The notes beneath the pieces are model-generated. The model was not told where the DNA came from. It saw only the letters and a list, made by a program, of their open reading frames with translations, and did not search any database. DNA of 63,839 bases, filler included, from Actinomycetota bacterium (GTDB taxonomy: Bacteria; Actinomycetota; Acidimicrobiia; IMCC26256; VFJJ01): assembly GCA_009886115.1 (NCBI GenBank). It is 4 parts of 4 records of this genome, joined end to end, with 100 filler letters (N's around TTAATTAATTAA, not from the genome) between each part and the next. Parts side by side here need not be neighbours in the genome. Positions count along the whole stretch, not along the records: positions 39,613 to 59,630 come from VFJJ01000134.1; 3 more parts are not named here. One strand, 5' to 3'. The position numbers and the translations under genes are program-made. Numbering within the stretch: the first letter of the stretch is position 1; every line of letters starts with the position of its first letter. Positions 1 to 63,839 of this stretch are shown here, piece after piece.

Positions 1-55
1 CCTCGAGAAGGGCGCCCCCCTCTTCCCCCGCATGGAAGCCCCGCCGACGCCGTGA
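1..55 (+). CDS. metG: 3' end of probable methionyl-tRNA synthetase (partial)
   Basis: LEKGAPLFPRMEAPPTP* resembles the MetRS LFPR C-terminus; metG-tatD-rpfB-ksgA synteny. Confidence 0.55.
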   Translation, partial: LEKGAPLFPRMEAPPTP

Positions 56-81
56 CCCCGTGACCCCGTGACCCCGTGACC
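52..81. repeat. 8-bp tandem repeat GTGACCCC x3.75
   Basis: Read directly; overlaps metG stop codon. Confidence 0.9.
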
Positions 82-95
82 GCCCCCCACCCCAC

Positions 96-146
96 CGAAA
101 TTTGCGCGGAAATGCGCACCCGGTGAGCAATTCCGCGCAAATTTCG
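96..146. repeat. 51-bp palindromic element
   Basis: CGAAATTTGCGCGGAA...TTCCGCGCAAATTTCG perfect 16-bp inverted repeat. Confidence 0.85.
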
Positions 147-959
147 TGGGTTGACAGCCACTGTCACGTCCAGCCGCCGTACGGGCGCGACGACGCGCCC
201 GTCGAGGCCGTCCTCGATCGGGCCCGGGCGGCCGGGGTCGTGGCCATGGTGTGCGTGGGGTGCGACCTCGAGAGCTCCCGGGCGGCGATCGCCCTGGCCG
301 AGACCCATCCCGACGTGTGGGCCACGGTCGGCCTCCATCCGCACGACGCATCGAACCTCGACGCCGAGTGGGACGCCCTGGCCGACCTGGTCGGCGGGCC
401 CGGCGCCTCGGCCCGGGTCGTCGGCATCGGCGAGACCGGCTTCGACCTCTACTACGGCCATTCTCCCGAGGCCGCGCAGGAGGAGGCGTTCCGGCGCCAC
501 ATCCGGCTGGCCCACTCGCTCGATCGCGCGCTGGTGATCCACACCCGCGACGCATGGGAGCCCACGTTCCGGGTGCTCCGCGACGAAGGGATGCCGCCGA
601 GGACGGTCTTCCACTGCTTCACCGGTGGACCGTCGGAGGCCGACGAGGCACTCACGCTGGGTGCTCACCTCTCGTTCAGTGGCATCGTCTCGTTCAAGAC
701 CGCGCACGACCTCCGCGTCGCGGCTCGTATCACGCCCGACGATCGGCTCCTGGTCGAGACCGACGCTCCGTACCTGGCCCCCGTCCCGCACCGGGGGCGC
801 ACCAATGAGCCGGCGTTCCTCACCGCAGTTGGCGATGCGCTGGCCGCGGCCCGCGAGACGACACCGGATGCGATCGCATCGATGACGGCGCGCAACGCCG
901 CTCGCGTCTTCGACCTCGTCGTGCCCGCTTCGGAACGGGATCCGATGGTGGGCGGCTGA
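123..959 (+). CDS. tatD: TatD family hydrolase/DNase
   Basis: DSHCH, GLHPH, GIGETGFD, IHTRDA, FHCFTG, ETDAPYL motifs; start uncertain (GTG 123 or TTG 102). Confidence 0.95.
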   Translation: MSNSAQISWVDSHCHVQPPYGRDDAPVEAVLDRARAAGVVAMVCVGCDLESSRAAIALAETHPDVWATVGLHPHDASNLDAEWDALADLVGGPGASARVVGIGETGFDLYYGHSPEAAQEEAFRRHIRLAHSLDRALVIHTRDAWEPTFRVLRDEGMPPRTVFHCFTGGPSEADEALTLGAHLSFSGIVSFKTAHDLRVAARITPDDRLLVETDAPYLAPVPHRGRTNEPAFLTAVGDALAAARETTPDAIASMTARNAARVFDLVVPASERDPMVGG

Positions 960-1172
960 GCCCAAATCCCCGGTCACGCTCCGCAGTCGTCGACGTGGTG
1001 AATGTTGCCTGCCCCTGTGCGCGTTGCTAGGTTGGGTCACCTCCAGCGGGATCCGTTTCCCCCGGTCGGAGCCGCGAGGCTCACCGACCGCCGGCGACCG
1101 CAACCAGGTCCACTGATGCGGCCCGGAGATGCAGGTCGGGAGCGGACCCTTCGTCGAGCGCATGGGCAGCGA

Positions 1173-2345
1173 ATGAACGCAGGTCGAATCACGCGATGGT
1201 TACCGCCGGTCCTCATCTCGATGGGCCTCGTGACCGCGCTGGTGTTCGTGCAGACCCGGCCTGAGGTGCGTGTCAGCCTCGAAGGCCAGAACGTCCTGGT
1301 CGCCCGCACGCCGGTGACCGTCGGCCAGTTGCTCATCGACCACGACGTCGTCGTCGGTCCCTACGACGACGTCGAGCCGTCGCTCACCACGTCGGTCATC
1401 GACGGGATGGCCATCGACATCGTGCGAGCCCACCCGGTCACCCTCGACGACAACGGTGCCCTGTCGACCCTGTGGACGACGGCGTCGACCGTCGATGCCG
1501 TCGTCGACGCACTCGGACGCCATCCCGACACCATCGACCCGCCCTACGGCTCGCCGCTCGAGCCGGGGCAGACGCTCGTGCTCCGCGACGCCGTGAGCGT
1601 GGCGGTGAACGTCGACGGTGAGCGTCAGTTCGTGGTGCTCACCGGGCGGACCGTCGCCGATGTCCTGGCCTCGGGAGGGATCACCGTCGCCTCCGACGAC
1701 GAGGTCACGCCGGCGCTCGACGCCCCGATCGCCAATGGCGAGTCGATCACTTTGGTCAGGGTCTTCGACGGCGTCGTCGAAGCCGAGACGCCGCTCCCGT
1801 TCGTGACGCATCGCCATGACGATCCGGACCTCACCGTCGGTCGCGAGGTCGTCGACATCGAGGGTTCGCCGGGTCTGGTGCGCACGCGAGCCCGTGTGGT
1901 GAGCCATGACGGGGTCGAGATCTCGCGCACGATGCTGTCGGAGGAACGCGTCGCCGAGCCCGTCGATCGCGTCGTACGGGTCGGTACCAAGCCCCGCCCC
2001 GCCAGCGCGCCGCCTGCTCCGGCTCCGACGAGCGGACGCCCGTCGACTCGCGGACCCGATTCCCAGTATGAGATCAAGCCCGATCCCGAGCTCGAGAGTG
2101 GGACCCAGACCGGTGGGGCGACCTTCTACGACCACGCGCCCCTCTCGGGAGGATGTGCCCACAGGACCCTGGCCAAGGGGACGGTCGTGACGGTCACCAA
2201 CCAGGCCAATGGTGCGTCGGTCAACTGCACGGTCAACGACCGGGGACCGTACGGGGCCGGCCGGATCATCGACCTGCATCCCGACCAGTTCTCGGCCATC
2301 GCCGACCTGAGCACCGGGGTCATCCGGGTCACCATCTCCTATTGA
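1173..2345 (+). CDS. RpfB/YabE-like cell-wall enzyme: N-terminal TM, three DUF348 repeats, G5 domain, C-terminal RlpA-like DPBB domain
   Basis: TVGQLL/TVDAVV/TVADVL repeats, G5-like EGSPG..PVDRVVRVGTK, C-terminal CAHRTL..VNDRGPY..RIIDL; lies between tatD and ksgA. Confidence 0.85.
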   Translation: MNAGRITRWLPPVLISMGLVTALVFVQTRPEVRVSLEGQNVLVARTPVTVGQLLIDHDVVVGPYDDVEPSLTTSVIDGMAIDIVRAHPVTLDDNGALSTLWTTASTVDAVVDALGRHPDTIDPPYGSPLEPGQTLVLRDAVSVAVNVDGERQFVVLTGRTVADVLASGGITVASDDEVTPALDAPIANGESITLVRVFDGVVEAETPLPFVTHRHDDPDLTVGREVVDIEGSPGLVRTRARVVSHDGVEISRTMLSEERVAEPVDRVVRVGTKPRPASAPPAPAPTSGRPSTRGPDSQYEIKPDPELESGTQTGGATFYDHAPLSGGCAHRTLAKGTVVTVTNQANGASVNCTVNDRGPYGAGRIIDLHPDQFSAIADLSTGVIRVTISY

Positions 2346-2368
2346 CGGGTGAGCGGTCCCGTGCTGGC

Positions 2369-2419
2369 CGTTCTTTGCGTCCAACTCCGCTTCGGGCGCG
2401 GCGCGAGACGCAAAGAACG
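2369..2419. repeat. 51-bp palindromic element
   Basis: CGTTCTTTGCGTC...GACGCAAAGAACG 13-bp perfect inverted repeat. Confidence 0.85.
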
Positions 2420-2442
2420 CCGGGTCACGTAGCCTCCGGCGG

Positions 2443-3351
2443 GTGAAGCTGCTCTCGCCGGCCGACGTGGCGGCCCTCCTTGCCCGCCATGGCGGACGCC
2501 CGTCGAAGGCCCTGGGTCAGAACTTCCTGGCCGACCCCAACACCGCACGTCGGATCGTGCGCCTCGCCGGTGTCGCGCCGGGCGACCGTGTCGTCGAGAT
2601 CGGGCCCGGCATCGGGTCGTTGACGTTGGCGCTCGTCGACGCCGGAGCCACCGTGGTCGCCATCGAGCTCGACCGGCACCTCATCCCGGTCCTCGACGAG
2701 GTGCTGACCACCGCCGGGGTCGCCGATCGGGTCCGGGTCGTCTTGGCTGACGCGCTCACGATCGACTGGGGCGAGCTCCTCGGGACGGGTGCCGGGACGG
2801 GTGCCGGGACGCCCGACACGGAGTCGCCGTCGGACCGGCCGTGGTCGCTCGTGGCCAACCTCCCCTACAACATCGCGACGCCGCTCGTCGTGACCGTGCT
2901 CGAGACCGCTCCGGCGATCACCCGCCTGTTCGTGATGGTGCAACGGGAGGTGGCCGAGCGCTGGTGCGCCCGCCCCGGGCCCGGGGCCTACGGCGCCGTC
3001 ACCGTGAAGATCGCCTACTTCGCGTCGGCCCGGCTCGCCGGCGCCGTCCCGCCAACGGTGTTCATGCCCCGCCCCAACGTCGACTCGGCGCTGGTGAAGC
3101 TCGAACGTCACGCCCGACCACCGGTGACCGTCGACGATCCGGCCCGGCTCTTCACGCTCGTCCGGGCCGGCTTCGCCCAGCGACGCAAGACCCTCAAGCG
3201 CTCGCTGACCCCGGTGCTCGGCGACGCGGCCGGGCCCGTGCTGACGACTGCCGGGGTCGACCCCTCGGCCCGGGCCGAGACCCTCGATCTCGACTCTTGG
3301 GCGGCCGTCGCCCGAGCCGCCGCCGATCGAGCCGCTGGGGCGATCCCGTGA
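2443..3351 (+). CDS. rsmA: 16S rRNA dimethyltransferase RsmA/KsgA
   Basis: LGQNFL, EIGPGIGSLT, ANLPYNI, MVQREVAER, FAQRRKTL. Confidence 0.97.
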   Translation: MKLLSPADVAALLARHGGRPSKALGQNFLADPNTARRIVRLAGVAPGDRVVEIGPGIGSLTLALVDAGATVVAIELDRHLIPVLDEVLTTAGVADRVRVVLADALTIDWGELLGTGAGTGAGTPDTESPSDRPWSLVANLPYNIATPLVVTVLETAPAITRLFVMVQREVAERWCARPGPGAYGAVTVKIAYFASARLAGAVPPTVFMPRPNVDSALVKLERHARPPVTVDDPARLFTLVRAGFAQRRKTLKRSLTPVLGDAAGPVLTTAGVDPSARAETLDLDSWAAVARAAADRAAGAIP

Positions 3352-4412
3352 CCGATTCGCCCGCAGATTCTGGCGCAGATTCTGCGCGTTCGTCCGCCGA
3401 ATCGTCCGCAGATTCGTCCGCCGATTCTGCGCGTACCCGCGCCGAATCTGGCGCAGATTCTGCGCGGACGGTCGGGATGCGAGCTCATGCCAAGCTCACG
3501 CTCTCGCTTCGCGTCACCGGCGTCCGCTCGGACGGGTTCCACGAGCTCGACGCCCTCGTGGCGTTCGGCGGCCCGTCCGACCTCCTCTCGGCCACGCTGG
3601 CTGCCGGGCGCGACGACGTGATGCTGACCGTCCACGGAGCGGCTGACGGGCTCCTCCCGGTCCCAGCCGACGGGCGCAACCTCGTGGTCCGGGCGGTCAC
3701 CGGGCTCCGCGCCGCGCTGGATTCACGGGAGCCCGCCATGCCCGGACCCCAACTCGGCCTCGATCTCGAGCTGCACAAGAGCATCCCGGCTGGAGGCGGT
3801 CTGGGCGGCGGCTCGGTCGACGCCGCGGCCGCGCTGCTCATCGCCCGCCGGCTGCTCGACGCCGAGCAGCTCATCTCCGATCGGGAGCTCGCGGCGATCG
3901 GGGCCATGATCGGCTCCGACGTTCCCGTGTGCCTCGCCGGCGCAGCGTTTGCCCGGATGCAGGGCCGGGGCGAGGTGGTCGAGACGATCTCCAGACAGGC
4001 GCCCGGTCTCGCCGTCGCCGTCTTCACGCCGGCGTTCGCGTGCTCGACGCCAGCTGTGTACCGGGCGTGGGACCGTCTCGGCCGACCGGTCGGCCGGGAG
4101 CTCGCGGTGCCGGCTCCGCTCCGCACCAGCGTGCCCTGGCTCCCCTCGTTGCGCAACGACCTCGAGCCGGCCGCCGAGTCGATCGAGCCCCGGCTGCATG
4201 CGTACCGGACGGCCGTCGAGGATGTCATGGGGGCGCCGGCGCTCCTGGCAGGAAGCGGGTCGTCGCTGATCGTGATCGTCGACCTCCACGACACCGGGGC
4301 CAAGCGGCGAGCAGAGATCGCGACGGCTCGGGCGGGGCCGGGAACGGTGGTCACGTCGCCGCTGGTCGACCGGCCCGTCCACGATCTGGAGCCCCCGCGC
4401 CGCCGAGTGTGA
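3348..4412 (+). CDS. ispE: 4-(CDP)-2-C-methyl-D-erythritol kinase
   Basis: AHAKLTLSL..DGFHEL, KSIPAGGGLGGGS, GSDVP, NDLE; GTG overlaps rsmA stop; repetitive N-terminal extension. Confidence 0.92.
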   Translation: MTDSPADSGADSARSSAESSADSSADSARTRAESGADSARTVGMRAHAKLTLSLRVTGVRSDGFHELDALVAFGGPSDLLSATLAAGRDDVMLTVHGAADGLLPVPADGRNLVVRAVTGLRAALDSREPAMPGPQLGLDLELHKSIPAGGGLGGGSVDAAAALLIARRLLDAEQLISDRELAAIGAMIGSDVPVCLAGAAFARMQGRGEVVETISRQAPGLAVAVFTPAFACSTPAVYRAWDRLGRPVGRELAVPAPLRTSVPWLPSLRNDLEPAAESIEPRLHAYRTAVEDVMGAPALLAGSGSSLIVIVDLHDTGAKRRAEIATARAGPGTVVTSPLVDRPVHDLEPPRRRV

Positions 4413-4447
4413 ACTCCGGCACGATCGCCCGCTAACCTCCCGCCCCG

Positions 4448-4546
4448 ATGGGATCCCTGATCAAGAAGCGCCGCAAGCGCATGCGTAAGAAGAAGCACAA
4501 GAAGCTCCTCAAGCGCACCCGCTGGCAACGTCGCGCCGGCAAGTAG
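4448..4546 (+). CDS. 30S ribosomal protein bS22 (AURKAIP1/COX24-domain small basic protein), 32 aa
   Basis: MGSLIKKRRKRMRKKKHKKLLKRTRWQRRAGK, read manually (below ORF-track cutoff). Confidence 0.93.
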   Translation: MGSLIKKRRKRMRKKKHKKLLKRTRWQRRAGK

Positions 4547-4754
4547 CTCCTGAGCCGAGCGCAAGAGTCTGGATCTGAGCGGCCGTTCCCGGCCCGGGCG
4601 CACGCTCGGGCCATCGGGCGGCCGCTCGGCGCGATCGGAGCCCAACCGACATCGGCGGCTCGGGCACTGGGTCACCGGTCACCGGTCACCGGGTCCCTGG
4701 GACATCGTGGACCAGGGGCGTCCCCGGCGACGACTAGTCTCGATCGGCGAACGA

Positions 4755-4826
4755 TCGGGGGTGGTGTAATCGGCAGCACAGGGTCCTTTGGAGTCCCTGG
4801 TCCAGGTTCGAGTCCTGGCCCCCGAG
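4755..4826 (+). tRNA. tRNA-Gln(TTG)
   Basis: Acceptor TCGGGGG/CCCCCGA, anticodon loop CTTTGGA, T-arm CCAGG-TTCGAGT-CCTGG; CCA not encoded; lies upstream of glmU. Confidence 0.93.
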
Positions 4827-4872
4827 CTGCTGAACCACCGCCCGTCAGCCGAGCACCTCTGAAGGGAACCGC

Positions 4873-6291
4873 ATGTCTGCTGGAGCTCGTCCCCTCACCG
4901 CCATCGTCTTGGCAGCGGGCGAGGGAACCCGGATGAAGTCGGCGGTCCCGAAGGTGCTGCACCCGTTGTGCGGCCGTCCGATGGTGCTGCACGTCCTCGA
5001 CGCCGTCGGGTCGCTGCCGCTCGACCGGGTCGTCGTCGTCGTCGGCCACGGCGCCGAGCGGGTGTCCAAGACCCTGGCCGAGAACGCCGATGCCCCGGTT
5101 CCCGTCGAGTCGGTCCTGCAGGCCCAGCAACGCGGGACGGGCGACGCGATGGCCGTGGCCCTCACCGTCATCCCCGAGGACTTCTCCGACGACGACGACG
5201 TGCTCGTGGTCCCCGGCGACACCCCGCTGCTTCGCGCCGACACGTTGCGGGCCATGGTCGACCTGCACCGGTCGTCGGGCGCCGCCGCGACCGTGCTCAC
5301 GGCTGTCGTCCCCGACGCCACCGGGTACGGCCGGATCGTCCGTGACCGTGACGGGCGAGTCGACCGCATCGTCGAGCACCGCGACGCCTCCGAGGCCGAG
5401 CTGGCGATCAACGAGATCAACACCTCGATCTACTGCTTCCGGCGGGCGTTGCTCGCTCCGGCATTGCGTCGGATCACCCCCGACAACTCCCAGGGCGAGT
5501 ACTACCTCACCGATGCCGTGGCGTTCCTCCGCCAGGCGGGGCATCGGGTCGACGCCGTCATCGCCCCCGACTGCATCGAGGCGGGTGGGATCAACGATCG
5601 GGCGCAGCTCGCGGCCGCCGAGGCCGAGGTTCGCCGACGGATCAACGACCACTGGATGCGCGAAGGCGTCACCATGGTCGACCCCGAACACACCTACATC
5701 GACGTGTCGGTCGTCCTCGGGCGTGACATCCGGCTGTGGCCGGGCGTGCATCTCCAGGGGCGTACGACCGTGGGCGACCGCTCGGAGATCGGGCCCGACT
5801 GCCGCCTCGTCGACACCGTCGTGGGCGAGGACGCCAGCGTCACCTACTCGATCGCCCGCGACTGCGACATCGGCAACGGCGCCAACGTGGGTCCCTACGC
5901 CAGCCTCCGCCCCGGCACCACGTTGGGCTCGGGCGCCAAGGTCGGGACGTTCGTCGAGACGAAGAACGCCGACATCCGCGCCGGCGCCAAGGTGCCGCAT
6001 CTGGCCTACGTGGGTGACGCCGAGATCGGCGAGCGCGCCAACCTGGGTGCCGGCACGATCACGGCGAACTACGACGGCACCCACAAGCACCGCACGATCG
6101 TGGGCCCGTCCGTGCGGACCGGCTCGAACACGGTCCTGGTGGCCCCGATCGTGATCGGCGAGGGTTCGTACACCGGCGCAGGAGCCGTGGTCACCCGCGA
6201 CGTCCCGCCACGGTCACTGGCCAAGGGCGTGCCCGCAAAGATCGTCGAGGGTTGGGCCTCCGAGCGCGGCGCCGACGACGAGCACCACTGA
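4873..6291 (+). CDS. glmU: Bifunctional GlmU
   Basis: LAAGEGTRMKS, GYGRIVR, EYYLTD, hexapeptide repeats, HLAYVGDA, NYDG. Confidence 0.98.
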   Translation: MSAGARPLTAIVLAAGEGTRMKSAVPKVLHPLCGRPMVLHVLDAVGSLPLDRVVVVVGHGAERVSKTLAENADAPVPVESVLQAQQRGTGDAMAVALTVIPEDFSDDDDVLVVPGDTPLLRADTLRAMVDLHRSSGAAATVLTAVVPDATGYGRIVRDRDGRVDRIVEHRDASEAELAINEINTSIYCFRRALLAPALRRITPDNSQGEYYLTDAVAFLRQAGHRVDAVIAPDCIEAGGINDRAQLAAAEAEVRRRINDHWMREGVTMVDPEHTYIDVSVVLGRDIRLWPGVHLQGRTTVGDRSEIGPDCRLVDTVVGEDASVTYSIARDCDIGNGANVGPYASLRPGTTLGSGAKVGTFVETKNADIRAGAKVPHLAYVGDAEIGERANLGAGTITANYDGTHKHRTIVGPSVRTGSNTVLVAPIVIGEGSYTGAGAVVTRDVPPRSLAKGVPAKIVEGWASERGADDEHH

Positions 6292-6398
6292 CCCTCGCCG
6301 AGCGCTGATTGCTGTCTGCTGATCGCTGATTGATCACTCGTCGCTCGCTCCGACGCGCGAGAGTTGGCTTTGTGCGCAGCAAACGACGGGAGTCAGGC

Positions 6399-7370
6399 GT
6401 GGAGCTCGTTTCCAAGAAGAAGCTCGTCGTGGTCACCGGGCGGGCCAACGTGCCGTTGGCGCAGGAGGTCGTGGCCGCGCTCGGCGAGCCCCTCGGCGAG
6501 GTGCACCTCGCCACGTTCGCCAACGGAGAGATCTACGCCCGCTACGGCGAGAGCATCCGCGGCGCCGACGTGTTCATCATCCAGAGCCACTCCGACCCGG
6601 TCAACGACCACCTGATGGAGCAGCTCATCATGGTCGACGCGGCCAAGCGCGCCTCGGCCAAGCGCATCACGGTGATCTGCCCGTTCTACGGGTACTCGCG
6701 TCAGGACAAGAAGTCGGAAGGGCGAGAGCCCATCACGGCCCGTCTCGTCGCCGACATGCTGACCGTCGCCGGCATCGACCGGGTCGTCACCGTCGATCTC
6801 CACCAGGGGCAGATCCAGGGGTTCTTCAACCTCCCCGTCGACCACCTCACCGCCCTGCCCGTCATCACGAACTACCTCGCCGAGGTGACCGCGGGCACCG
6901 ACGTCGTCGTGGTCTCGCCCGATGCCGGTGGTGTCAAGCGCGCCCAGAAGTTCGCCAACCACCTCGGCGCCGATCTGGCGATCATCCACAAGCGTCGGCC
7001 CCGAGGCACCATCAACGTCGCCCAGGCGCTCCACATCGTGGGTGAGGTCGCCGGTCGGACGTGTGTGCTCATCGACGACATGATCGACACCGCAGGCACC
7101 ATCACCTCGGCGGCCGAGCTCCTCGTGGCCAACGGCGCCACCGAGGTCTACGTGGCGGCCACGCACGCCCTGCTCTCCGATCCCGCCGTCGATCGGCTCA
7201 AGAACTCGTCGATCCGTGAGGTCATCGTCACGAATTCGTTGCCGATCCCGAGTGAAAAGCAGTTCGACAGCCTGCGGATCCTCTCGATCGCCCCGCTCAT
7301 CGCCGACGCCATCGACGCCGTGTTCGAGGACACCTCGGTCAGCGAGATCTTCCAGGGCGAGAACTTCTGA
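6399..7370 (+). CDS. prs: Ribose-phosphate pyrophosphokinase
   Basis: FANGE, YSRQDKK, DLH, VSPDAGG, DDMIDTAGT. Confidence 0.98.
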   Translation: MELVSKKKLVVVTGRANVPLAQEVVAALGEPLGEVHLATFANGEIYARYGESIRGADVFIIQSHSDPVNDHLMEQLIMVDAAKRASAKRITVICPFYGYSRQDKKSEGREPITARLVADMLTVAGIDRVVTVDLHQGQIQGFFNLPVDHLTALPVITNYLAEVTAGTDVVVVSPDAGGVKRAQKFANHLGADLAIIHKRRPRGTINVAQALHIVGEVAGRTCVLIDDMIDTAGTITSAAELLVANGATEVYVAATHALLSDPAVDRLKNSSIREVIVTNSLPIPSEKQFDSLRILSIAPLIADAIDAVFEDTSVSEIFQGENF

Positions 7371-7550
7371 GCGCGGCGCCTTTACTCGGGATCTGACCGT
7401 CGCGTCAAGGACCTTCTCGCTCCGGTTCGATTCCGACGGTCGGGGTCGCGTCAGAATGGCGCATCACCTCCTGCCACTTCGGGGGTCAAGGACTCTGGGG
7501 CGCCGACCGGGCCCCAACGGCTACGGAAACAACCGAACGGACGCGCCTTC

Positions 7551-8141
7551 ATGAACCAGGTCCAGCTCGTCGTCGAACTCCGCCCCGACACCGGCAAATC
7601 GCCGTCGCGCAAGCTGCGTCGTGAGGGTCTGGTTCCTGGCATCGTCTACGGCCTCGATGGAGTCTGCGAGCAGGTTTCGGTGCCGGCCCGGGCGCTCCAG
7701 CACATCCTCCAGGCCACGGGTGGGTCCAACACGCTGATCGAGCTCAAGGTGGGCACGTCGAGCCAGCTGACCCTGGCCCGTGAGGTCCAGCGCCACCCCG
7801 TTCGCGGCACGCTGTTGCACGTCGACTTCGTCCGGGTGATGGCCGGCCAGTCGATCGAGGCCGAGATCCCGGTCATCCTCGTCGGTGAGCCGATCGGCGT
7901 GCGCGAGGGCGGGCGTCTCGAGCAGCTGGTCTTCCACGTGAAGGTCGCCGCGCCCGCCGGTTCGATCCCTTCGGGTATCGAGCACGACGTGAGCGGCCTG
8001 GCGATGGGCGACCAGCTCTTGGTGTCCGAGCTGGCGATCCCGGAGGGCGTGACGCTCGTGACCGAGGCCGACGTGCTCGTCGCGCACATGCCCATCCCGC
8101 GTGGTGCCACCACGGTTGTGGCCGCTCCCGACGCCGAGTAG
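7551..8141 (+). CDS. rplY: 50S ribosomal protein L25/Ctc
   Basis: GKSPSRKLRREGLVPGIVYG, QRHPVRG..HVDF. Confidence 0.95.
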   Translation: MNQVQLVVELRPDTGKSPSRKLRREGLVPGIVYGLDGVCEQVSVPARALQHILQATGGSNTLIELKVGTSSQLTLAREVQRHPVRGTLLHVDFVRVMAGQSIEAEIPVILVGEPIGVREGGRLEQLVFHVKVAAPAGSIPSGIEHDVSGLAMGDQLLVSELAIPEGVTLVTEADVLVAHMPIPRGATTVVAAPDAE

Positions 8142-8158
8142 CACCGGCCTCCTGAGCC

Positions 8159-8737
8159 GTGGCCGACTTCCTGGTTGTCGGGCTCGGCAACCCGGGTCCG
8201 GAGTACGCCAAGACGCGCCACAACGTGGGCGCCGAGGTCGTCGAGATCCTGGCGCGACGCCACGGTGGCTCCCTGAAGCGATCCCGGGCCGAGCGGGCCA
8301 TGGTCGGTGACGTGCAGATCGCCGGCAGGCGCGTCACGCTCGCCGTGCCTTCGACGTACATGAACGAGTCGGGAATGGCCGTCGGTCCGCTCGTGCGCTA
8401 CGCGGCGATCACCCCCGAGCAGCTCATCGTGGTGCATGACGAGCTCGATCTGGCGCCGGCTGCCCTGCGCGTCAAGAACGGCGGCGGGCTCGCCGGGCAC
8501 AACGGGTTGCGATCGATCGTCGCCCACCTCAAGACCCAGGACTTCGCCCGGGTCCGCATCGGTGTGGGCAAGCCGCCCGGTGGAGCCAGCCGAGGCGTCG
8601 ACCATGTGCTCAAGCGCTTCGGCAAGGCCGAGCGCGAGCAGATCGACGTGACGCTCGAGCTGGCCGCAGATGCAATCGAGTCCATCGTCGCCGACGGCAT
8701 CGACCAGGCGATGAACCGCCACAACACCAAGGTCTGA
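8159..8737 (+). CDS. pth: Peptidyl-tRNA hydrolase
   Basis: VGLGNPG..TRHNVG, YMNESG, HDELDL, GHNGLRS. Confidence 0.98.
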   Translation: MADFLVVGLGNPGPEYAKTRHNVGAEVVEILARRHGGSLKRSRAERAMVGDVQIAGRRVTLAVPSTYMNESGMAVGPLVRYAAITPEQLIVVHDELDLAPAALRVKNGGGLAGHNGLRSIVAHLKTQDFARVRIGVGKPPGGASRGVDHVLKRFGKAEREQIDVTLELAADAIESIVADGIDQAMNRHNTKV

Positions 8738-8825
8738 CCGCGGCACCGACCCGACGAGCAAACCGGTGTGGGACCGTGGCCCCACGACCGGGTCGGGCTG
8801 GGCAGTGGGTAGCCTCGCGCTCGCC

Positions 8826-11800
8826 ATGACCACGATCCCGAGCGCCCCCGCGCCTCTCGCGCACCTGCCCCAGCTGCTGCTCGACGAGCCCGCGTTGTCG
8901 GGTCTGGCCGGCTCGGCCGAGGTGATCGCCGTCTCGGAAGCGGTGCGCCCCTTCGTGATCGCCGGTGTCGCCCGCCTGTCGCGGCGCACGCCGATCGTGG
9001 TGGTGGTGCCCACCCAGAACGAGGCTGAGCGCCTCGCAGCCGATCTCCGGCAGTTCCTCGGCGCCGGCACCCGGGCGATGCCCGCTGTCGAGGCGTTCCC
9101 AGCCTGGGAGACGTTGCCGTTCGAGCGGGTCTCGCCCAACGTCGAGACGATGGGTCGACGGCTCCGGGTCATGTGGCGTTTGCGGATGGGCGGCGAGCAC
9201 CTCCCTCAGGTGCTCGTGGCGCCGGTGCGGGCCTTCGTGCAGCGGTTGGGCCCGCACGTCGAGGACATCGATCCGATCGTCGTGAGCGCGGGAACCATCG
9301 TCGACCGTGACGACCTCGTCGCCCGTCTGGCCGCGGCCGGGTACCGGCGCGAGTACCAGGTGGAGGCCCGGGGCGAGTTCGCCGTGCGGGGCTCGATCGT
9401 CGACGTGTACCCCTCGACCGCCGACCATCCGATGCGCATCGACCTCTGGGGCGACGAGGTCGAGCGGCTGCAGTCGTTCTCGGTGGCCGACCAGCGGGCC
9501 ACCGGTGATCTCGACGAGATGATGGTCTTCCCGTGCCGCGAGCTGTTGCCGACGGTCGACGTGCGCCGCCGGGCCGAAGCGCTGGTCGCCCTCGAGCCCT
9601 GGGGTCGGGCCCACTGGGAGCGCCTGGCCGAGGGGCAGCTGTTCGACGGCATGGAGTCGTGGCTGCCGTGGTTGACCTCGGCCGAGCATCTGCTCACCGA
9701 TCTGGTTTCCGCCGATGCCTTGGTCCTGTTGATCGAGCCGCGACGCATGCGCGACCGGGTGAACGACCTGCTCGCCGAGGAGGAATCGCTCGGACGGTCG
9801 CTGGCCCAGACGTGGGGGGCGGCGGCATCGGCCGACGACGCCGGGTTCCCGAAGCTGTCGTTGCCCTTCGAGCGCCTGCTGGCGCACACCGCAGCCGACA
9901 CGTGGACCGTCCTCGGCGTGCCCGACAACCCCGACACCCCGTTCATCTCGGGCACCCCGTTCGACGGCACGGCCGGCGACGCCGAGGCGTTGGCGTCGCG
10001 CCTGAACACGCTCCTGGCCGAGGGCTGGCGGATCGTCGTCGCCGCCGACGGCGAGGGATCGGCGGTGCGGCTTCGGGCCGTGCTGGCCGAAGGTGGCGCA
10101 CGTTTGGGCGCCACCGACGTCGTGGTCGCGCCGCTCGACCGGGGTTTTCTCGTGTCGTCGCTGAAGCTGGCGGTGATCGGCGAGGCCGACCTCACCGGGC
10201 GTCGCCGTGTGCACCGCAAGGCCCGAGGGGCGCGGCGAGGCCAGGACCTCTACAGCGACCTGGCCCCCGGCAACTTCGTGGTGCACGACATCCACGGCGT
10301 CGGACGTTACGAGGGCATGGTGCAACGCTCAATCGGAGGGGTCGAGCGCGACTACCTCCTGCTCGCGTACAGGGGCGGCGATCGGCTCTACGTGCCGACC
10401 GACCAGGTGGGGACGGTTCGGAAGTACACCGGCGGCGAGAGCCCGACGCTGCATCGTCTCGGCGGCACCGACTTCGCGAAGGCCCGGTCGAAGGTGCGCA
10501 AGGCCGTGGCCGAGATCGCGGCCGATCTCGTGCGGCTCTACCAGCAGCGGATGACCCTGCGGGGACACGCGTTCGGGGCCGACACGCCCTGGCAGCGGGA
10601 GATGGAGGACACGTTCCCGTTCGAGGAGACGCCCGATCAGGCGAAGGCCATCGACGACGTCAAGGCCGACATGGAATCGCCGATCCCGATGGATCGCCTG
10701 GTCTGCGGCGACGTGGGCTACGGCAAGACCGAGGTCGCGGTTCGGGCCGCGTTCAAGGCCGTGCAAGAGGGCAAGCAGGCTGCCGTGCTCGTTCCCACGA
10801 CGCTGCTCGCGAACCAGCACGGGGTCACGTTCAAGGAGCGCTTCGCCGGCTTCCCCGTGCGTGTCGAGGCGGTCTCGCGGTTCCTCTCGACGAAGGAGGT
10901 CAACGGCGTGCTGGCCGGCCTCAGAAGCGGCGAGGTCGACGTGGTCATCGGCACCCACCGGCTGCTCTCGGAGGACGTGGCGTTCAAGGACCTGGGCCTG
11001 CTCGTCGTCGACGAGGAACAGCGATTCGGCGTGTCGCACAAGGAGAAGATCAAGCAGCTCCGGGCGAACGTCGACGTGCTCACGATGACCGCCACGCCCA
11101 TCCCGCGTACGCTCGAGATGAGCCTCACCGGCATTCGCGACCTCTCGCTCGTGCAGACACCGCCCGAGGACCGCCAGCCCATCCTCACCTACGTCGGCGA
11201 CTACGACGAGCGGGCCGTGGCCGAGGCCATCCGCCGGGAGCTGTTGCGGGAGGGTCAAGTGTTCTTCGTGCACAACCGCGTCGCCGACATCGAGCACGTC
11301 GCGGCCGACATCCGCCAGCTCGTCCCCGAGGCCCGGGTGTGCGTGGCCCACGGGCAGATGGACGAGGGCTCGCTCGAACGGGTCGTGCTCGACTTCTCCG
11401 ATCGCGAGCACGACGTGCTCGTGTGCACGACGATCATCGAGAGCGGCATCGACATGCCCACGGTCAACACGCTGGTTGTCGACCGGGCCGACCTGCTCGG
11501 CCTGGCGCAGCTCTACCAGATCCGCGGTCGCGTGGGGCGCTCGGGCCAGCGGGCGTACGCGTACCTGTTCCATCCCGCCGATCGGGAGCTCACCGAGGAG
11601 GCCTACGAGCGCCTCAAGACCATCGGGGAGTTCACCGAGCTGGGGTCGGGGTTCAAGATCGCCATGCGCGACCTGGAGATCCGGGGGGCCGGGAACCTGC
11701 TCGGCGGCGCGCAGTCGGGCCACATCGCCGCCGTGGGCTTCGACCTCTATTGCCGGATGGTGAGCGAGGCGGTGGCCGAGCTCAAGGGGGAGCCCCTCCC

Positions 11801-12257
11801 GGTGGAGGCCGACGTCACGATCGACGTCCCGGTCGACGCGAACATCCCCCGTGAGTACATCACCCGTGACGATCTCCGCATGGAGGCCTACCGTCGCCTG
11901 GCCGCGGTCTCCGGCTCGGCCGATGTCGACGACATCGCCAGCGAGTGGGGCGACCGCTACGGACCGCCCCCCGAACCGGCCCGGGCGCTGCTCGAGGTGG
12001 CGAAGCTGCGGGCCCAGTGCGTGCGCCTGGGAATCAGGGAGATCGGCGTGCAGAAGGGACAGGCCCGCATCTGGCCGTTGGAGCTCAAGGAGTCGCAGAA
12101 GATCCGGCTCAAGCGGCTCGCGCCCAAGGCCATCGTGAAGGAATCGGGCGACATCATCGTGCCCACCGCGGCGGCGACGCGTTTCGGCGAGAAGCAGGAC
12201 CCCCTCCTGGTCGTGCGGGCTCTGGTGAGCCTGCTGAGCGACCTCGTGCCCACCTGA
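8826..12257 (+). CDS. mfd: Transcription-repair coupling factor
   Basis: UvrB-homology, CarD-like RID, GDVGYGKT, DEEQRFG, TATPIP, QIRGRVGR, RDLEIRGAG, TRCF C-terminus. Confidence 0.98.
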   Translation: MTTIPSAPAPLAHLPQLLLDEPALSGLAGSAEVIAVSEAVRPFVIAGVARLSRRTPIVVVVPTQNEAERLAADLRQFLGAGTRAMPAVEAFPAWETLPFERVSPNVETMGRRLRVMWRLRMGGEHLPQVLVAPVRAFVQRLGPHVEDIDPIVVSAGTIVDRDDLVARLAAAGYRREYQVEARGEFAVRGSIVDVYPSTADHPMRIDLWGDEVERLQSFSVADQRATGDLDEMMVFPCRELLPTVDVRRRAEALVALEPWGRAHWERLAEGQLFDGMESWLPWLTSAEHLLTDLVSADALVLLIEPRRMRDRVNDLLAEEESLGRSLAQTWGAAASADDAGFPKLSLPFERLLAHTAADTWTVLGVPDNPDTPFISGTPFDGTAGDAEALASRLNTLLAEGWRIVVAADGEGSAVRLRAVLAEGGARLGATDVVVAPLDRGFLVSSLKLAVIGEADLTGRRRVHRKARGARRGQDLYSDLAPGNFVVHDIHGVGRYEGMVQRSIGGVERDYLLLAYRGGDRLYVPTDQVGTVRKYTGGESPTLHRLGGTDFAKARSKVRKAVAEIAADLVRLYQQRMTLRGHAFGADTPWQREMEDTFPFEETPDQAKAIDDVKADMESPIPMDRLVCGDVGYGKTEVAVRAAFKAVQEGKQAAVLVPTTLLANQHGVTFKERFAGFPVRVEAVSRFLSTKEVNGVLAGLRSGEVDVVIGTHRLLSEDVAFKDLGLLVVDEEQRFGVSHKEKIKQLRANVDVLTMTATPIPRTLEMSLTGIRDLSLVQTPPEDRQPILTYVGDYDERAVAEAIRRELLREGQVFFVHNRVADIEHVAADIRQLVPEARVCVAHGQMDEGSLERVVLDFSDREHDVLVCTTIIESGIDMPTVNTLVVDRADLLGLAQLYQIRGRVGRSGQRAYAYLFHPADRELTEEAYERLKTIGEFTELGSGFKIAMRDLEIRGAGNLLGGAQSGHIAAVGFDLYCRMVSEAVAELKGEPLPVEADVTIDVPVDANIPREYITRDDLRMEAYRRLAAVSGSADVDDIASEWGDRYGPPPEPARALLEVAKLRAQCVRLGIREIGVQKGQARIWPLELKESQKIRLKRLAPKAIVKESGDIIVPTAAATRFGEKQDPLLVVRALVSLLSDLVPT

Positions 12258-12259
12258 GC

Positions 12260-12310
12260 CGTTCTTTGTGGCTGAGCCCACCCTCGGCGCGGTGCTGGCC
12301 ACAAAGAACG
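12260..12310. repeat. 51-bp palindromic element or bidirectional terminator
   Basis: CGTTCTTTGTGGC...GCCACAAAGAACG between convergent mfd and peptidase; same ends as 2369-2419. Confidence 0.85.
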
Positions 12311-12352
12311 GGGCGGGGGGGCGGCCGCGAGAGGCGCCTGGCGGGATGCCCG

Positions 12353-13828
12353 TCAGGGTGCGGGCTCGTCGCCGTGAACACGGTGGGCGTCGAGGACCGC
12401 AGCGACGGCGGCGGTGATGCTGACGGCCGACGGCAGGTGCAGGAACTCGTCGGGGCCGTGCTCGTTGGTCCCGGGACCGTTCACGCCCATGATCACGAAC
12501 TGGGCCTCGGGGAACATCGCTCCGAGCATTCCCATGAACGGGATCGAGCCCCCTTCGCCCGTCGATCCTGCCGGCGCGCCCCAGAACGCCTGTGACGCCT
12601 GTTCGAGCGCCTCGACCAGCCAGGGCGCGGTCTCGGGCGCCGACCACCCCGAGGCGTGCTCGATCAGCTCGTAGCCGACGTGGGCGCCGTAGGGAGGCTG
12701 GGCCTCGAGCGCCCGGGCGAGCGCGGTGGCGACGATCGTGGCGTCGACCGTCGGCGGGATGCGCAGCGAGAGCTTGACCGCGGTCGACGGCCGCAGCACG
12801 TTGCCAGCCGAGGCGATCGGCGGCGCCCCCTCGATGCCGGTGACCTCGAGCACGGGCCGCCACGTCGCGTTCAGCACCAGCTCCGCCGGATCGGCGTCGA
12901 CGGGCGTGACCCCCGGGAGGAAGGGCACCCGCGCCGCGATCGCGTCGTAGCCGAGGAGGGTGGCCAGGGCTCGGGCGGCGGCGACCCGCGACGCCGGGAT
13001 CGCCACGTGGGCCTCGTCGAGCAGGATGCGCCCGGTCTCGGCGTCCTCGATGCGCTCGAGGAGCCGCCGGAGGATGCGGAACGTCGACGGTCCGATCCCA
13101 CCGAAGCCCCCGGAGTGGATGCCCACCTCGTGGGTGCGCACGTCGAGGCGACCGTTCACCAGCCCCCGCAAGGACGCCGTGGTCCACAGACGGTCGAACG
13201 TGGGGCCGCCCGAGTCGAGCGCGACCACGAGGTCGACCCGACCCAGACGCGGGCGTAGGGCGTCGACGTACGCGGGCAGGTGCGGCGAGCCCGACTCCTC
13301 CGAGGCCTCGACCACCACGATGCAGCGGGCGTGCGATCCGCCGTGGGCGTGGATGGACTCGATGGCGGTCACCGCGGCGAGCACCGAGTACCCGTCGTCG
13401 GCGCCACCCCGGCCGTACAGGCGCATGCCCCGCCGGACGGGGTTCCACGGCGAGAGCCCCTCGGACCAGCCGGCCATCTCGGGCTGCTTGTCGAGATGGC
13501 CGTACACCAGCACCGTGGGCTCGACCCGGCCGTCGCTGTCGGCCGGACGGTGACCCCCGCCGAAGGCCGGGATCTCCAACACCAGCACGGGTGTGAGACC
13601 GGGGAGCCTCACGATCTCGACCCGGCTGCCGGCGATGGGAGCCAGCCGTGACCGGCACCAGTCGGCCAGGAGCTCGGCTGCCCGGTCGAGATGGCCCGCC
13701 GCGGCCCAGTCGGGCTCGTAGGCCGGTGACTTGGCCGGGATCAGCAGGTAGTCGCACAACACGCCGAGCGCGTCGCCCTCCCACGCCTCGATCGCCTGGG
13801 CCCGGACCGCCGTTGCATCGAGAGCCAT
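12353..13828 (-). CDS. M20/M25/M40 family metallopeptidase
   Basis: YGHLDKQP, LYGRGGADDG, EASEESGS, HSG, NEHGPDE. Confidence 0.93.
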   Translation of the reverse strand: MALDATAVRAQAIEAWEGDALGVLCDYLLIPAKSPAYEPDWAAAGHLDRAAELLADWCRSRLAPIAGSRVEIVRLPGLTPVLVLEIPAFGGGHRPADSDGRVEPTVLVYGHLDKQPEMAGWSEGLSPWNPVRRGMRLYGRGGADDGYSVLAAVTAIESIHAHGGSHARCIVVVEASEESGSPHLPAYVDALRPRLGRVDLVVALDSGGPTFDRLWTTASLRGLVNGRLDVRTHEVGIHSGGFGGIGPSTFRILRRLLERIEDAETGRILLDEAHVAIPASRVAAARALATLLGYDAIAARVPFLPGVTPVDADPAELVLNATWRPVLEVTGIEGAPPIASAGNVLRPSTAVKLSLRIPPTVDATIVATALARALEAQPPYGAHVGYELIEHASGWSAPETAPWLVEALEQASQAFWGAPAGSTGEGGSIPFMGMLGAMFPEAQFVIMGVNGPGTNEHGPDEFLHLPSAVSITAAVAAVLDAHRVHGDEPAP

Positions 13829-13868
13829 GGCGGCATTCTCTCGCGCTCGGACGCCTACGGTGCTCACC

Positions 13869-15284
13869 ATGAAGATCACCGTGGTGGGACTGGGGCCGGG
13901 CGGGGTCGATCTGCTGCTCCCGGTCGCCCGGACGGCGATCGTGGCCACGACCCACCGGTATGTGCGCACGGCCCGGCATCCGGCGGTGACCGAGCTCGCT
14001 GCCGAGGGGATCGTGTTCGAGAGCTTCGACGACGTGTACGAGCGAGCCGGCTCGTACGACGACGTGTACGCCGAGATCGTCGACCGCCTGGTGGCGGAGG
14101 CGGCCGAGCACGGCTCGGTCGTGTTCGCCGTGCCCGGGAACCCCGGGGTCGCCGAGCGCACGGTGCGGGCCCTGCGGGACCGGTCGGACGTCGAGCTGGT
14201 CGTGGTGCCGGGCCTGTCGTTCGTCGACCTCGCCTGGTCGCGCCTGGGTGTCGACCCCATGACCGACGGTGCGCTGGTCGTCGACGCCCAGGCGTTCGCG
14301 GTGCTGGCGGCGGTCCCCACGCTCGTCGGCCATCTCGTCGATCGGATGGCGCTGTCGGACGTCAAGCTCACCTTGCTGGAACGGCTCGAGCCTGAGACGC
14401 CGGTGACCGTGCTGCAGCGGTTGGGGCGTCCCGACGAGCGCGTCGCCGTGGTGGCGTTGGCCGATCTCGATCGCTCGGGCGTGGTGGAGCCCGACCATCT
14501 CACCTCGATCTACGTCGACGGCCGGACCGTCACCCGGCGCAACCCGGTCGAGGCACTGGCGCGGTTCCTGGCGCTTGTCGAGCAGCTCCGGGGCCCGGGT
14601 GGTTGCCCGTGGGATGCCGAGCAGACCCATCATTCGCTCCGCCGTCACCTCCTCGAGGAGACCTACGAGGTGCTCGAGACGATCGACGCGCTCCCGGCGG
14701 AGGCTCCCGGGGGCGACGGGCCGATCGAGCCCGCCGCGTACGACCGCCTCCGTGACGAGCTGGGCGATCTCCTGTACCAGGTGGCCTTCCACGCCACACT
14801 GGCCGCCGAGACCGGCGTGTTCGGGCTGGCCGAGGTGGCCGACGGCATCCACGACAAGCTCGTGCGTCGCCATCCGCACGTGTTCGCGACCGTGCCCGTC
14901 GAGGCCCGCGGCGCCGGGTCGAGGCCCGCCACGCTCGACGCCTTGACGAGCGACTGGGAGCGGCTCAAGCAGGCCGAACGTGTCGCACGTGACGGGCCTG
15001 AGGCGTCGTCACCGTTCGCCGACGTCCCCCGGACGTTGCCGGCGCTGGTCTACGCCGCCACGATGATCAAGCGGGCGCGGGCGCAGGGCGTGCCGATCGT
15101 GCTCCCCGAGGGCGAGCAGGCGTTGGCGACGATCAGCCACCTGGCCGGGGCGGTGGTGCACCACGGCGACGAGACCGCGCTGGGCGAGCTCCTGGCGATC
15201 GTCGTGGCCGGGGCGCGCGCCCACGATCTGGATTCGGAGGGCGCCCTGCGGGAGTGGTCCGAAATGCTCCGAACCCTCGGATGA
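13869..15284 (+). CDS. mazG: YabN-like tetrapyrrole methylase/MazG nucleotide pyrophosphohydrolase fusion
   Basis: VVGLGPG, FAVPGNP, LRGPGGCPWDAEQTH, EETYE, ELGDLL, KLVRRHPHVF. Confidence 0.92.
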   Translation: MKITVVGLGPGGVDLLLPVARTAIVATTHRYVRTARHPAVTELAAEGIVFESFDDVYERAGSYDDVYAEIVDRLVAEAAEHGSVVFAVPGNPGVAERTVRALRDRSDVELVVVPGLSFVDLAWSRLGVDPMTDGALVVDAQAFAVLAAVPTLVGHLVDRMALSDVKLTLLERLEPETPVTVLQRLGRPDERVAVVALADLDRSGVVEPDHLTSIYVDGRTVTRRNPVEALARFLALVEQLRGPGGCPWDAEQTHHSLRRHLLEETYEVLETIDALPAEAPGGDGPIEPAAYDRLRDELGDLLYQVAFHATLAAETGVFGLAEVADGIHDKLVRRHPHVFATVPVEARGAGSRPATLDALTSDWERLKQAERVARDGPEASSPFADVPRTLPALVYAATMIKRARAQGVPIVLPEGEQALATISHLAGAVVHHGDETALGELLAIVVAGARAHDLDSEGALREWSEMLRTLG

Positions 15285-15291
15285 CCTCGGC

Positions 15292-17136
15292 TCAGATGCC
15301 GGAGCCCTGGACCGGCACCTGGAGCTTGGGATCGGTGAGATGGGTCACGTAGCACACGACCTCGCGATCCTGGAGGGTGGGATCGTCCCACGTGCCCTGG
15401 TTGGGGGTGAGCCAGTTGATGACGAGCTGCGAGTCCAGGTAGTCGGCACCCACGTAGTCGGAAAAGCGGGCCTTGCACTCGGCGTCGCTCGTGGCGTTGA
15501 CCGTGGCGTCGCCGGGGTACGGGGCCCCTCGGCCCTCGGGGAAGATGTAGAGCTCGTACACCTCGCTGTCGTGCGGCGCGTCGCAGCTGCGCTCGGTCAC
15601 GACGCTGACCGAGCTGGCGTCGCCGGTCTCGGTGTCGAAGCACAGCCCCACGAACAGGTCGAAGACCGAGATCTCGTTGTCTCCGACCGGGCCCAACGTG
15701 GTGGTGGGCTCGGGCTCTGTGGTGGTGGTCTCCTCGGCCTCGGTGGTCGTGGTCTCGTCAGGTTCGGGATCGGTCCTCTCGGTCCTCTCGGTGCGCGTCC
15801 GCTCGGTTGTGGGAGGGTTGTCGGAGCCGGTTCCGCCGCCGCCCGAGAGGGCCAGGGCCGCGCCGATGCCACCCAGCGCCACCACCACGGCGACGATGAT
15901 CGCCACGAGCTTGCCCTTGCCCTTGCCCTTGCCCGTGCCCTGAGGTGGTCCGGGGATCGGCGGCTGCGGGGCAGCTCCCCAACCCTGGTTCGGGCCCACA
16001 GGCTGGGCCGGGCCACTCGTGGAGGACGGGCCGGGGTCGTAGCCGCCGGTCGGAGGCAACGACGGGGGAGCGGCCGGGTATCCCGTCGGGCTGGGCTGGT
16101 AGCCGCCGGTCGGGGGTGGCTGGTAGCCGCCCGTGGGATTGGGCTGGTAGCCGCCCGTGGGGGGTGGCGGGAGCTGCGACAGCGGGGTCTGGGAGCTCAG
16201 CGGCGTGAAGACCGACGTGGCGGTGCTGCGCGGGGCGACGGGCTCGCCGCCGATCTCGATGAGGAGCTCCGTGGGCGACAGGCCAGCGGCGATCTGGGTC
16301 TGCTGGAGGTCGCGACCGAACTCGGCTGCCGAGGTCTGCCGCTGGAGCGGGTCCTTCGAGAGCGCCCGCTCGATCACCCGACACACCGAATCGGGAACGC
16401 CGAGGGGCCGGAGGTCGGGCGAGTTCTCGACGGCGATGCGCGTGATCATGGGAACGAGCGACTCGTCGGTCTCGCGGTAGAACGGCGGGGCGCCAGCGAG
16501 GATCGTGTGCATCGTGGAGCCCAGGGCGTACAGGTCGGACGCGACCGACGGGCGGGCCCCGCTGAGGATCTCCGGAGAGGCGTGCGACATGGACGCCGTC
16601 ACCAGTCCGGTACGGGTCTCGGGTCCGCCCTGCACCCGGGCGATCCCGAAGTCGCCCAGCTTCGCCTCGCCGTACGTCGAGATGAGCACGTTCTCGGGCT
16701 TGATGTCGCGGTGCAACACCCCGGCCCGGTGGGCCGCCTCGAGCGCCGCGGCGATCTTGATCCCGATCTGGACGGCCTCCTGCCACAGGATCGGGCCTCG
16801 GGCCAGACGATCGGCCACCGATCCGCCCGACATGAAATCCATCACGATGAACGGACGACCGTCGCTCGTGAACCCGGAGTCGAACACGGTGACGATGTTG
16901 GGGTGGCCCGAGAGCGTGCCCATCGCGTGCAGCTCGCGCTCGAATCGGTCACGCGCCCGCTCGTCGAGCACGCCGGACGACACCAGCTTGACGGCGACCG
17001 TGCGGTGGAGGCTGGGCTGGCGCGCCTTGTAGACGACGCCGAAACCGCCGCGACCGATCTCCTCAGCCTCGAGGATCCCTTCGATGCCCAGATCGGCGTG
17101 CGACGCGCCGGAGCCGGATCCTGACTGGTCAGACAT
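15292..17136 (-). CDS. Hanks-type Ser/Thr kinase with Pro-rich linker, TM and extracellular septum-formation-like Cys domain
   Basis: IGRGGFGVVY, VAVK, HRDIKPEN, DFGIA, SPE; PTGGYQP repeats; TM; GLCFD..SCDAPHDSEVY..DREVVCY. Confidence 0.93.
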   Translation of the reverse strand: MSDQSGSGSGASHADLGIEGILEAEEIGRGGFGVVYKARQPSLHRTVAVKLVSSGVLDERARDRFERELHAMGTLSGHPNIVTVFDSGFTSDGRPFIVMDFMSGGSVADRLARGPILWQEAVQIGIKIAAALEAAHRAGVLHRDIKPENVLISTYGEAKLGDFGIARVQGGPETRTGLVTASMSHASPEILSGARPSVASDLYALGSTMHTILAGAPPFYRETDESLVPMITRIAVENSPDLRPLGVPDSVCRVIERALSKDPLQRQTSAAEFGRDLQQTQIAAGLSPTELLIEIGGEPVAPRSTATSVFTPLSSQTPLSQLPPPPTGGYQPNPTGGYQPPPTGGYQPSPTGYPAAPPSLPPTGGYDPGPSSTSGPAQPVGPNQGWGAAPQPPIPGPPQGTGKGKGKGKLVAIIVAVVVALGGIGAALALSGGGGTGSDNPPTTERTRTERTERTDPEPDETTTTEAEETTTTEPEPTTTLGPVGDNEISVFDLFVGLCFDTETGDASSVSVVTERSCDAPHDSEVYELYIFPEGRGAPYPGDATVNATSDAECKARFSDYVGADYLDSQLVINWLTPNQGTWDDPTLQDREVVCYVTHLTDPKLQVPVQGSGI

Positions 17137-17347
17137 GGGAGGATCGTATGCGAAGCGGGGACCCCGTCGGCTCTCTCGGCGTACGACCGCGCTTTGTGGT
17201 GTGGTCGCGCCACCCTCTCCAGATGAGGGATCATTGAGGTCCGGCCCTGGCTGGGCTACCTTGCCGCCAAGTCTGGTGGGTCTGCGAGCGGCTCGACCGG
17301 CTGCACCGGCGAATCGACCGGAAATCATCGACGAGGAGGCCGACCGC

Positions 17348-18910
17348 ATGGCTTCACTGAACCCCCCCGGAGCCCCCCCTGCCGTGAGCGGCGGCAGCGG
17401 CGAGCTCACCGACCACCTCCTGAACACCAGCATCTGGTCCGACGGTGACGTCGCGGCGGCGGGCATCCCCATCTACGACGTGCCGTTCATCACCGTCGGT
17501 GGGGGAATGGGATCGTTCGCCCTCGTCGACACGCTGAAGATCGCCGGGGTCCCCTCGAGCCAGATCCGCGTGCTGGGCCAGAACACGATCCCCTATCAGA
17601 CCTACAAGTACCTCTGCGCCAACTCACAGATCGACGAGAACACGCGCATCCGCTCCGACTCGTCGTCGGTGATGGACAACATCTGGGGCTGGCCGGGGTA
17701 CGCCGTGCGAGAGGCGTTCGGCAAGCGTCCCGAAGGCTTCTTCAAGCCGCTGTGGAGCGTGTTCAGCGAGCCGATCGTGGCCGACTACTGGACGCCCCAG
17801 GCCGGACAGGTGTTCCACTCGATCGACCGGGAGATGGTGCGCATCGGCTGGAACGAGATGCTCGTCCCCGGGTTGGTGCGGGTGATCCGGCGACGCTACG
17901 GCGGTGGCTATTTCGTGCTCCACACACCGCCGCCCGGAACGACGCCCACGCGGCGGGTGGCCTTTCGCTGCAACTACGTGCACGTGGGGGTGGGCTACCC
18001 GGGCTTGCGCTTCCTGGCCGATCTCCAGGAGTACCGGCAGAAGTACAACGACTATCGCCATGTGGTCAACGCCTACGAGCCCCACGATCACGTGTACGAG
18101 GAGCTCACCCGTCACGCCAGCGTCGTCGTGGTGCGCGGGAGCGGGATCGTCGGCTCGCGCATCGTCGAACGGCTGCTGGGCGACCGTGAGAAGCACGGCG
18201 CGCAGACCGTCATCTGGCATCTCTTCCGCAACTACGTGTCGGGGCCGACCGGTCCGCCGCGCTTTCGGCGGTACGGCGAGCACGGGTTCGCGTACCAGGG
18301 CTTCAACTTCAGTCGGGCCGGTTGGGGCGGCACGATCAAGCACCAGATCGAAAAGCTCGAGGGACCCGAGCGGATCGCGTTCATCCGCTCGATCGGGGGG
18401 ACGAACACCCCCTGGCGCAAGGAGTGGCAGGAGGGGCTGCGCAAGGGCCGCGCCGGTGGTTACTACCGCACCCACGTCGGCGAGGTCGAGGAGGTGTACC
18501 CGGGCGAGAATGGGTTGATCGTCACCCGCATCCGCTCCACCGACGGTGCGGTGCTCGAGATCCCGGCCAACTACATCATCGACGCCACCGGCCTCGAGGG
18601 CACGACCGACGACCATCGGGTGCTCGCCGATCTACTCAAGCACGGAGGCGCCGGCAAGAACCCCAATGGCCGACTCGACGTGGAGAAGAACTTCGAGCTC
18701 CGCGGCACCCGCAGCGAGACGGGCCGGATGTTCGCTTCGGGCTCGATCACCCTCGGGGGTTACTACGCCCCCGTCGACTCGTTCCTCGGGCTCCAGTACG
18801 TCGCGTTGCAGGTTGCCGATGAGCTGGCCAACCTCGGGTTCTGCAAGAAGATCGGCCCGGGCAAATCGGTCGCCGGTTGGTGGAACTGGGCCCGGAACAA
18901 GCGGATCTGA
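17348..18910 (+). CDS. Uncharacterised two-dinucleotide-binding flavoprotein (monooxygenase-like)
   Basis: TVGGGMGS, VGVGYPG, VVRGSGIVG, IDATG motifs; GAGGAGG RBS. Confidence 0.75.
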   Translation: MASLNPPGAPPAVSGGSGELTDHLLNTSIWSDGDVAAAGIPIYDVPFITVGGGMGSFALVDTLKIAGVPSSQIRVLGQNTIPYQTYKYLCANSQIDENTRIRSDSSSVMDNIWGWPGYAVREAFGKRPEGFFKPLWSVFSEPIVADYWTPQAGQVFHSIDREMVRIGWNEMLVPGLVRVIRRRYGGGYFVLHTPPPGTTPTRRVAFRCNYVHVGVGYPGLRFLADLQEYRQKYNDYRHVVNAYEPHDHVYEELTRHASVVVVRGSGIVGSRIVERLLGDREKHGAQTVIWHLFRNYVSGPTGPPRFRRYGEHGFAYQGFNFSRAGWGGTIKHQIEKLEGPERIAFIRSIGGTNTPWRKEWQEGLRKGRAGGYYRTHVGEVEEVYPGENGLIVTRIRSTDGAVLEIPANYIIDATGLEGTTDDHRVLADLLKHGGAGKNPNGRLDVEKNFELRGTRSETGRMFASGSITLGGYYAPVDSFLGLQYVALQVADELANLGFCKKIGPGKSVAGWWNWARNKRI

Positions 18911-18926
18911 TGAGGAGCTCACAGTC

Positions 18927-19370
18927 ATGACGCCCACACTCGCGGGTCGGATTCAGACCCGGATCTTCGTCACCTTGATCATCGGAGGGCTCTGGACGGC
19001 CCTGATCTCGTTCGTCCTGCCCAACACTGACGGGGCCGCGATCGGCGACGTCTACAAGATCACGTTCCGGGTGGTGGCCGCGATGCTCGTGCTCGGCCTG
19101 CTCTGGGAGCTGCTGTACCACGGGCTGATGCAGTACCGGTGGGAGAAGGACTGGCCGTCGTTCTTCGGATTCTGGACTGCGATCAACGAAGGGCTGCTGC
19201 TGTGGATCCTGATCAAGGCCGATGCCGTCCCCGACGTTCCCAAGGAGCTGCCCGGCAGCACCTTCCTCGTGCACTTCGTGACCGTCTGGATCGTGGCCTG
19301 GCTCTGGCTGCAGGGCCCAATGAAGATCGTGACCCCCCGGTGGCGCTACCGCGGTGGACGGCTGGTGTGA
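18927..19370 (+). CDS. Hypothetical membrane protein (about 4 TM, WEKDWP motif)
   Basis: RBS GAGGAG, hydrophobic helices, closely follows the flavoprotein gene. Confidence 0.8.
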   Translation: MTPTLAGRIQTRIFVTLIIGGLWTALISFVLPNTDGAAIGDVYKITFRVVAAMLVLGLLWELLYHGLMQYRWEKDWPSFFGFWTAINEGLLLWILIKADAVPDVPKELPGSTFLVHFVTVWIVAWLWLQGPMKIVTPRWRYRGGRLV

Positions 19371-19485
19371 GTTCCCGGGGGTGGCGGCGCGCCCGTCCGG
19401 GTACCCCTAGGCTAAAGGCCTCAGTTGTGGTCAAGTGTCGCGTCACCTCGCGAGCAGCCGAACGAACGTCTGGTAGGTGGGAACG

Positions 19486-20050
19486 ATGAGCTTCACGGAT
19501 CGTCCGCTCTGTGTGGCCCCGGGGTCGGGAGTCGTTGCCCGTCACGGTTCGGCCGTGTTGGCGGCCTTCGACGGTGGCGACGAGCGCGTCCTCGACCTCC
19601 TGATCGAGATCGTGCGCGAGGTCGGCATGGACGCCGCACCCGGGCGCCGACTCGGTCGGAAGATCGCCGCGGTGCTGGGTCAGGAGGAATCCGACGCCGT
19701 CCCCCCGTTCTGTGCCTTCGCTCCCACGGCCGACGGCTTGGCTGTGATCGTGGGTGGTGGCGCCGAGTTGTCGGTGGAAACGAGCGGCGGGACCGTCGTG
19801 CTCGACGGCCGGGACGCCGCGACCTGGGTCGACCGCATCATGACGGGAACCTACGGCCAGGTCCAGGCGCGTCCCGCCGGCGCTTCGCTGCCTGCGCCGA
19901 ACAAGCGATTCGACCTGCGGACCGGGGTCCAGACCGGCGGCGGGGTGACCCTGCTCGCGCTCGACGGGTCGTTGGCCGCCGCGCCGGTGGTGGAGCTGGC
20001 CGAGACCCCCCATGAGCCCGAGCACGAGGAGCCCGAGCACGACGCTGCGC
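19486..20050 (+). CDS. Hypothetical protein, 5' part (possibly N-terminus of an FHA-domain protein), cut by gap
   Basis: Open to contig end; N-terminus recalls actinobacterial FHA proteins but no FHA domain is visible. Confidence 0.55.
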
Positions 20051-20150
20051 NNNNNNNNNNNNNNNNNNNNNNNNNNNNNNNNNNNNNNNNNNNNTTAATT
20101 AATTAANNNNNNNNNNNNNNNNNNNNNNNNNNNNNNNNNNNNNNNNNNNN
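20051..20150. other. Assembly linker (N-run with TTAATTAATTAA)
   Basis: 100-nt artificial spacer. Confidence 0.99.
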
Positions 20151-20284
20151 AGCGCTTCGAACTCGGCGGTGGCTTGGCGGGCCCGAGCGGTGAGCTGATC
20201 GACGAGCTGCCAGGCCTGGCGCAACGCATCGCCGGTGGCCGGTATCTCGAGTGTCTCGACCGCCCCCCGCAATGCCCCGAACAT
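20151..20284 (-). CDS. DUF222/HNH-like protein, 5' fragment cut by gap
   Basis: MFGALRGAVETLEIPATGDALRQAWQLVDQLTAR..; start overlaps a LexA box, as is typical of this family. Confidence 0.6.
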
Positions 20285-20292
20285 ATGTTCGA
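20277..20292. promoter_or_regulatory. LexA SOS box
   Basis: CCGAACATATGTTCGA matches actinobacterial TCGAAC-N4-GTTCGA at 11 of 12 specified bases. Confidence 0.8.
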
Positions 20293-20463
20293 TGATACCA
20301 GAATCCCCAGCAAACACAATGGAAATCGGGTGAGGTACTGGGGTGCGGCTCCCCTGGATCCGGTCGGCTCCCATACCGTCGATCCAGGCCCGGAGATGCT
20401 CGAGTTCCAGGATGCAACCGGGCCGGGATGGCGTCACCTCGTGTCGCCTGAAGGGAGCTCCGG

Positions 20464-21645
20464 CTACCGGGGCTCTCGCGGGAGGCCGAGGAGACGCTCA
20501 CCGATCACGTTGCGCTGGATCTCGGTGGTGCCGCCCATGATCGAGTTGGCCCGGGTCGACAAGAGACCGTGCGCCCAGCGTCCCCGATCGATGCCGCGGT
20601 CGTCACCGGGCGAGCCGGGCGAGCCGGGCGAACCGGGCATGAGGAGCGCGGCGGGCCCGAGCAGGGCGACGGCCGTCTCGTGGAGCCGCTGGCTGGCGCC
20701 CGTCCAGAACAGCTTCACGAGGCTCGACTCGGGCCCGATCTCCTCGCCCCGCATCAAGCGGGCCAAGGTGCGCTCGTTGTGCAGGCGGAAGATCTCGACG
20801 TCGATCCAGGACCGGGCGAGCCGTTGGCGTACGAGCGGATCGCCGAGCTGGCCCACGCGGGCACAGGCCTGGGTCAGCAGCTCCAGCGACACCGTCAGGA
20901 GCACCTGCTCCTTCCACACGAACGATGCGCCGCGTTCGTTGACGAGCGTCGTGCCGGCCACCAGCCAGCCCTGGTTCTCGGGGCCGATGAGGTTCTCGAC
21001 CGGCACTTCCACCCCGTCGAGGAAGACCTCGTTGAACTCGGCGTCGCCGGTGATCTGGCGCAGCGGACGCACGTCGACACCCTTGGCGTGCATGGGGATC
21101 GCCAGCATCGAGATTCCCTTGTGCGGGGCCACGTCGCCGTCGGTTCGCACCAGCGCGATACCCCAGTCGGCGAAGCTCGCGTACGACGACCACACCTTCT
21201 GACCGGTGACGACGTAGACCCCGGCGCGCCGCTCGGCCCGCGTCGACAGGCCAGCCAGATCGCTCCCGGCCCCGGGCTCGCTGAACAGCTGGCACCACAG
21301 GTCGTCGGCGGCGAGGATCCGCGGCATCCACCGTACGCGCTGATCCTCGGTGCCGTGCGCCATCAGGGTCGGCCCGACGAGGCTCACGCCGGCGCGTCCC
21401 GGGATCGGCGGGGCGTCGACGCGGGCGAGCTCCTGGTTGTAGATCGCGACCTGCGTGAGCGACGCGCCCCGGCCGCCGTACTCGACCGGCCACTGGACGC
21501 CCACCCAGCGCCCCGAGTGCAGCGTGCGCTGCCAGTGCCGCAGCGTTTGCGCCTCCTCGGACGTGGCCGCGACGACGATCCCCGGTGGCGGGTGCTCCAG
21601 GAGCCAGGTGCGCAGCTCGTCGCGGAACCGCTCGTCGGGGGTCAT
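20464..21645 (-). CDS. Acyl-CoA dehydrogenase family protein
   Basis: WPVEYGGRG, WCQLFSEPGAGSDL, GQKVWSS, FNEVFLD, IMGGTTEIQRNVIGER. Confidence 0.95.
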   Translation of the reverse strand: MTPDERFRDELRTWLLEHPPPGIVVAATSEEAQTLRHWQRTLHSGRWVGVQWPVEYGGRGASLTQVAIYNQELARVDAPPIPGRAGVSLVGPTLMAHGTEDQRVRWMPRILAADDLWCQLFSEPGAGSDLAGLSTRAERRAGVYVVTGQKVWSSYASFADWGIALVRTDGDVAPHKGISMLAIPMHAKGVDVRPLRQITGDAEFNEVFLDGVEVPVENLIGPENQGWLVAGTTLVNERGASFVWKEQVLLTVSLELLTQACARVGQLGDPLVRQRLARSWIDVEIFRLHNERTLARLMRGEEIGPESSLVKLFWTGASQRLHETAVALLGPAALLMPGSPGSPGSPGDDRGIDRGRWAHGLLSTRANSIMGGTTEIQRNVIGERLLGLPREPR

Positions 21646-21769
21646 GTCGAGGTCCCTGCTCGGGGGAACGGGTCCGGGGTCGCCGCTTGACCGCGGAAAC
21701 ATCATTGGAGAATAGTGAGAGGGTGATTCCCGGCGTCGACTCCCGCGACATCGTCGATCCCGGTCGCTG

Positions 21770-22567
21770 ATGGCCGAGCTCACCGGGAAGGTCGCCATCG
21801 TCACCGGCGGCGGGAGCGGGATCGGCCGGGCGACCGCCGAGTTGTTCGTGGACGAGGGCGCGCGGGTCGTCATCGCCGACGTCGACGCTGAGCGGGGCGA
21901 GGAGACGGCCGAGGCGCTCGGTCCGGCGGCGGCCTTCAAGGCGACCGACGTGGCCGACGCCGACGCGGTGCAGGAGCTCGTCGACTTCGCCGTCGCCCGG
22001 TTCGGCGGTCTGCACGTGATGTTCAACAACGCCGGGATCTCGGGCTCGATGCACCGCAGCTTCCTCGACGACGAGCTGCACGACTTCTCGCGCGTCATGG
22101 GCGTGAACCTCTTCGGTGTCATGGTCGGGAGCCAGCGCGCGGCGCGGCACATGGCCGGCCACGGTGGCGGCTCGATCATCAACACGTCGTCGATCGCGGC
22201 GATCAACGCCGGCGGTGGGGTGATGACCTACCGCGCGTCGAAGGCCGCTGTCATCCACTTCAGCACGTCGATCGCCGTCGACCTGGCCGAGCACGGGATT
22301 CGCGTGAACTGCATCGCGCCGGGCCACATCGCCACGCCGATGACCTCCTACGACATGACCCAGGTCATCCGTCGCACCCAACCGCTGCAGCGACACGGCT
22401 CGCCGGTCGACGTTGCGCAGGCCGTCCTGTATCTCGCCAGTGAACGCTCGGCGCAGATCACCGGGATCGTGCTCCCTGTCGACGGCGGGACGACCGCCGG
22501 CCCGCCGATCCCCCGGCGCGAGGTCCGTCGCGAGCCCGATCGGGAGGGCAGCGCTGGTGGCGGCTGA
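21770..22567 (+). CDS. SDR oxidoreductase
   Basis: TGGGSGIG, NNAG, YRASK. Confidence 0.95.
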   Translation: MAELTGKVAIVTGGGSGIGRATAELFVDEGARVVIADVDAERGEETAEALGPAAAFKATDVADADAVQELVDFAVARFGGLHVMFNNAGISGSMHRSFLDDELHDFSRVMGVNLFGVMVGSQRAARHMAGHGGGSIINTSSIAAINAGGGVMTYRASKAAVIHFSTSIAVDLAEHGIRVNCIAPGHIATPMTSYDMTQVIRRTQPLQRHGSPVDVAQAVLYLASERSAQITGIVLPVDGGTTAGPPIPRREVRREPDREGSAGGG

Positions 22568-24209
22568 TCTCGTCATCCGCGGCGGGACCGTGTTCGACGG
22601 CAGCGGCGGGCCCGGGCGTCGATCCGACGTGGCCATCGCCGGGGGTGTCGTCCAAGAGATCGGGCCGAACCTGCGGGGTCGGCATGTGCTCGACGCATCG
22701 GGCTGTGCCGTCGCGCCCGGCTTCATCGACATCCACACCCACTACGACGCGCAGGTGTTCTGGGATCCGGCCCTTCGGCCGACGTCGTGTCACGGTGTCA
22801 CAACGGTGGTCGCGGGGAACTGCGGCTTCTCGATCGCGCCGACCCGTCCCGAGCACCGCGACGTGATCGCCCGCACGCTCGAGAACGTCGAGGACATGAA
22901 CGGGGCTTCCCTCGCCGAGGGCATCCCGTGGGACTTCGAGAGCCACCCGGAGTATCTCGAGTCGGTGCGCCGGCGCGGGACGGTCCTGAACTTCACGGCG
23001 TACGTCGGGCACAGCGCGGTCCGGCTCTCGGTGATGGGCGACGCGGCGTACGAGAGAGCGGCGACGCCCGACGAGATCGAGCGTATGGGACGGGTCGTGG
23101 TCGAGGCGATCGACGCCGGAGCCGCCGGGTTCTCCACCAGCTTCGCGTTCACGCACCGCGGCATGGACGGCCTGCCGGTCCCGAGTCGTTTCGCCGAGCG
23201 CGACGAGGTCGAGGCCTTGTTCCTGGCGGCCGGCAACACGGGCAAGGGCGCGGTGCTGGCCACCGCCGGCCCGCAATGCACCTACGCCGACATGTACGAG
23301 CTGGCGCCTCGCATCGGGCGGCCGCTGCTGTACCCGCTGTTCGCCATCCCCGGCGGGAGACACCACCACCAACTCGAGCTGCACGCGCAGGGCATCGCCC
23401 ACGGTGTGCAGGTCTGGCCCCAGGTCACGCCGCGTCCGCTCACGATGCAGTTCACGATGGCCGACCCGTTCAGCCTCAACGTGGGCGCGTTGTTCGGCGA
23501 CCTGATGCAACGCAGCCGCGAGGAACGGATCACCGCCTACCGCGATCCCCGCTGGCGCCAACGAGCGGTCGCCGACCTCGAACAGGTGTCGATGAAGCCG
23601 CGCTGGGAGACCTGCGAGGTCTCCCAGTCGGAGCGATTCCACGAGCTCGAAGGCCGAAGCGTCGACGAGCTGGCCCGCGAGCGCGGCACCGGCCCGCTCG
23701 ACGTGATGTGCGAGCTGGCGCTGGCCGAGGACCTCACGACGCGCTTTCGCATCTCGATCGCCAACGACGACATCGAAGCGGTCGGTCACCTGCTCACCCT
23801 CGGGCAGACGGTGCTGGGCTTGTCGGATGCGGGAGCGCACCTCGGGCAGCTCTGCGACGCGCCGCTGTACACCGACCTGCTCGGCACCTGGGTGCGCGAG
23901 CGCGAGCTCATGCCGCTCGAGCGGGCCGTCCGCAAGATGAGCGGCGAAGCAGCCGACATCTTCGGCTTCGTGCGCCGGGGCTATCTGCGTGAGGGTCACT
24001 GGGCCGACGTGTGCGTGTTCGATCCGCAGACCGTGGGCCCCGGGCCCGTGCGTCGCGTCCGCGACTTCCCGGCCGACGCCGAACGTCTCACCGCCGAGGA
24101 ACCCACCGGCGTGCGGCACGTGCTCGTCAACGGGACGCCCATCCGCATCGACGAGGTCCAGCTCGACGCGCCCGAGCTCCGTCCCGGCACCCGACCCGCG
24201 ATGGCCTGA
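22557..24209 (+). CDS. N-acyl-D-amino-acid deacylase family amidohydrolase
   Basis: PGFIDIHTHYDAQ, GVTTVVAGNCG, SDAGAH. Confidence 0.9.
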   Translation: MAADLVIRGGTVFDGSGGPGRRSDVAIAGGVVQEIGPNLRGRHVLDASGCAVAPGFIDIHTHYDAQVFWDPALRPTSCHGVTTVVAGNCGFSIAPTRPEHRDVIARTLENVEDMNGASLAEGIPWDFESHPEYLESVRRRGTVLNFTAYVGHSAVRLSVMGDAAYERAATPDEIERMGRVVVEAIDAGAAGFSTSFAFTHRGMDGLPVPSRFAERDEVEALFLAAGNTGKGAVLATAGPQCTYADMYELAPRIGRPLLYPLFAIPGGRHHHQLELHAQGIAHGVQVWPQVTPRPLTMQFTMADPFSLNVGALFGDLMQRSREERITAYRDPRWRQRAVADLEQVSMKPRWETCEVSQSERFHELEGRSVDELARERGTGPLDVMCELALAEDLTTRFRISIANDDIEAVGHLLTLGQTVLGLSDAGAHLGQLCDAPLYTDLLGTWVRERELMPLERAVRKMSGEAADIFGFVRRGYLREGHWADVCVFDPQTVGPGPVRRVRDFPADAERLTAEEPTGVRHVLVNGTPIRIDEVQLDAPELRPGTRPAMA

Positions 24210-24391
24210 CGGCGCGGTTCGGGCCCGGTCGAGCTCAGCGCACAGGCTTCGACGAAGGCGGGGCGTGAGCCTCGACGGACCGGCCGGCTCGGTGACCCGG
24301 CCGGGAGCGTTCGGGAAGTTGGCGCACCGGTGGCCCCGATGTCACAGTCGCGGCGTCGGGTGAAGAACGTGCCATCGGGAGGAGCGTCGGC

Positions 24392-25132
24392 GTGGGGTTG
24401 TTGGACGGCAAGGTCGCGGTGATCACCGGCGCCGGATCCGGCATGGCGAAGGCCTCGGTGCAGATCTTCGTGCGCGAGGGTGCCCGGGTCGTCGCGGCCG
24501 ACATCAGCGGCGCCGAGGAGGACACCGCCGCCGAGGTGGGCACGGGCGTGCTGGCCGTCCACTGCGACGTCACACGCGAGGCCGACGTCGAGGCCATGAT
24601 CCGCAGCGCCGTCGAGGAGTTCGGCCGCATCGACGCCCTGCTGAACGTCGCCGGCATCGCCGAGGGCGTCATGCTCACCGACGTCACCATGGAGCACTAC
24701 GACCGCACGATGGACATCGACCTGCGGGGCGTCCTCCTCGGGCTCAAGCACGGCATCCGGGCCATGGTCGCGGCCGGCAACGGCGGAGCGATCGTGAACT
24801 GGTCGTCGATCGGCGGCCTCAACGGGTCGATGGCCACGAGCGTCTACGCAGCCGCCAAGGCGGGCGTGATCGCGATGACCAAGGTGGCGGCCGTCGAGTA
24901 CGGGCGCAAGGGCATCCGCGTCAACGCGATCTGCCCGGGATTCATCCAGACCGAGATCATGGGCGCAACGCTCGACCAGCGTCCCGACGCCTGGGAGAAG
25001 ACGCCGCTGCGACGCCTGGGCCAGCCGAACGAGGTCGCGGAGCTCGCGGCGTTCCTGGTGTCCGACCGCGCGTCGTTCGTCACCGGTGCTGTCATCCCGG
25101 TCGACGGCGGTCGCAGCGCACTGTTGGCCTGA
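24392..25132 (+). CDS. SDR oxidoreductase
   Basis: TGAGSGMA, NVAG, YAAAK. Confidence 0.95.
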   Translation: MGLLDGKVAVITGAGSGMAKASVQIFVREGARVVAADISGAEEDTAAEVGTGVLAVHCDVTREADVEAMIRSAVEEFGRIDALLNVAGIAEGVMLTDVTMEHYDRTMDIDLRGVLLGLKHGIRAMVAAGNGGAIVNWSSIGGLNGSMATSVYAAAKAGVIAMTKVAAVEYGRKGIRVNAICPGFIQTEIMGATLDQRPDAWEKTPLRRLGQPNEVAELAAFLVSDRASFVTGAVIPVDGGRSALLA

Positions 25133-25141
25133 GTGACCCGG

Positions 25142-25213
25142 GTGTTCCGAGTGTTCCGAGTGTTCCGAGTGTTCCGAGTGTTCCGAGTGTTCCGAGTGTT
25201 CCGGGTGTTCCGA
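25142..25213. repeat. 9-bp tandem repeat GTGTTCCGA x8
   Basis: Read directly; no spacers. Confidence 0.95.
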
Positions 25214-25248
25214 CTCGCCGGCGTGATCCGAGCCTCGATGTCGCCCGC

Positions 25249-27618
25249 ATGACCTCCGACCTCAGCTTCGGCGCCGCCCGCTACGTGGGGGCACGCGTTG
25301 CTCGCGTCGAGGACGCCCGCCTCGTCGCCGGGCGAGGAACGTTCGTCGACGACATCGTGCTCCCCGGGATGTTGCATGCGTGCTTCGTCCGCAGCCCCTT
25401 CGCCCGAGCCGGGATCCGATCGATCGACACGTCGGCTGCGCTCGCGGTGGCCGGGGTGCGTTTCGTGTTCACCGCGGCCGACCTGAACCCCGCGGTCAAG
25501 GAGCAGTGGCACACGTCGATCGGTCGGGCGGGCCCCGAGACACCGCGGCCGCCCCTCGCCGACGACCAGGTCCGTTTCGTCGGTGACGCCGTGGCGCTGG
25601 TGGTGGCCGAGAGCCGTGCCGTCGCCGAGGACGCGGCCGAGCTCGTCGACGTCGACTACGAGCCGTGGCCCGCGGTCGTCGACTACACGACGGCCGAGCA
25701 CGACGCCACGCTCGTGCACGAGCGCCACGGTTCCAACGTCGTCGGAACGATCACGGGTCGTCTCCTCTCGGCCATCGAAGATGCGCTCGCCTCGGCCGCG
25801 TACGTGGTGCGCGAGACGATCCACCAGCAGGCGTGCACGCCAGCGCCGATGGAAGGTCGGGCCCTGATCGTCGACCACACGGCCGCAACCGGTGAGCTCA
25901 CGATCCACGCGGCCACGCAGGCGCCGCACGACGTGCGCTTGTTCTGCTCACGTCTGCTCGGCCTGCCCGAGCATCGCATCCGCGTCATCGCGCGCGACAC
26001 GGGTGGTGGCTTCGGCCAGAAGGTGCTCGTGCAGCGCGACGAGATGTGCCTGATGCTCGCGGCGCCGAAGGTGGGCGCGCCGCTGAAGTGGGTCGAGGAG
26101 CGCCGCGAGAACCTGCTCGCCGCGGGCCAGTCGCGTCACGAGCACGGCACGGCGACGCTGGCGTTCGACGGGGACGGCGCGATCGAGGCCGCGTACCTCG
26201 ATTTCGTCGCCGATTGCGGCGCCTACCCGACGCCCTGGCCGGTGAACACCGCGGCTGCGGTGGGCATGCTGTTCCCGGGTCCGTACCGGGTGGCGCGGGC
26301 GGGCTTCTCGGCCACGTCGATCTACACCAACACGGTGGGACGGGCGGCGTACCGCGGGCCGTGGCAGTTCGAGTCGCTGGCTCGCGAGGTGATGCTCGAC
26401 ATCGCCGCTCGCCGCATGGGCATCGACCCGGCCGAGCTTCGGCGCCGCAACCTGCTGCGCCGCGACGAGCTGCCGTACCGCAACCCGAACGGCATGACGT
26501 ACGACCGCATCTCCCCGCTCGACACGTTCGAGCAGGCGCTCGCCGCGCTCGACTACGAGTCGTTCCGCTCCGAGCAGGGAGCGGCCCGCGCCGCCGGCCG
26601 CTACCTCGGCGTCGGGATGTCGAGCTACGTCGAGCCGTCGACACCGGGCTCCGGCAGCTACGGCACCGAGGCCGCCACGATCCGCATCGAGCCGTCGGGC
26701 ACGGTCAACGTGTACATCGCCGGCGGCTCCACCGGCAACAGCCTCGAGACGACCGTGGTGCAGCTGACGGCCGACGCGCTCGGCGTGCTGATCGAGGACG
26801 TCAACACGATCCAGGGCGACACCGCGCTCACCGGCTTCGGCGCGGGTACGGCGGGCAGTCGCAGCGCTTCGATGACCGCGGGGGCCGTACTCGAGACCGC
26901 GACCATCCTGCGGGACCGCATCCGCGCCATCGCGGCGCACCGCCTCGAGGCGGCCATCGACGACATCGAGCTCGGCGACAGCCGCGCCACCGTGCGCGGC
27001 TCGCCGGCGGTGGGCATCTCGCTGGCGGAGATCGCCGCGCTCGCGTACTTCGAGCCGCGCGCGCTGCCGGCCGGTGTGCCGGCCGGGCTCGAGGCGAGCG
27101 CCCGGTACAGCGCGACGAGCGCGTCGATCTGGGTGAACGCCGCCCACGTGTGCACGTGCGAGGTCGACGTGATGACCGGTCGGGTCGAGCTCCTGCGCTA
27201 CATCGTGAGCGAGGACTGCGGACCGATGATCAACCCCGACGTGGTGGAGGGCCAGATCGCCGGCGGCGTGGCGCAGGGCATCGGCAACGCGCTCTACGAG
27301 CACCTGGCCTACGACGACGCCGGCACGCCGCTCGCCACGACGTTGGTCGACTACCTGGTGCCCTCGGCGGTGGAGGTGCCGGCTATCGAGCACTGGCGCA
27401 TCGAGACGCCCAGCCTCGGGCCCGGCGGCTTCAAGGGCGTCGGCGAAGGCGGCGCGATCGGGGCGCCGCCCGCCGTCGTGAACGCCGTGGCCGACGCGCT
27501 CGCGCCCTTCGGCATCACCCTGACGCGTCTACCGCTCACGCCGTCGAGCATCGTCGCGCTTCTCGACGAGGCGCGCCGGCACGATCGAACGGGGGAGCGC
27601 CCGCGGTCGCGCCGATAG
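25249..27618 (+). CDS. Xanthine dehydrogenase/CoxL family molybdopterin-binding subunit
   Basis: RVEDARLVAG, GGGFGQK, AYRGPW, AGSRS, GQIAGG, KGVGEGG. Confidence 0.93.
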   Translation: MTSDLSFGAARYVGARVARVEDARLVAGRGTFVDDIVLPGMLHACFVRSPFARAGIRSIDTSAALAVAGVRFVFTAADLNPAVKEQWHTSIGRAGPETPRPPLADDQVRFVGDAVALVVAESRAVAEDAAELVDVDYEPWPAVVDYTTAEHDATLVHERHGSNVVGTITGRLLSAIEDALASAAYVVRETIHQQACTPAPMEGRALIVDHTAATGELTIHAATQAPHDVRLFCSRLLGLPEHRIRVIARDTGGGFGQKVLVQRDEMCLMLAAPKVGAPLKWVEERRENLLAAGQSRHEHGTATLAFDGDGAIEAAYLDFVADCGAYPTPWPVNTAAAVGMLFPGPYRVARAGFSATSIYTNTVGRAAYRGPWQFESLAREVMLDIAARRMGIDPAELRRRNLLRRDELPYRNPNGMTYDRISPLDTFEQALAALDYESFRSEQGAARAAGRYLGVGMSSYVEPSTPGSGSYGTEAATIRIEPSGTVNVYIAGGSTGNSLETTVVQLTADALGVLIEDVNTIQGDTALTGFGAGTAGSRSASMTAGAVLETATILRDRIRAIAAHRLEAAIDDIELGDSRATVRGSPAVGISLAEIAALAYFEPRALPAGVPAGLEASARYSATSASIWVNAAHVCTCEVDVMTGRVELLRYIVSEDCGPMINPDVVEGQIAGGVAQGIGNALYEHLAYDDAGTPLATTLVDYLVPSAVEVPAIEHWRIETPSLGPGGFKGVGEGGAIGAPPAVVNAVADALAPFGITLTRLPLTPSSIVALLDEARRHDRTGERPRSRR

Positions 27619-27628
27619 ATTCTGCGCC

Positions 27629-28762
27629 GTGGAGGTCGAGACGTTCCGTCAGCACCTGGAGTCGTGGCTCGACGATCACGCAGCCGAGCTGGCGCCGGCG
27701 TTCCCCGGCGCGGGCACACTCGACCAGCAGATGACCCAACTCGCGAAGGTGAAGCGTCGGCTCTTCGACGCCGGTTGGATGCAGTGGGGCTGGCCCGAGC
27801 GAGCCGGCGGCACCGGGGGCAGCTCGCTCCTGCGAGCCGTCCTCGGGGAAGCGGTCACCGAGCGCGACCTGGTGCAGCCCGGATACTTCTCGATGACCGA
27901 GGTCCTCGCCCCCACGGTCGTCGACTTCGCGTCGCCCGAGCTGGCGGCAGCCTTCCTCCCCCGCATCCTGTCGGGCGACGAGATGTGGTGCCAGGGCTTC
28001 TCCGAGCCCGACACCGGCTCCGACCTCTCGTCGCTGTCGTGTCGGGCCACCCCCGACCGCGACGACTGGATCGTCAGCGGCCAGAAGCTCTGGACGTCCC
28101 TGGCGCAGCACTCGCGGCGCTGCGTGCTGCTCACCCGCACGGGGACGCCCGAGTCGCGCCACCGGGGCATCACCGCCTTCTTCGTCGACATGGACACCCC
28201 GGGCATCACCGTCCGCCCGTTCTCGATCATCAGCGGCGACGACGAGTTCGCCGAGGTGTACTTCGATGGCGTGAGGATCCCCGCCGATCGCATGCTGGGG
28301 ACGGTCGACGGCGGCTGGAACGTCGCCATGAGCCTCCTCCCGTACGAGCGCTCCTCGTGCTTCTGGCATCGCACCGCCTACCTGCGCGGTCGCCTCACGG
28401 CGCTCATCGAGCAGGTGGAGCCCGATCCCCACACCGAGACGGTCGTGGGCGAGGCCTTCGTTGCGCTGTACGCCCTGCGGGCCCGGTCCCACCGCACGCA
28501 GCACCGCCTCGCCGCCGGCCACGAGCTCGGTGCTGAGACGTCGGTCGACAAGGTGCTCGTGGCGGCGGCCGAGCAACGGCTCTTCGACGCGGCCCGTGAG
28601 CTCCTCCCCGCCGGGACCATCGAGCTGGCCGCCGACCCTGAGGCCCTGCGCTGGCGCGACAGCTTCCTCTACTCGCGCGCGGCCACCATCTACGGCGGCA
28701 CGGCCGAGATCCAGCGCAACATCATCGCCAAGCGCCTGCTCCATCTCGGAGACGACGTCTGA
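27629..28762 (+). CDS. Acyl-CoA dehydrogenase family protein
   Basis: WCQGFSEPDTGSDL, GQKLWTS, IYGGTAEIQRNII. Confidence 0.95.
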   Translation: MEVETFRQHLESWLDDHAAELAPAFPGAGTLDQQMTQLAKVKRRLFDAGWMQWGWPERAGGTGGSSLLRAVLGEAVTERDLVQPGYFSMTEVLAPTVVDFASPELAAAFLPRILSGDEMWCQGFSEPDTGSDLSSLSCRATPDRDDWIVSGQKLWTSLAQHSRRCVLLTRTGTPESRHRGITAFFVDMDTPGITVRPFSIISGDDEFAEVYFDGVRIPADRMLGTVDGGWNVAMSLLPYERSSCFWHRTAYLRGRLTALIEQVEPDPHTETVVGEAFVALYALRARSHRTQHRLAAGHELGAETSVDKVLVAAAEQRLFDAARELLPAGTIELAADPEALRWRDSFLYSRAATIYGGTAEIQRNIIAKRLLHLGDDV

Positions 28763-29724
28763 TGGACGGCTCCCTCGTCGACGACGCCGAACGCGATCTG
28801 CTGATCGCCACCGTGGCCCAGGGCCTCGCGAGCCGGCGCGGCGGCGACGGCTACGACGTGCTCGTCGAGCTGGGCTGGCACGACATGCTGGCGGCCGAGC
28901 CCCACACAGCGACGGCCGTCGTGTTCGACGCGCTGGGCCGCGCCAACGTGCGCTCGTCGTGCCTGGCCGACGTGATCGCCACGGCCCTGGGCCACGAGCC
29001 CGGGGTGGCCGTGATGCTCCCGGCCTACGGGACCGCCGTCGCCCCCGGCGTTCGCGGCGCGGCCGAAGGCCGTCAGGTCATCGTGGCCGGCCTGGCCCTC
29101 GCCAGCACCGTCGGAGCACCCACCGTGCTGGTGGCCTGTACAGACGGGCAGGCCGTCCTCGTGCGCACGACCGACCTGCGCCTCGAAGCCGTCTCGGGGA
29201 TCGACCCCTCGCTCGGTCTCCGCGTGGTGTCGGGCCGCGCCGAGCCGGTGGGCGAACCGGCGCCCGCCCCGTGGTCGGCGGCCGTCGACATCGCTCGGGT
29301 GGCGTTGGGCCACGAGATCACCGGGGCCTGCCGCACGATGCTCGATCTGGCGTGCGACCACGCCCGGGGCCGCATGCAGTTCGGACGGTCCATCGCGTCG
29401 TTCCAGGCCGTGCGCCACAAGCTGGCCGAGGTCCTCGTTGCGGTCGAGGCGGCGGAGGCTGCGCTCGATGCCGCCCACCACACGCCGTCGCCCGTCACGG
29501 CCGCGCTGGCCAAGGTGCTCGCCGGCCGAGCGGCGTCGGCAGCCGCGGTGCACTGCCAGCAGGTGCTGGCCGGGATCGGGTTCACCCGCGAGCACGAGCT
29601 CCACCGGTTCCTCCTCCGCACCATCGCCCTCGACGGGCTGTTCGGCTCGGCGCGCTCGCTCACCCGCGAGCTCGGTGCCGGTCTGCTGGCCGATCGGACG
29701 GTCCCTCGCGTCATCGACCTGTGA
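28762..29724 (+). CDS. Short acyl-CoA dehydrogenase-like subunit (likely heteromeric partner)
   Basis: RMQFGRSIASFQAVRHKLA, QVLAGIGFT; overlaps preceding stop. Confidence 0.88.
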   Translation: MDGSLVDDAERDLLIATVAQGLASRRGGDGYDVLVELGWHDMLAAEPHTATAVVFDALGRANVRSSCLADVIATALGHEPGVAVMLPAYGTAVAPGVRGAAEGRQVIVAGLALASTVGAPTVLVACTDGQAVLVRTTDLRLEAVSGIDPSLGLRVVSGRAEPVGEPAPAPWSAAVDIARVALGHEITGACRTMLDLACDHARGRMQFGRSIASFQAVRHKLAEVLVAVEAAEAALDAAHHTPSPVTAALAKVLAGRAASAAAVHCQQVLAGIGFTREHELHRFLLRTIALDGLFGSARSLTRELGAGLLADRTVPRVIDL

Positions 29725-29799
29725 CCTGTGAACCGTGCCCCGACACCCGACCGCCGAGACGCGACCGCCGACACTCGGCCGCCCACCGCCGATGATTGA

Positions 29800-29836
29800 G
29801 CGAGCTATCTTCTCCTGTGGTGATAGCGGCGTTCTC
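29800..29836. promoter_or_regulatory. Tandem GAGAA-N5-TTCTC-like operator
   Basis: GCGAGCTATCTTCTC-7nt-GATAGCGGCGTTCTC; same layout at 32009 and 36481. Confidence 0.6.
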
Positions 29837-29917
29837 GCAGGTGTCGCACGGGGATCTGGGGGGTGCTCGGGTCGTCGGCGGAATCGAAGGCGACCGGGCC
29901 GACGGCTCGAGCTCCGC

Positions 29918-30955
29918 ATGACCGAACCCGTCCGCCGGGGATTCCACCCTCTCACCGTGGTCGCCGTCGTCGAGGAGACCGCAGATGCCCGCTCGTACGT
30001 GCTCGACGTGCCCCTCGAGCTGCGGCCGTCGTACACGTACGCAGCGGGCCAGTACCTGACGTTCCGCCTGCCCGTGGGCGATGAGCCCGCGCTTCGGTGC
30101 TACTCGATGTCGAGCGCACCCGATACCGGCGAGCCGTTGCGCACCACGGTGAAACGGGTGGCCGGAGGCCTGGGCTCGAACTGGCTGATCGACACCGTGG
30201 CCGTCGGTGACGTGCTCGAAGCCACTGCACCGGCGGGGAGCTTCCTGGTGGTCGACGAGCCCGGTCCCCTCGTCGCCTTCACCGCCGGGAGCGGAATCAC
30301 GCCCGTCCTGTCGATCGTGAAGGCCACGCTGGCCACGACCGACCGCCCGGTCCGCCTGCTGTACGCCAACCGCGACCGGCGATCGGTGATCTTCGCAGCC
30401 GAGCTCGCAGCACTCGAGGCCGTCCACCCCGAGCGGCTGTCGATCCACCACCATCTCGACGACATCGACGGCTTCGTGACCGAGCGCGCGATCTCGGCGT
30501 TGCTGGCTGGCGACACCGACGCCCACGTGTACCTGTGCGGACCGACCCCGTTCATGGACCTGGTCGAAGCGGCACTCGGCCGAGCCGGCGTCGCAGCCGA
30601 GCTGGTGCTGTCCGAGCGCTTCGTCACCCCCGACCTCACCGCCGTCGCCGCCGGCCCGAGCCCCGCGCCCGGAGCCGAGACCGGCACCGTGGTGCTCACG
30701 TTGCAGGGCATCACGCGCGAGCTTGCGCATCGCCCCGGTGACACCATCCTCGACACCGCGAGACGGGGCGGTCTCAACCCGCCGTTCTCGTGCCAGCTGG
30801 GCAACTGCGCCACCTGCATGGCCCGGGTGTCCGAGGGCGAGGTGCGGATGCGGGCCAACGACGCGTTGTCTCCCGAGGAGGTGGCCGAGGGTTGGGTGCT
30901 CACGTGCCAGAGCGTGCCCACCACGCCTCTGGTGCGCGTCGTCTACGAGCCTTGA
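29918..30955 (+). CDS. FNR-type oxygenase reductase with C-terminal 2Fe-2S domain (KshB/PaaE-like)
   Basis: RCYSMSS, AGSGITP, YLCGP, SCQLGNCATC, LTCQ. Confidence 0.93.
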   Translation: MTEPVRRGFHPLTVVAVVEETADARSYVLDVPLELRPSYTYAAGQYLTFRLPVGDEPALRCYSMSSAPDTGEPLRTTVKRVAGGLGSNWLIDTVAVGDVLEATAPAGSFLVVDEPGPLVAFTAGSGITPVLSIVKATLATTDRPVRLLYANRDRRSVIFAAELAALEAVHPERLSIHHHLDDIDGFVTERAISALLAGDTDAHVYLCGPTPFMDLVEAALGRAGVAAELVLSERFVTPDLTAVAAGPSPAPGAETGTVVLTLQGITRELAHRPGDTILDTARRGGLNPPFSCQLGNCATCMARVSEGEVRMRANDALSPEEVAEGWVLTCQSVPTTPLVRVVYEP

Positions 30956-30972
30956 CGGGCTTCCCGAAACCG

Positions 30973-31020
30973 CAACTGTCAGCGTGGCGGGCCGGATTCG
31001 GCCCGCCACGCTGACAGTTG
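30973..31020. terminator. Perfect 22-bp hairpin between convergent genes
   Basis: CAACTGTCAGCGTGGCGGGCCG-GATT-CGGCCCGCCACGCTGACAGTTG. Confidence 0.75.
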
Positions 31021-31049
31021 GCGCTTGGGGGCTTGCCGGGGGCTGGGCC

Positions 31050-32003
31050 TCAGATCTCCGGGGCCAGATCGGCCAGGAAGTCGCGGGTACGCCGCATCGA
31101 AGCAAGCAGCTCGTCGCGGTCGTCGCCGATGGGCACGACCCGCAGCGACACGTCGGTCGCGCCGGCGTCGGCGAAGGCGCGCAGCCGGGCCAACACGGCC
31201 AACTCGTCGCCGGCGGCCATGATGTCGCCCACCCTCGTGGCGTTGCCGCGATCGAGCAGGCGCTGGTAGTTCGGCGAGATCTCGGCTTCTGAGAGCACGC
31301 GGTTGGCGCGTGCGCGGGCCCGGTCGACCTCGTCGCTGCTGCAGAGGCACACCGGGACCCCGGCCACCACACGCGGAGCGGGGCGGCCGGCGACGCTCGC
31401 CGCGGCGTTCACGCGCGGGGCGATGAACTCGCCGATGGCCTTCTCGTCAGCCAGCCACAAGATGGTGCCGTCGGTCCGCTCGCCGGCCAGCCGCAACATC
31501 ACCGGCCCCAGCGCGGAGACGAGCACCGACGGGCCGGGCTGATCGGTGATGTCGATGCGATTGTGGATTCGGTGGTGCTCGTTCTCGACATCGATCTGCG
31601 CCGGGCCGGCAAAGGCCGCGTCGAGCACGTCGAGAAGCGATGCCACCTGGGCAGCCGGACGGTCGTAGGACAGGCCGAGCATGTCGGCCACGATCCAATC
31701 GTGCGACGGACCGATCCCGAGCGTGAACCGACCACCGCAGATCATCTGGGTCGACAGGGCCTGTTGCACGAGCGCGACCGGGTGCCGGGTCTGGATGGGC
31801 ACGACGGCAGTGCCGATCTCGATGCGCGTGGTCCGCATGCCCAGCGCGGCGACCGCGGTCATGGCGTCGAACTCGTCGGGGATCTGGGGCACCCAGACCG
31901 AGGCGAAGCCGACGTCGTCGGCCCAGACGGCGTCGGCGAGCATCCGATCGACCTTGGTGGCGTAGCGCCCCCGTTCCGGTCCGATCATGAGGCCGAGTCG
32001 CAT
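31050..32003 (-). CDS. LLM-class (probably F420-dependent) oxidoreductase
   Basis: IEIGTAVVPIQTRHP, GRFTLGIGPSH, ALGPVMLRLAGERTDG. Confidence 0.9.
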   Translation of the reverse strand: MRLGLMIGPERGRYATKVDRMLADAVWADDVGFASVWVPQIPDEFDAMTAVAALGMRTTRIEIGTAVVPIQTRHPVALVQQALSTQMICGGRFTLGIGPSHDWIVADMLGLSYDRPAAQVASLLDVLDAAFAGPAQIDVENEHHRIHNRIDITDQPGPSVLVSALGPVMLRLAGERTDGTILWLADEKAIGEFIAPRVNAAASVAGRPAPRVVAGVPVCLCSSDEVDRARARANRVLSEAEISPNYQRLLDRGNATRVGDIMAAGDELAVLARLRAFADAGATDVSLRVVPIGDDRDELLASMRRTRDFLADLAPEI

Positions 32004-32008
32004 CGCGC

Positions 32009-32045
32009 ACGATATCCCGTCTCCTGGTGGAAGAACAGCGTTCTC
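32009..32045. promoter_or_regulatory. Tandem operator in divergent promoter
   Basis: ACGATATCCCGTCTC-7nt-AAGAACAGCGTTCTC. Confidence 0.6.
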
Positions 32046-32098
32046 CAGGCGCGTGAGGAACGCTTTCGCGCCGCCACGACAGCACTACGCTCGGGATC

Positions 32099-32854
32099 AT
32101 GTCCCTCGACGGCCGCGTCGCCATCGTCACCGGAGCAGCGTCGGGCATCGGCCTGGCCATTGCGACCAGGCTGGCTCGCGACGGTGCCGCGGTGGCGATC
32201 TTCGACCTCGCCGCCAACGCGGCCGACGCCGCAGCACTCGAGCTGACCGGCGCCGGTCATCGGGTCATCGCCTGCGAGGTCGACGTGACCGATCGGGCGG
32301 CGGTCGATGCTGCCGTGGTCTGCACCGTCGCCGAGCTCGGACCGCCTGTGATCCTGGTGAACAACGCCGGCCGCGAGGCGTTCGGGGCGTTCCTGCGCTT
32401 CACCGTCGAGACGTGGGACGCGATCATCGCCGTCAACCTCACGGGCACCTTCCACTGCTGCCAGGCCGCCCTGCCCCACATGATCGAGGCCGGGTTCGGC
32501 CGGATCGTCAACATCTCGTCGTCGAGCGCCCAGGGCGGCCAGGAGTACCTGGCCCCTTACGTGGCGGCCAAGGCCGGGGTCATCGGCCTCACCAAGTCGC
32601 TGGCCAAGGAGTTCGGGCCCAAGGGGATCACGGTCAACACCATTCCGCCGAGCTTCATCGACACGCCCATGCTGCGCCTGGCCGAGGAACGGGGCCGACT
32701 CGGGGGCACGGTGGCCGAGCACGAGCAGCGCACCCCGGTCAGACGGGTCGGGCGGCCCGAGGACGTGGCGGCCACGTGCGCCTTCCTGGTTTCCGACGAG
32801 GCCGGCTACGTGACCGGCCAGGTGATCGGAGTCAACGGTGGACGAGTCACCTGA
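32099..32854 (+). CDS. SDR oxidoreductase (FabG-like)
   Basis: TGAASGIG, NNAG, YVAAK. Confidence 0.95.
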   Translation: MSLDGRVAIVTGAASGIGLAIATRLARDGAAVAIFDLAANAADAAALELTGAGHRVIACEVDVTDRAAVDAAVVCTVAELGPPVILVNNAGREAFGAFLRFTVETWDAIIAVNLTGTFHCCQAALPHMIEAGFGRIVNISSSSAQGGQEYLAPYVAAKAGVIGLTKSLAKEFGPKGITVNTIPPSFIDTPMLRLAEERGRLGGTVAEHEQRTPVRRVGRPEDVAATCAFLVSDEAGYVTGQVIGVNGGRVT

Positions 32855-33524
32855 GCGCGCGCTCTACATCGCTCCCCTGCCCCTCGCGGAGTGGGACCAG
32901 GACGTGTTCGACGCCTTCGAGCCCATGCGCCCACCGGCCGACTCGGTCTTCGCGCAACGCAAGGACGATCGCAAGAAGGGGGGCGCTCGAACCGCGGCGG
33001 CGTTCGGTCCCATGGCCCGCCATCCGGCGCTCACCAAGGCCTGGCACCAGTTCAACCGTCACATCCTCTATTTCTCCACGCTCTCCGAGCGCGAACGTGA
33101 GCTCGTGGTGCTGCGGGTCGCCGCGCTGCGGCGCAGCGAGTACGAGTGGGCTCAGCACGTGCCGGTGGCCGTGTCGGTGGGGATCTCGCCCGAGGCGATC
33201 GAGCGCATCGGGCGCACGGCCCGCATCGGGCCTTCGGGATCACCCGGTCCCGACGCGGCTCCGGACGCCGCCCCCGACGCTGGCGGCTGGACCGAGCACG
33301 ATGTTGCCGTGCTGCGAGCCGTCGACGAGCTCCATCATGACGGCGTGATGAGCGCAGGCACGTGGCGCCAGCTCGCGACCCGACTCGACGATCGGCAGCT
33401 CATGGACCTGGTGTTCACCGCAGGCGCGTACGACACCCTGGCGCTGGCATTCAACTGCTTCGGTCTCCAGCCCGATCCAGAGATCGCGCACAACCGCCTG
33501 CCCCCGATCGACGGGCGAGGCTGA
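32838..33524 (+). CDS. Carboxymuconolactone decarboxylase/AhpD-like protein
   Basis: LSERERELVVLRVA..SEYEWAQH. Confidence 0.85.
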   Translation: MDESPERALYIAPLPLAEWDQDVFDAFEPMRPPADSVFAQRKDDRKKGGARTAAAFGPMARHPALTKAWHQFNRHILYFSTLSERERELVVLRVAALRRSEYEWAQHVPVAVSVGISPEAIERIGRTARIGPSGSPGPDAAPDAAPDAGGWTEHDVAVLRAVDELHHDGVMSAGTWRQLATRLDDRQLMDLVFTAGAYDTLALAFNCFGLQPDPEIAHNRLPPIDGRG

Positions 33525-33526
33525 CG

Positions 33527-34249
33527 ATGAAGCGAACCGACGACACGCCGGCGCAGCCCGGGCCGTCACCCGAGGTGGCTGCCGCCAGCACGGTGCCCTG
33601 GCGCGAGCAGGCCGTCGCCCGCTCGCTCGACGGCGCCCGCGCCCGCGCCGAGCACCGTGTGCAGCGCTATCTCGACGCTGCCACCGAGCTCATCAGCGAA
33701 AAGGGCGGGCTGGACTTCACCGTTCAGGAGGTCGTCGAGCGATCCGGGCAGTCGCTGCGGAGCTTCTACCAGTCGTTCGACGGCAAGCAGCACCTGTTGC
33801 TGGCCGTGTACGAGGAAGCCATGCACGCCACGGCGCTTCGCATGCGCGAGGTCGTCGGCGACGACGGCGAGGTGCTCGATCGGCTCCGGCGATTCGTCGT
33901 GACGCTCTACGAGTGGTCGGTGCGGGAGCCGTCGGAGGCTCCCCCTACACCGGGGCTCACGATCCGAGCCATGGCCGACTTCGTGTTCGGACAGATGAGC
34001 GCCGATCCCGGGCGGGTGGCTGCGGCCAGCATGGCGCTGTTCGAGCCGCTCGTGGCGCTCGTGACCGAGGCGCAGCAGCACGGAGTCCTGCGGCCGGGCA
34101 ATCCCAACCACTTGGCCGCCACCGTGATGCAGTCCACGATGTTCTGTGCCTTCGCCACGCCGTCGCGTGGCACCCCCGACGACGGGGTCGACCGGGCCGA
34201 CCGCGCCGAGGAGATGTGGGAGTTCTGCCTCCGCGGCATGGGCGCCTGA
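33527..34249 (+). CDS. TetR family regulator
   Basis: FTVQEVVERSGQSLRSFYQSFDGK HTH. Confidence 0.92.
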   Translation: MKRTDDTPAQPGPSPEVAAASTVPWREQAVARSLDGARARAEHRVQRYLDAATELISEKGGLDFTVQEVVERSGQSLRSFYQSFDGKQHLLLAVYEEAMHATALRMREVVGDDGEVLDRLRRFVVTLYEWSVREPSEAPPTPGLTIRAMADFVFGQMSADPGRVAAASMALFEPLVALVTEAQQHGVLRPGNPNHLAATVMQSTMFCAFATPSRGTPDDGVDRADRAEEMWEFCLRGMGA

Positions 34250-34282
34250 CCGAGCGGGAGCTTCAGGCAGGCAGTCGGTCGG

Positions 34283-34708
34283 TCAGTCGGTGTTGAAGCG
34301 GACCGGATCGTGCTCGCGGCCAGCGTCGAGGGCGCCGCTACGACGCAGGAAGGTCGTCGATCGGCTCACGAAGCGCCAACCGTCTGCCGTCTTGCGGTAC
34401 TCGTCGGTGTACCACGCCAGCCGCATCTCGTGGGTCTGCTGGGCCACGAAGATGTAGTGCTGGCTACCGGTCGCCGAGTCGCCGACGATGCTCACCAGCG
34501 GGGCGTTGACGATGAGCTGTCCGCGGGGCGCGCTGCGGACGAGGTGGGGCAGCTCGACGGGCGTGTAGCTCTCGCCGAAGGCCTGGTAGACGCCGTCCTC
34601 GGTGAACAGCGCCCCGACGGCATCCGCCTCGCCCCGGCTGAGATGGGTGGCATACCGGGTGGTCAACTCCGATATGGCCAGGAAATCGGCGATGTGCGCA
34701 GGGTCCAT
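34283..34708 (-). CDS. SnoaL-like/NTF2 family protein
   Basis: LFTEDG, YTDEYRKTADGWRF. Confidence 0.85.
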   Translation of the reverse strand: MDPAHIADFLAISELTTRYATHLSRGEADAVGALFTEDGVYQAFGESYTPVELPHLVRSAPRGQLIVNAPLVSIVGDSATGSQHYIFVAQQTHEMRLAWYTDEYRKTADGWRFVSRSTTFLRRSGALDAGREHDPVRFNTD

Positions 34709-34777
34709 GACCCCTCCTCGTTCAGATGGCTCGTTGAGAGATCCGAAGCCGTGCGAAAGCCCGCACGTTGGTGTCAG

Positions 34778-35125
34778 TCAGGACGGGAACTCGACCACGC
34801 AGTCGATGCTGGAGGCTCCGGCATCGGGGACGTTGGGCTGGTGCCACACCTCGATCGGGAACGTGACCGTCACCAGCGAGCAGTAGAGCCACAGCAGGCG
34901 CGAGGCGTCGACGGGCAGCGCGTTCAGCGGGTACCGGTCGAGGTACGCCACGGCGTCGTCGATGCGGGGGAAGGCCGCGTCGTAGAAGGCCTGGAGCTCG
35001 TCCATGGAGCTGGTGAGACGCTTGGCGTAGCGCTGACCCTCGAGCGGGAGCGCCCAGTCGGCGAAGGGCTCGAGATCCGCGAACTCGAAGGGCAGCATGG
35101 TGGTGTTGGCGGTGCGGATGCTCAT
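34778..35125 (-). CDS. Small hypothetical protein coupled to Rieske oxygenase (115 aa)
   Basis: ATGA overlap with Rieske gene stop; LPFEFADLEPFADW..RYAKRL..QAFYD. Confidence 0.8.
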   Translation of the reverse strand: MSIRTANTTMLPFEFADLEPFADWALPLEGQRYAKRLTSSMDELQAFYDAAFPRIDDAVAYLDRYPLNALPVDASRLLWLYCSLVTVTFPIEVWHQPNVPDAGASSIDCVVEFPS

Positions 35126-36432
35126 GCCCGGGCCGCCGTGCTCGAGGGTCGGCTCCCGACGCGAACGGGGGTCTCGGAGGCTCGCCCCTCGTGGGCGAGC
35201 ACCGCGTCGCGCACCGCCTTGTGGAGATGACGGATCATGATCTCCTGATCGCACAAGGGGAACTCGGTGACGACGCGCGACTCGAGCGCCGTCTGCGTGG
35301 CTTCGAGGGTGTTGCCGTCCTGGAGGCTGTATTCCTTGAACGTGGAGGCTGCGAGCTCTTGGGCCAAGCGCTCCCGGGCGTTCCGGGGCGGCACGAAACC
35401 CAAGCTGCATTCGAAGGTGTGCGTGTTGTGTGATGTGGGCCAGTAGTGGTAGGTGAGATACCAGTTCGGCTTCCAGATGAGGACCATGAAGTTCGGGAAG
35501 AAAAGGAACGAGTCTTCGCCCCACACCCTGCTCTGCGACGGGTTCACGCCCGGGGGCAGCTCGCCGATGTCGGGGGCGTCCCACGGGCCGAACAGGCCGC
35601 TCCGCAGCGCTCGCTCGACGGGTTTCACCATGCTGAGGTCCTTGGGGGGCGACATGCCGCCCCACGACGAGATCATGCCGTGGGGGCCCTTGATCTCGTA
35701 GTGCAGACCTTCGTATCCGAACGACGCCAGCTTTGACGATTCCTCGGATACGGCTTGTTTCATGTGCAGAACAGGCGCGTGATAGAACTCCATGAACGCG
35801 TCGATGAAGAGCTTCCAGTTGCTCGCGATCTCGGCCCGATACGTGGTGACCTGGGTCATCTTGTCGAATGGATAGTCCTCGAGCCCGGCGCCGAGCTCGG
35901 CGAGGAACTCGCGCAGCGAGGTCGTGTTTCCCGCGTCGAGATTCACGAAGATGAATCCCGCCCACACGTCGACCTGAACCCCCACGAGCGGGTAGTCGGC
36001 CTTGTCGACGTCGAAGAACTCCGACTCCTGCTGGATGAACGTGAGCTGGCCCTCGAGGTCGTAGCGCCAGCCGTGGTACTTGCAGGTGAACTGCCGGCAC
36101 GTGCCGCTCGTCTCCTCCCGCGGGAAGTCCTGCCACACCAGCTTGTTGCCCCGGTGGCGGCACATGTTGTGGAAGGCCCGCAAGGACCCGTCGGCGGCGC
36201 GCACCACGACGATCGACGTGCGCGCCGCGTGGATCTCCTTGGTGAAGTAGCTCCCGACCCGCGGGAGCTGCTCGACCCGCCCGATGCTCAGCCAGGTGCG
36301 GGTGAAGATGGCGTCACGCTCGCGTTCGTACCACGCCGGCGAGATCGAGTCCTCGTAGTTCACGGGGCCCGTGCCGAGCTCGGGGTAGTGCTCGGTCCAA
36401 CTTCCTTCAGCGGGCTTCGCGAAGTGGGCCAT
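35122..36432 (-). CDS. Rieske non-heme iron oxygenase alpha subunit
   Basis: CRHRG..CKYHGW Rieske motif; NWK..EFYH..LH and distal Asp. Confidence 0.95.
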   Translation of the reverse strand: MAHFAKPAEGSWTEHYPELGTGPVNYEDSISPAWYERERDAIFTRTWLSIGRVEQLPRVGSYFTKEIHAARTSIVVVRAADGSLRAFHNMCRHRGNKLVWQDFPREETSGTCRQFTCKYHGWRYDLEGQLTFIQQESEFFDVDKADYPLVGVQVDVWAGFIFVNLDAGNTTSLREFLAELGAGLEDYPFDKMTQVTTYRAEIASNWKLFIDAFMEFYHAPVLHMKQAVSEESSKLASFGYEGLHYEIKGPHGMISSWGGMSPPKDLSMVKPVERALRSGLFGPWDAPDIGELPPGVNPSQSRVWGEDSFLFFPNFMVLIWKPNWYLTYHYWPTSHNTHTFECSLGFVPPRNARERLAQELAASTFKEYSLQDGNTLEATQTALESRVVTEFPLCDQEIMIRHLHKAVRDAVLAHEGRASETPVRVGSRPSSTAARA

Positions 36433-36480
36433 GGTCGTGCGCTCCTATCCGTCGCGGTGTCGACCAGTCGACGCGGCGAA

Positions 36481-36517
36481 GATATCACGCGTCTCCATTG
36501 GAGAGAACATCATTCTC
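36481..36517. promoter_or_regulatory. Tandem operator upstream of Rieske gene
   Basis: GATATCACGCGTCTC-7nt-GAGAACATCATTCTC (perfect palindromic arms). Confidence 0.65.
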
Positions 36518-36526
36518 GCAGGTGGC

Positions 36527-37357
36527 TCATCGGATCGGCTCGTCGCCGTAGAGCGTGGTGCGATGCATCTCACGGGACGAGTCGGCACGGTACGGGCAGG
36601 CCCGGTGGAGCACGCCGCGGTTGTCCCAGATGACCAGGTCGCCCACCTGCCAGGTGTGGCGGTACACCCGCTCGGGCGCCGTCGCCCGGATGAGCAGCTC
36701 GCCGAGGAACGCCCGACTGGCTTCGAGGTCCATCCCCTCGACGTGTGACGCCGTGGCGCTCAGCACGAGTGAGCGCCGACCCGACACGTGGGTCCACACC
36801 AGCGGATGCACCTTCGGGGCGCGCCGGCGCCACATGGCCAGCTCGTCGGGCGAGGGATCGGGGTTGGAGAGCCGTTGGGCCGCCTCGAAGGTGTGCACCA
36901 CCCTCACGTCGGCGAACCGCTCCTTCTCGTCGCCGCTCAGGTCGTCGTACGCCGCGTAGGCGCTGGCGAACTCGGTCTCGCCGCCGGTCTCGGCCACGGC
37001 ACGAGCGCTGAGCAGTGAGGCCATGATCGGGATGTCCTCGGTCATCCCGTCGATGTGCCAGTCGAACGTGCCCCGCAGGTAGGCAGCGGCCCGGTTCTTC
37101 GCCGGGTCGAGGGTGACGACGAAGATCTCGGGATGCTCACCGTGGCCGAGCATCTCGAGCCGGCCCAGCCGCGAGCTGAACGCCACCTGGGCCGGGTCGT
37201 CGATGTGCAGATCGCGAAAGAGGAGCACGCCGTTGGCCTCGAGCGCGTCGAGGCACCAGCCGGGCATGGTGGCGTCGCTCAGCAATCGCTCGCAGTCGGC
37301 GCCGATCACCTGCACACCCACGGTGGGGCTGAGCTTCTCCGTGGTCAGCGGGGTCAT
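36527..37357 (-). CDS. TauD/TfdA family Fe(II)/2-oxoglutarate dioxygenase
   Basis: WHIDG (HxD), GGETEFA, HPLV, WDNRGVLHRA. Confidence 0.93.
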   Translation of the reverse strand: MTPLTTEKLSPTVGVQVIGADCERLLSDATMPGWCLDALEANGVLLFRDLHIDDPAQVAFSSRLGRLEMLGHGEHPEIFVVTLDPAKNRAAAYLRGTFDWHIDGMTEDIPIMASLLSARAVAETGGETEFASAYAAYDDLSGDEKERFADVRVVHTFEAAQRLSNPDPSPDELAMWRRRAPKVHPLVWTHVSGRRSLVLSATASHVEGMDLEASRAFLGELLIRATAPERVYRHTWQVGDLVIWDNRGVLHRACPYRADSSREMHRTTLYGDEPIR

Positions 37358-37523
37358 GGCGCCCTCCCGGGCTGGCGATCGGTCCGCGGCGGAGCGAACC
37401 TCTCCTCACTCCGTGTGCGAGAACGACGTTATCACCCAGTGCTACCGTGATTGCCAGCAGCCCAGCCCCGTCGTCCGCCGACGAAGCCCGCGAAGCCGAC
37501 GAAGCCTGCGAAGGAGCACCACC

Positions 37524-38777
37524 GTGGCTCGACCGAAGGCCCCCGAACGACCCGTCCACCTGATCAGCGCCCGCATGCTCGACGTCGACTCGGGCGAGAT
37601 GGTGACGCCGGGCGACCTCCTGATCCTGGGCGAGCGCATCGTCGAGGTGGCACCGAGCTCGGTGCCCTCCGACGCCGAGGTGATCGATCTCGGCGATCTC
37701 ACGCTGCTCCCCGGGTTGATGGACATGGAGGTGAACCTGCTCCTCGGTGGGCCCGATCACGAGAGCGCGTTGAATGCCGTGCAGGACGACCCGGCCGTGC
37801 GCACGCTGCGGGCGGTGGTGAACGCCCGGCGCACGCTGCGGGCGGGCTTCACGACGGTGCGCAACCTCGGCCTGTTCATCCAGACCGGCGGGCTCCTCCT
37901 CGACGTGGCGCTCAAGAAGGCCATCGACCTCGGCTGGATCGAGGGCCCCCGGGTGGTGCCAGCGGGTCATGCGATCTGCCCCACGGGCGGCCATCTCGAT
38001 CCGACGATGTTCGCTGCGTTCGCGCCCCACGTGCTACCGCTCACCGTCGAAGAAGGCATCGCCAACGGCGTCGACGAGGTCCGCAAGGCGGTCCGGTACC
38101 AGATCAAGCACGGCGCCCAGGTCATCAAGGTGTGCGCATCGGGAGGGGTCATGTCGCACACCGGCCCGGCCGGCGCGCAGCAGTACTCCGCCGACGAGCT
38201 GCGCGCGGCCGCCGACGAGGCCCACCGGGCGGGCTTGAGGATCGCGGCTCACGCCCACGGCGACGCCGGCATCCGGGCGTGCATCGAAGCCGGGATCGAC
38301 TGCATCGAGCACGGCTCGCTGATGAGCGACGAGACGCTGGCGCTGTTCGTCGAGCGCGGCACCTTCTTGGTGGCCACCACCTACCTGGCCGACGGCATGG
38401 ACGTGTCGCGGGCCGCACCCGCGCTCCAGGCCAAGGCGGCCGAGGTGTTCCCGCGGGCCAGGGAGACGATCAGCAAGGCCATCGCCCTGGGCGCCAAGAT
38501 CGCCTGTGGCACCGACGCTCCGGCCATCCCACACGGCCGGAACGCCAAGGAGCTCATCGCGCTGGTCAACCGGGGCATGACCCCGCTCCAGGCCATCCGG
38601 GCGGCGACGATCGTCTCGGCCGAGCTGATCGACGTCACCGACCGCGCCCGCCTTCAGGCCGGGCTGCTCGCCGACGTGATCGGCCTCGACGGCAACCCGC
38701 TCGAAGACATCACCGCCACCGAGCGGGTCCGCTTCGTGATGAAGGGCGGTCAGGTCTTCCGCCGCGACGGGGTCTGA
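37524..38777 (+). CDS. Amidohydrolase (Xaa-Pro dipeptidase-like) with non-canonical first metal motif
   Basis: RAGFTTVRNLG, IKVCASGGV, AHAHG, IEHG, GTDA; PGLMDMEVN replaces DxHxH. Confidence 0.88.
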   Translation: MARPKAPERPVHLISARMLDVDSGEMVTPGDLLILGERIVEVAPSSVPSDAEVIDLGDLTLLPGLMDMEVNLLLGGPDHESALNAVQDDPAVRTLRAVVNARRTLRAGFTTVRNLGLFIQTGGLLLDVALKKAIDLGWIEGPRVVPAGHAICPTGGHLDPTMFAAFAPHVLPLTVEEGIANGVDEVRKAVRYQIKHGAQVIKVCASGGVMSHTGPAGAQQYSADELRAAADEAHRAGLRIAAHAHGDAGIRACIEAGIDCIEHGSLMSDETLALFVERGTFLVATTYLADGMDVSRAAPALQAKAAEVFPRARETISKAIALGAKIACGTDAPAIPHGRNAKELIALVNRGMTPLQAIRAATIVSAELIDVTDRARLQAGLLADVIGLDGNPLEDITATERVRFVMKGGQVFRRDGV

Positions 38778-39512
38778 GTCGCGGGTCGGACCGCGGCGTG
38801 GGCTCGATACGGCGCCGCGATGGGCGTGAGCTCGGCCGGGGTCGCTCCGTGCAACCCGAGAGCTCCCAGTTCTCGTCGACGTAGCCGTACAGGTCGGGCT
38901 CGTTGGGTTGGATGGCGAGCAGGCCCTGCGAGGCGGTCGACTTCTCCAGCGCCGCCTCGGCGTCAGCCACCGAACCCGTTGCGCCGTCGGCGATGAAGAC
39001 CTCGAGGGGCGACCGGAGCGAGTTGGTCTCGAAGGCGTAGCCGGGGCCGATCGCATCGATCAGGAGCCGGAGCCCTTGCTTGTCGTACATCCACGACACC
39101 GTGAACTGGGCCATCGACTGCTGGCCGGTGTCGGGGTCGAGGTAGGTGACGATTCCGGTCGCGAAATCCTCGGCCGGGGCTCGCGAGTAGTCGACGCCAT
39201 AGCGCTCGAGCAGCTCGGCCCGCCATCGGGGACGTCCCCACTTCAACAGGCCCACGTCAGCCGACACCGACACCGGGACCGGGCGAGCGCGACCGGCCCC
39301 ATCGACTCGGCCACGCCGGCGAGTTGGAGCCGCGCCGTCGCGACCGACGGCATGTGCACCTGGTTCTCGAAGTACGCCGTGGGAACACCGGTGCGGCGGG
39401 CCAGCGCCGCCACGTGACGGGCTTCGGCCAGGTTCCGTCCCAGGGGCTTCTCGCAGATCAGGCCGCGCAGCTCAGCACCGTCGTCGACGCCGGCTGCGAT
39501 CTGCTCCATGCA
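38710..39512 (-). pseudogene. Gfo/Idh/MocA oxidoreductase remnant (frameshift near 39277, 5' end cut by gap)
   Basis: ICEKPL..AYFENQ in one frame, PVSVSADVGLLKW..AEDFATG in another; 3' end runs into the convergent gene. Confidence 0.7.
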
Positions 39513-39612
39513 NNNNNNNNNNNNNNNNNNNNNNNNNNNNNNNNNNNNNNNNNNNNTTAATTAATTAANNNNNNNNNNNNNNNNNNNNNNNNNNNNNNNN
39601 NNNNNNNNNNNN
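39513..39612. other. Assembly linker
   Basis: N-run with TTAATTAATTAA. Confidence 0.99.
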
Positions 39613-40330
39613 ATCAACATGGCCGTCGCCAACGCCGTCACGGGTGCAGTCGCCAACCTGCTCGGCATCGACAACCCCACGCCCGTCGCTTCCTGACAGC
39701 CCGCCGGGATCAATGAGCAGTGCAGATTCTTCAGGAGGCGCTCGTTTCCGGGTCTGGCCAGCATGCCGGGCGTCGCCCTCACGAACCGTCATGCGGATGC
39801 TCGCCGAACGCGGATGCGGGCCACCATCGCCGTCGACGAGCGCTATCTCGATCAGCCCGAGTACCGCCCAGCACGCGACGGGCACCTCCCCAATGAGGTC
39901 CACATCCCCCGCCTGCGCGGCCCGAACGACCTCTCATCGCTTCTCGGGCATCGCGTCGCACACGTCGACGCCGCGCACATCAGCGACGCGCTCACCGAGA
40001 CAGTCATCGAGGCGGGACCTACCCCGGAGCTGCGAGACCGAGGGCTGGGCTGTCGTCCCTGCCCATTGACCCCGTGTCCATTCACCCGCGCACTTTCGCG
40101 GCCGGGGTATAGACGCGGGACAAAGAAGCGATGAACGCGGCCACTCAGACGACGACGCCCAGCGCACCGCGGCGACCGACGGTGCCGGGCCCCGACGAGC
40201 CCGAGCCGCCGGACGGAGGTGTCGTCGTGGCAGACGGACCACGACGGGAGTGTGGGCGAGTTTGTCCTCGCGTGGGGCGGCGTACTCACTGGACGAGCCG
40301 ATGCCGAACTTGCACGAGCAGCGGTGTCGA

Positions 40331-41074
40331 TCAGTCGGCTGAGGGTTGCGGTGGTCCGGCGCCCATGGCGAGTTGCAACAGTTCGATTTGGGCGTCGAAG
40401 AGCTCGTCCCGTGCTTGAACGCTGATCCAGTTGAGGTGGTCGAAGGCTTCGAGGCAAGCGAAGCCGTGGACGCCGGCAAGGAAGTGGAGCAGCGCTTGGT
40501 AGGCATCGGCGGGTATCCGAGCGCCATCTGCTGCTTGTGCGGTGCCAGCCTCGGTCGCCCACCCTGGGCCAACGTGACGGATGAGCGGGTGTGCGATCTG
40601 GCCTTGGTCGATGACACCGCGCAGGGATTGCTCGAGGGCGGCCATGGTTGCGCCGGCCGCCGGTCCGGAGGTGTGCTGACTGTGCGGTCCGAAGCCAGGG
40701 TTTGGGAGGCCGAACAGGAGCGAGAAGCGTGCCGGGTCGGCCTTGGCAAACTCTCGGTACGAGACGGCAGCGGCGCGAATTCTCCCTGCGAGGTCGTCGG
40801 GCTCCGCGGCGTCGAGGGCCGCCGTCAGCTGAGCCGACATTTCGGCGAAGCCGTCTGCCATCAGGGCGGAGAGCAGTTCGTCGCGATCTGTGTAGTAGCG
40901 GTAGAGCGCTGGCGCCGTCATGCCCATCTCCCGGGCGATGTCGGCGAAGCGGAGATCGGCGCCGTGTTCTCGGAGCATGCGCATGGCGGTTGCTTTGATC
41001 TCGTCGATCGTCGCTGCCCGCACACGCTCCCGTCGCGACGGGACCGGATCGGACTTGGCTGCAGAAGATCTCAT
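40331..41074 (-). CDS. TetR family regulator (WHG-like C-terminus)
   Basis: LRFADIAREMGMTAPALYRYY; YREFA..PARFSLLFG; VHGFACLE. Confidence 0.92.
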   Translation of the reverse strand: MRSSAAKSDPVPSRRERVRAATIDEIKATAMRMLREHGADLRFADIAREMGMTAPALYRYYTDRDELLSALMADGFAEMSAQLTAALDAAEPDDLAGRIRAAAVSYREFAKADPARFSLLFGLPNPGFGPHSQHTSGPAAGATMAALEQSLRGVIDQGQIAHPLIRHVGPGWATEAGTAQAADGARIPADAYQALLHFLAGVHGFACLEAFDHLNWISVQARDELFDAQIELLQLAMGAGPPQPSAD

Positions 41075-41189
41075 TCCTCAATCGTAACACATCTTCACGA
41101 ACCTGATGCATCTTGACAAGTGTCCGTGAGAGTGGTTAGGTGATGAAGCTACACAAACGTGAAGTCTCGTAACGAAAGCTGGTCATCTC

Positions 41190-42782
41190 ATGCACGGTCG
41201 CCCTCGTCAGGAAACCATCGGCGGATCCTCGCCAAGCCATCCAAATCGGTGGCGCATCCTCGGTGTGCTGGTCCTTGCGCTCCTCGTGACCTCGATCGAT
41301 CACACGATCATCAACGTGGCGTTGCCTCAGATGGTCGGCGATCTCGGCGCCAGCGCAGCTCAGCTGCAGTGGATCGTCGCGGCCTACACGGTTGTCTTCG
41401 CTGGACTCTTGCTCGCCGCCGGGAGCTTCGGGGACCGGTTCGGCCGACGCCACGCGCTTGCCGCGGGCCTGATGACCTTCATGGCCGGCTCGATCGTGAG
41501 CGCCCTCGCCGGCTCGACGACGATGGTCATCGTCGGCCGCGGCGTCATGGGCGTCGGTGGGGCGCTCATCATGCCCACGACGCTGTCCATCCTCGTCAAC
41601 TCCTTCGGCGACCCGCGTGAGCGGGGCAAGGCCATCGCGATCTGGACCGCCGCGAGCGGCGCCGGCATCGCGCTCGGGCCAATCGTCGGGGGGATGCTCA
41701 TGCGCAGCTTCTCGTGGTCATCGGTGTTCTGGATCAACGTGCCACTGCTCGCCATCGCGTTAGCGGGCACGCACCACGTCGTCCCCGACTCCCGCGACCC
41801 CGAAGCGACGAGGCTCGACCCCGTCGGCGCACTGCTGTCCATCGCGATGATCGGTTCGCTCGTCTACGCCATCATCGAAGCGCCGCGAAGCGGCTGGACG
41901 TCGAGCTCGACTCTGATGTCTCTCATGGTCGCAGCGATGGCCGGCGGCCTGTTCATCCGCTCCCAACTGCGACGCGAGGATCCAATGCTCGACATGCGTC
42001 TGTTCGCGAACCGCGGCTTCTCCGCCGGGAGCGTCGCCCTCGCCATGCTCTTCTTCGCCATGGCCGGCACCGTGTTTCTCCAGGCGCAGTACCTGCAGTT
42101 CATTCTCGGCTACAGCCCGCTCCTCGCAGGCGCCGCACTGGTGCCCGCCGCGCTCGGGATGATCTTCGGCTCCGGAGTCGGCGCCCATCTCGCCACCACC
42201 CTCGGCGGCCGCATCGCAGTCGTGACGGGTACCGCGCTCGCTGCCGGTGGTGTCGCTGTGCAAGCTGCACTGATTGACGGCGCGTCGTACGTGCCGACCG
42301 GGCTCGGGCTGTTGCTGTTCGGTCTGGGCGCAGGCATTGCGATGCCTACTGCGACCGACTTGATCATGTCGACGCTGCCGCCGGCTCGCGCCGGTGTCGG
42401 GTCTGCCGTGAACGACACGGTCCGCGAGTTGGGTGGAGCGCTCGGCGTGGCGGTGATCGGCAGTGTGGCAGCGAGCATGTATGCGTCGGACCTGCAGGGT
42501 CAGCTCGATGGCATCGGCGGAATCCCGGACAATGTCCGAGCTGCGCTCACCGACAACGTCGGCGCAGCGCTCGGCATCAGCAACAGCCTCGGCACGAACA
42601 GCGCCAAGGTCGGCGCTGCCGCACGTGACGCGTTCGTCACCTCGATGAGCGGTTCGCTCTGGGTCGCCGTCGGTCTCGCAGCCCTCGCAACCACCATCGC
42701 CTTCGTTCACCTCCCCAAACACGCACCCGCCCACGATGGACACGCGGTTCCGACCGCCGCCACAAGTGCTAGCCGGACATGA
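41190..42782 (+). CDS. DHA2 family MFS efflux transporter (EmrB/QacA-like)
   Basis: DHTIINVALP, LQWIVAAY, GDRFGRR, WSSVFWINVP; divergent from TetR. Confidence 0.95.
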   Translation: MHGRPRQETIGGSSPSHPNRWRILGVLVLALLVTSIDHTIINVALPQMVGDLGASAAQLQWIVAAYTVVFAGLLLAAGSFGDRFGRRHALAAGLMTFMAGSIVSALAGSTTMVIVGRGVMGVGGALIMPTTLSILVNSFGDPRERGKAIAIWTAASGAGIALGPIVGGMLMRSFSWSSVFWINVPLLAIALAGTHHVVPDSRDPEATRLDPVGALLSIAMIGSLVYAIIEAPRSGWTSSSTLMSLMVAAMAGGLFIRSQLRREDPMLDMRLFANRGFSAGSVALAMLFFAMAGTVFLQAQYLQFILGYSPLLAGAALVPAALGMIFGSGVGAHLATTLGGRIAVVTGTALAAGGVAVQAALIDGASYVPTGLGLLLFGLGAGIAMPTATDLIMSTLPPARAGVGSAVNDTVRELGGALGVAVIGSVAASMYASDLQGQLDGIGGIPDNVRAALTDNVGAALGISNSLGTNSAKVGAAARDAFVTSMSGSLWVAVGLAALATTIAFVHLPKHAPAHDGHAVPTAATSASRT

Positions 42783-43054
42783 CTCCCGCACAGACGCTGC
42801 GCTTTGCAATTTCAATGTCGCCCTCAAGGAGGCTCAGTGGCCAAGGCGACCGACCCAACAGTGTCGTTCTCCACTGTCGTCGCGAGCGTGTGCGATCCGC
42901 GCACTCCCGATCGTCGGTCTCACCTTCGGGCCGCTCTTCGGCGCCGCCGCCTCGCTAAGGCCGGGCAGTGCAGGTCGACGGCGCCGGCGGCGGACTCCGG
43001 TGCACCACGGCAAGGGCTCCGCAGCCTGACCAACGGTCCGGCGCCTCGAACGGC

Positions 43055-43101
43055 GGAGCGGGCGACGGGAATCGAACCGGCGTTCTCAGCTTGGGAAGCT
43101 G
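43055..43101 (-). repeat. att duplicate of tRNA-Gly 3' half
   Basis: 47 bp matching 45823-45869 with one mismatch. Confidence 0.95.
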
Positions 43102-43268
43102 TTTGAAGCCCTCACCGCGACCTGGTATGACACCCAAAGTAGCTGTTCAAGCGCCCTAATCGGGTGACCGCAGGAACCTTCTGCAGACCGCTGTTCGCCA
43201 CCGCTTATGGCACGCTCATGGCACGACGCGGAGTTGGTCGCCATGAGAATATCTGTCTAAACCACACT

Positions 43269-43287
43269 TCTGTCTGTGACAGACAGA
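43269..43287. promoter_or_regulatory. Inverted-repeat operator upstream of AbiEi-like gene
   Basis: TCTGTCTGT-G-ACAGACAGA; TATCCT -10 at 43311-43316. Confidence 0.6.
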
Positions 43288-43322
43288 TTGTTGTCTCAGG
43301 CAAACACGGCTATCCTGCCGCC

Positions 43323-44372
43323 ATGGGTCGACCAGCGATTCCTCAGGCGAGTCGGCGACGACTCAACGACGCCGTGGATCGCCTCGGCGCGCTCCTCCCC
43401 GTGGGGTGGCAGCTCACCGTCGAACGGCGGTCGGCCGAGGGCGGCGTCATTCGCGTCGGCGACGATCGCGACAGCATCGACATCGCTGTGATCACCCGTG
43501 ATCGCATCGAACCACGCGACATCGACCGCCTGCAGCTCTCCGATCAACCGACGATCGTGTCGGCCGCATGGCTGAGCCCGCGCACCCGCGAGCTGCTGCG
43601 CGCACGAGGTGTTGGCTTCGTCGATCGCACCGGCAACACCGAGCTGTGCGTGCAGCGACCCGGCCTGTACCTGCGCACCGACGGCTCCGACAGAGACCCT
43701 GCGCCGCGTCCAAAGCCAGGACCATCCCTGAACGGGCCTCGGGCGTGGGCGCTGCTGCGCACTCTCGTCGAGGTGTCGCCGCTTTACACCGCAGGGGACC
43801 TCGCCTCGGCCCTCAAGCTCGACAACGGCTACATCACCCGCGCTCTCCAAGTGCTCACCGACGAGCAGCTCATCGAACGACGCCCTCGTGGCCCGGTTAC
43901 CTCGGTCGAGTGGGAACCACTGCTACGGCGCCTGATCGAGAGCTACTCGCTGCTCGACGCCAACACCACATCGACGTGGATCGCGGCGGCAGGTCCGAGC
44001 CAGCTTCTTGACGACCTGGCCGACCTGCGCGTCGGCACGTGGGCCGTGACCGGTTCATTCGTCGCCTCCGCGATCGCACCGGTAGCGGCAGCAGAAATAG
44101 CGGTTCTGTACACCGCCGACCCCGAACGCCTCGCCAAAGCAGCCCGACTCCTGCCAGCGACGACCGGCTCGAACGTCATCCTCGCGGTGCCCTATGACCC
44201 GATCGTGTTCCAGCGTACGCAGACCCTCGATCAGGTTCAGGCGGTGTCTGTGGCGCAAGCGGCGATGGACTCCCTCACCGGTCCCGGTCGAATGCCGTCC
44301 GAGGGTGAAGCGCTGCTCACTTGGATGCGCAGAAACGAACCCCGCTGGCGCGGCCAGAACCTGAAAGCCTGA
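43323..44372 (+). CDS. AbiEi-like (type IV TA) antitoxin/regulator
   Basis: WLSPRTRELL..GFVDRTGN, central wHTH, AVTGSFVA, VSVAQAAMD..GR. Confidence 0.72.
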   Translation: MGRPAIPQASRRRLNDAVDRLGALLPVGWQLTVERRSAEGGVIRVGDDRDSIDIAVITRDRIEPRDIDRLQLSDQPTIVSAAWLSPRTRELLRARGVGFVDRTGNTELCVQRPGLYLRTDGSDRDPAPRPKPGPSLNGPRAWALLRTLVEVSPLYTAGDLASALKLDNGYITRALQVLTDEQLIERRPRGPVTSVEWEPLLRRLIESYSLLDANTTSTWIAAAGPSQLLDDLADLRVGTWAVTGSFVASAIAPVAAAEIAVLYTADPERLAKAARLLPATTGSNVILAVPYDPIVFQRTQTLDQVQAVSVAQAAMDSLTGPGRMPSEGEALLTWMRRNEPRWRGQNLKA

Positions 44373-44376
44373 CCAG

Positions 44377-45228
44377 ATGATCGAGCAGCCACGCATCGAG
44401 TACAGCGAGGCCCGACGCGTGCTGCTCGACGCGCTCGGTGCCCTCAGCCAGCAGCTCGCTGCAGTGGTCCTCGTCGGCGCGCAGGCGGTGTACCTACGCA
44501 CCGCCGACCGGCTTCCCGCCTACCAGCCGTTCACCACCGACGCCGACATCGTCCTCGACCCAAGCCTGCTCACCGATCGCCCGGGGCTCGGCGACGTCAT
44601 GCGCAATGCAGGATTCGTCCTCACCGCCGAGCCCGGGATCTGGGAGGCGCGGTTCAAGCGACCGGGCTTCGAGGACGACATCGTGGTGCCGGTCGACCTG
44701 ATCGTCCCGATGCACGTGGCTGCCGGTCCCGGCCGCCGATCTGCGCGCCTCGGCGGCGAGCACGGCAAGCACAGCGCCCGCAAGAGCGAAGGCCTCGAGG
44801 GTGCGCTGGCCGACCACAGCCCGATCCGGATCAGCGCCATCGATCCCGCCGACGACCGAGTCGTCGACGTCAACGTCGCTGGGGAAGCTGGGCTCCTCGT
44901 CGCCAAGCTGCACAAGCTCGGCGACCGACTGGAGAAGCCCGAGCGTCTCGATGCGAAGGATGCCGGCGATGTCTACCGACTCTTCGACATCGTCGCGCCA
45001 GACGAGATGGCGACGCGCCTGATGGCCCTGCTGGCCGACGAACGGTCCGCCGCTGCGACTCTGAAGGCACTGGACTACGGCGACACCCTGTTCAGCGCTG
45101 CGGGCGGCACCGGCGTCCGGCTCGGGGTCGAGGCCCTCCGAACAACGATCCCCGAAGCCACGGTCAGCGCCGTGCTCACCGGCTACTGGCGCGCCCTGCG
45201 AGCTGTCCGCGAGACGACCAATCCATGA
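44377..45228 (+). CDS. AbiEii/GSU2403-like nucleotidyltransferase toxin
   Basis: VLVGAQAV..TTDADI Pol-beta-type motif, VDL, LLVAKL, KDAGDV. Confidence 0.75.
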   Translation: MIEQPRIEYSEARRVLLDALGALSQQLAAVVLVGAQAVYLRTADRLPAYQPFTTDADIVLDPSLLTDRPGLGDVMRNAGFVLTAEPGIWEARFKRPGFEDDIVVPVDLIVPMHVAAGPGRRSARLGGEHGKHSARKSEGLEGALADHSPIRISAIDPADDRVVDVNVAGEAGLLVAKLHKLGDRLEKPERLDAKDAGDVYRLFDIVAPDEMATRLMALLADERSAAATLKALDYGDTLFSAAGGTGVRLGVEALRTTIPEATVSAVLTGYWRALRAVRETTNP

Positions 45229-45382
45229 ACACCGAGATCCGAGGACTGGGCCAGCCGAAGTTGCAGTTGGCGCCGGGAGACATCCCCGAGCAAGACACCG
45301 ATGCCATCTTCACGCGGCCAACTCCTCCCCCCTCGGCGGAGTCGGGTGATGAGTCGCTTCGGGCCTCCGTCGGCCCGCGCCA

Positions 45383-45714
45383 CTTCAGCCCGGGATGAAC
45401 GGGATCATCTCGGCGCGTATGTCGGCCCTGATCCGCTCGATCTCGTCTTCACGAACAGTCGGGGGCGCCCCGTCCGTGCCACGGTCTGGACGCCGGCCTG
45501 GGCCAAGGCGGTGGTCACGTCGGGCCGCGACATCCGCCTCCACGACCTGCGCCACCTTGCCGAGACCCTCACGGCCCAGGCCGGCGCCACCCTCAAGGAG
45601 ACGATGGCCTGCCTCGGCCACAGCACACCTGACGCCGCGCTGCGCTACCAGCACATCGCGACCAGCCGCCCCGAGACGATCGCGGCGGGCATCGACGCCC
45701 TTGCCCGATCCTGA
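45383..45714 (+). pseudogene. Tyrosine integrase C-terminal remnant
   Basis: LHDLRH..GATLKETM..LGHS..ALRYQH; N-terminal two-thirds missing. Confidence 0.88.
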
Positions 45715-45821
45715 CCGTCGATGTCCAGGAACGCCCGATGCTTATGGCATGTTTATGGCACGAACATCGGTGGTAGCTTCAATGATCCAACTATGTCAGG
45801 TCCCTGACCTGCGGAAACACT

Positions 45822-45895
45822 TGGAGCGGGCGACGGGAATCGAACCCGCGTTCTCAGCTTGGGAAGCTGATGTTCTACCGCTGAACTACACCCGC
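45822..45895 (-). tRNA. tRNA-Gly(CCC)
   Basis: GCGGGTGTAGTTCAGCGGTAGAACATCAGCTTCCCAAGCTGAGAACGCGGGTTCGATTCCCGTCGCCCGCTCCA. Confidence 0.97.
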
Positions 45896-46093
45896 GTGAG
45901 CGGTTGGACCTTAGCAAAAGACCTGCCCAGCCGCCTGATCACCCCTCCGTCGATGCCGGCTCAGCCAGCGGCCGACCTCGGCGTGACCTTGGCGTGACCT
46001 AACGGCCCAGCACACGACAGCACCAGCCGGCACGAATCGACACGAGCCGGTGTCGATGAGCCCGCTCGTTCGACTCGACCAGCAGCACGCGGT

Positions 46094-46332
46094 TCAGCCG
46101 CCTTCGGCGAGCTTCTTCGCGGCGAGCTCGGCTCGTTCGCTGTGGATGTCGAACGGCTCGGTGCGTCCCGACGCGCCGCAGCCGATGAACGCTTCGAGCG
46201 GGTCGTCTACGGCGGGCAGGGCGGCGGCGAGCTCGGTGATGAGCTGGTCGAGGGTGAGGCCCCGCCGGGCGGCTTCGCTAGCACGGTCTCGAGGCGGGCC
46301 TGGGTCGGCGGGAGATCGATCGTAACCAGCAT
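46094..46332 (-). pseudogene. Frameshifted RHH/CopG-like antitoxin
   Basis: MLVTIDLPP.. then, in another frame, EAARRGLTLDQLITELA..FIGCGASG..; followed by a VLLVESN stub resembling a PIN toxin start. Confidence 0.6.
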
Positions 46333-46487
46333 GGTCTCAAGCGTAGGTGTCGGTTCTGCCGCCCAGACAGAGCCGTTTCGAAGCGGCCTCTGCGGCCTCT
46401 ACTCGGCCGACGCGTTCGACGACGCCCGACGACGGGCTGTTGGCCGTCTCCCGTGCGGAAGAATTCCGCTCAGACACATCTGCGTTC

Positions 46488-46688
46488 TCATTCGCGCGCC
46501 TCGCCCGCGAACTCCAGAGCCGCATCGATGTCAGCATCCTCGAGCTCGGGGAAGTCCTCGAGGATCTGCTCATGGCTCTGGCCCGCATCGAGCTGACCGA
46601 GGATCGTCGTGACCGGGATTCTCAGGCCACGGATGCAGGGCAGACCGCCCATCTGCCTGGCGTTGACGGTGATCCGCTCGAATCGCAC
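46488..46688 (-). CDS. DUF433 antitoxin-like protein (orphan, possibly 3'-truncated)
   Basis: RITVNARQMGGLPCIRGLRIPV..ILEDFPELEDADIDAAL. Confidence 0.88.
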   Translation of the reverse strand: MRFERITVNARQMGGLPCIRGLRIPVTTILGQLDAGQSHEQILEDFPELEDADIDAALEFAGEARE

Positions 46689-47010
46689 GGGCGCTCCTCA
46701 CGGTGGCGCTCGGTCCGGCGTACCCAAGCGCTTGGGTTCGCTCGTCCGATCAGGATGGTCGACGAACGAGCCATGGAGTCGATCGTGGCCGAAGCGAGGG
46801 TTCTCACACTTCGATTTCCGTGCCACAGCTTACGACGTCGGGCGACCGATCCCGATCTCGTTGGACGTGGGGGCGCCGCGGCGACTGTCTCGAACCGCCG
46901 GGTGGGGTGAGCGTGACGAGCAGGGCCGCGTTTTCGGGAATGCCGGTACGTTCGTTCGATGACGTAGCTCGTCCCTCACTCGTGCCACAACCACCGGGTA
47001 CGCTTCGATC

Positions 47011-47208
47011 ATGGTGCGCACGCTGGATCTCTCGCCATGGGCGGGTCGCTGGGTGGCCGTCGACACAGCTAATCATGTGCGCTGCGACGCACCATCGCTG
47101 GCGCAGCTCCTCGACGTCCTCGCCGTCACCGACGTCGGCGAGGTCGGCGAAGTCGAAGTGATGCGCGCCCCGGCGCCGGACGAGCCGGTGGTCTACGGGA
47201 TTGGCTGA
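47011..47208 (+). CDS. Small DUF5678-like protein
   Basis: WAGRWVAVD motif; TACGCT -10 six nt before ATG; overlaps next gene. Confidence 0.65.
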   Translation: MVRTLDLSPWAGRWVAVDTANHVRCDAPSLAQLLDVLAVTDVGEVGEVEVMRAPAPDEPVVYGIG

Positions 47209-47677
47209 CGCCTGGCAGTACGGGTACACCGACTTCGGCGAAGGGCATGGGCGAAGCCCACAGCCCGTACTACGGGCCGTGGTCGGCGTTGCCGCACCCG
47301 GAGCACCCAACCGCTTCGCCGCGATCATCGATACCGGCGGACCGATCACCGTCGTCGCAGCCGAGGTGTTGGGCTCAGGCGGCGATCCGGTCCAACGCAA
47401 CGAGACGATGATGCTGCGCCTCGGTGGTTCCACCAACGACGTGCCGCTCTACGACGTGACCTTGGAGGTGCGCCCGCCAACAGACCTCGTCGACGCCATT
47501 CCGGTTGGCTGGCGAGGCATCGTCGCCGTACTCGAACCGTGGCCGCACCACGGCACCGCGGTGATCCTGGGACAGTCCGGGTTCCTCGACACGTTCACCG
47601 TGACGTTCGGCCCGGACGGCTTCGTCCTCGAACCTGCCTGGGTGTTCAGGCGGCGTTTCCCACCCGCGAGCCACTGA
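47201..47677 (+). CDS. Retropepsin-like aspartic protease
   Basis: AIIDTGG catalytic motif and ILGQSGFL C-terminal motif. Confidence 0.78.
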   Translation: MADAWQYGYTDFGEGHGRSPQPVLRAVVGVAAPGAPNRFAAIIDTGGPITVVAAEVLGSGGDPVQRNETMMLRLGGSTNDVPLYDVTLEVRPPTDLVDAIPVGWRGIVAVLEPWPHHGTAVILGQSGFLDTFTVTFGPDGFVLEPAWVFRRRFPPASH

Positions 47678-47810
47678 ACTCCGACGACGCACACGTCGAA
47701 GCCGAAACACGGACGAGCAGCCACTGCAGCCGGGGCGAGCCCAGCCTGAGACTTCGCGAGCGAGGAGCTTCCGGGTCAAGCAGCTCGTCGCTTCGAAGAA
47801 CGGTTGTCGA

Positions 47811-48995
47811 TCAACTCGGATCGCCAGCTCCGTCAACCACGGGCCGGAGCGCGTGCACCTGTGCGGTCGGTTCTTCCCGTGCCGCCTGGATGAGCCGGTC
47901 GAGCCCGCTCGCCAAGACCCGGTCACGCTCGTCGGTCGCGTGCTGGTAGCGAAGGGCTGCCTCCTGGGTGGCGTGGCCCAGGCGACGCATGATCTCCTTG
48001 GTGCCGGCTCCGGTCGCCGCGGCCAACGTCCCGGCCACGTGGCGGAGATCGTGCAGGTGGACGTGATCGAGCCCGAGCGAGCGGCGAGCGCGGTCCCAGT
48101 CCTTCTGCCACACGCCCGGACGGACCGGCCCGCCCTTCTCGCCCACGAACACCAGCCCCCGGGCCTCGGACGACGCCCACCGGGCCAGGTGCTCCTCCAG
48201 TGCGGGGATCAGCTCCGTCGGGAGCGCAAGCTTGCGCCGACCGGCGACGGTCTTGGGTGGGCCGATCAACTCCGCGCCGGTCTTCGAATGCTGCCGTTGG
48301 ACGCGAATGTCGACCGTTCCGTGCAGCAGGTCGATATCCGTACGCGTCAGCCCGAACAGCTCGCCACGTCGAAGCCCGCCGAACGCGGCCATGAGCACCA
48401 GCGCACGAAAGCGTGGCGCGACCGCATCGGCGAGCGCATATACCTGTCCGATAGACGGGATAGACCGCTCTTCCACGGGCTCGACGCCGGCGCCCCTGAT
48501 GGTGCACGGGTTGGCGATGAGGTGTCGGTCCTCGACCGCGGTGTTTAGGATCGTACGGAGCAGCCGGTAACACTTGGCCACCGTCGACGGGCCGGGGCCT
48601 TCGGTCAGGAGAACGGCGTGCCATCGCCGAACCGTCGCGGTTGACATGCGCCCGAGCGGGACCGACCCGAGCATGGGGAGGATGTGCAGGCGCAGATACC
48701 CCTCGTACAGCTCACGCACTCGTGGGCGGAGTGGCTCACCGCGAGACGTGAGGCGAGAGTCGAGCCAACCGGGCGCATACTCGGCAAGGGTGATCCGCCC
48801 GTCGTCGGGCGCGATCCAGGCACCTCGCTGTTGGTCGGAGGCTGCGGTGGCGAAGGCGAGCTCGGCCGCCGCCTTCGTCTTGTAGCTCCCGACCGACACG
48901 CGGTCGCCGGTCGCAGGATCCACCAGCCGGACGCGCCACCGCCCGCTGGGAAGCCGATCAACACCGCCAAGCTGCCGACGTCTCGCTCTACCCAT
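47811..48995 (-). CDS. Tyrosine integrase (apparently intact)
   Basis: Arm-binding N-terminus LPSGRWRVR, GLRRGELFGL, PKT, HDLRH, LGH, RYQH. Confidence 0.95.
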   Translation of the reverse strand: MGRARRRQLGGVDRLPSGRWRVRLVDPATGDRVSVGSYKTKAAAELAFATAASDQQRGAWIAPDDGRITLAEYAPGWLDSRLTSRGEPLRPRVRELYEGYLRLHILPMLGSVPLGRMSTATVRRWHAVLLTEGPGPSTVAKCYRLLRTILNTAVEDRHLIANPCTIRGAGVEPVEERSIPSIGQVYALADAVAPRFRALVLMAAFGGLRRGELFGLTRTDIDLLHGTVDIRVQRQHSKTGAELIGPPKTVAGRRKLALPTELIPALEEHLARWASSEARGLVFVGEKGGPVRPGVWQKDWDRARRSLGLDHVHLHDLRHVAGTLAAATGAGTKEIMRRLGHATQEAALRYQHATDERDRVLASGLDRLIQAAREEPTAQVHALRPVVDGAGDPS

Positions 48996-49160
48996 CGTCG
49001 AACCCTCCATCCACGCCAGTACGCAGTCTCACAGCATCGCGACTCCGTACAACCGCGACCGCCCCGATCTCGTCACGGTCGAGGGGAAGTGCGCTTCCCG
49101 GAACCCAGCTCATGACTCTACGGTGCCGTTGAAGATTCTACAAGAGCCGAGACGCATGCA

Positions 49161-49335
49161 TCTGACCGGACGAGCGCGAAACAGGAGGGGCCATCTGGTG
49201 CCGTCCTGTACGCTTCTGTGCTGTTCAGAGAGGGTGATGGTCTCGCCCTGTGTTGTTAACTCCGCCTCCTACCGGCTCGTCTGGCGGACGTTTCCGGACG
49301 CTCCGACATCAGCTCACGACAGAATGAGCTGCTCG
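49161..49335. repeat. Degenerate ~175-bp direct repeat, copy 1
   Basis: Aligns with 49889-50065 (ATCTGGTG..GTCCTGTACGC..CTGGCGGACGTTT..CAGCTCACGACA.AATGAGCTGCTCG). Confidence 0.85.
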
Positions 49336-49510
49336 GGGCTGGGCAACAGCTCGATCTCGATCCTGTGTCGAGCTCGACGTCATCAATCGACCACGATCGA
49401 GAACCGCGACACCACGCCGAGCAGCCCCGAGGTCGTCTTCGATCCCGATGGCCGACGCTACCCAGGGGATCGTCGGCTGCGCCCGCGGACCCCGACGCCG
49501 GCGAGGAAGC

Positions 49511-49550
49511 GTGGAGCCAGGGGTTCGAGGTGTCCCTGCGTGCAAGGCAG
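49511..49550 (-). other. Degenerate tRNA-Ala(TGC) 3'-half fragment (att scar)
   Basis: Minus strand CTGCCTTGCACGCAGG..TCGAACCCCTGGCTCCAC resembles tRNA-Ala anticodon arm and 3' end. Confidence 0.7.
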
Positions 49551-49888
49551 CGCAGGAGCCGTCCGTTGGGTACTCCTTCGGGCTGTGCAGTGCCGCCCCG
49601 TGCCGTCTCGTGTCGGCGTAGACATGCTGCTCAGCAGGGGTTCAACCGTACATCTGGTGTGCTCTGAGGTCGTCCGGTGTCGTTGCGTGATCCGCTGTGT
49701 TGGGATCGGCATCGAGGGGCTGCTGGCTACGTTCCTGGCTACGTTTTCCACAGGCCCGAGAGGTAGGCACCATGACCGGGCTCGTGGATCGGGCTGCCGA
49801 CCGTAGGCGTGGTTCGGTTTCGAAGTTTGCCCGCGCCGTCTCCACTTGATGCACCGCCGTCCCCGGCCGCTCGTCCCGTGGGCCGGCT

Positions 49889-50065
49889 TCTGCTCCTTAC
49901 GAGTGCGATTTTGGCAGTCTATCTGGTGTCGTCCTGTACGCGTCTGTGCTGGTCAGAGGGGGTGCCCGTGCTGCCGAGTGTTGTCTGATTCCGCCCCGTA
50001 TCGCCCCGTCTGGCGGACGTTTTCCGGACGCCCCGAGATCAGCTCACGACACAATGAGCTGCTCG
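49889..50065. repeat. Degenerate direct repeat, copy 2, starting with tRNA-Thr(CGT)-like anticodon sequence
   Basis: Minus strand CACTCGTAAGGAGCAG; aligns with 49161-49335. Confidence 0.8.
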
Positions 50066-50129
50066 CCTGCTGCGTACCCTGACCCGATCGCCTGTCGGTC
50101 GCAACGGCGCGACCGGCAGTGCCGTTCAG

Positions 50130-50260
50130 TCAGTCGCTGCCGGGTGGAGCAACGTGCTCGGGGAGCCACGTTGCCGTGCGTGATTCGTCCCATTCGCCGG
50201 CAGCAAACGCGATCACGGCCGCTTCGGCGGCATCGATCGACGGGCGCGTGACCCACGTCC
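50130..50260 (-). pseudogene. C-terminal remnant of Doc/Fic-like toxin
   Basis: PSIDAAEAAVIAFAAGEWDESRTATWL recalls Doc C-termini; catalytic Fic motif absent. Confidence 0.5.
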
Positions 50261-50372
50261 ATTCGGACCAAACCGTGACCACGGTGTTGATCCGCCACCC
50301 GTCGAAGGACCCGGTTTTCCGTTCCCACAGCCTCGGAGCCCTGTGGTGTGACCGGGTCGTACACTTGCGGTG

Positions 50373-50621
50373 ATGACCATGCCGATCGAGCTCCCCGACG
50401 AGGTGGCCCGCCGCGTACTGGCGGTGGCCACGGCGCGCGGCATCCGTCCCGAACAGGTGGTCATCGAGGCCGTACAAGCCGAGGTGGGATCTGCCAACCC
50501 GGGCGAGCCCGACAACCCCTTCTCGTCGGCGCAGGACGAGTTACGGCAGATCGCATTCGACGGGTCGCTCCGGGCAGAGATCGACTCCTGGTCAGACGAC
50601 CCCGATCTCACCGTCGGCTAA
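50373..50621 (+). CDS. Putative RHH antitoxin
   Basis: IELPDEVARRVLAVATARGIRPEQVV; TACACT -10 seven nt before ATG; precedes PIN-like gene. Confidence 0.72.
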   Translation: MTMPIELPDEVARRVLAVATARGIRPEQVVIEAVQAEVGSANPGEPDNPFSSAQDELRQIAFDGSLRAEIDSWSDDPDLTVG

Positions 50622-50627
50622 CCCTTC

Positions 50628-51062
50628 GTGGTCATCGTCGACGACCACCTCACCCTGCTCGCCCTCGCAGGCGTGATACCTGTCACCGAGCTCGGCGACG
50701 ACATCGCCACCACATCGCTCTGGTACCTCCGCCTTGTTTCGGCAGCTACGGCGCCGCCGACCGAGATCCACGGTCCCGGTCGTCTCGGTCGCATCCTCCA
50801 GTCCCTCCCGCGACCAGCCGACGCGCTCCAACGAATCCTTCACCCGCCCCGGTCCACGCTCCAGGTGCTCCATCTGATGGAGTTCGCCGTGGAGACGGCC
50901 CGGATGCAACGCGAGCGCCGCCTCAACCTCCTCGCCGCCGAGACCCTGGGCGCAGCCGCCCACCACAGGGCATCGATTCTCGTGGCCGCACCGAACGCCG
51001 GCGGACCGATCGAGGTCGCTGCAAGCGCTGAAGGGATCCCATACATGGTGCGCACGTCCTGA
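50628..51062 (+). CDS. PIN-domain (VapC-like) putative toxin
   Basis: VIVDDH N-terminal strand, LNLLAAETLGAA motif, size and pairing. Confidence 0.65.
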   Translation: MVIVDDHLTLLALAGVIPVTELGDDIATTSLWYLRLVSAATAPPTEIHGPGRLGRILQSLPRPADALQRILHPPRSTLQVLHLMEFAVETARMQRERRLNLLAAETLGAAAHHRASILVAAPNAGGPIEVAASAEGIPYMVRTS

Positions 51063-51570
51063 CCCGGGACTACGACCTACGAACAGCCCCGAAGTCCGGG
51101 CCACGTAGATACTCCGCCCGCATGGGCCCGGAACGACGCGGGAGACGCTCCTCACCTTGAGAGGGAGAGCGAGCCCGTAATGTCGCATGCCACTGCGTAC
51201 GTTTCCGCAGGTCAGCGCAGGTGCGATTGCCCGCCTGGTCTCGTCCAGTTCGTCTGGTCCCGCCCCGTGGATTGGCAAAGGGATTGGCAGGCGCCTCCGG
51301 CTCCGCATTACCGATGTCCCAGGCAACGCCCCAACCCCAGGGGGCTTGTCGGCGTCTGGTCGGGCCTCGATCAGAGCGATCCGATCGACGACTGACTGTG
51401 GCAGCGCCCGATTTCAGTGCCCGGTTTGAGCGTTTCGTCCAGGTTTCGAGCCAGATTTAACCGATTTCTGATCGCCTCGTGTCACAAATTTGGGCCTCGA
51501 ATTGCTCTTACAGGTAGGGACCTCACGCGGCGGGGTCACGAGGGGGGAGATCAATCGACATGTCGGATCG

Positions 51571-51588
51571 ACACACACACACACACAC
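51571..51588. repeat. (AC)9 dinucleotide tract
   Basis: Read directly. Confidence 0.97.
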
Positions 51589-51638
51589 TTGCGAGCGGTG
51601 GGGGTTCGCCGGGCTCGGGTGAGCCTGGGGCCGGTCGG

Positions 51639-52199
51639 GTGAGCGCCGAGGGGGTGCCTCGACACGCCCCGACGGTCACGAGCGACGAGCGTGTGGACAT
51701 ACTGTGGGATGCGCACGTGGTCGCGGTGCGGGGTCTGGTACGGCGCACGTTGCTGGCCGTGGCGGACGTCGACGACGTAGTGCAGGGGGTCTTCGTGACG
51801 GCCTGGCGGCGTTCGACGGGGTTGGTTGACGATCCGGGTTCCCCGGGCGCGCGAGCGTGGCTGCTGGCTGTCGCCACGGGGCATGTACAGAACGCGAATC
51901 GGGCCGAGCAGCGTCGACGAGCAGCGTTGCGCCGGTTCGTGGCGGAGGTCTCGGTTCGCGATCCGGGCGTGACGGCCACGCCGGAGGTGGCTGTTCCAGA
52001 GACGGTCGGCGATCCGCTCAGCACGTTGCGGGCGGCTGATCAGACACTGCTCCGGTTGTGGTCGTCAGGAATGTCGACGGCCGAGCTGGCCGTCGAGTTG
52101 TCGGTGAGCGAGGCCGCCGTCAGGCAGCGACTGTCGCGTGCTCGCAAGCAGCTGGCGACAGCGCTCTTGGCAGCGACAAAGGGTGGGGACGGGTCGTGA
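51639..52199 (+). CDS. ECF sigma-70 factor (start uncertain; possibly ATG 51560 via AC-tract slippage)
   Basis: DVDDVVQGVFVTAWRR, RAWLLAVA, STAELAVELSVSEAAVRQRLSRARKQL. Confidence 0.85.
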   Translation: MSAEGVPRHAPTVTSDERVDILWDAHVVAVRGLVRRTLLAVADVDDVVQGVFVTAWRRSTGLVDDPGSPGARAWLLAVATGHVQNANRAEQRRRAALRRFVAEVSVRDPGVTATPEVAVPETVGDPLSTLRAADQTLLRLWSSGMSTAELAVELSVSEAAVRQRLSRARKQLATALLAATKGGDGS

Positions 52200-53926
52200 T
52201 GGTGAGGAGCTCATGGCGGCGTCGGGTCGGGTGGCTCGTGGCCGGGCTTGTCCTCGTTGGTGTCCCGGCCGCCGCGTACGAGGCGGGGCAACGGGTCAGG
52301 TCGCCGGCCCAGGCGGCCGCAGACGCCGCGCCGCCGATCCCGTCGGTGATCACCGCTCCGGTGGAGCGCCGCGTGTTGACCGACGCAGTCGTCTTTCGTG
52401 GCGACGTGATCGCAGCGGGCGCGGTGGAGGTGGGTGCGCCGTCGTTGTCGGCTGAGACGGTGCCGGTGGTGACCGATGTGCGGGTCGGGGTGGGCGATCC
52501 AGTCGTCGAGGGTGCCGTGTTGGTGGTGGTGTCGGATCGGCCGGTGTTGGTGCTGGAAGGTCTGGTGCCGGCGTACCGGTCGCTAGGTCCGGCCAGCCGC
52601 GGTCTGGACGTGGCCCAGCTGCAGGACGGTCTCGCCCGGTTGGGCTTCGATGTCGGTGACGACGAAGACGGGGTGTTCGGGGCGGGGACGCAGGCTGCGG
52701 TGGCGGCGTGGTATCGGGAGGCCGGGTTCGAGCCGGTGCCGTCCTCGCCTGACGACACGGTGAAGTTGGCGGAGGCGTTGGCGGGGGTGGACGCGGCGGA
52801 ACGCGCGTTGGCCGGTGCGCAGGAGGCCCTGGCCGATGGCCGCCAGGTCGACCCGGGCGCGGTGGCGCAGTCCGAGGTGGCGTTGGGTCAGTCGCAGCGG
52901 GCCCTGAACAGCGCTCGTGATACGTCGACCCGGGCGATCCAGGCGGCGGACGGGGCCGTGAGCGCAGCCCGTCGTGAGGTCGATCGACTGGTGGCTGACC
53001 CGTTGGCGACGGCCGAGCAGATATCCGCGGCCCGGCAGGTGTTGGCGGTGGCGGAGGCCGACCGGGCCCGGATCGGCGGTGAGCAGGCTGGCCTGGTGGC
53101 TGATGCCGAGGACGGCCTGCGGCTGGCGGAGTTGGCGTACGAGACGGCGTTGGAGCCTCCGGATGTGGACGCGTTGCGGCGGGGGGTGGTCGATGCGGAG
53201 GCCGCGTTGACGGCGGCGCAGCGGTCGTACTTCTTGGTGAGCGTCTCGGCCGGGGTGACCGTCCCGCGTGGGGAAGTGGTGTTCGTGCCGGAGCTGCCGG
53301 CGCGGGTGTCGTCGTCGAACGCCGTGATCGGGGCGTCGGTCGGTGGTGGCGCTGGGGCGGGCCCGACGGGTTCGGAAGCGGGTGCTCTCGGAGCGGGTGG
53401 TGGGGGCGCGTCGAGCCCGGGCAGTGCGCTGTTGGGCTTGAGTATCGGGTCGTTGGAGGTCCGGGGCGGGATCTCGGCTGGCGATCGGCCGCTGGTACAA
53501 GAAGGTGCCGTAGCGGTGCTCGATGTCGAGGTGACCGGCGACCGGTTCGACGCGGTCGTGGCCGAGATCGCCGAGGAGCCTGTGGCCGGCCCGGCTGGCG
53601 GGCTCGAGCACGAGGTGGTGCTCGACCCGGCCACCGAGATCCCCGACGGCTTGTTGGGGGCGAACCTGCGGGTCACGATCGCGGCGGCGTCGACCGACGG
53701 GCCGGTTCTGGTTGTGCCGCTGGCGGCCGTGTCAGCGAAGGCCGACGGGACATTACGGGTCACGGTGCTGCGAGCCGACGGCGTGCAGGTCGAGGTCCCT
53801 GTCGAGGCCGGACTCTCGGCGGTGGGCTACGTCGAGATCACCCCGATCGGGCCAGGCGGCCTGGCAGAGGGCGACCGGGTCGTGATCGGTGTCGCCGGGC
53901 TCGAACCTGCGGGCGCAGCTTCATGA
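52196..53926 (+). CDS. Membrane-fusion/adaptor subunit with peptidoglycan-binding domain
   Basis: TM, GLDVAQLQDGLARLGF..DGVFGAGTQAAV, coiled coil, LVVPLAAV..LAEGDRVV. Confidence 0.88.
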   Translation: MMVRSSWRRRVGWLVAGLVLVGVPAAAYEAGQRVRSPAQAAADAAPPIPSVITAPVERRVLTDAVVFRGDVIAAGAVEVGAPSLSAETVPVVTDVRVGVGDPVVEGAVLVVVSDRPVLVLEGLVPAYRSLGPASRGLDVAQLQDGLARLGFDVGDDEDGVFGAGTQAAVAAWYREAGFEPVPSSPDDTVKLAEALAGVDAAERALAGAQEALADGRQVDPGAVAQSEVALGQSQRALNSARDTSTRAIQAADGAVSAARREVDRLVADPLATAEQISAARQVLAVAEADRARIGGEQAGLVADAEDGLRLAELAYETALEPPDVDALRRGVVDAEAALTAAQRSYFLVSVSAGVTVPRGEVVFVPELPARVSSSNAVIGASVGGGAGAGPTGSEAGALGAGGGGASSPGSALLGLSIGSLEVRGGISAGDRPLVQEGAVAVLDVEVTGDRFDAVVAEIAEEPVAGPAGGLEHEVVLDPATEIPDGLLGANLRVTIAAASTDGPVLVVPLAAVSAKADGTLRVTVLRADGVQVEVPVEAGLSAVGYVEITPIGPGGLAEGDRVVIGVAGLEPAGAAS

Positions 53927-54618
53927 ATGGCGAAGCGTTGCTCGTAGCCGAGCGCATGGCGTTGACCTATCCCGGGCTGGTTCCCGTCGAAGCGTTACGG
54001 CCGACCGATCTGACGATCGGGCGGGGTGATCATGTGGCGATCACCGGCCCGTCGGGATCGGGGAAGTCGACCCTGTTGAACGTGCTTGGCCTGATCGACG
54101 TGCCGACCGCCGGCCGATATCTCGTCGGTGGGGTCGATACGGCCTTGTTGGGGGAGGCTGACCGGACGGCCTTGCGGGCCCGGTTCTTCGGGTTCGTGTT
54201 CCAGGCGTTCCATCTCGTCGCCGGCCGGACCGTGGTCGAGAACGTCGAGCTCGGCATGCTCTACACAAGGCTCGGTCGCCGGGAACGACGACGCCGGGTC
54301 GACGAGGCACTCGAACGGGTCGAGCTCGGACATCGGGCAGGGGCGGTCCCAGCAACGCTGTCGGGTGGCGAACGTCAACGCGTCGCGATCGCCCGAGCCG
54401 TCGCCGGCCGGCCCGAGGTCTTGTTGTGTGACGAACCGACCGGGAACCTCGACTCGACTACGTCGACCGCCGTGCTCGACCTGATCGACGAGCTCAAAGC
54501 CACGGTCGGCTTGACCGTCATCATGGTCACCCATGACCCGGTCGTCGCCGCTCGGGCCGGTCGTTTGCTATCGGTGCATGACGGGATGGTCGTCGAGCTC
54601 GCACCGGCCGCACCATGA
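53923..54618 (+). CDS. ABC transporter ATP-binding protein (MacB/LolD-like)
   Basis: GPSGSGKST, LSGGERQRVAIARA, DEPTGNLD, VTHD. Confidence 0.97.
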   Translation: MNGEALLVAERMALTYPGLVPVEALRPTDLTIGRGDHVAITGPSGSGKSTLLNVLGLIDVPTAGRYLVGGVDTALLGEADRTALRARFFGFVFQAFHLVAGRTVVENVELGMLYTRLGRRERRRRVDEALERVELGHRAGAVPATLSGGERQRVAIARAVAGRPEVLLCDEPTGNLDSTTSTAVLDLIDELKATVGLTVIMVTHDPVVAARAGRLLSVHDGMVVELAPAAP

Positions 54619-55847
54619 TCCGCCGGGCCCGGCCATTGGCCGACCTGGGGATCGTCCGGTCCCGACTGGCCTTGGTCGACGTGGCCCGGGAAGGCGCCGC
54701 GAGCATCGGGCGACGCCCGGTCCGCACCGCCCTGACCGCGTTGGGGACCGTGCTGGGGGCCGCCGCTGCGGTGACGACCCTCGGGCTGGCGGCAACGGCC
54801 GAACGGCAGGTGTCCGATCGGTTCGATGCCATCCGGGCCACCGAGGTCATCGTCCAAGACGCCCAACCCGAACAACCAACCCCCCCGTTCCCTCCCGACA
54901 CCGACCAGCGGCTCGAAGGACTCAACGGCGTCAACCACGCCGGCATCGTCATCGCGGTCGGTGACCGGACGATCGCCCGCAACCCGATCGCCGACCCGAC
55001 CCAAGGCGAGCTGCTCCCGGTCACCGCGGCGACACCCGGCGCCCTCGCCGCGATGCGCCCCCAACTCGCGTCCGGACGGCTCTACGACAGCTTCCACGAG
55101 ACCCGGGGCGAGCCCGTCGCGTTGCTGGGACGAGCCGCTGCGGTCCGGCTGGGTATCACCCGGATCGACAACCAACCGGCATTGTTCGTCGACGGGCACG
55201 CCTTCACAATCATCGGGATCGTCGACGATGTCGTCCGCCGCCCCGAGACGCTCCTCGGGATCGTGATCCCCACGAGCACGATAGAACCTTTGAACCGGGA
55301 TGGTGGTGCGACGGCCGTGGTCGAGGCGCTCATCGACACCGCCCCCGGCGCCGCGCTCACCATCGCCTACCAAGCCCCCTATGCGCTCCGACCCGACGAC
55401 CCCGCCCGACTCCAAGCCCTCGCCCCACCCGACCCCCGCACCCTCCGACGTCACATCGAAGGCGACATCCACGACCTGCTCCTCGTCCTCGCCGCGATCA
55501 GCTTCGCCATCGGTGCCATCACCATCGGCAACGCCACCCTCGCCAACCTGATCCAACGCATCCCCGAGATCGGCCTCCGACGAGCGCTCGGCGCCCGGCC
55601 CCGCCACATTGCCACCCACCTCCTCACCGAAACCACCACCACCGGCATCCTCGCGGGCACCCTCGGCGCCAGCCTCGGCACCATCACCACCGTCATCATC
55701 GCCACAACCCAAGACTGGGCCCCCGTCCTCGACCTCCGAGCCTCCCTCCTCGCCCCCCTCGCCGGCGCCACCGCCGGCCTCCTCGCCGGCCTCTACCCCG
55801 CCTGGCAAGCCACCCACATCCAACCCGCCCACGCCCTCCAACGATAA
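54615..55847 (+). CDS. ABC permease (MacB/FtsX family)
   Basis: RTALTALG, RIPEIGLRRALGA, GLYPAWQA. Confidence 0.93.
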   Translation: MIRRARPLADLGIVRSRLALVDVAREGAASIGRRPVRTALTALGTVLGAAAAVTTLGLAATAERQVSDRFDAIRATEVIVQDAQPEQPTPPFPPDTDQRLEGLNGVNHAGIVIAVGDRTIARNPIADPTQGELLPVTAATPGALAAMRPQLASGRLYDSFHETRGEPVALLGRAAAVRLGITRIDNQPALFVDGHAFTIIGIVDDVVRRPETLLGIVIPTSTIEPLNRDGGATAVVEALIDTAPGAALTIAYQAPYALRPDDPARLQALAPPDPRTLRRHIEGDIHDLLLVLAAISFAIGAITIGNATLANLIQRIPEIGLRRALGARPRHIATHLLTETTTTGILAGTLGASLGTITTVIIATTQDWAPVLDLRASLLAPLAGATAGLLAGLYPAWQATHIQPAHALQR

Positions 55848-56107
55848 ATCTTGGATAATGAATCGTCCCAGATGTCACAGACCAGGTCTGGCCGGACATC
55901 TACCTGTGCGGACATGCGGAGGTCACGACCCGGGTTTGGCTCCATCGAATGGCAAGCAAATAGCCTGAGCGGGCGTAAGTCTCAGGCACTCAGGCCGTCG
56001 GTTACCCCAGTTCACGTCCGAATCCCCAGAACTATCCGGCTACGATAGCTTCCACAAACAGGCAGTCCAAGGGCTTTACTCCAACACCAAAACGGGAGGT
56101 CCGAATA

Positions 56108-56530
56108 GTGATACCTCGATGGATTCGGAAGAGACTCGCCAGAGTTCTTCTTGTGACCATCCTCACTTCCGTCGGTCTCACCAGTTCGCTAGTCGGTACG
56201 AGCGCTGCGCACAACTCGGACTCGTTCTTTTCGACAGCCGGGTTCAGCTACGAGTCATGTAATGCCTTCGGCTACCATACAGGAGGTGGCGGCGCCCGCC
56301 TAGCAGTTACAGCCAACACGTCTGATTGCAACCCTGTTGGCGGGCTCTACTACTACGTCACGGTTCGGGCCCGCTATTACTCAAATGGTGACTGGTACGA
56401 ACCAGAGGTCTCTGGAATTCTACCAACGGATGCTGAGTATGGGGTAAACTCACCATCATACTTCTACAGCACAAGGCACTGGGTGTGTCGACTTTTCGTC
56501 GGCTGCTCCGCGCAATACACCGCCAGCTAG
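56108..56530 (+). CDS. Small secreted protein with four Cys, aromatic-rich
   Basis: GGGAGG RBS, Sec signal ending TSAA, lower GC than flanks. Confidence 0.72.
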   Translation: MIPRWIRKRLARVLLVTILTSVGLTSSLVGTSAAHNSDSFFSTAGFSYESCNAFGYHTGGGGARLAVTANTSDCNPVGGLYYYVTVRARYYSNGDWYEPEVSGILPTDAEYGVNSPSYFYSTRHWVCRLFVGCSAQYTAS

Positions 56531-56554
56531 AACCCAGCTAGAACCAGCTAGAAC
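56523..56554. repeat. CCAGCTAGAA(C) x3 over the stop codon
   Basis: Read directly. Confidence 0.9.
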
Positions 56555-56695
56555 AAGTACCGCTGGGAGTTCGGGCCCCCAGGATCCGAACTTGCAGAGC
56601 GACGCAGGGCAAGTGCAAGGTCGACGATCACTCCGAAACGACCGGAGGTTGATCGGCCCGGGCCCGGGGTCACTGGAATCTCCAGGAGGTCGGCC

Positions 56696-57787
56696 GTGTC
56701 AACCGAAGTTAGACCTGGTGCTCGGCGCAGCCCAATCAAGCCTAGACTCCGTACACGCCGAGCTGGAGTCGTGCCTATTCTATCGGTTTCGCTGCTCACC
56801 CTTTTCGTTGGATGCACGGCAGAGGCGGAGCCGCGCGTCGAATCATCGCCACAAGGTGGTGGATACACTACTTCGCGCCAGGCCATCGACGGCGCTGTGT
56901 CTATGCCAAGCGAAGCTCCAGCACAGAGCTCTCGATTGGATCGAGAGACCTCAAGGCAAACTTCAGCTTCACTCGATCGACGAGATACGTACACCTCGAA
57001 CACGAATCCACCAGATCTAGAACGCAAATCGCTCGGGCCGCTACAGGCGTTGTTCCAAGAGGACGAAGATGCGTCTCATGCGCGCGAGCTTCACCGAAGA
57101 GACCTTGTCCGGGAATGTATGTCCAGTCGAGGCTTTGACTATTTCGTAACGGAGCCAGAAGTAGGTGAACTAGCGCAGCTCTATCGGGATCCCTACGACC
57201 TGGAGTCCCGCCGAAATCGCGGATACGGTATCCTTGAAGGCATCATCGACAACATGAGCCCGGCTAGGTCCGATCCAAACCAAAAGTACTATGAAGCATT
57301 GTCACCCGGAGCTCGAGCTAGTTATGATGACGCATTATACGGAACAGATTCATCGGGATACGACAGTGAGAGCTGTTTCATTTCTACCGCTGAGCGTTCA
57401 GAGGGCGGTGAGTCGATGCGAACACTCGCACCTCTGATCGTTGCTCTTGAAGATCGCATTTCTTCCGACGTTCGGCTACTAGGAGCGTGGGTACTCTGGA
57501 GTGACTGTATGACTGCCAACGGTTTCAGGGGTGTTGATGATGTTTCGGCGGTCTATGATCTCGTGATCTCGCGTATTCCAAGTGGTGCGCATCTCGATGA
57601 TCTCACCGATGCCAAGGAGTTCGAAATATCGGTTGCCCTCACAGACCTTGAATGCTGGGCGGCTCACGTGCGGGACATCGAGCTAATAGTAAGAAATGAA
57701 ATGGAAGCTGAGTTTGTCGACAATCATGAACTAGAAATTCTTGCCGCGATAACGTCGCGAGAGAATGCAGCTTCCGATGGTGCCTGA
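56696..57787 (+). CDS. Putative lipoprotein
   Basis: Lipobox-like LFVGC; ECMSSRGF and DCMTANGF repeated motif; low GC. Confidence 0.75.
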   Translation: MSTEVRPGARRSPIKPRLRTRRAGVVPILSVSLLTLFVGCTAEAEPRVESSPQGGGYTTSRQAIDGAVSMPSEAPAQSSRLDRETSRQTSASLDRRDTYTSNTNPPDLERKSLGPLQALFQEDEDASHARELHRRDLVRECMSSRGFDYFVTEPEVGELAQLYRDPYDLESRRNRGYGILEGIIDNMSPARSDPNQKYYEALSPGARASYDDALYGTDSSGYDSESCFISTAERSEGGESMRTLAPLIVALEDRISSDVRLLGAWVLWSDCMTANGFRGVDDVSAVYDLVISRIPSGAHLDDLTDAKEFEISVALTDLECWAAHVRDIELIVRNEMEAEFVDNHELEILAAITSRENAASDGA

Positions 57788-57959
57788 CTACCTAAGATGT
57801 ATGGGCCCGTCACTGAATGTCGAGGACGTCATAGCCCTCGGCCGCGCTCAATCAATGCGTTCGCCTGCCAGCTCGATGGTCGATCCGACGCCGCCGAGAG
57901 CCTGCGCGAACGCCCGTTGAGACGGTCACCATCTCACCCGCCCCGCTGACATCGTTGAA

Positions 57960-58266
57960 GATGTCCATGCCCACGAACCCGACGGAGCGATGATCGACAT
58001 CGTCCGAGAGCACGGCCGGAACGTGACGCGCTGGAACGAAGGCGACATGCGTCTGCGATGGGCAGGCGCCGGCGTGGAATCCGCCGACGGTCAGATCCGT
58101 CGCGTGAAGGGCTACCGCCAGCCAACCCCCCAAATCCGACGCCGCGCTCTCGCCGCGCTCCGTCACGTTGGCGCCGACGACCCCGTCCACCACCGCCGCT
58201 ACAGCCTGACCGTATGATCCCCAGCAGGAGGCCGCCATGAAGTTCCGTTACCGCCGGGGCAACCTC
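57960..58266 (+). mobile_element. IS256-family transposase 3' remnant with probable right end
   Basis: TNP..MIDIVREHGRNVTRW..LRW..RRVKGYR; terminal GAAGTTCC..GGGGCAACCTC. Confidence 0.72.
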
Positions 58267-58278
58267 GCACGAGACAAG

Positions 58279-59630
58279 TCACAGGTATAGGCCGAAGCCT
58301 CGGTCGTGTTCCCGGTGGAGGGTGCGGGTGAGTTGCTCGATGGCGCGTCGGGTGTCGGCCGCGCTGGTGGCTTGGGCGGTGTAGGGGAAACCGGTCGCTC
58401 GTTCGAGGGCCGTCGGCAGCTCGGGAGCCCCGTAGGCGCCGTGGTGGCGGTCGAGGCGGGCGGCGGCCTGGTCCCACAAGTCGGCTGCTTCTCGGTCGGT
58501 GGGGCGGGCGCCGAGTTGATTGGTCATGGTTCGTGTCGGATGGTGTCGCACGTCGTCGAGCCGTGCCGTGAAGTCTCGGTGGATGTCGTCTCGGACGGTG
58601 CTGCGTTCGGTGTCCCAGGCCCGGCGTCGCGGGGCCTGCCGTTGATGCTCTCGCTGTCGTGTCCGTAGGCTGTCGAGCTCTTCGGCGAGCTGGGTTGCCT
58701 CGCGTTGTTGCTTGTCGAGGTAGCGGGGCAGCCAGCCGAGGATGGTGCGGGCCTCGTTGATCTCGCCGGCGTGGCCGTGACGGTGCAGGACCCGGTCGTG
58801 CCGGTCGAGGGTCGTCTGGGCTGCGGTACAGCGGGCCGAGTCGGTGGTGATCTCTCGGGTGAGCTGCTGGTGGCGTCGTAGGCCGTCGTCGATTTGCCGG
58901 GCGAGGTTGTTGAGCGTGCAGTCGTGACCGTCGATCCGGCTGGTGAGCAGGTGGTCGCGTTCGAGCAGATCTCGGATCTCCATACCCGACAAGGGGATCG
59001 CCTTCCACTCGGGGAGGAGGGTGAGGTTGGCGAGTTGGGCGGCGCGGATGGTGGCGGGCGTGTCGATCCACCGTTGGGTGAGCGCCGAGGTGAGGATGTC
59101 GATGGCCTGATCTGGTTGTTCAGCGATGACGTAGACGTCGTTCCTGTGACGGCCTCGGGTCATGGGGACATAGATCCCGGCAGCATCGACCGGCCCGTCG
59201 ACGATGAGGATCGACCTGTCGACCGTACGGCCTTGGCTGGCATGCGCCGTCTGCGCGTAGCCAAGCTCGACACGCTGGGACACGTAGTCGGCGGGGAGGG
59301 CGATCGTTCCGGCCCGACCCGTCACGGTCAGGCGGCCGTCGGGGTGGGTGTGGGTGATGGTCCAGGTGTCGCGGTTCTTGACCATCAGGCTGCGGTCGGT
59401 GAGGAGTTGCCGGTCGTTGTGACGGGTCACGATGAGGTCCCCGACATGCACCTGATACGCCCCGGCAGTGACGGTCCGGGTCGGGTCGAGCTGGTCGTGG
59501 GCGATCCGCCAGGCCTGAACAAGCTCGTTCAACCGGATCACGGTCTCGTTCGTCGCGGCCACAAGCGCCACCGTCTCGCCGGCCATGTGGGCCTGCACCC
59601 ACGCCCGCAGTGCCGAGCGTTCGACGCTGA
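58279..59630 (-). CDS. MobF/TrwC-type relaxase-helicase C-terminal part (cut by gap)
   Basis: VGDLIVTRHNDR, LPADYV..VELGYAQTAHASQGRTVD, YVPMTRGR. Confidence 0.85.
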
Positions 59631-59730
59631 NNNNNNNNNNNNNNNNNNNNNNNNNNNNNNNNNNNNNNNNNNNNTTAATTAATTAANNNNNNNNNNNNNN
59701 NNNNNNNNNNNNNNNNNNNNNNNNNNNNNN
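59631..59730. other. Assembly linker
   Basis: N-run with TTAATTAATTAA. Confidence 0.99.
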
Positions 59731-59812
59731 GGCCCGGCCGTATACTCGCCGCGGGGCTTGGCCTGATCAGTTGACATTCAGGGCTCGCTGTTGCCGACCA
59801 GACGGAGGCTCG

Positions 59813-60379
59813 ATGGACATCCAGATCCGCGGCAAGAACGTCCATGTGTCGGAGGCCCTCAAGGACACGACCCGGGAGAAGCTGGCCAAGCTCGATCGCT
59901 TCGCCAACGGGTGGGGTCGCATCGAGGTCGACTTCTACGAGGTTCGCAACCGTCGGGTCCACGACAACCAGGTGTGCGAGGTTCTCGTGCATCTCAAGGG
60001 CAGCCTCGTCAAGGCCCACGCATCCTCGACCGATCTCACCGCCTCGCTCGATCTCGTCATCGACAAGGTCGAGCACCAGGTCAAGAAGCTCAAGGAGAAG
60101 CGGGTCGACCGTCACCATCCCCGCAAGAGCCGTCTCCATCCCGAGCTCCCGCCCGAGGCGTTCATGCCCGAGCCCGAGTCCGAGGAGGGGCTGCGAGCAC
60201 CCCGCATCGTCAAGAACAAGCGGGTCGACCTGAAGCCCATGACCCCCGAGGAGGCCTCGCTCCAGATGGATCTCCTGGGTCACGACTTCTTCATGTTCGT
60301 GAACGCCGAGAACCAGCACGCCTCGGTGCTCTACCGCCGCAACGACGGCGACTTCGGCCTCATCGAGGCCGCCCGCTAG
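59813..60379 (+). CDS. hpf: Ribosome hibernation promoting factor (long HPF/RaiA)
   Basis: MDIQIRGKN..EKLAKL, KPMTPEEASLQMDLLGHDFFMF, VLYRRNDG. Confidence 0.96.
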   Translation: MDIQIRGKNVHVSEALKDTTREKLAKLDRFANGWGRIEVDFYEVRNRRVHDNQVCEVLVHLKGSLVKAHASSTDLTASLDLVIDKVEHQVKKLKEKRVDRHHPRKSRLHPELPPEAFMPEPESEEGLRAPRIVKNKRVDLKPMTPEEASLQMDLLGHDFFMFVNAENQHASVLYRRNDGDFGLIEAAR

Positions 60380-60385
60380 GTATCG

Positions 60386-62014
60386 CTAGGTGCCGTCCTC
60401 GATGGGTGCCCATCTGGCGACGACGATGTCATCCTCGTCGAGCACGACCCGCCAGCCCGGTTGGGCGAGGACGGCGTCGAGGAGCGCGCCGTCAGCAACC
60501 TGGTCCTCGAATTGGAGACGGTCGACCGCGATCCAGCGCACCACCGCCGGATCGTGCTGGTTCTCGCCGCTCACGCCCCAGTACCGCTCCTGGAACGGGT
60601 TGGGGAAGAAGTAGATCCGCTCCCGGTGCGTGAGGTGGGGGAGAAAGCGCGACGTGGCCATCACGGCCACGTCGTCGGGCACCAGCGCCAGGGCCCTCTC
60701 GTACAGCGGGCGGCGGGGATCGTCGTCGGCCGGCCAGTAACCCTGCGAGTAGCGCTCGCCCAGCTCCGTGTAGCCCTTCGCCCGTGTGGCGCCGATCGCG
60801 CTCACCACGACGACGGCGCACAGCAGCGCCAAGGCCGGCCGTCCCCACGACCGGCGCCGACGGGCGACGATCGCCACGAGCAGCGCCGTGCCCTCGATCG
60901 AGGCGATGGTGGTGGCCGTGATCGGCAGCGCCACGTAGTGGTACTTGAGGTCGTACACGAACGACTGCGACGCCAAGAGGTTCACGAGCGTCTGGGGAGC
61001 GCCGAGCAGCAGCAGGGCCGGTGCGGCCAACCCCGTGTACCCGAACGGCCCGACGATACCCCGTACGTAGTCGAGACCCTGGGCCTCGTCGAGCTTGTCG
61101 ACCACGAGCTCGGGATCGGTGATGACGGTCTTGGCGATCTCCGTCGGTGAGTCGCCGAGTTCGCCGAAGAACTCGTCATAGAACGGGCCCACGTCGTTGA
61201 ACGCCGGGATGACGACTCGCGTCGCCACCACGAACCAGACGGCCGCCGTCACGGCCAGGACGAGGCCGTTGCGCCGCTCGCGCCGTTCGGATGCGGGCGG
61301 GGCGGCCGATGCCGGGGGCAGGCCGACCGCCACGGCGCGACGGAGCCGCCACTGAGCGTGCGCCGCCCAGAGCAGCCCGAGCATGACCACGAACAGGGCG
61401 ACGTCCTCCTTCCAGGCCATGGCGTAGACGAGGAACCCCGTCGCCCATCCCCAACGCCGGGTGCGGAGCGCGTACCACGCGCACAGCAGCGGCGTGATCG
61501 CCAGCGCATCGGGGTGGAAGAGCTCCCATGCCATCGACTGCACCGACGGATGGGCCAGGAACGCCAACGAGAAGCACAGCGCCGGCCAACCGCTGTCGAA
61601 GCGACGACGGGCCAACAGGAACACGGGAACCGCGCCGAGGCCGAGCGACACGACGTGGAAGATGTTGAGGAACCCGGGCCCGGCGCCCAGGCGGGAGAAC
61701 GGTGCCAGCAGGATCAGGTTCAGGTTGACGTGATGGCCCAGGACAGGAAGGCCACGGACCGTGTCGAAGTCCTGAAAGCGTCCGAGGAGCCACACCGCCT
61801 GGTCGTAGATGCCCATGTCGAACGCGAACGATCCGAAGCGGTCGTGGCGTCGATACACCAGCTGCGAGAAGGTGACCGTCCACCACACCACGAGAACGAT
61901 CAGCGCCATCCAGGCGCGATCGTTGCCGGCGAAGGCCACGGCGCGGCGACGGATCGCGCCACGAACGCGAGCGCCCCGCGTCACCTTGGTTCCGAAGATC
62001 AGCGGTCGCGCCAT
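60386..62014 (-). CDS. DUF2079-like membrane protein (GT-C-like)
   Basis: FDMGIYDQAVW, LGHHVN, FHPDAL, WKED, YHY; many TM helices. Confidence 0.8.
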   Translation of the reverse strand: MARPLIFGTKVTRGARVRGAIRRRAVAFAGNDRAWMALIVLVVWWTVTFSQLVYRRHDRFGSFAFDMGIYDQAVWLLGRFQDFDTVRGLPVLGHHVNLNLILLAPFSRLGAGPGFLNIFHVVSLGLGAVPVFLLARRRFDSGWPALCFSLAFLAHPSVQSMAWELFHPDALAITPLLCAWYALRTRRWGWATGFLVYAMAWKEDVALFVVMLGLLWAAHAQWRLRRAVAVGLPPASAAPPASERRERRNGLVLAVTAAVWFVVATRVVIPAFNDVGPFYDEFFGELGDSPTEIAKTVITDPELVVDKLDEAQGLDYVRGIVGPFGYTGLAAPALLLLGAPQTLVNLLASQSFVYDLKYHYVALPITATTIASIEGTALLVAIVARRRRSWGRPALALLCAVVVVSAIGATRAKGYTELGERYSQGYWPADDDPRRPLYERALALVPDDVAVMATSRFLPHLTHRERIYFFPNPFQERYWGVSGENQHDPAVVRWIAVDRLQFEDQVADGALLDAVLAQPGWRVVLDEDDIVVARWAPIEDGT

Positions 62015-62143
62015 TCGAGCGACGATGCTAAGGGCCCGGGTGCGCAGGCTTCGCGCTTTCGCCTCGGGCGTGCTCGAACGCGCGGAAATTGGCCCGGGCC
62101 GAGCGCGAACGAGCCCGGGAGGAGCCATCGGTAGACTGGCCTC

Positions 62144-63839
<1,696 letters not shown>

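What the first reader, a model, noticed from the sequence alone, without database searches (positions are those of the whole stretch)
45960..51300. Array of co-oriented att-like scars from several different tRNAs, interleaved with small TA-like modules, around one intact integrase
Seen: decayed tRNA fragments, all on the minus strand like the tRNA-Gly att copy at 43055: Ala(TGC)-like 49511-49550, Thr(CGT)-like about 49890-49905 (more decayed twin near 49161-49180) and Glu(CTC)-like CCTTGAGAGGG near 51154-51164. Each is followed 100-170 bp to the right by its own 11-12-bp-period tandem pair (CTGGCTACGTT x2 at 49723-49745; GGCGGACGTTTTCCGGACG near 50012 with a twin near 49283; GATTGGCA x2 at 51270-51289). 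Another pair sits at 45974-46000. The clear tRNA-Gly island end has the same core-then-tandem layout. Between them lie small modules: RHH pseudogene, DUF433, DUF5678-like/protease, Doc remnant, RHH-PIN. Established: tyrosine integrases use tRNA 3' halves as att cores and tandem arm-type sites. Inference: either a graveyard where element ends with different tRNA specificities accumulated, or an integron-like system that stockpiles small TA/defence cassettes via att-like ends. No cognate Ala/Thr/Glu tRNA gene is in this contig.
Basis: partly seen in the sequence, partly recalled or inferred. Interest (0 to 1): 0.75.

Follow-up and report, generated by a model that had tools for sequence, protein, structure and literature searches.

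The report
Orphan att ends inside tRNA-Gly island
Beside a glycine tRNA gene of an uncultured actinobacterium lie leftover docking ends of several different tRNA-targeting mobile elements, stacked inside a larger mobile element whose own integrase is unrelated to them: a mosaic of familiar parts, not a new cassette-capturing system.

Summary
The sequence features are real. Three minus-strand look-alikes of tRNA anticodon stem-loops (Ala-TGC 49535-49551, Thr-CGT 49892-49908, Glu-CTC 51152-51168) are each followed by an 11-12-bp tandem pair. Their number alone is about what chance gives. What makes them real is register and homology: each heads a copy of a conserved "distal att arm". In this genome that arm also follows true displaced tRNA halves (Gly, Leu-CAA, Ala-CGC, Ala-GGC, Glu-CTC).

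For six elements the same tandem motif recurs at the other end of the element, so the pairs behave as arm-type integrase sites. The intact integrase (47811-49010) does not serve the scars. It belongs to an element inserted on the 5' side of tRNA-Gly(CCC), whose sites are the GCGTGACC pair at 45974-46000 and a partner beside a displaced tRNA-Gly 5' half on contig C156.

Eight related MAG loci encode close relatives of this integrase. Six show integrase, arm pair and tRNA-Gly together, a seventh shows the far end, and none has the scar array. The Glu- and Ala-type motifs recur next to integrases at their own tRNA genes elsewhere in the genome. The orphan arms in the window have no proximal partner.

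Best reading: a mosaic of orphaned element ends carried as cargo. The integron-like reading is not supported. Interest is moderate to low. The scan has noted similar att look-alike junctions on other DNA.

The parts
43055..43101 (-). Displaced copy of the tRNA-Gly(CCC) 3' half (far end of a 2.7-kb island on the 3' side of the tRNA)
   Evidence: 47 nt, 98% identical to 45823-45869
43202..43225 (.). Arm-type tandem pair (T/C)ATGGCA x2, distal arm of the 3'-side Gly island; its partner is 45738-45760
   Evidence: TRF period 11; this motif pair occurs only at these two places in the genome
45301..45714 (+). Truncated integrase (C-terminal 137 aa) of the 3'-side Gly island
   Evidence: Phage_integrase E 2.1e-07, profile positions 92-170 of 172
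45822..45895 (-). tRNA-Gly(CCC), with a mobile element on each side
   Evidence: ARAGORN; Rfam tRNA 70.5 bits
45974..46000 (.). Arm-type pair GGCGTGACC x2 of the element on the 5' side of tRNA-Gly; these are the intact integrase's own sites
   Evidence: TRF. A partner pair at C156:311-335 lies about 100 nt before a 45/45 copy of the tRNA-Gly 5' half at C156:434-478. The same motif stands beside tRNA-Gly in G194 and in 6 of 8 MAG loci
46488..46688 (-). DUF433 gene (cargo between arm and integrase)
   Evidence: Pfam E 3.7e-23; homologous stretch in L049 and L051
47201..47677 (+). 158-aa ORF, aspartyl-protease-like (a lead only); it overlaps a preceding 65-aa ORF at 47011-47208 of no known family
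   Evidence: RVP E 0.085; Atlas clusters in which 18-62% of members carry Asp_protease_2
47811..49010 (-). Intact tyrosine integrase of the tRNA-Gly 5'-side element
   Evidence: Phage_integrase E 1.6e-18; 71-81% identical integrases in 8 MAG loci, 6 of them with arm pair and tRNA-Gly(ccc) alongside
49161..49335 (+). rep1: orphan distal-arm unit with a decayed core (ACG kept at 49170-49172), conserved word at 49220, and pair GGCGGACG/CCGGACG at 49283-49300
   Evidence: 83% identical to rep2 over 145 nt; nhmmer arm profile E 2.3e-23, though it was part of the training set; core 9/17, no better than chance
49511..49745 (+). Ala unit: decayed tRNA-Ala 3' half read on the minus strand (core 49535-49551, TGC-like), a long arm, and pair (C)TGGCTACGTT x2 at 49723-49745
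   Evidence: Core 14/17 to Ala_tgc. Colinear with the tRNA-Ala(ggc) fragment plus arm on C175. The GGCTACGT pair also lies between tRNA-Ala(ggc) and its integrase on C13 and in G082
49865..50066 (+). rep2: Thr(CGT)-like core 49892-49908, conserved word at 49948-49958, pair at 50012-50030, hairpin at 50040-50061
   Evidence: 14/17 to Thr_cgt. 89% identical to C115:8262-8458 and to its ortholog in the congener G001. A groundwater-metagenome contig is 97% identical from 49865 on and unlike the window before that point
50370..51062 (+). Two-gene module (83 aa and 144 aa) following rep2.
   Evidence: No Pfam or NCBIfam match. The 144-aa protein resembles unnamed actinobacterial clusters; PIN appears only at rank 25
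51114..51289 (+). Glu unit: about 40 nt shared with C13, Glu(CTC)-like core 51152-51168, conserved word at 51207-51217, pair GATTGGCA x2 at 51270-51289
   Evidence: 14/17 to Glu_ctc. 79% identical to C36, where the same arm follows a 43/46 copy of the tRNA-Glu 3' half. The same pair lies between an integrase N-terminus and the real tRNA-Glu(ctc) on C117
51417..55847 (+). Cargo behind the Glu arm: ECF-type sigma factor, a protein with a peptidoglycan-binding domain, an ABC ATPase-like ORF (not put to a family search), and a MacB/FtsX permease
   Evidence: Pfam; 92-93% identical copies on C13 and C36. The ATPase label rests on reading its translation
58282..59598 (-). C-terminal part of a TrwC/TraI-type relaxase-helicase, at the end of the contig
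   Evidence: Relatives carry AAA_30 and, in some, TrwC domains

Best explanation
The array is a mosaic of orphaned far ends ('distal att arms') of tRNA-targeting tyrosine-integrase elements. It is carried as cargo inside a larger element that sits on the 5' side of tRNA-Gly(CCC).

SHOWN.
- The genome holds a family of such elements. Each has an anticodon-centred core, a conserved arm word 47-48 nt away, and its own 11-bp tandem arm-type sites that recur at both ends of the element.
- The Thr-, Ala- and Glu-type units in the window are copies of that distal arm, with only the anticodon stem-loop (Thr, Glu) or a decayed 3' half (Ala) in front.
- They lack the integrase-proximal partner arm.
- The intact integrase belongs to the carrier element, not to them.

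INFERRED. Each unit was once the left junction of an element. That element entered the carrier, or a forerunner of it, either by insertion at a core look-alike or by recombination between co-resident elements. It was then truncated by the next arrival or by deletion. What remains is arm only (rep1, Ala), arm plus a two-gene module (rep2), or arm plus a sigma/ABC-efflux operon (Glu). The pieces now move only if the carrier moves.
For: (1) ARM FAMILY. An nhmmer profile built from 8 units recovered those 8 plus one new place, C193:122947-122831 (E 1.8e-05). That place proved to be a 55-nt, 98% copy of the tRNA-Leu(caa) 3' half, 6 kb from the real gene. It is followed by the same arm and a pair GGCGGAACGAT x2.

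(2) SAME TANDEM MOTIF AT BOTH ENDS, in six elements:
- Gly 3' side: 43202 and 45738.
- Gly 5' side: 45974 and C156:311.
- Glu: C36 and C117.
- Ala-GGC: C175 and C13.
- Ala-CGC: C115 GTTGACAAG x2 and C85 TTGTCAAC x3, with 46/47 identity to the tRNA half.
- The G194 element.

(3) SCAR CORES. They match the claimed tRNAs at the anticodon stem-loop (14-15 of 17) as well as true junctions do (14-16 of 17), and at the same 47-48-nt offset.

(4) ORPHAN STATUS. The GATTGGCA pair occurs at 4 places in the genome: three distal-type (window, C13, C36) and one proximal (C117). The GGCTACGT pair also occurs at 4 places, only one of them proximal (C13).

(5) CARRIER ELEMENT.
- G194 shows tRNA-Gly, then GCGTGACC x3, a TacA/GNAT pair, the integrase, a TrwC relaxase, and 9.9 kb on a 43-nt copy of the tRNA 5' half.
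- Of the 8 MAG loci, 6 show integrase, arm pair and tRNA-Gly(ccc) together, and a seventh (L053) shows the far-end arm with the displaced 5' half.
- None of the 8 matches 49010-51300 by BLASTN or by the arm profile.

(6) HOMOLOGY BREAKS AT OR NEAR THE CORES.
- Window and C36 diverge exactly at the Glu core.
- Window and C13 share from about 40 nt before the core. On C13 the shared unit replaces the native integrase tail seen in G082.
Against: - The arm-type sites in the orphan arms are perfectly kept although the arms have diverged. In the Ala alignment all 21 site positions are identical, against about 54% identity overall. The Glu pair is 20/20 identical to C36 against 79% overall. This could mean the sites are still used, or only that they were orphaned recently.
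- The rep unit is a sharply bounded block of about 200 bp, present in 3 copies with different flanks. A near-identical copy in another metagenome has a different left flank. That hints at recent movement of the unit.
- Integrase genes stand beside the matching Glu-type (C117, only the N-terminal 106 aa assembled) and Ala-GGC-type (C13, full length) sites in the same genome.
- No true tRNA-Thr(CGT) junction with the CGGACG motif was found. The congener's tRNA-Thr element has GAGGACGG repeats, which share only GGACG with it.
- The assembly is a 224-contig MAG. The right-hand part of the carrier and any nested right junctions cannot be seen. The 'paralogs' could also come from co-binned strains.
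Confidence: 0.66

Rival explanations
1. The orphan arms are working handles. Integrases of co-resident elements (Glu, Ala, Thr types) act in trans on 'core plus arm' sites. Cargo blocks headed by such a site would then be moved between elements: a multi-integrase cassette exchange, or a split (polypartite) element.
For: Arm-type sites are perfectly conserved in diverged arms. Integrase genes stand beside the matching motifs elsewhere in the genome. The same Glu arm heads the sigma/efflux operon in three contexts. The rep unit is found in three contexts, and a relative has a breakpoint at its left edge. Small TA-like modules sit just behind arms on C115 (HTH_66-DUF433 plus PIN_10) and in G194 (TacA/GNAT).
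Against: No partner proximal arms exist for the orphan sites. The array is not found in 8 of 8 loci of the same integrase family. Two of the units (rep1, Ala) head no cargo at all. The cores of rep1 and the Ala 3' half are visibly decayed. The contigs laid showed no convincing joints at the cores: all were low-depth contigs with sides under 31 nt.
Confidence: 0.13
2. An integron-like platform: the intact integrase captures small cassettes at an adjacent site, each cassette ending in an att-like element.
For: The layout resembles an integron superficially. The integrase reads away from an array of co-oriented sites that begins about 150 bp upstream of it.
Against: The integrase's own arm motif (GCGTGACC) is absent from the scars. 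It scores 18 bits against the integron-integrase model, cut-off 265. In relatives the space upstream of the integrase holds the element's far end (L053), or an ORF of no family and a relaxase (G194), and never an array. The sites carry three different cores and motifs, whose matching integrases lie elsewhere.
Confidence: 0.03
3. The tRNA likeness is chance, and the tandem pairs are operators or promoter repeats of neighbouring small genes (for example antitoxin operators), not att sites.
For: The number of stem-loop look-alikes is what chance predicts: 3 found against about 2.7 expected on both strands. Exact 8-mer tandem pairs are common in this GC-rich genome: the composite signature gives 76 hits on the arm side against 66 on the wrong side. 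On C119 and C221 a TCCGGACG pair lies about 20 nt before a small ORF that I read as antitoxin-like (no family search was run on it). rep1's core and the loose CGGACG pattern (52 places genome-wide) are not specific.
Against: The cores keep a fixed 47-48-nt register to a conserved arm word shared with true junctions. The Glu and Ala units are homologous to junctions that carry real tRNA halves. Identical motifs recur at both ends of six elements. Three composite hits fall in 5.3 kb where about 0.04 is expected.
Confidence: 0.06

Closest known systems
Genomic islands in tRNA genes with an anticodon-centred att site, made by tyrosine integrases (Islander collection, PMC4383910; passages read)
   Same: An intact tRNA gene and a displaced fragment mark the ends. 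The identity segment starts at the anticodon loop. An integrase lies near one end. The paper counts 2083 of 3919 islands as anticodon-centred, and 159 of 3919 as having a 5' fragment like the carrier element here.
   Different: The three scars are not paired with an intact tRNA gene on the contig. Two of them lack the tRNA half altogether. They lie inside another island, not at a tRNA gene.
Tandem accretion and cis-mobilisable elements (CIMEs) of ICE/IME, e.g. ICESt1/ICESt3 of streptococci (reviewed in PMC5704250; search listing and abstract only, the rest recalled)
   Same: Integrase-less blocks bounded by att sites, stacked head to tail beside an element that has an integrase. The orphan sites keep their integrase-binding motifs.
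   Different: In accretion all sites share one core and one integrase. Here the cores and arm motifs differ (Thr, Ala, Glu, Gly), and none matches the resident integrase.
Polypartite ICEs (ICE3 of Mesorhizobium; PMC5882170, abstract only)
   Same: Several integrases of different site specificity in one genome. att sites of different specificity lie close together within one element's DNA.
   Different: ICE3 has matched att pairs for each recombinase, and each has its directionality factor. Here each specificity has surplus distal arms and a single proximal arm. No assembly pathway is evident.
Integrons (IntI, attI, attC cassettes) and Xer-dependent pdif modules of Acinetobacter plasmids (recalled, no paper read)
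   Same: Arrays of short recombination sites separating small modules, often toxin-antitoxin pairs, near a tyrosine recombinase.
   Different: One recombinase and one site family serve the whole array in those systems. Here the sites are lambda-type arms with tRNA-derived cores of several specificities, and the nearby integrase is not of the integron type.

Membership tests
tRNA-targeting tyrosine-integrase element, anticodon-centred (carrier element on the 5' side of tRNA-Gly) | Tyrosine integrase with a catalytic Phage_integrase domain | tested here: met
   PF00589 E 1.6e-18, residues 198-361
tRNA-targeting tyrosine-integrase element, anticodon-centred (carrier element on the 5' side of tRNA-Gly) | Intact tRNA gene plus a displaced fragment in the same orientation, with identity starting at the anticodon loop | tested here: met
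   C156:434-478 is 45/45 identical to 45853-45897, but it lies on another contig, so contiguity is inferred. The complete pair is seen on one contig in G194 and in L051
tRNA-targeting tyrosine-integrase element, anticodon-centred (carrier element on the 5' side of tRNA-Gly) | Same arm-type repeats in both arms | tested here: met
   GGCGTGACC x2 at 45974-46000 and GGCGTGACC/ACCGTGACC at C156:311-335; G194 has x3 and x2
Junction of a tRNA-integrated element (the three scars) | Displaced tRNA half (about 45-55 nt) next to the arm | tested here: not met
   Thr and Glu scars match only the 17-nt stem-loop (14/17). The Ala scar has a decayed, colinear 3' half. Rfam's tRNA model is silent on all three
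Junction of a tRNA-integrated element (the three scars) | Arm homologous to arms of proven junctions, with the core in register | tested here: met
   nhmmer profile plus the independent C193 hit; the 47-48-nt offset; C175 alignment
Junction of a tRNA-integrated element (the three scars) | Partner junction (integrase, proximal arm, intact tRNA) on the same replicon | tested here: inconclusive
   None in the window. The only proximal arms with these motifs pair with other distal arms (C117 with C36, C13 with C175). The assembly is fragmented
Integron | IntI-type integrase | tested here: not met
   TIGR02249 gives 18.1 bits against a cut-off of 265
Integron | Cassette array kept next to the integrase across relatives | tested here: not met
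   0 of 8 related loci match 49010-51300
CIME / tandem accretion | All att sites of the array share the core and arm motifs of the neighbouring element's integrase | tested here: not met
   Three different cores and motifs, none of them GCGTGACC
Polypartite ICE | Matched attL/attR pairs for each of several integrases | tested here: not met
   The GATTGGCA pair occurs 3 times distal and once proximal. The GGCTACGT pair occurs 4 times, only once proximal

The most novel reading that the evidence does not exclude
The orphan 'core plus arm' units may be live docking handles. At least five integrases of different tRNA specificity share this genome. If they recombine such handles in trans, cargo blocks headed by a handle would be shuffled between integrative elements. 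Candidate blocks are the two-gene module behind rep2 and the sigma/ABC-efflux operon behind the Glu arm. That would be a heterologous, multi-integrase counterpart of integron or pdif cassette exchange. The perfectly kept arm-type sites, the three contexts of the Glu-headed operon and of the rep unit, and a breakpoint at the rep2 edge in another metagenome do not exclude this.
Probability: 0.1. Interest if true: 0.75.

Novelty: new member of a known kind. Interest (0 to 1): 0.38.

Why it matters
This stretch gives a clean worked example, in an uncultured actinobacterial lineage, of how tRNA-targeting islands are built. There is a shared arm scaffold, and each element has its own 11-bp tandem integrase sites that can be matched between the two ends even across contigs. 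It also shows how such islands pile up into mosaics.

Practically, the arm motifs allow contig ends of a fragmented MAG to be paired: C85 with C115, C36 with C117, C13 with C175, and C102 with C156.

The carrier belongs to the minority class that replaces the 5' half of its target tRNA, and so presumably also the tRNA's promoter. If the orphan arms proved to be active, they would point to cassette exchange among elements served by different integrases.

Tried and rejected
- Whole-tRNA local alignment of all 56 own tRNAs against 45960-51300 under two scoring schemes: no score stood out. The method is too blunt for 17-nt cores.
- A generic detector (stem-loop look-alike plus an exact 8-mer pair) over the whole genome gave 76 hits on the arm side and 66 on the wrong side. 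It is useless genome-wide and was used only for local density.
- An apparent decayed tRNA-Thr 3' half that I saw by eye at about 49078-49125, and any tRNA piece beside either end of the integrase: not supported (best scores 18-23).
- Search for a true tRNA-Thr(CGT) junction with the CGGACG pair. The real gene sits at the edge of contig C4. Pattern hits in G000 and G001 have no tRNA nearby. The congener's junction has a different repeat.
- The loose CGGACG pattern hits 52 places and is not specific.
- Public runs: only low-depth Logan contigs were available. The joints 46005->47995, 46239->50998 and others have sides of 20-31 nt in single contigs, so no conclusion is drawn from them. No circular junction could be sought in contigs.
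- Folding of the rep units was not done: the call exceeded the length limit and was not repeated.
- Synteny with the one congener (G001). Only 45799-45953 around tRNA-Gly is conserved. Its right flank holds a 46-nt relic of the integrase 3' end, so there is no empty site to compare with.

Full report
SETTING. The 63.8-kb window is a scaffold of four contigs of a 224-contig MAG (95.6% complete, 3% contaminated). The finding lies wholly on contig C102, which is window 39613-59630. ARAGORN finds two tRNA genes in the window: tRNA-Gln and tRNA-Gly(ccc) at 45822-45895 on the minus strand.

WHAT IS THERE.
- A 47-nt, 98% copy of the tRNA-Gly 3' half lies at 43055-43101.
- Tandem pairs lie at 43202-43225, 45738-45760, 45974-46000 and 49723-49745 (TRF). 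Further pairs lie at 49283-49300, 50012-50030 and 51270-51289.
- 49193-49335 and 49921-50065 are direct repeats, 83% identical. A third copy (89% to rep2) is on contig C115. Its ortholog is in the only congener, G001.

IS THE tRNA LIKENESS MORE THAN CHANCE? Taken alone, no.
- Local alignment of whole tRNAs shows nothing above background.
- Rfam's tRNA model sees only tRNA-Gly at E<=1.
- With the 17-nt anticodon stem-loops of all 56 tRNAs, exactly three places in 45960-51300 reach 14/17.
- However, 14 of 4000 random 30-nt windows do as well, which predicts about 1.3 such hits per strand in this stretch.

The evidence is positional.
- In junctions that carry real tRNA halves (Gly at 43055, Ala-CGC on C115, Glu on C36, Leu-CAA on C193), the anticodon centre lies 47-48 nt before a conserved word GCnGnTCAGnG.
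- The Thr scar (49900 to 49948) and the Glu scar (51160 to 51207) keep this offset.
- The Ala scar aligns colinearly over about 270 nt with the tRNA-Ala(ggc) fragment plus arm on C175. The alignment includes a decayed acceptor and T-arm.
- The scars match stem-loops (14-15 of 17) as well as true junctions do (14-16 of 17).
- rep1's core does not (9/17), although ACG stands in register.

THE ARMS ARE A REAL FAMILY AND THE PAIRS ARE ARM-TYPE SITES. An nhmmer profile of eight units found one place outside the training set, on C193. It is a 55-nt, 98% copy of the tRNA-Leu(caa) 3' half, 6 kb from the gene, followed by the same arm and a pair GGCGGAACGAT x2.

For six elements the tandem motif recurs at the other end:
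- TTATGGCA, for the island on the 3' side of tRNA-Gly.
- GATTGGCA on C36 (after a 43/46 tRNA-Glu half), and on C117 between an integrase N-terminus and the real tRNA-Glu(ctc).
- GGCTACGT on C175, and on C13 between tRNA-Ala(ggc) and its integrase. The same motif is seen in G082, whose integrase is 72% identical.
- GTTGACAAG on C115 (after a 46/47 tRNA-Ala(cgc) half), and three times on C85 next to that tRNA and its integrase.
- GCGTGACC, for the carrier element in G000 and for its counterpart in G194, described below.

The Ala(TGC)-like scar on C115/G001 carries TGATACAT x2. That is the motif found beside the real tRNA-Ala(tgc) on C180.

THE INTACT INTEGRASE BELONGS TO ANOTHER ELEMENT.
- Its closest relatives (genome search, 74 of 201 genomes at E<=1e-40) mostly lie at tRNA-Gly(ccc). 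Of the 13 loci scanned for tRNAs, 6 had tRNA-Gly(ccc), 1 tRNA-Ala(tgc), 1 tRNA-Gly(tcc) and 5 none. One of the six, L021, comes from a genome flagged unpublished; the statement stands without it.
- G194, from another family, repeats the window's layout: tRNA-Gly, GCGTGACC x3, a TacA/GNAT pair, the integrase (76-78% identical, in two pieces), a TrwC relaxase, and 9.9 kb on a 43-nt copy of the tRNA's 5' half preceded by two more GCGTGACC sites.
- In G000 the matching far end is on contig C156: a 45/45 copy of 45853-45897, preceded by GGCGTGACC/ACCGTGACC.
- Eight MAG records encode integrases 71-81% identical to the window's; one of them is the G194 contig. Six show integrase, arm pair and tRNA-Gly(ccc) together, and a seventh (L053) shows the far-end arm with the displaced 5' half. 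None matches 49010-51300 by BLASTN or by the arm profile.

So everything from 45896 to at least the end of C102 lies inside an element that replaced the 5' half of tRNA-Gly. Islands with a 5' fragment are a known minority, 159 of 3919 in Islander (PMC4383910, passages read). A relaxase-helicase C-terminal part lies at 58282-59598.

WHAT THE ARRAY IS. It lies just upstream of the carrier's integrase. In relatives that space holds the element's far end, or an ORF of no known family and a relaxase. The array consists of distal arms only.
- The GATTGGCA pair occurs four times in the genome: three distal and one proximal.
- The GGCTACGT pair occurs four times, only once proximal.
- Homology with C36 breaks exactly at the Glu core.
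- Homology with C13 starts about 40 nt before the core. On C13 the shared unit replaces the native integrase tail seen in G082.
- The sigma/ABC-efflux operon behind the Glu arm has 92-93% identical copies on C13 and C36.
- Pieces of the region recur in other elements, for example 58297-58438 matches the tRNA-Leu element at 91%.

MECHANISM. I read the units as left junctions of former elements. They entered the carrier or its forerunners either by insertion at core look-alikes or by recombination among co-resident elements, and were then truncated. They now travel only as cargo. This part is inferred; nothing here shows the events themselves.

AGAINST A PURELY DEAD GRAVEYARD.
- Arm-type sites are perfectly kept in diverged arms.
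- The rep unit is sharply bounded and sits in three contexts.
- A 706-nt contig from a groundwater metagenome is 97% identical from 49865 on and unlike the window before that point.
- Integrase genes stand beside the matching Glu-type (C117, N-terminal part only) and Ala-GGC-type (C13, full length) sites elsewhere in the genome.
These keep a trans-mobilisation reading alive at about one in ten.

THE INTEGRON-LIKE READING is not supported. The integrase is not of the integron type (18 bits against a cut-off of 265). Its arm motif is absent from the scars. The array is not a feature of its family.

COMPARISON WITH EARLIER NOTES OF THIS SCAN. Earlier notes on other genomes describe att look-alike junction repeats between cassettes in tRNA islands. 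Those share one specificity. Here the specificities differ.

CAVEATS. This is a fragmented MAG, so element pairings across contigs rest on motif and repeat matches, and copies may come from co-binned strains. The module names other than DUF433 are unconfirmed. The Thr unit lacks a proven cognate junction. Only low-depth contigs, not reads, could be laid.

Noticed in passing
window 45822-46000 with G000 contig C156:311-478: The element on the 5' side of tRNA-Gly supplies the tRNA's 5' half and everything upstream of it, so the tRNA's promoter is presumably element-borne. Islands with a 5' fragment are a minority (159 of 3919 in Islander). tRNA-Gly(CCC) here has a mobile element on each side.
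   Followed up: partly
window 51571-51588: A perfect (AC)9 dinucleotide run inside the long open frame that contains the ECF sigma-factor gene behind the Glu arm (TRF). The paralogous copy on C36 lacks about 470 bp here (window 51537 to 52008 maps to C36 21383 to 21392).
   Followed up: no
window 52008-53792; G000 contigs C13:1-1582 and C36:21392-21892: The sigma/peptidoglycan-binding/ABC-efflux operon exists in three copies, 92-93% identical, each headed by the same Glu-type arm. They could be true paralogs or co-binned strains.
   Followed up: partly
L014 (G001:C178) 8438-8482: In the congener, the flank just beyond the 5' end of tRNA-Gly holds a 46-nt relic (87%) of the 3' end of the integrase gene (window 47881-47924). 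That genome therefore once carried the same 5'-side element and lost it. Its 3' side carries a different element with ATGTTCGCCAA x2.
   Followed up: partly
L014 (G001:C178) about 9260-9500: A dense run of short repeats built on GGATCCGCGGG/CCCGCGGAT words inside the element on the 3' side of the congener's tRNA-Gly. It looks iteron-like and is unexplained.
   Followed up: no
G000 contigs C119:4240-4270 and C221:7230-7260: A tandem pair GTCCGGACGTT/GTCCGGACGAC lies about 20 nt before a small ORF that I read as antitoxin-like (no family search run). On C221 it is preceded by a second pair, GCAGTGACA x2. On C221 the ORF's start also appears fused to an integrase-like fragment.
   Followed up: no
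G000 contig C128:1000-1140: Another orphan unit: a T-arm-like GGGGGGTTCGAAAGCCGTCCCTG resembling the window's Ala scar, followed about 130 nt on by GGCTACGTC x2.
   Followed up: no
window 43323-45228: The small island on the 3' side of tRNA-Gly carries a 349-aa protein with a weak MarR-type HTH match (E 2.9e-05, just under the Pfam cut-off) and a 283-aa protein with no family match. They lie next to a truncated integrase.
   Followed up: no
L032 (G071:C30) 6844-8216: The 65%-identical integrase of G071 lies beside tRNA-Ala(tgc) rather than tRNA-Gly, with a CGTGACCT pair on the 5' side of that tRNA. This looks like a change of target within one integrase clade that keeps the arm motif.
   Followed up: no
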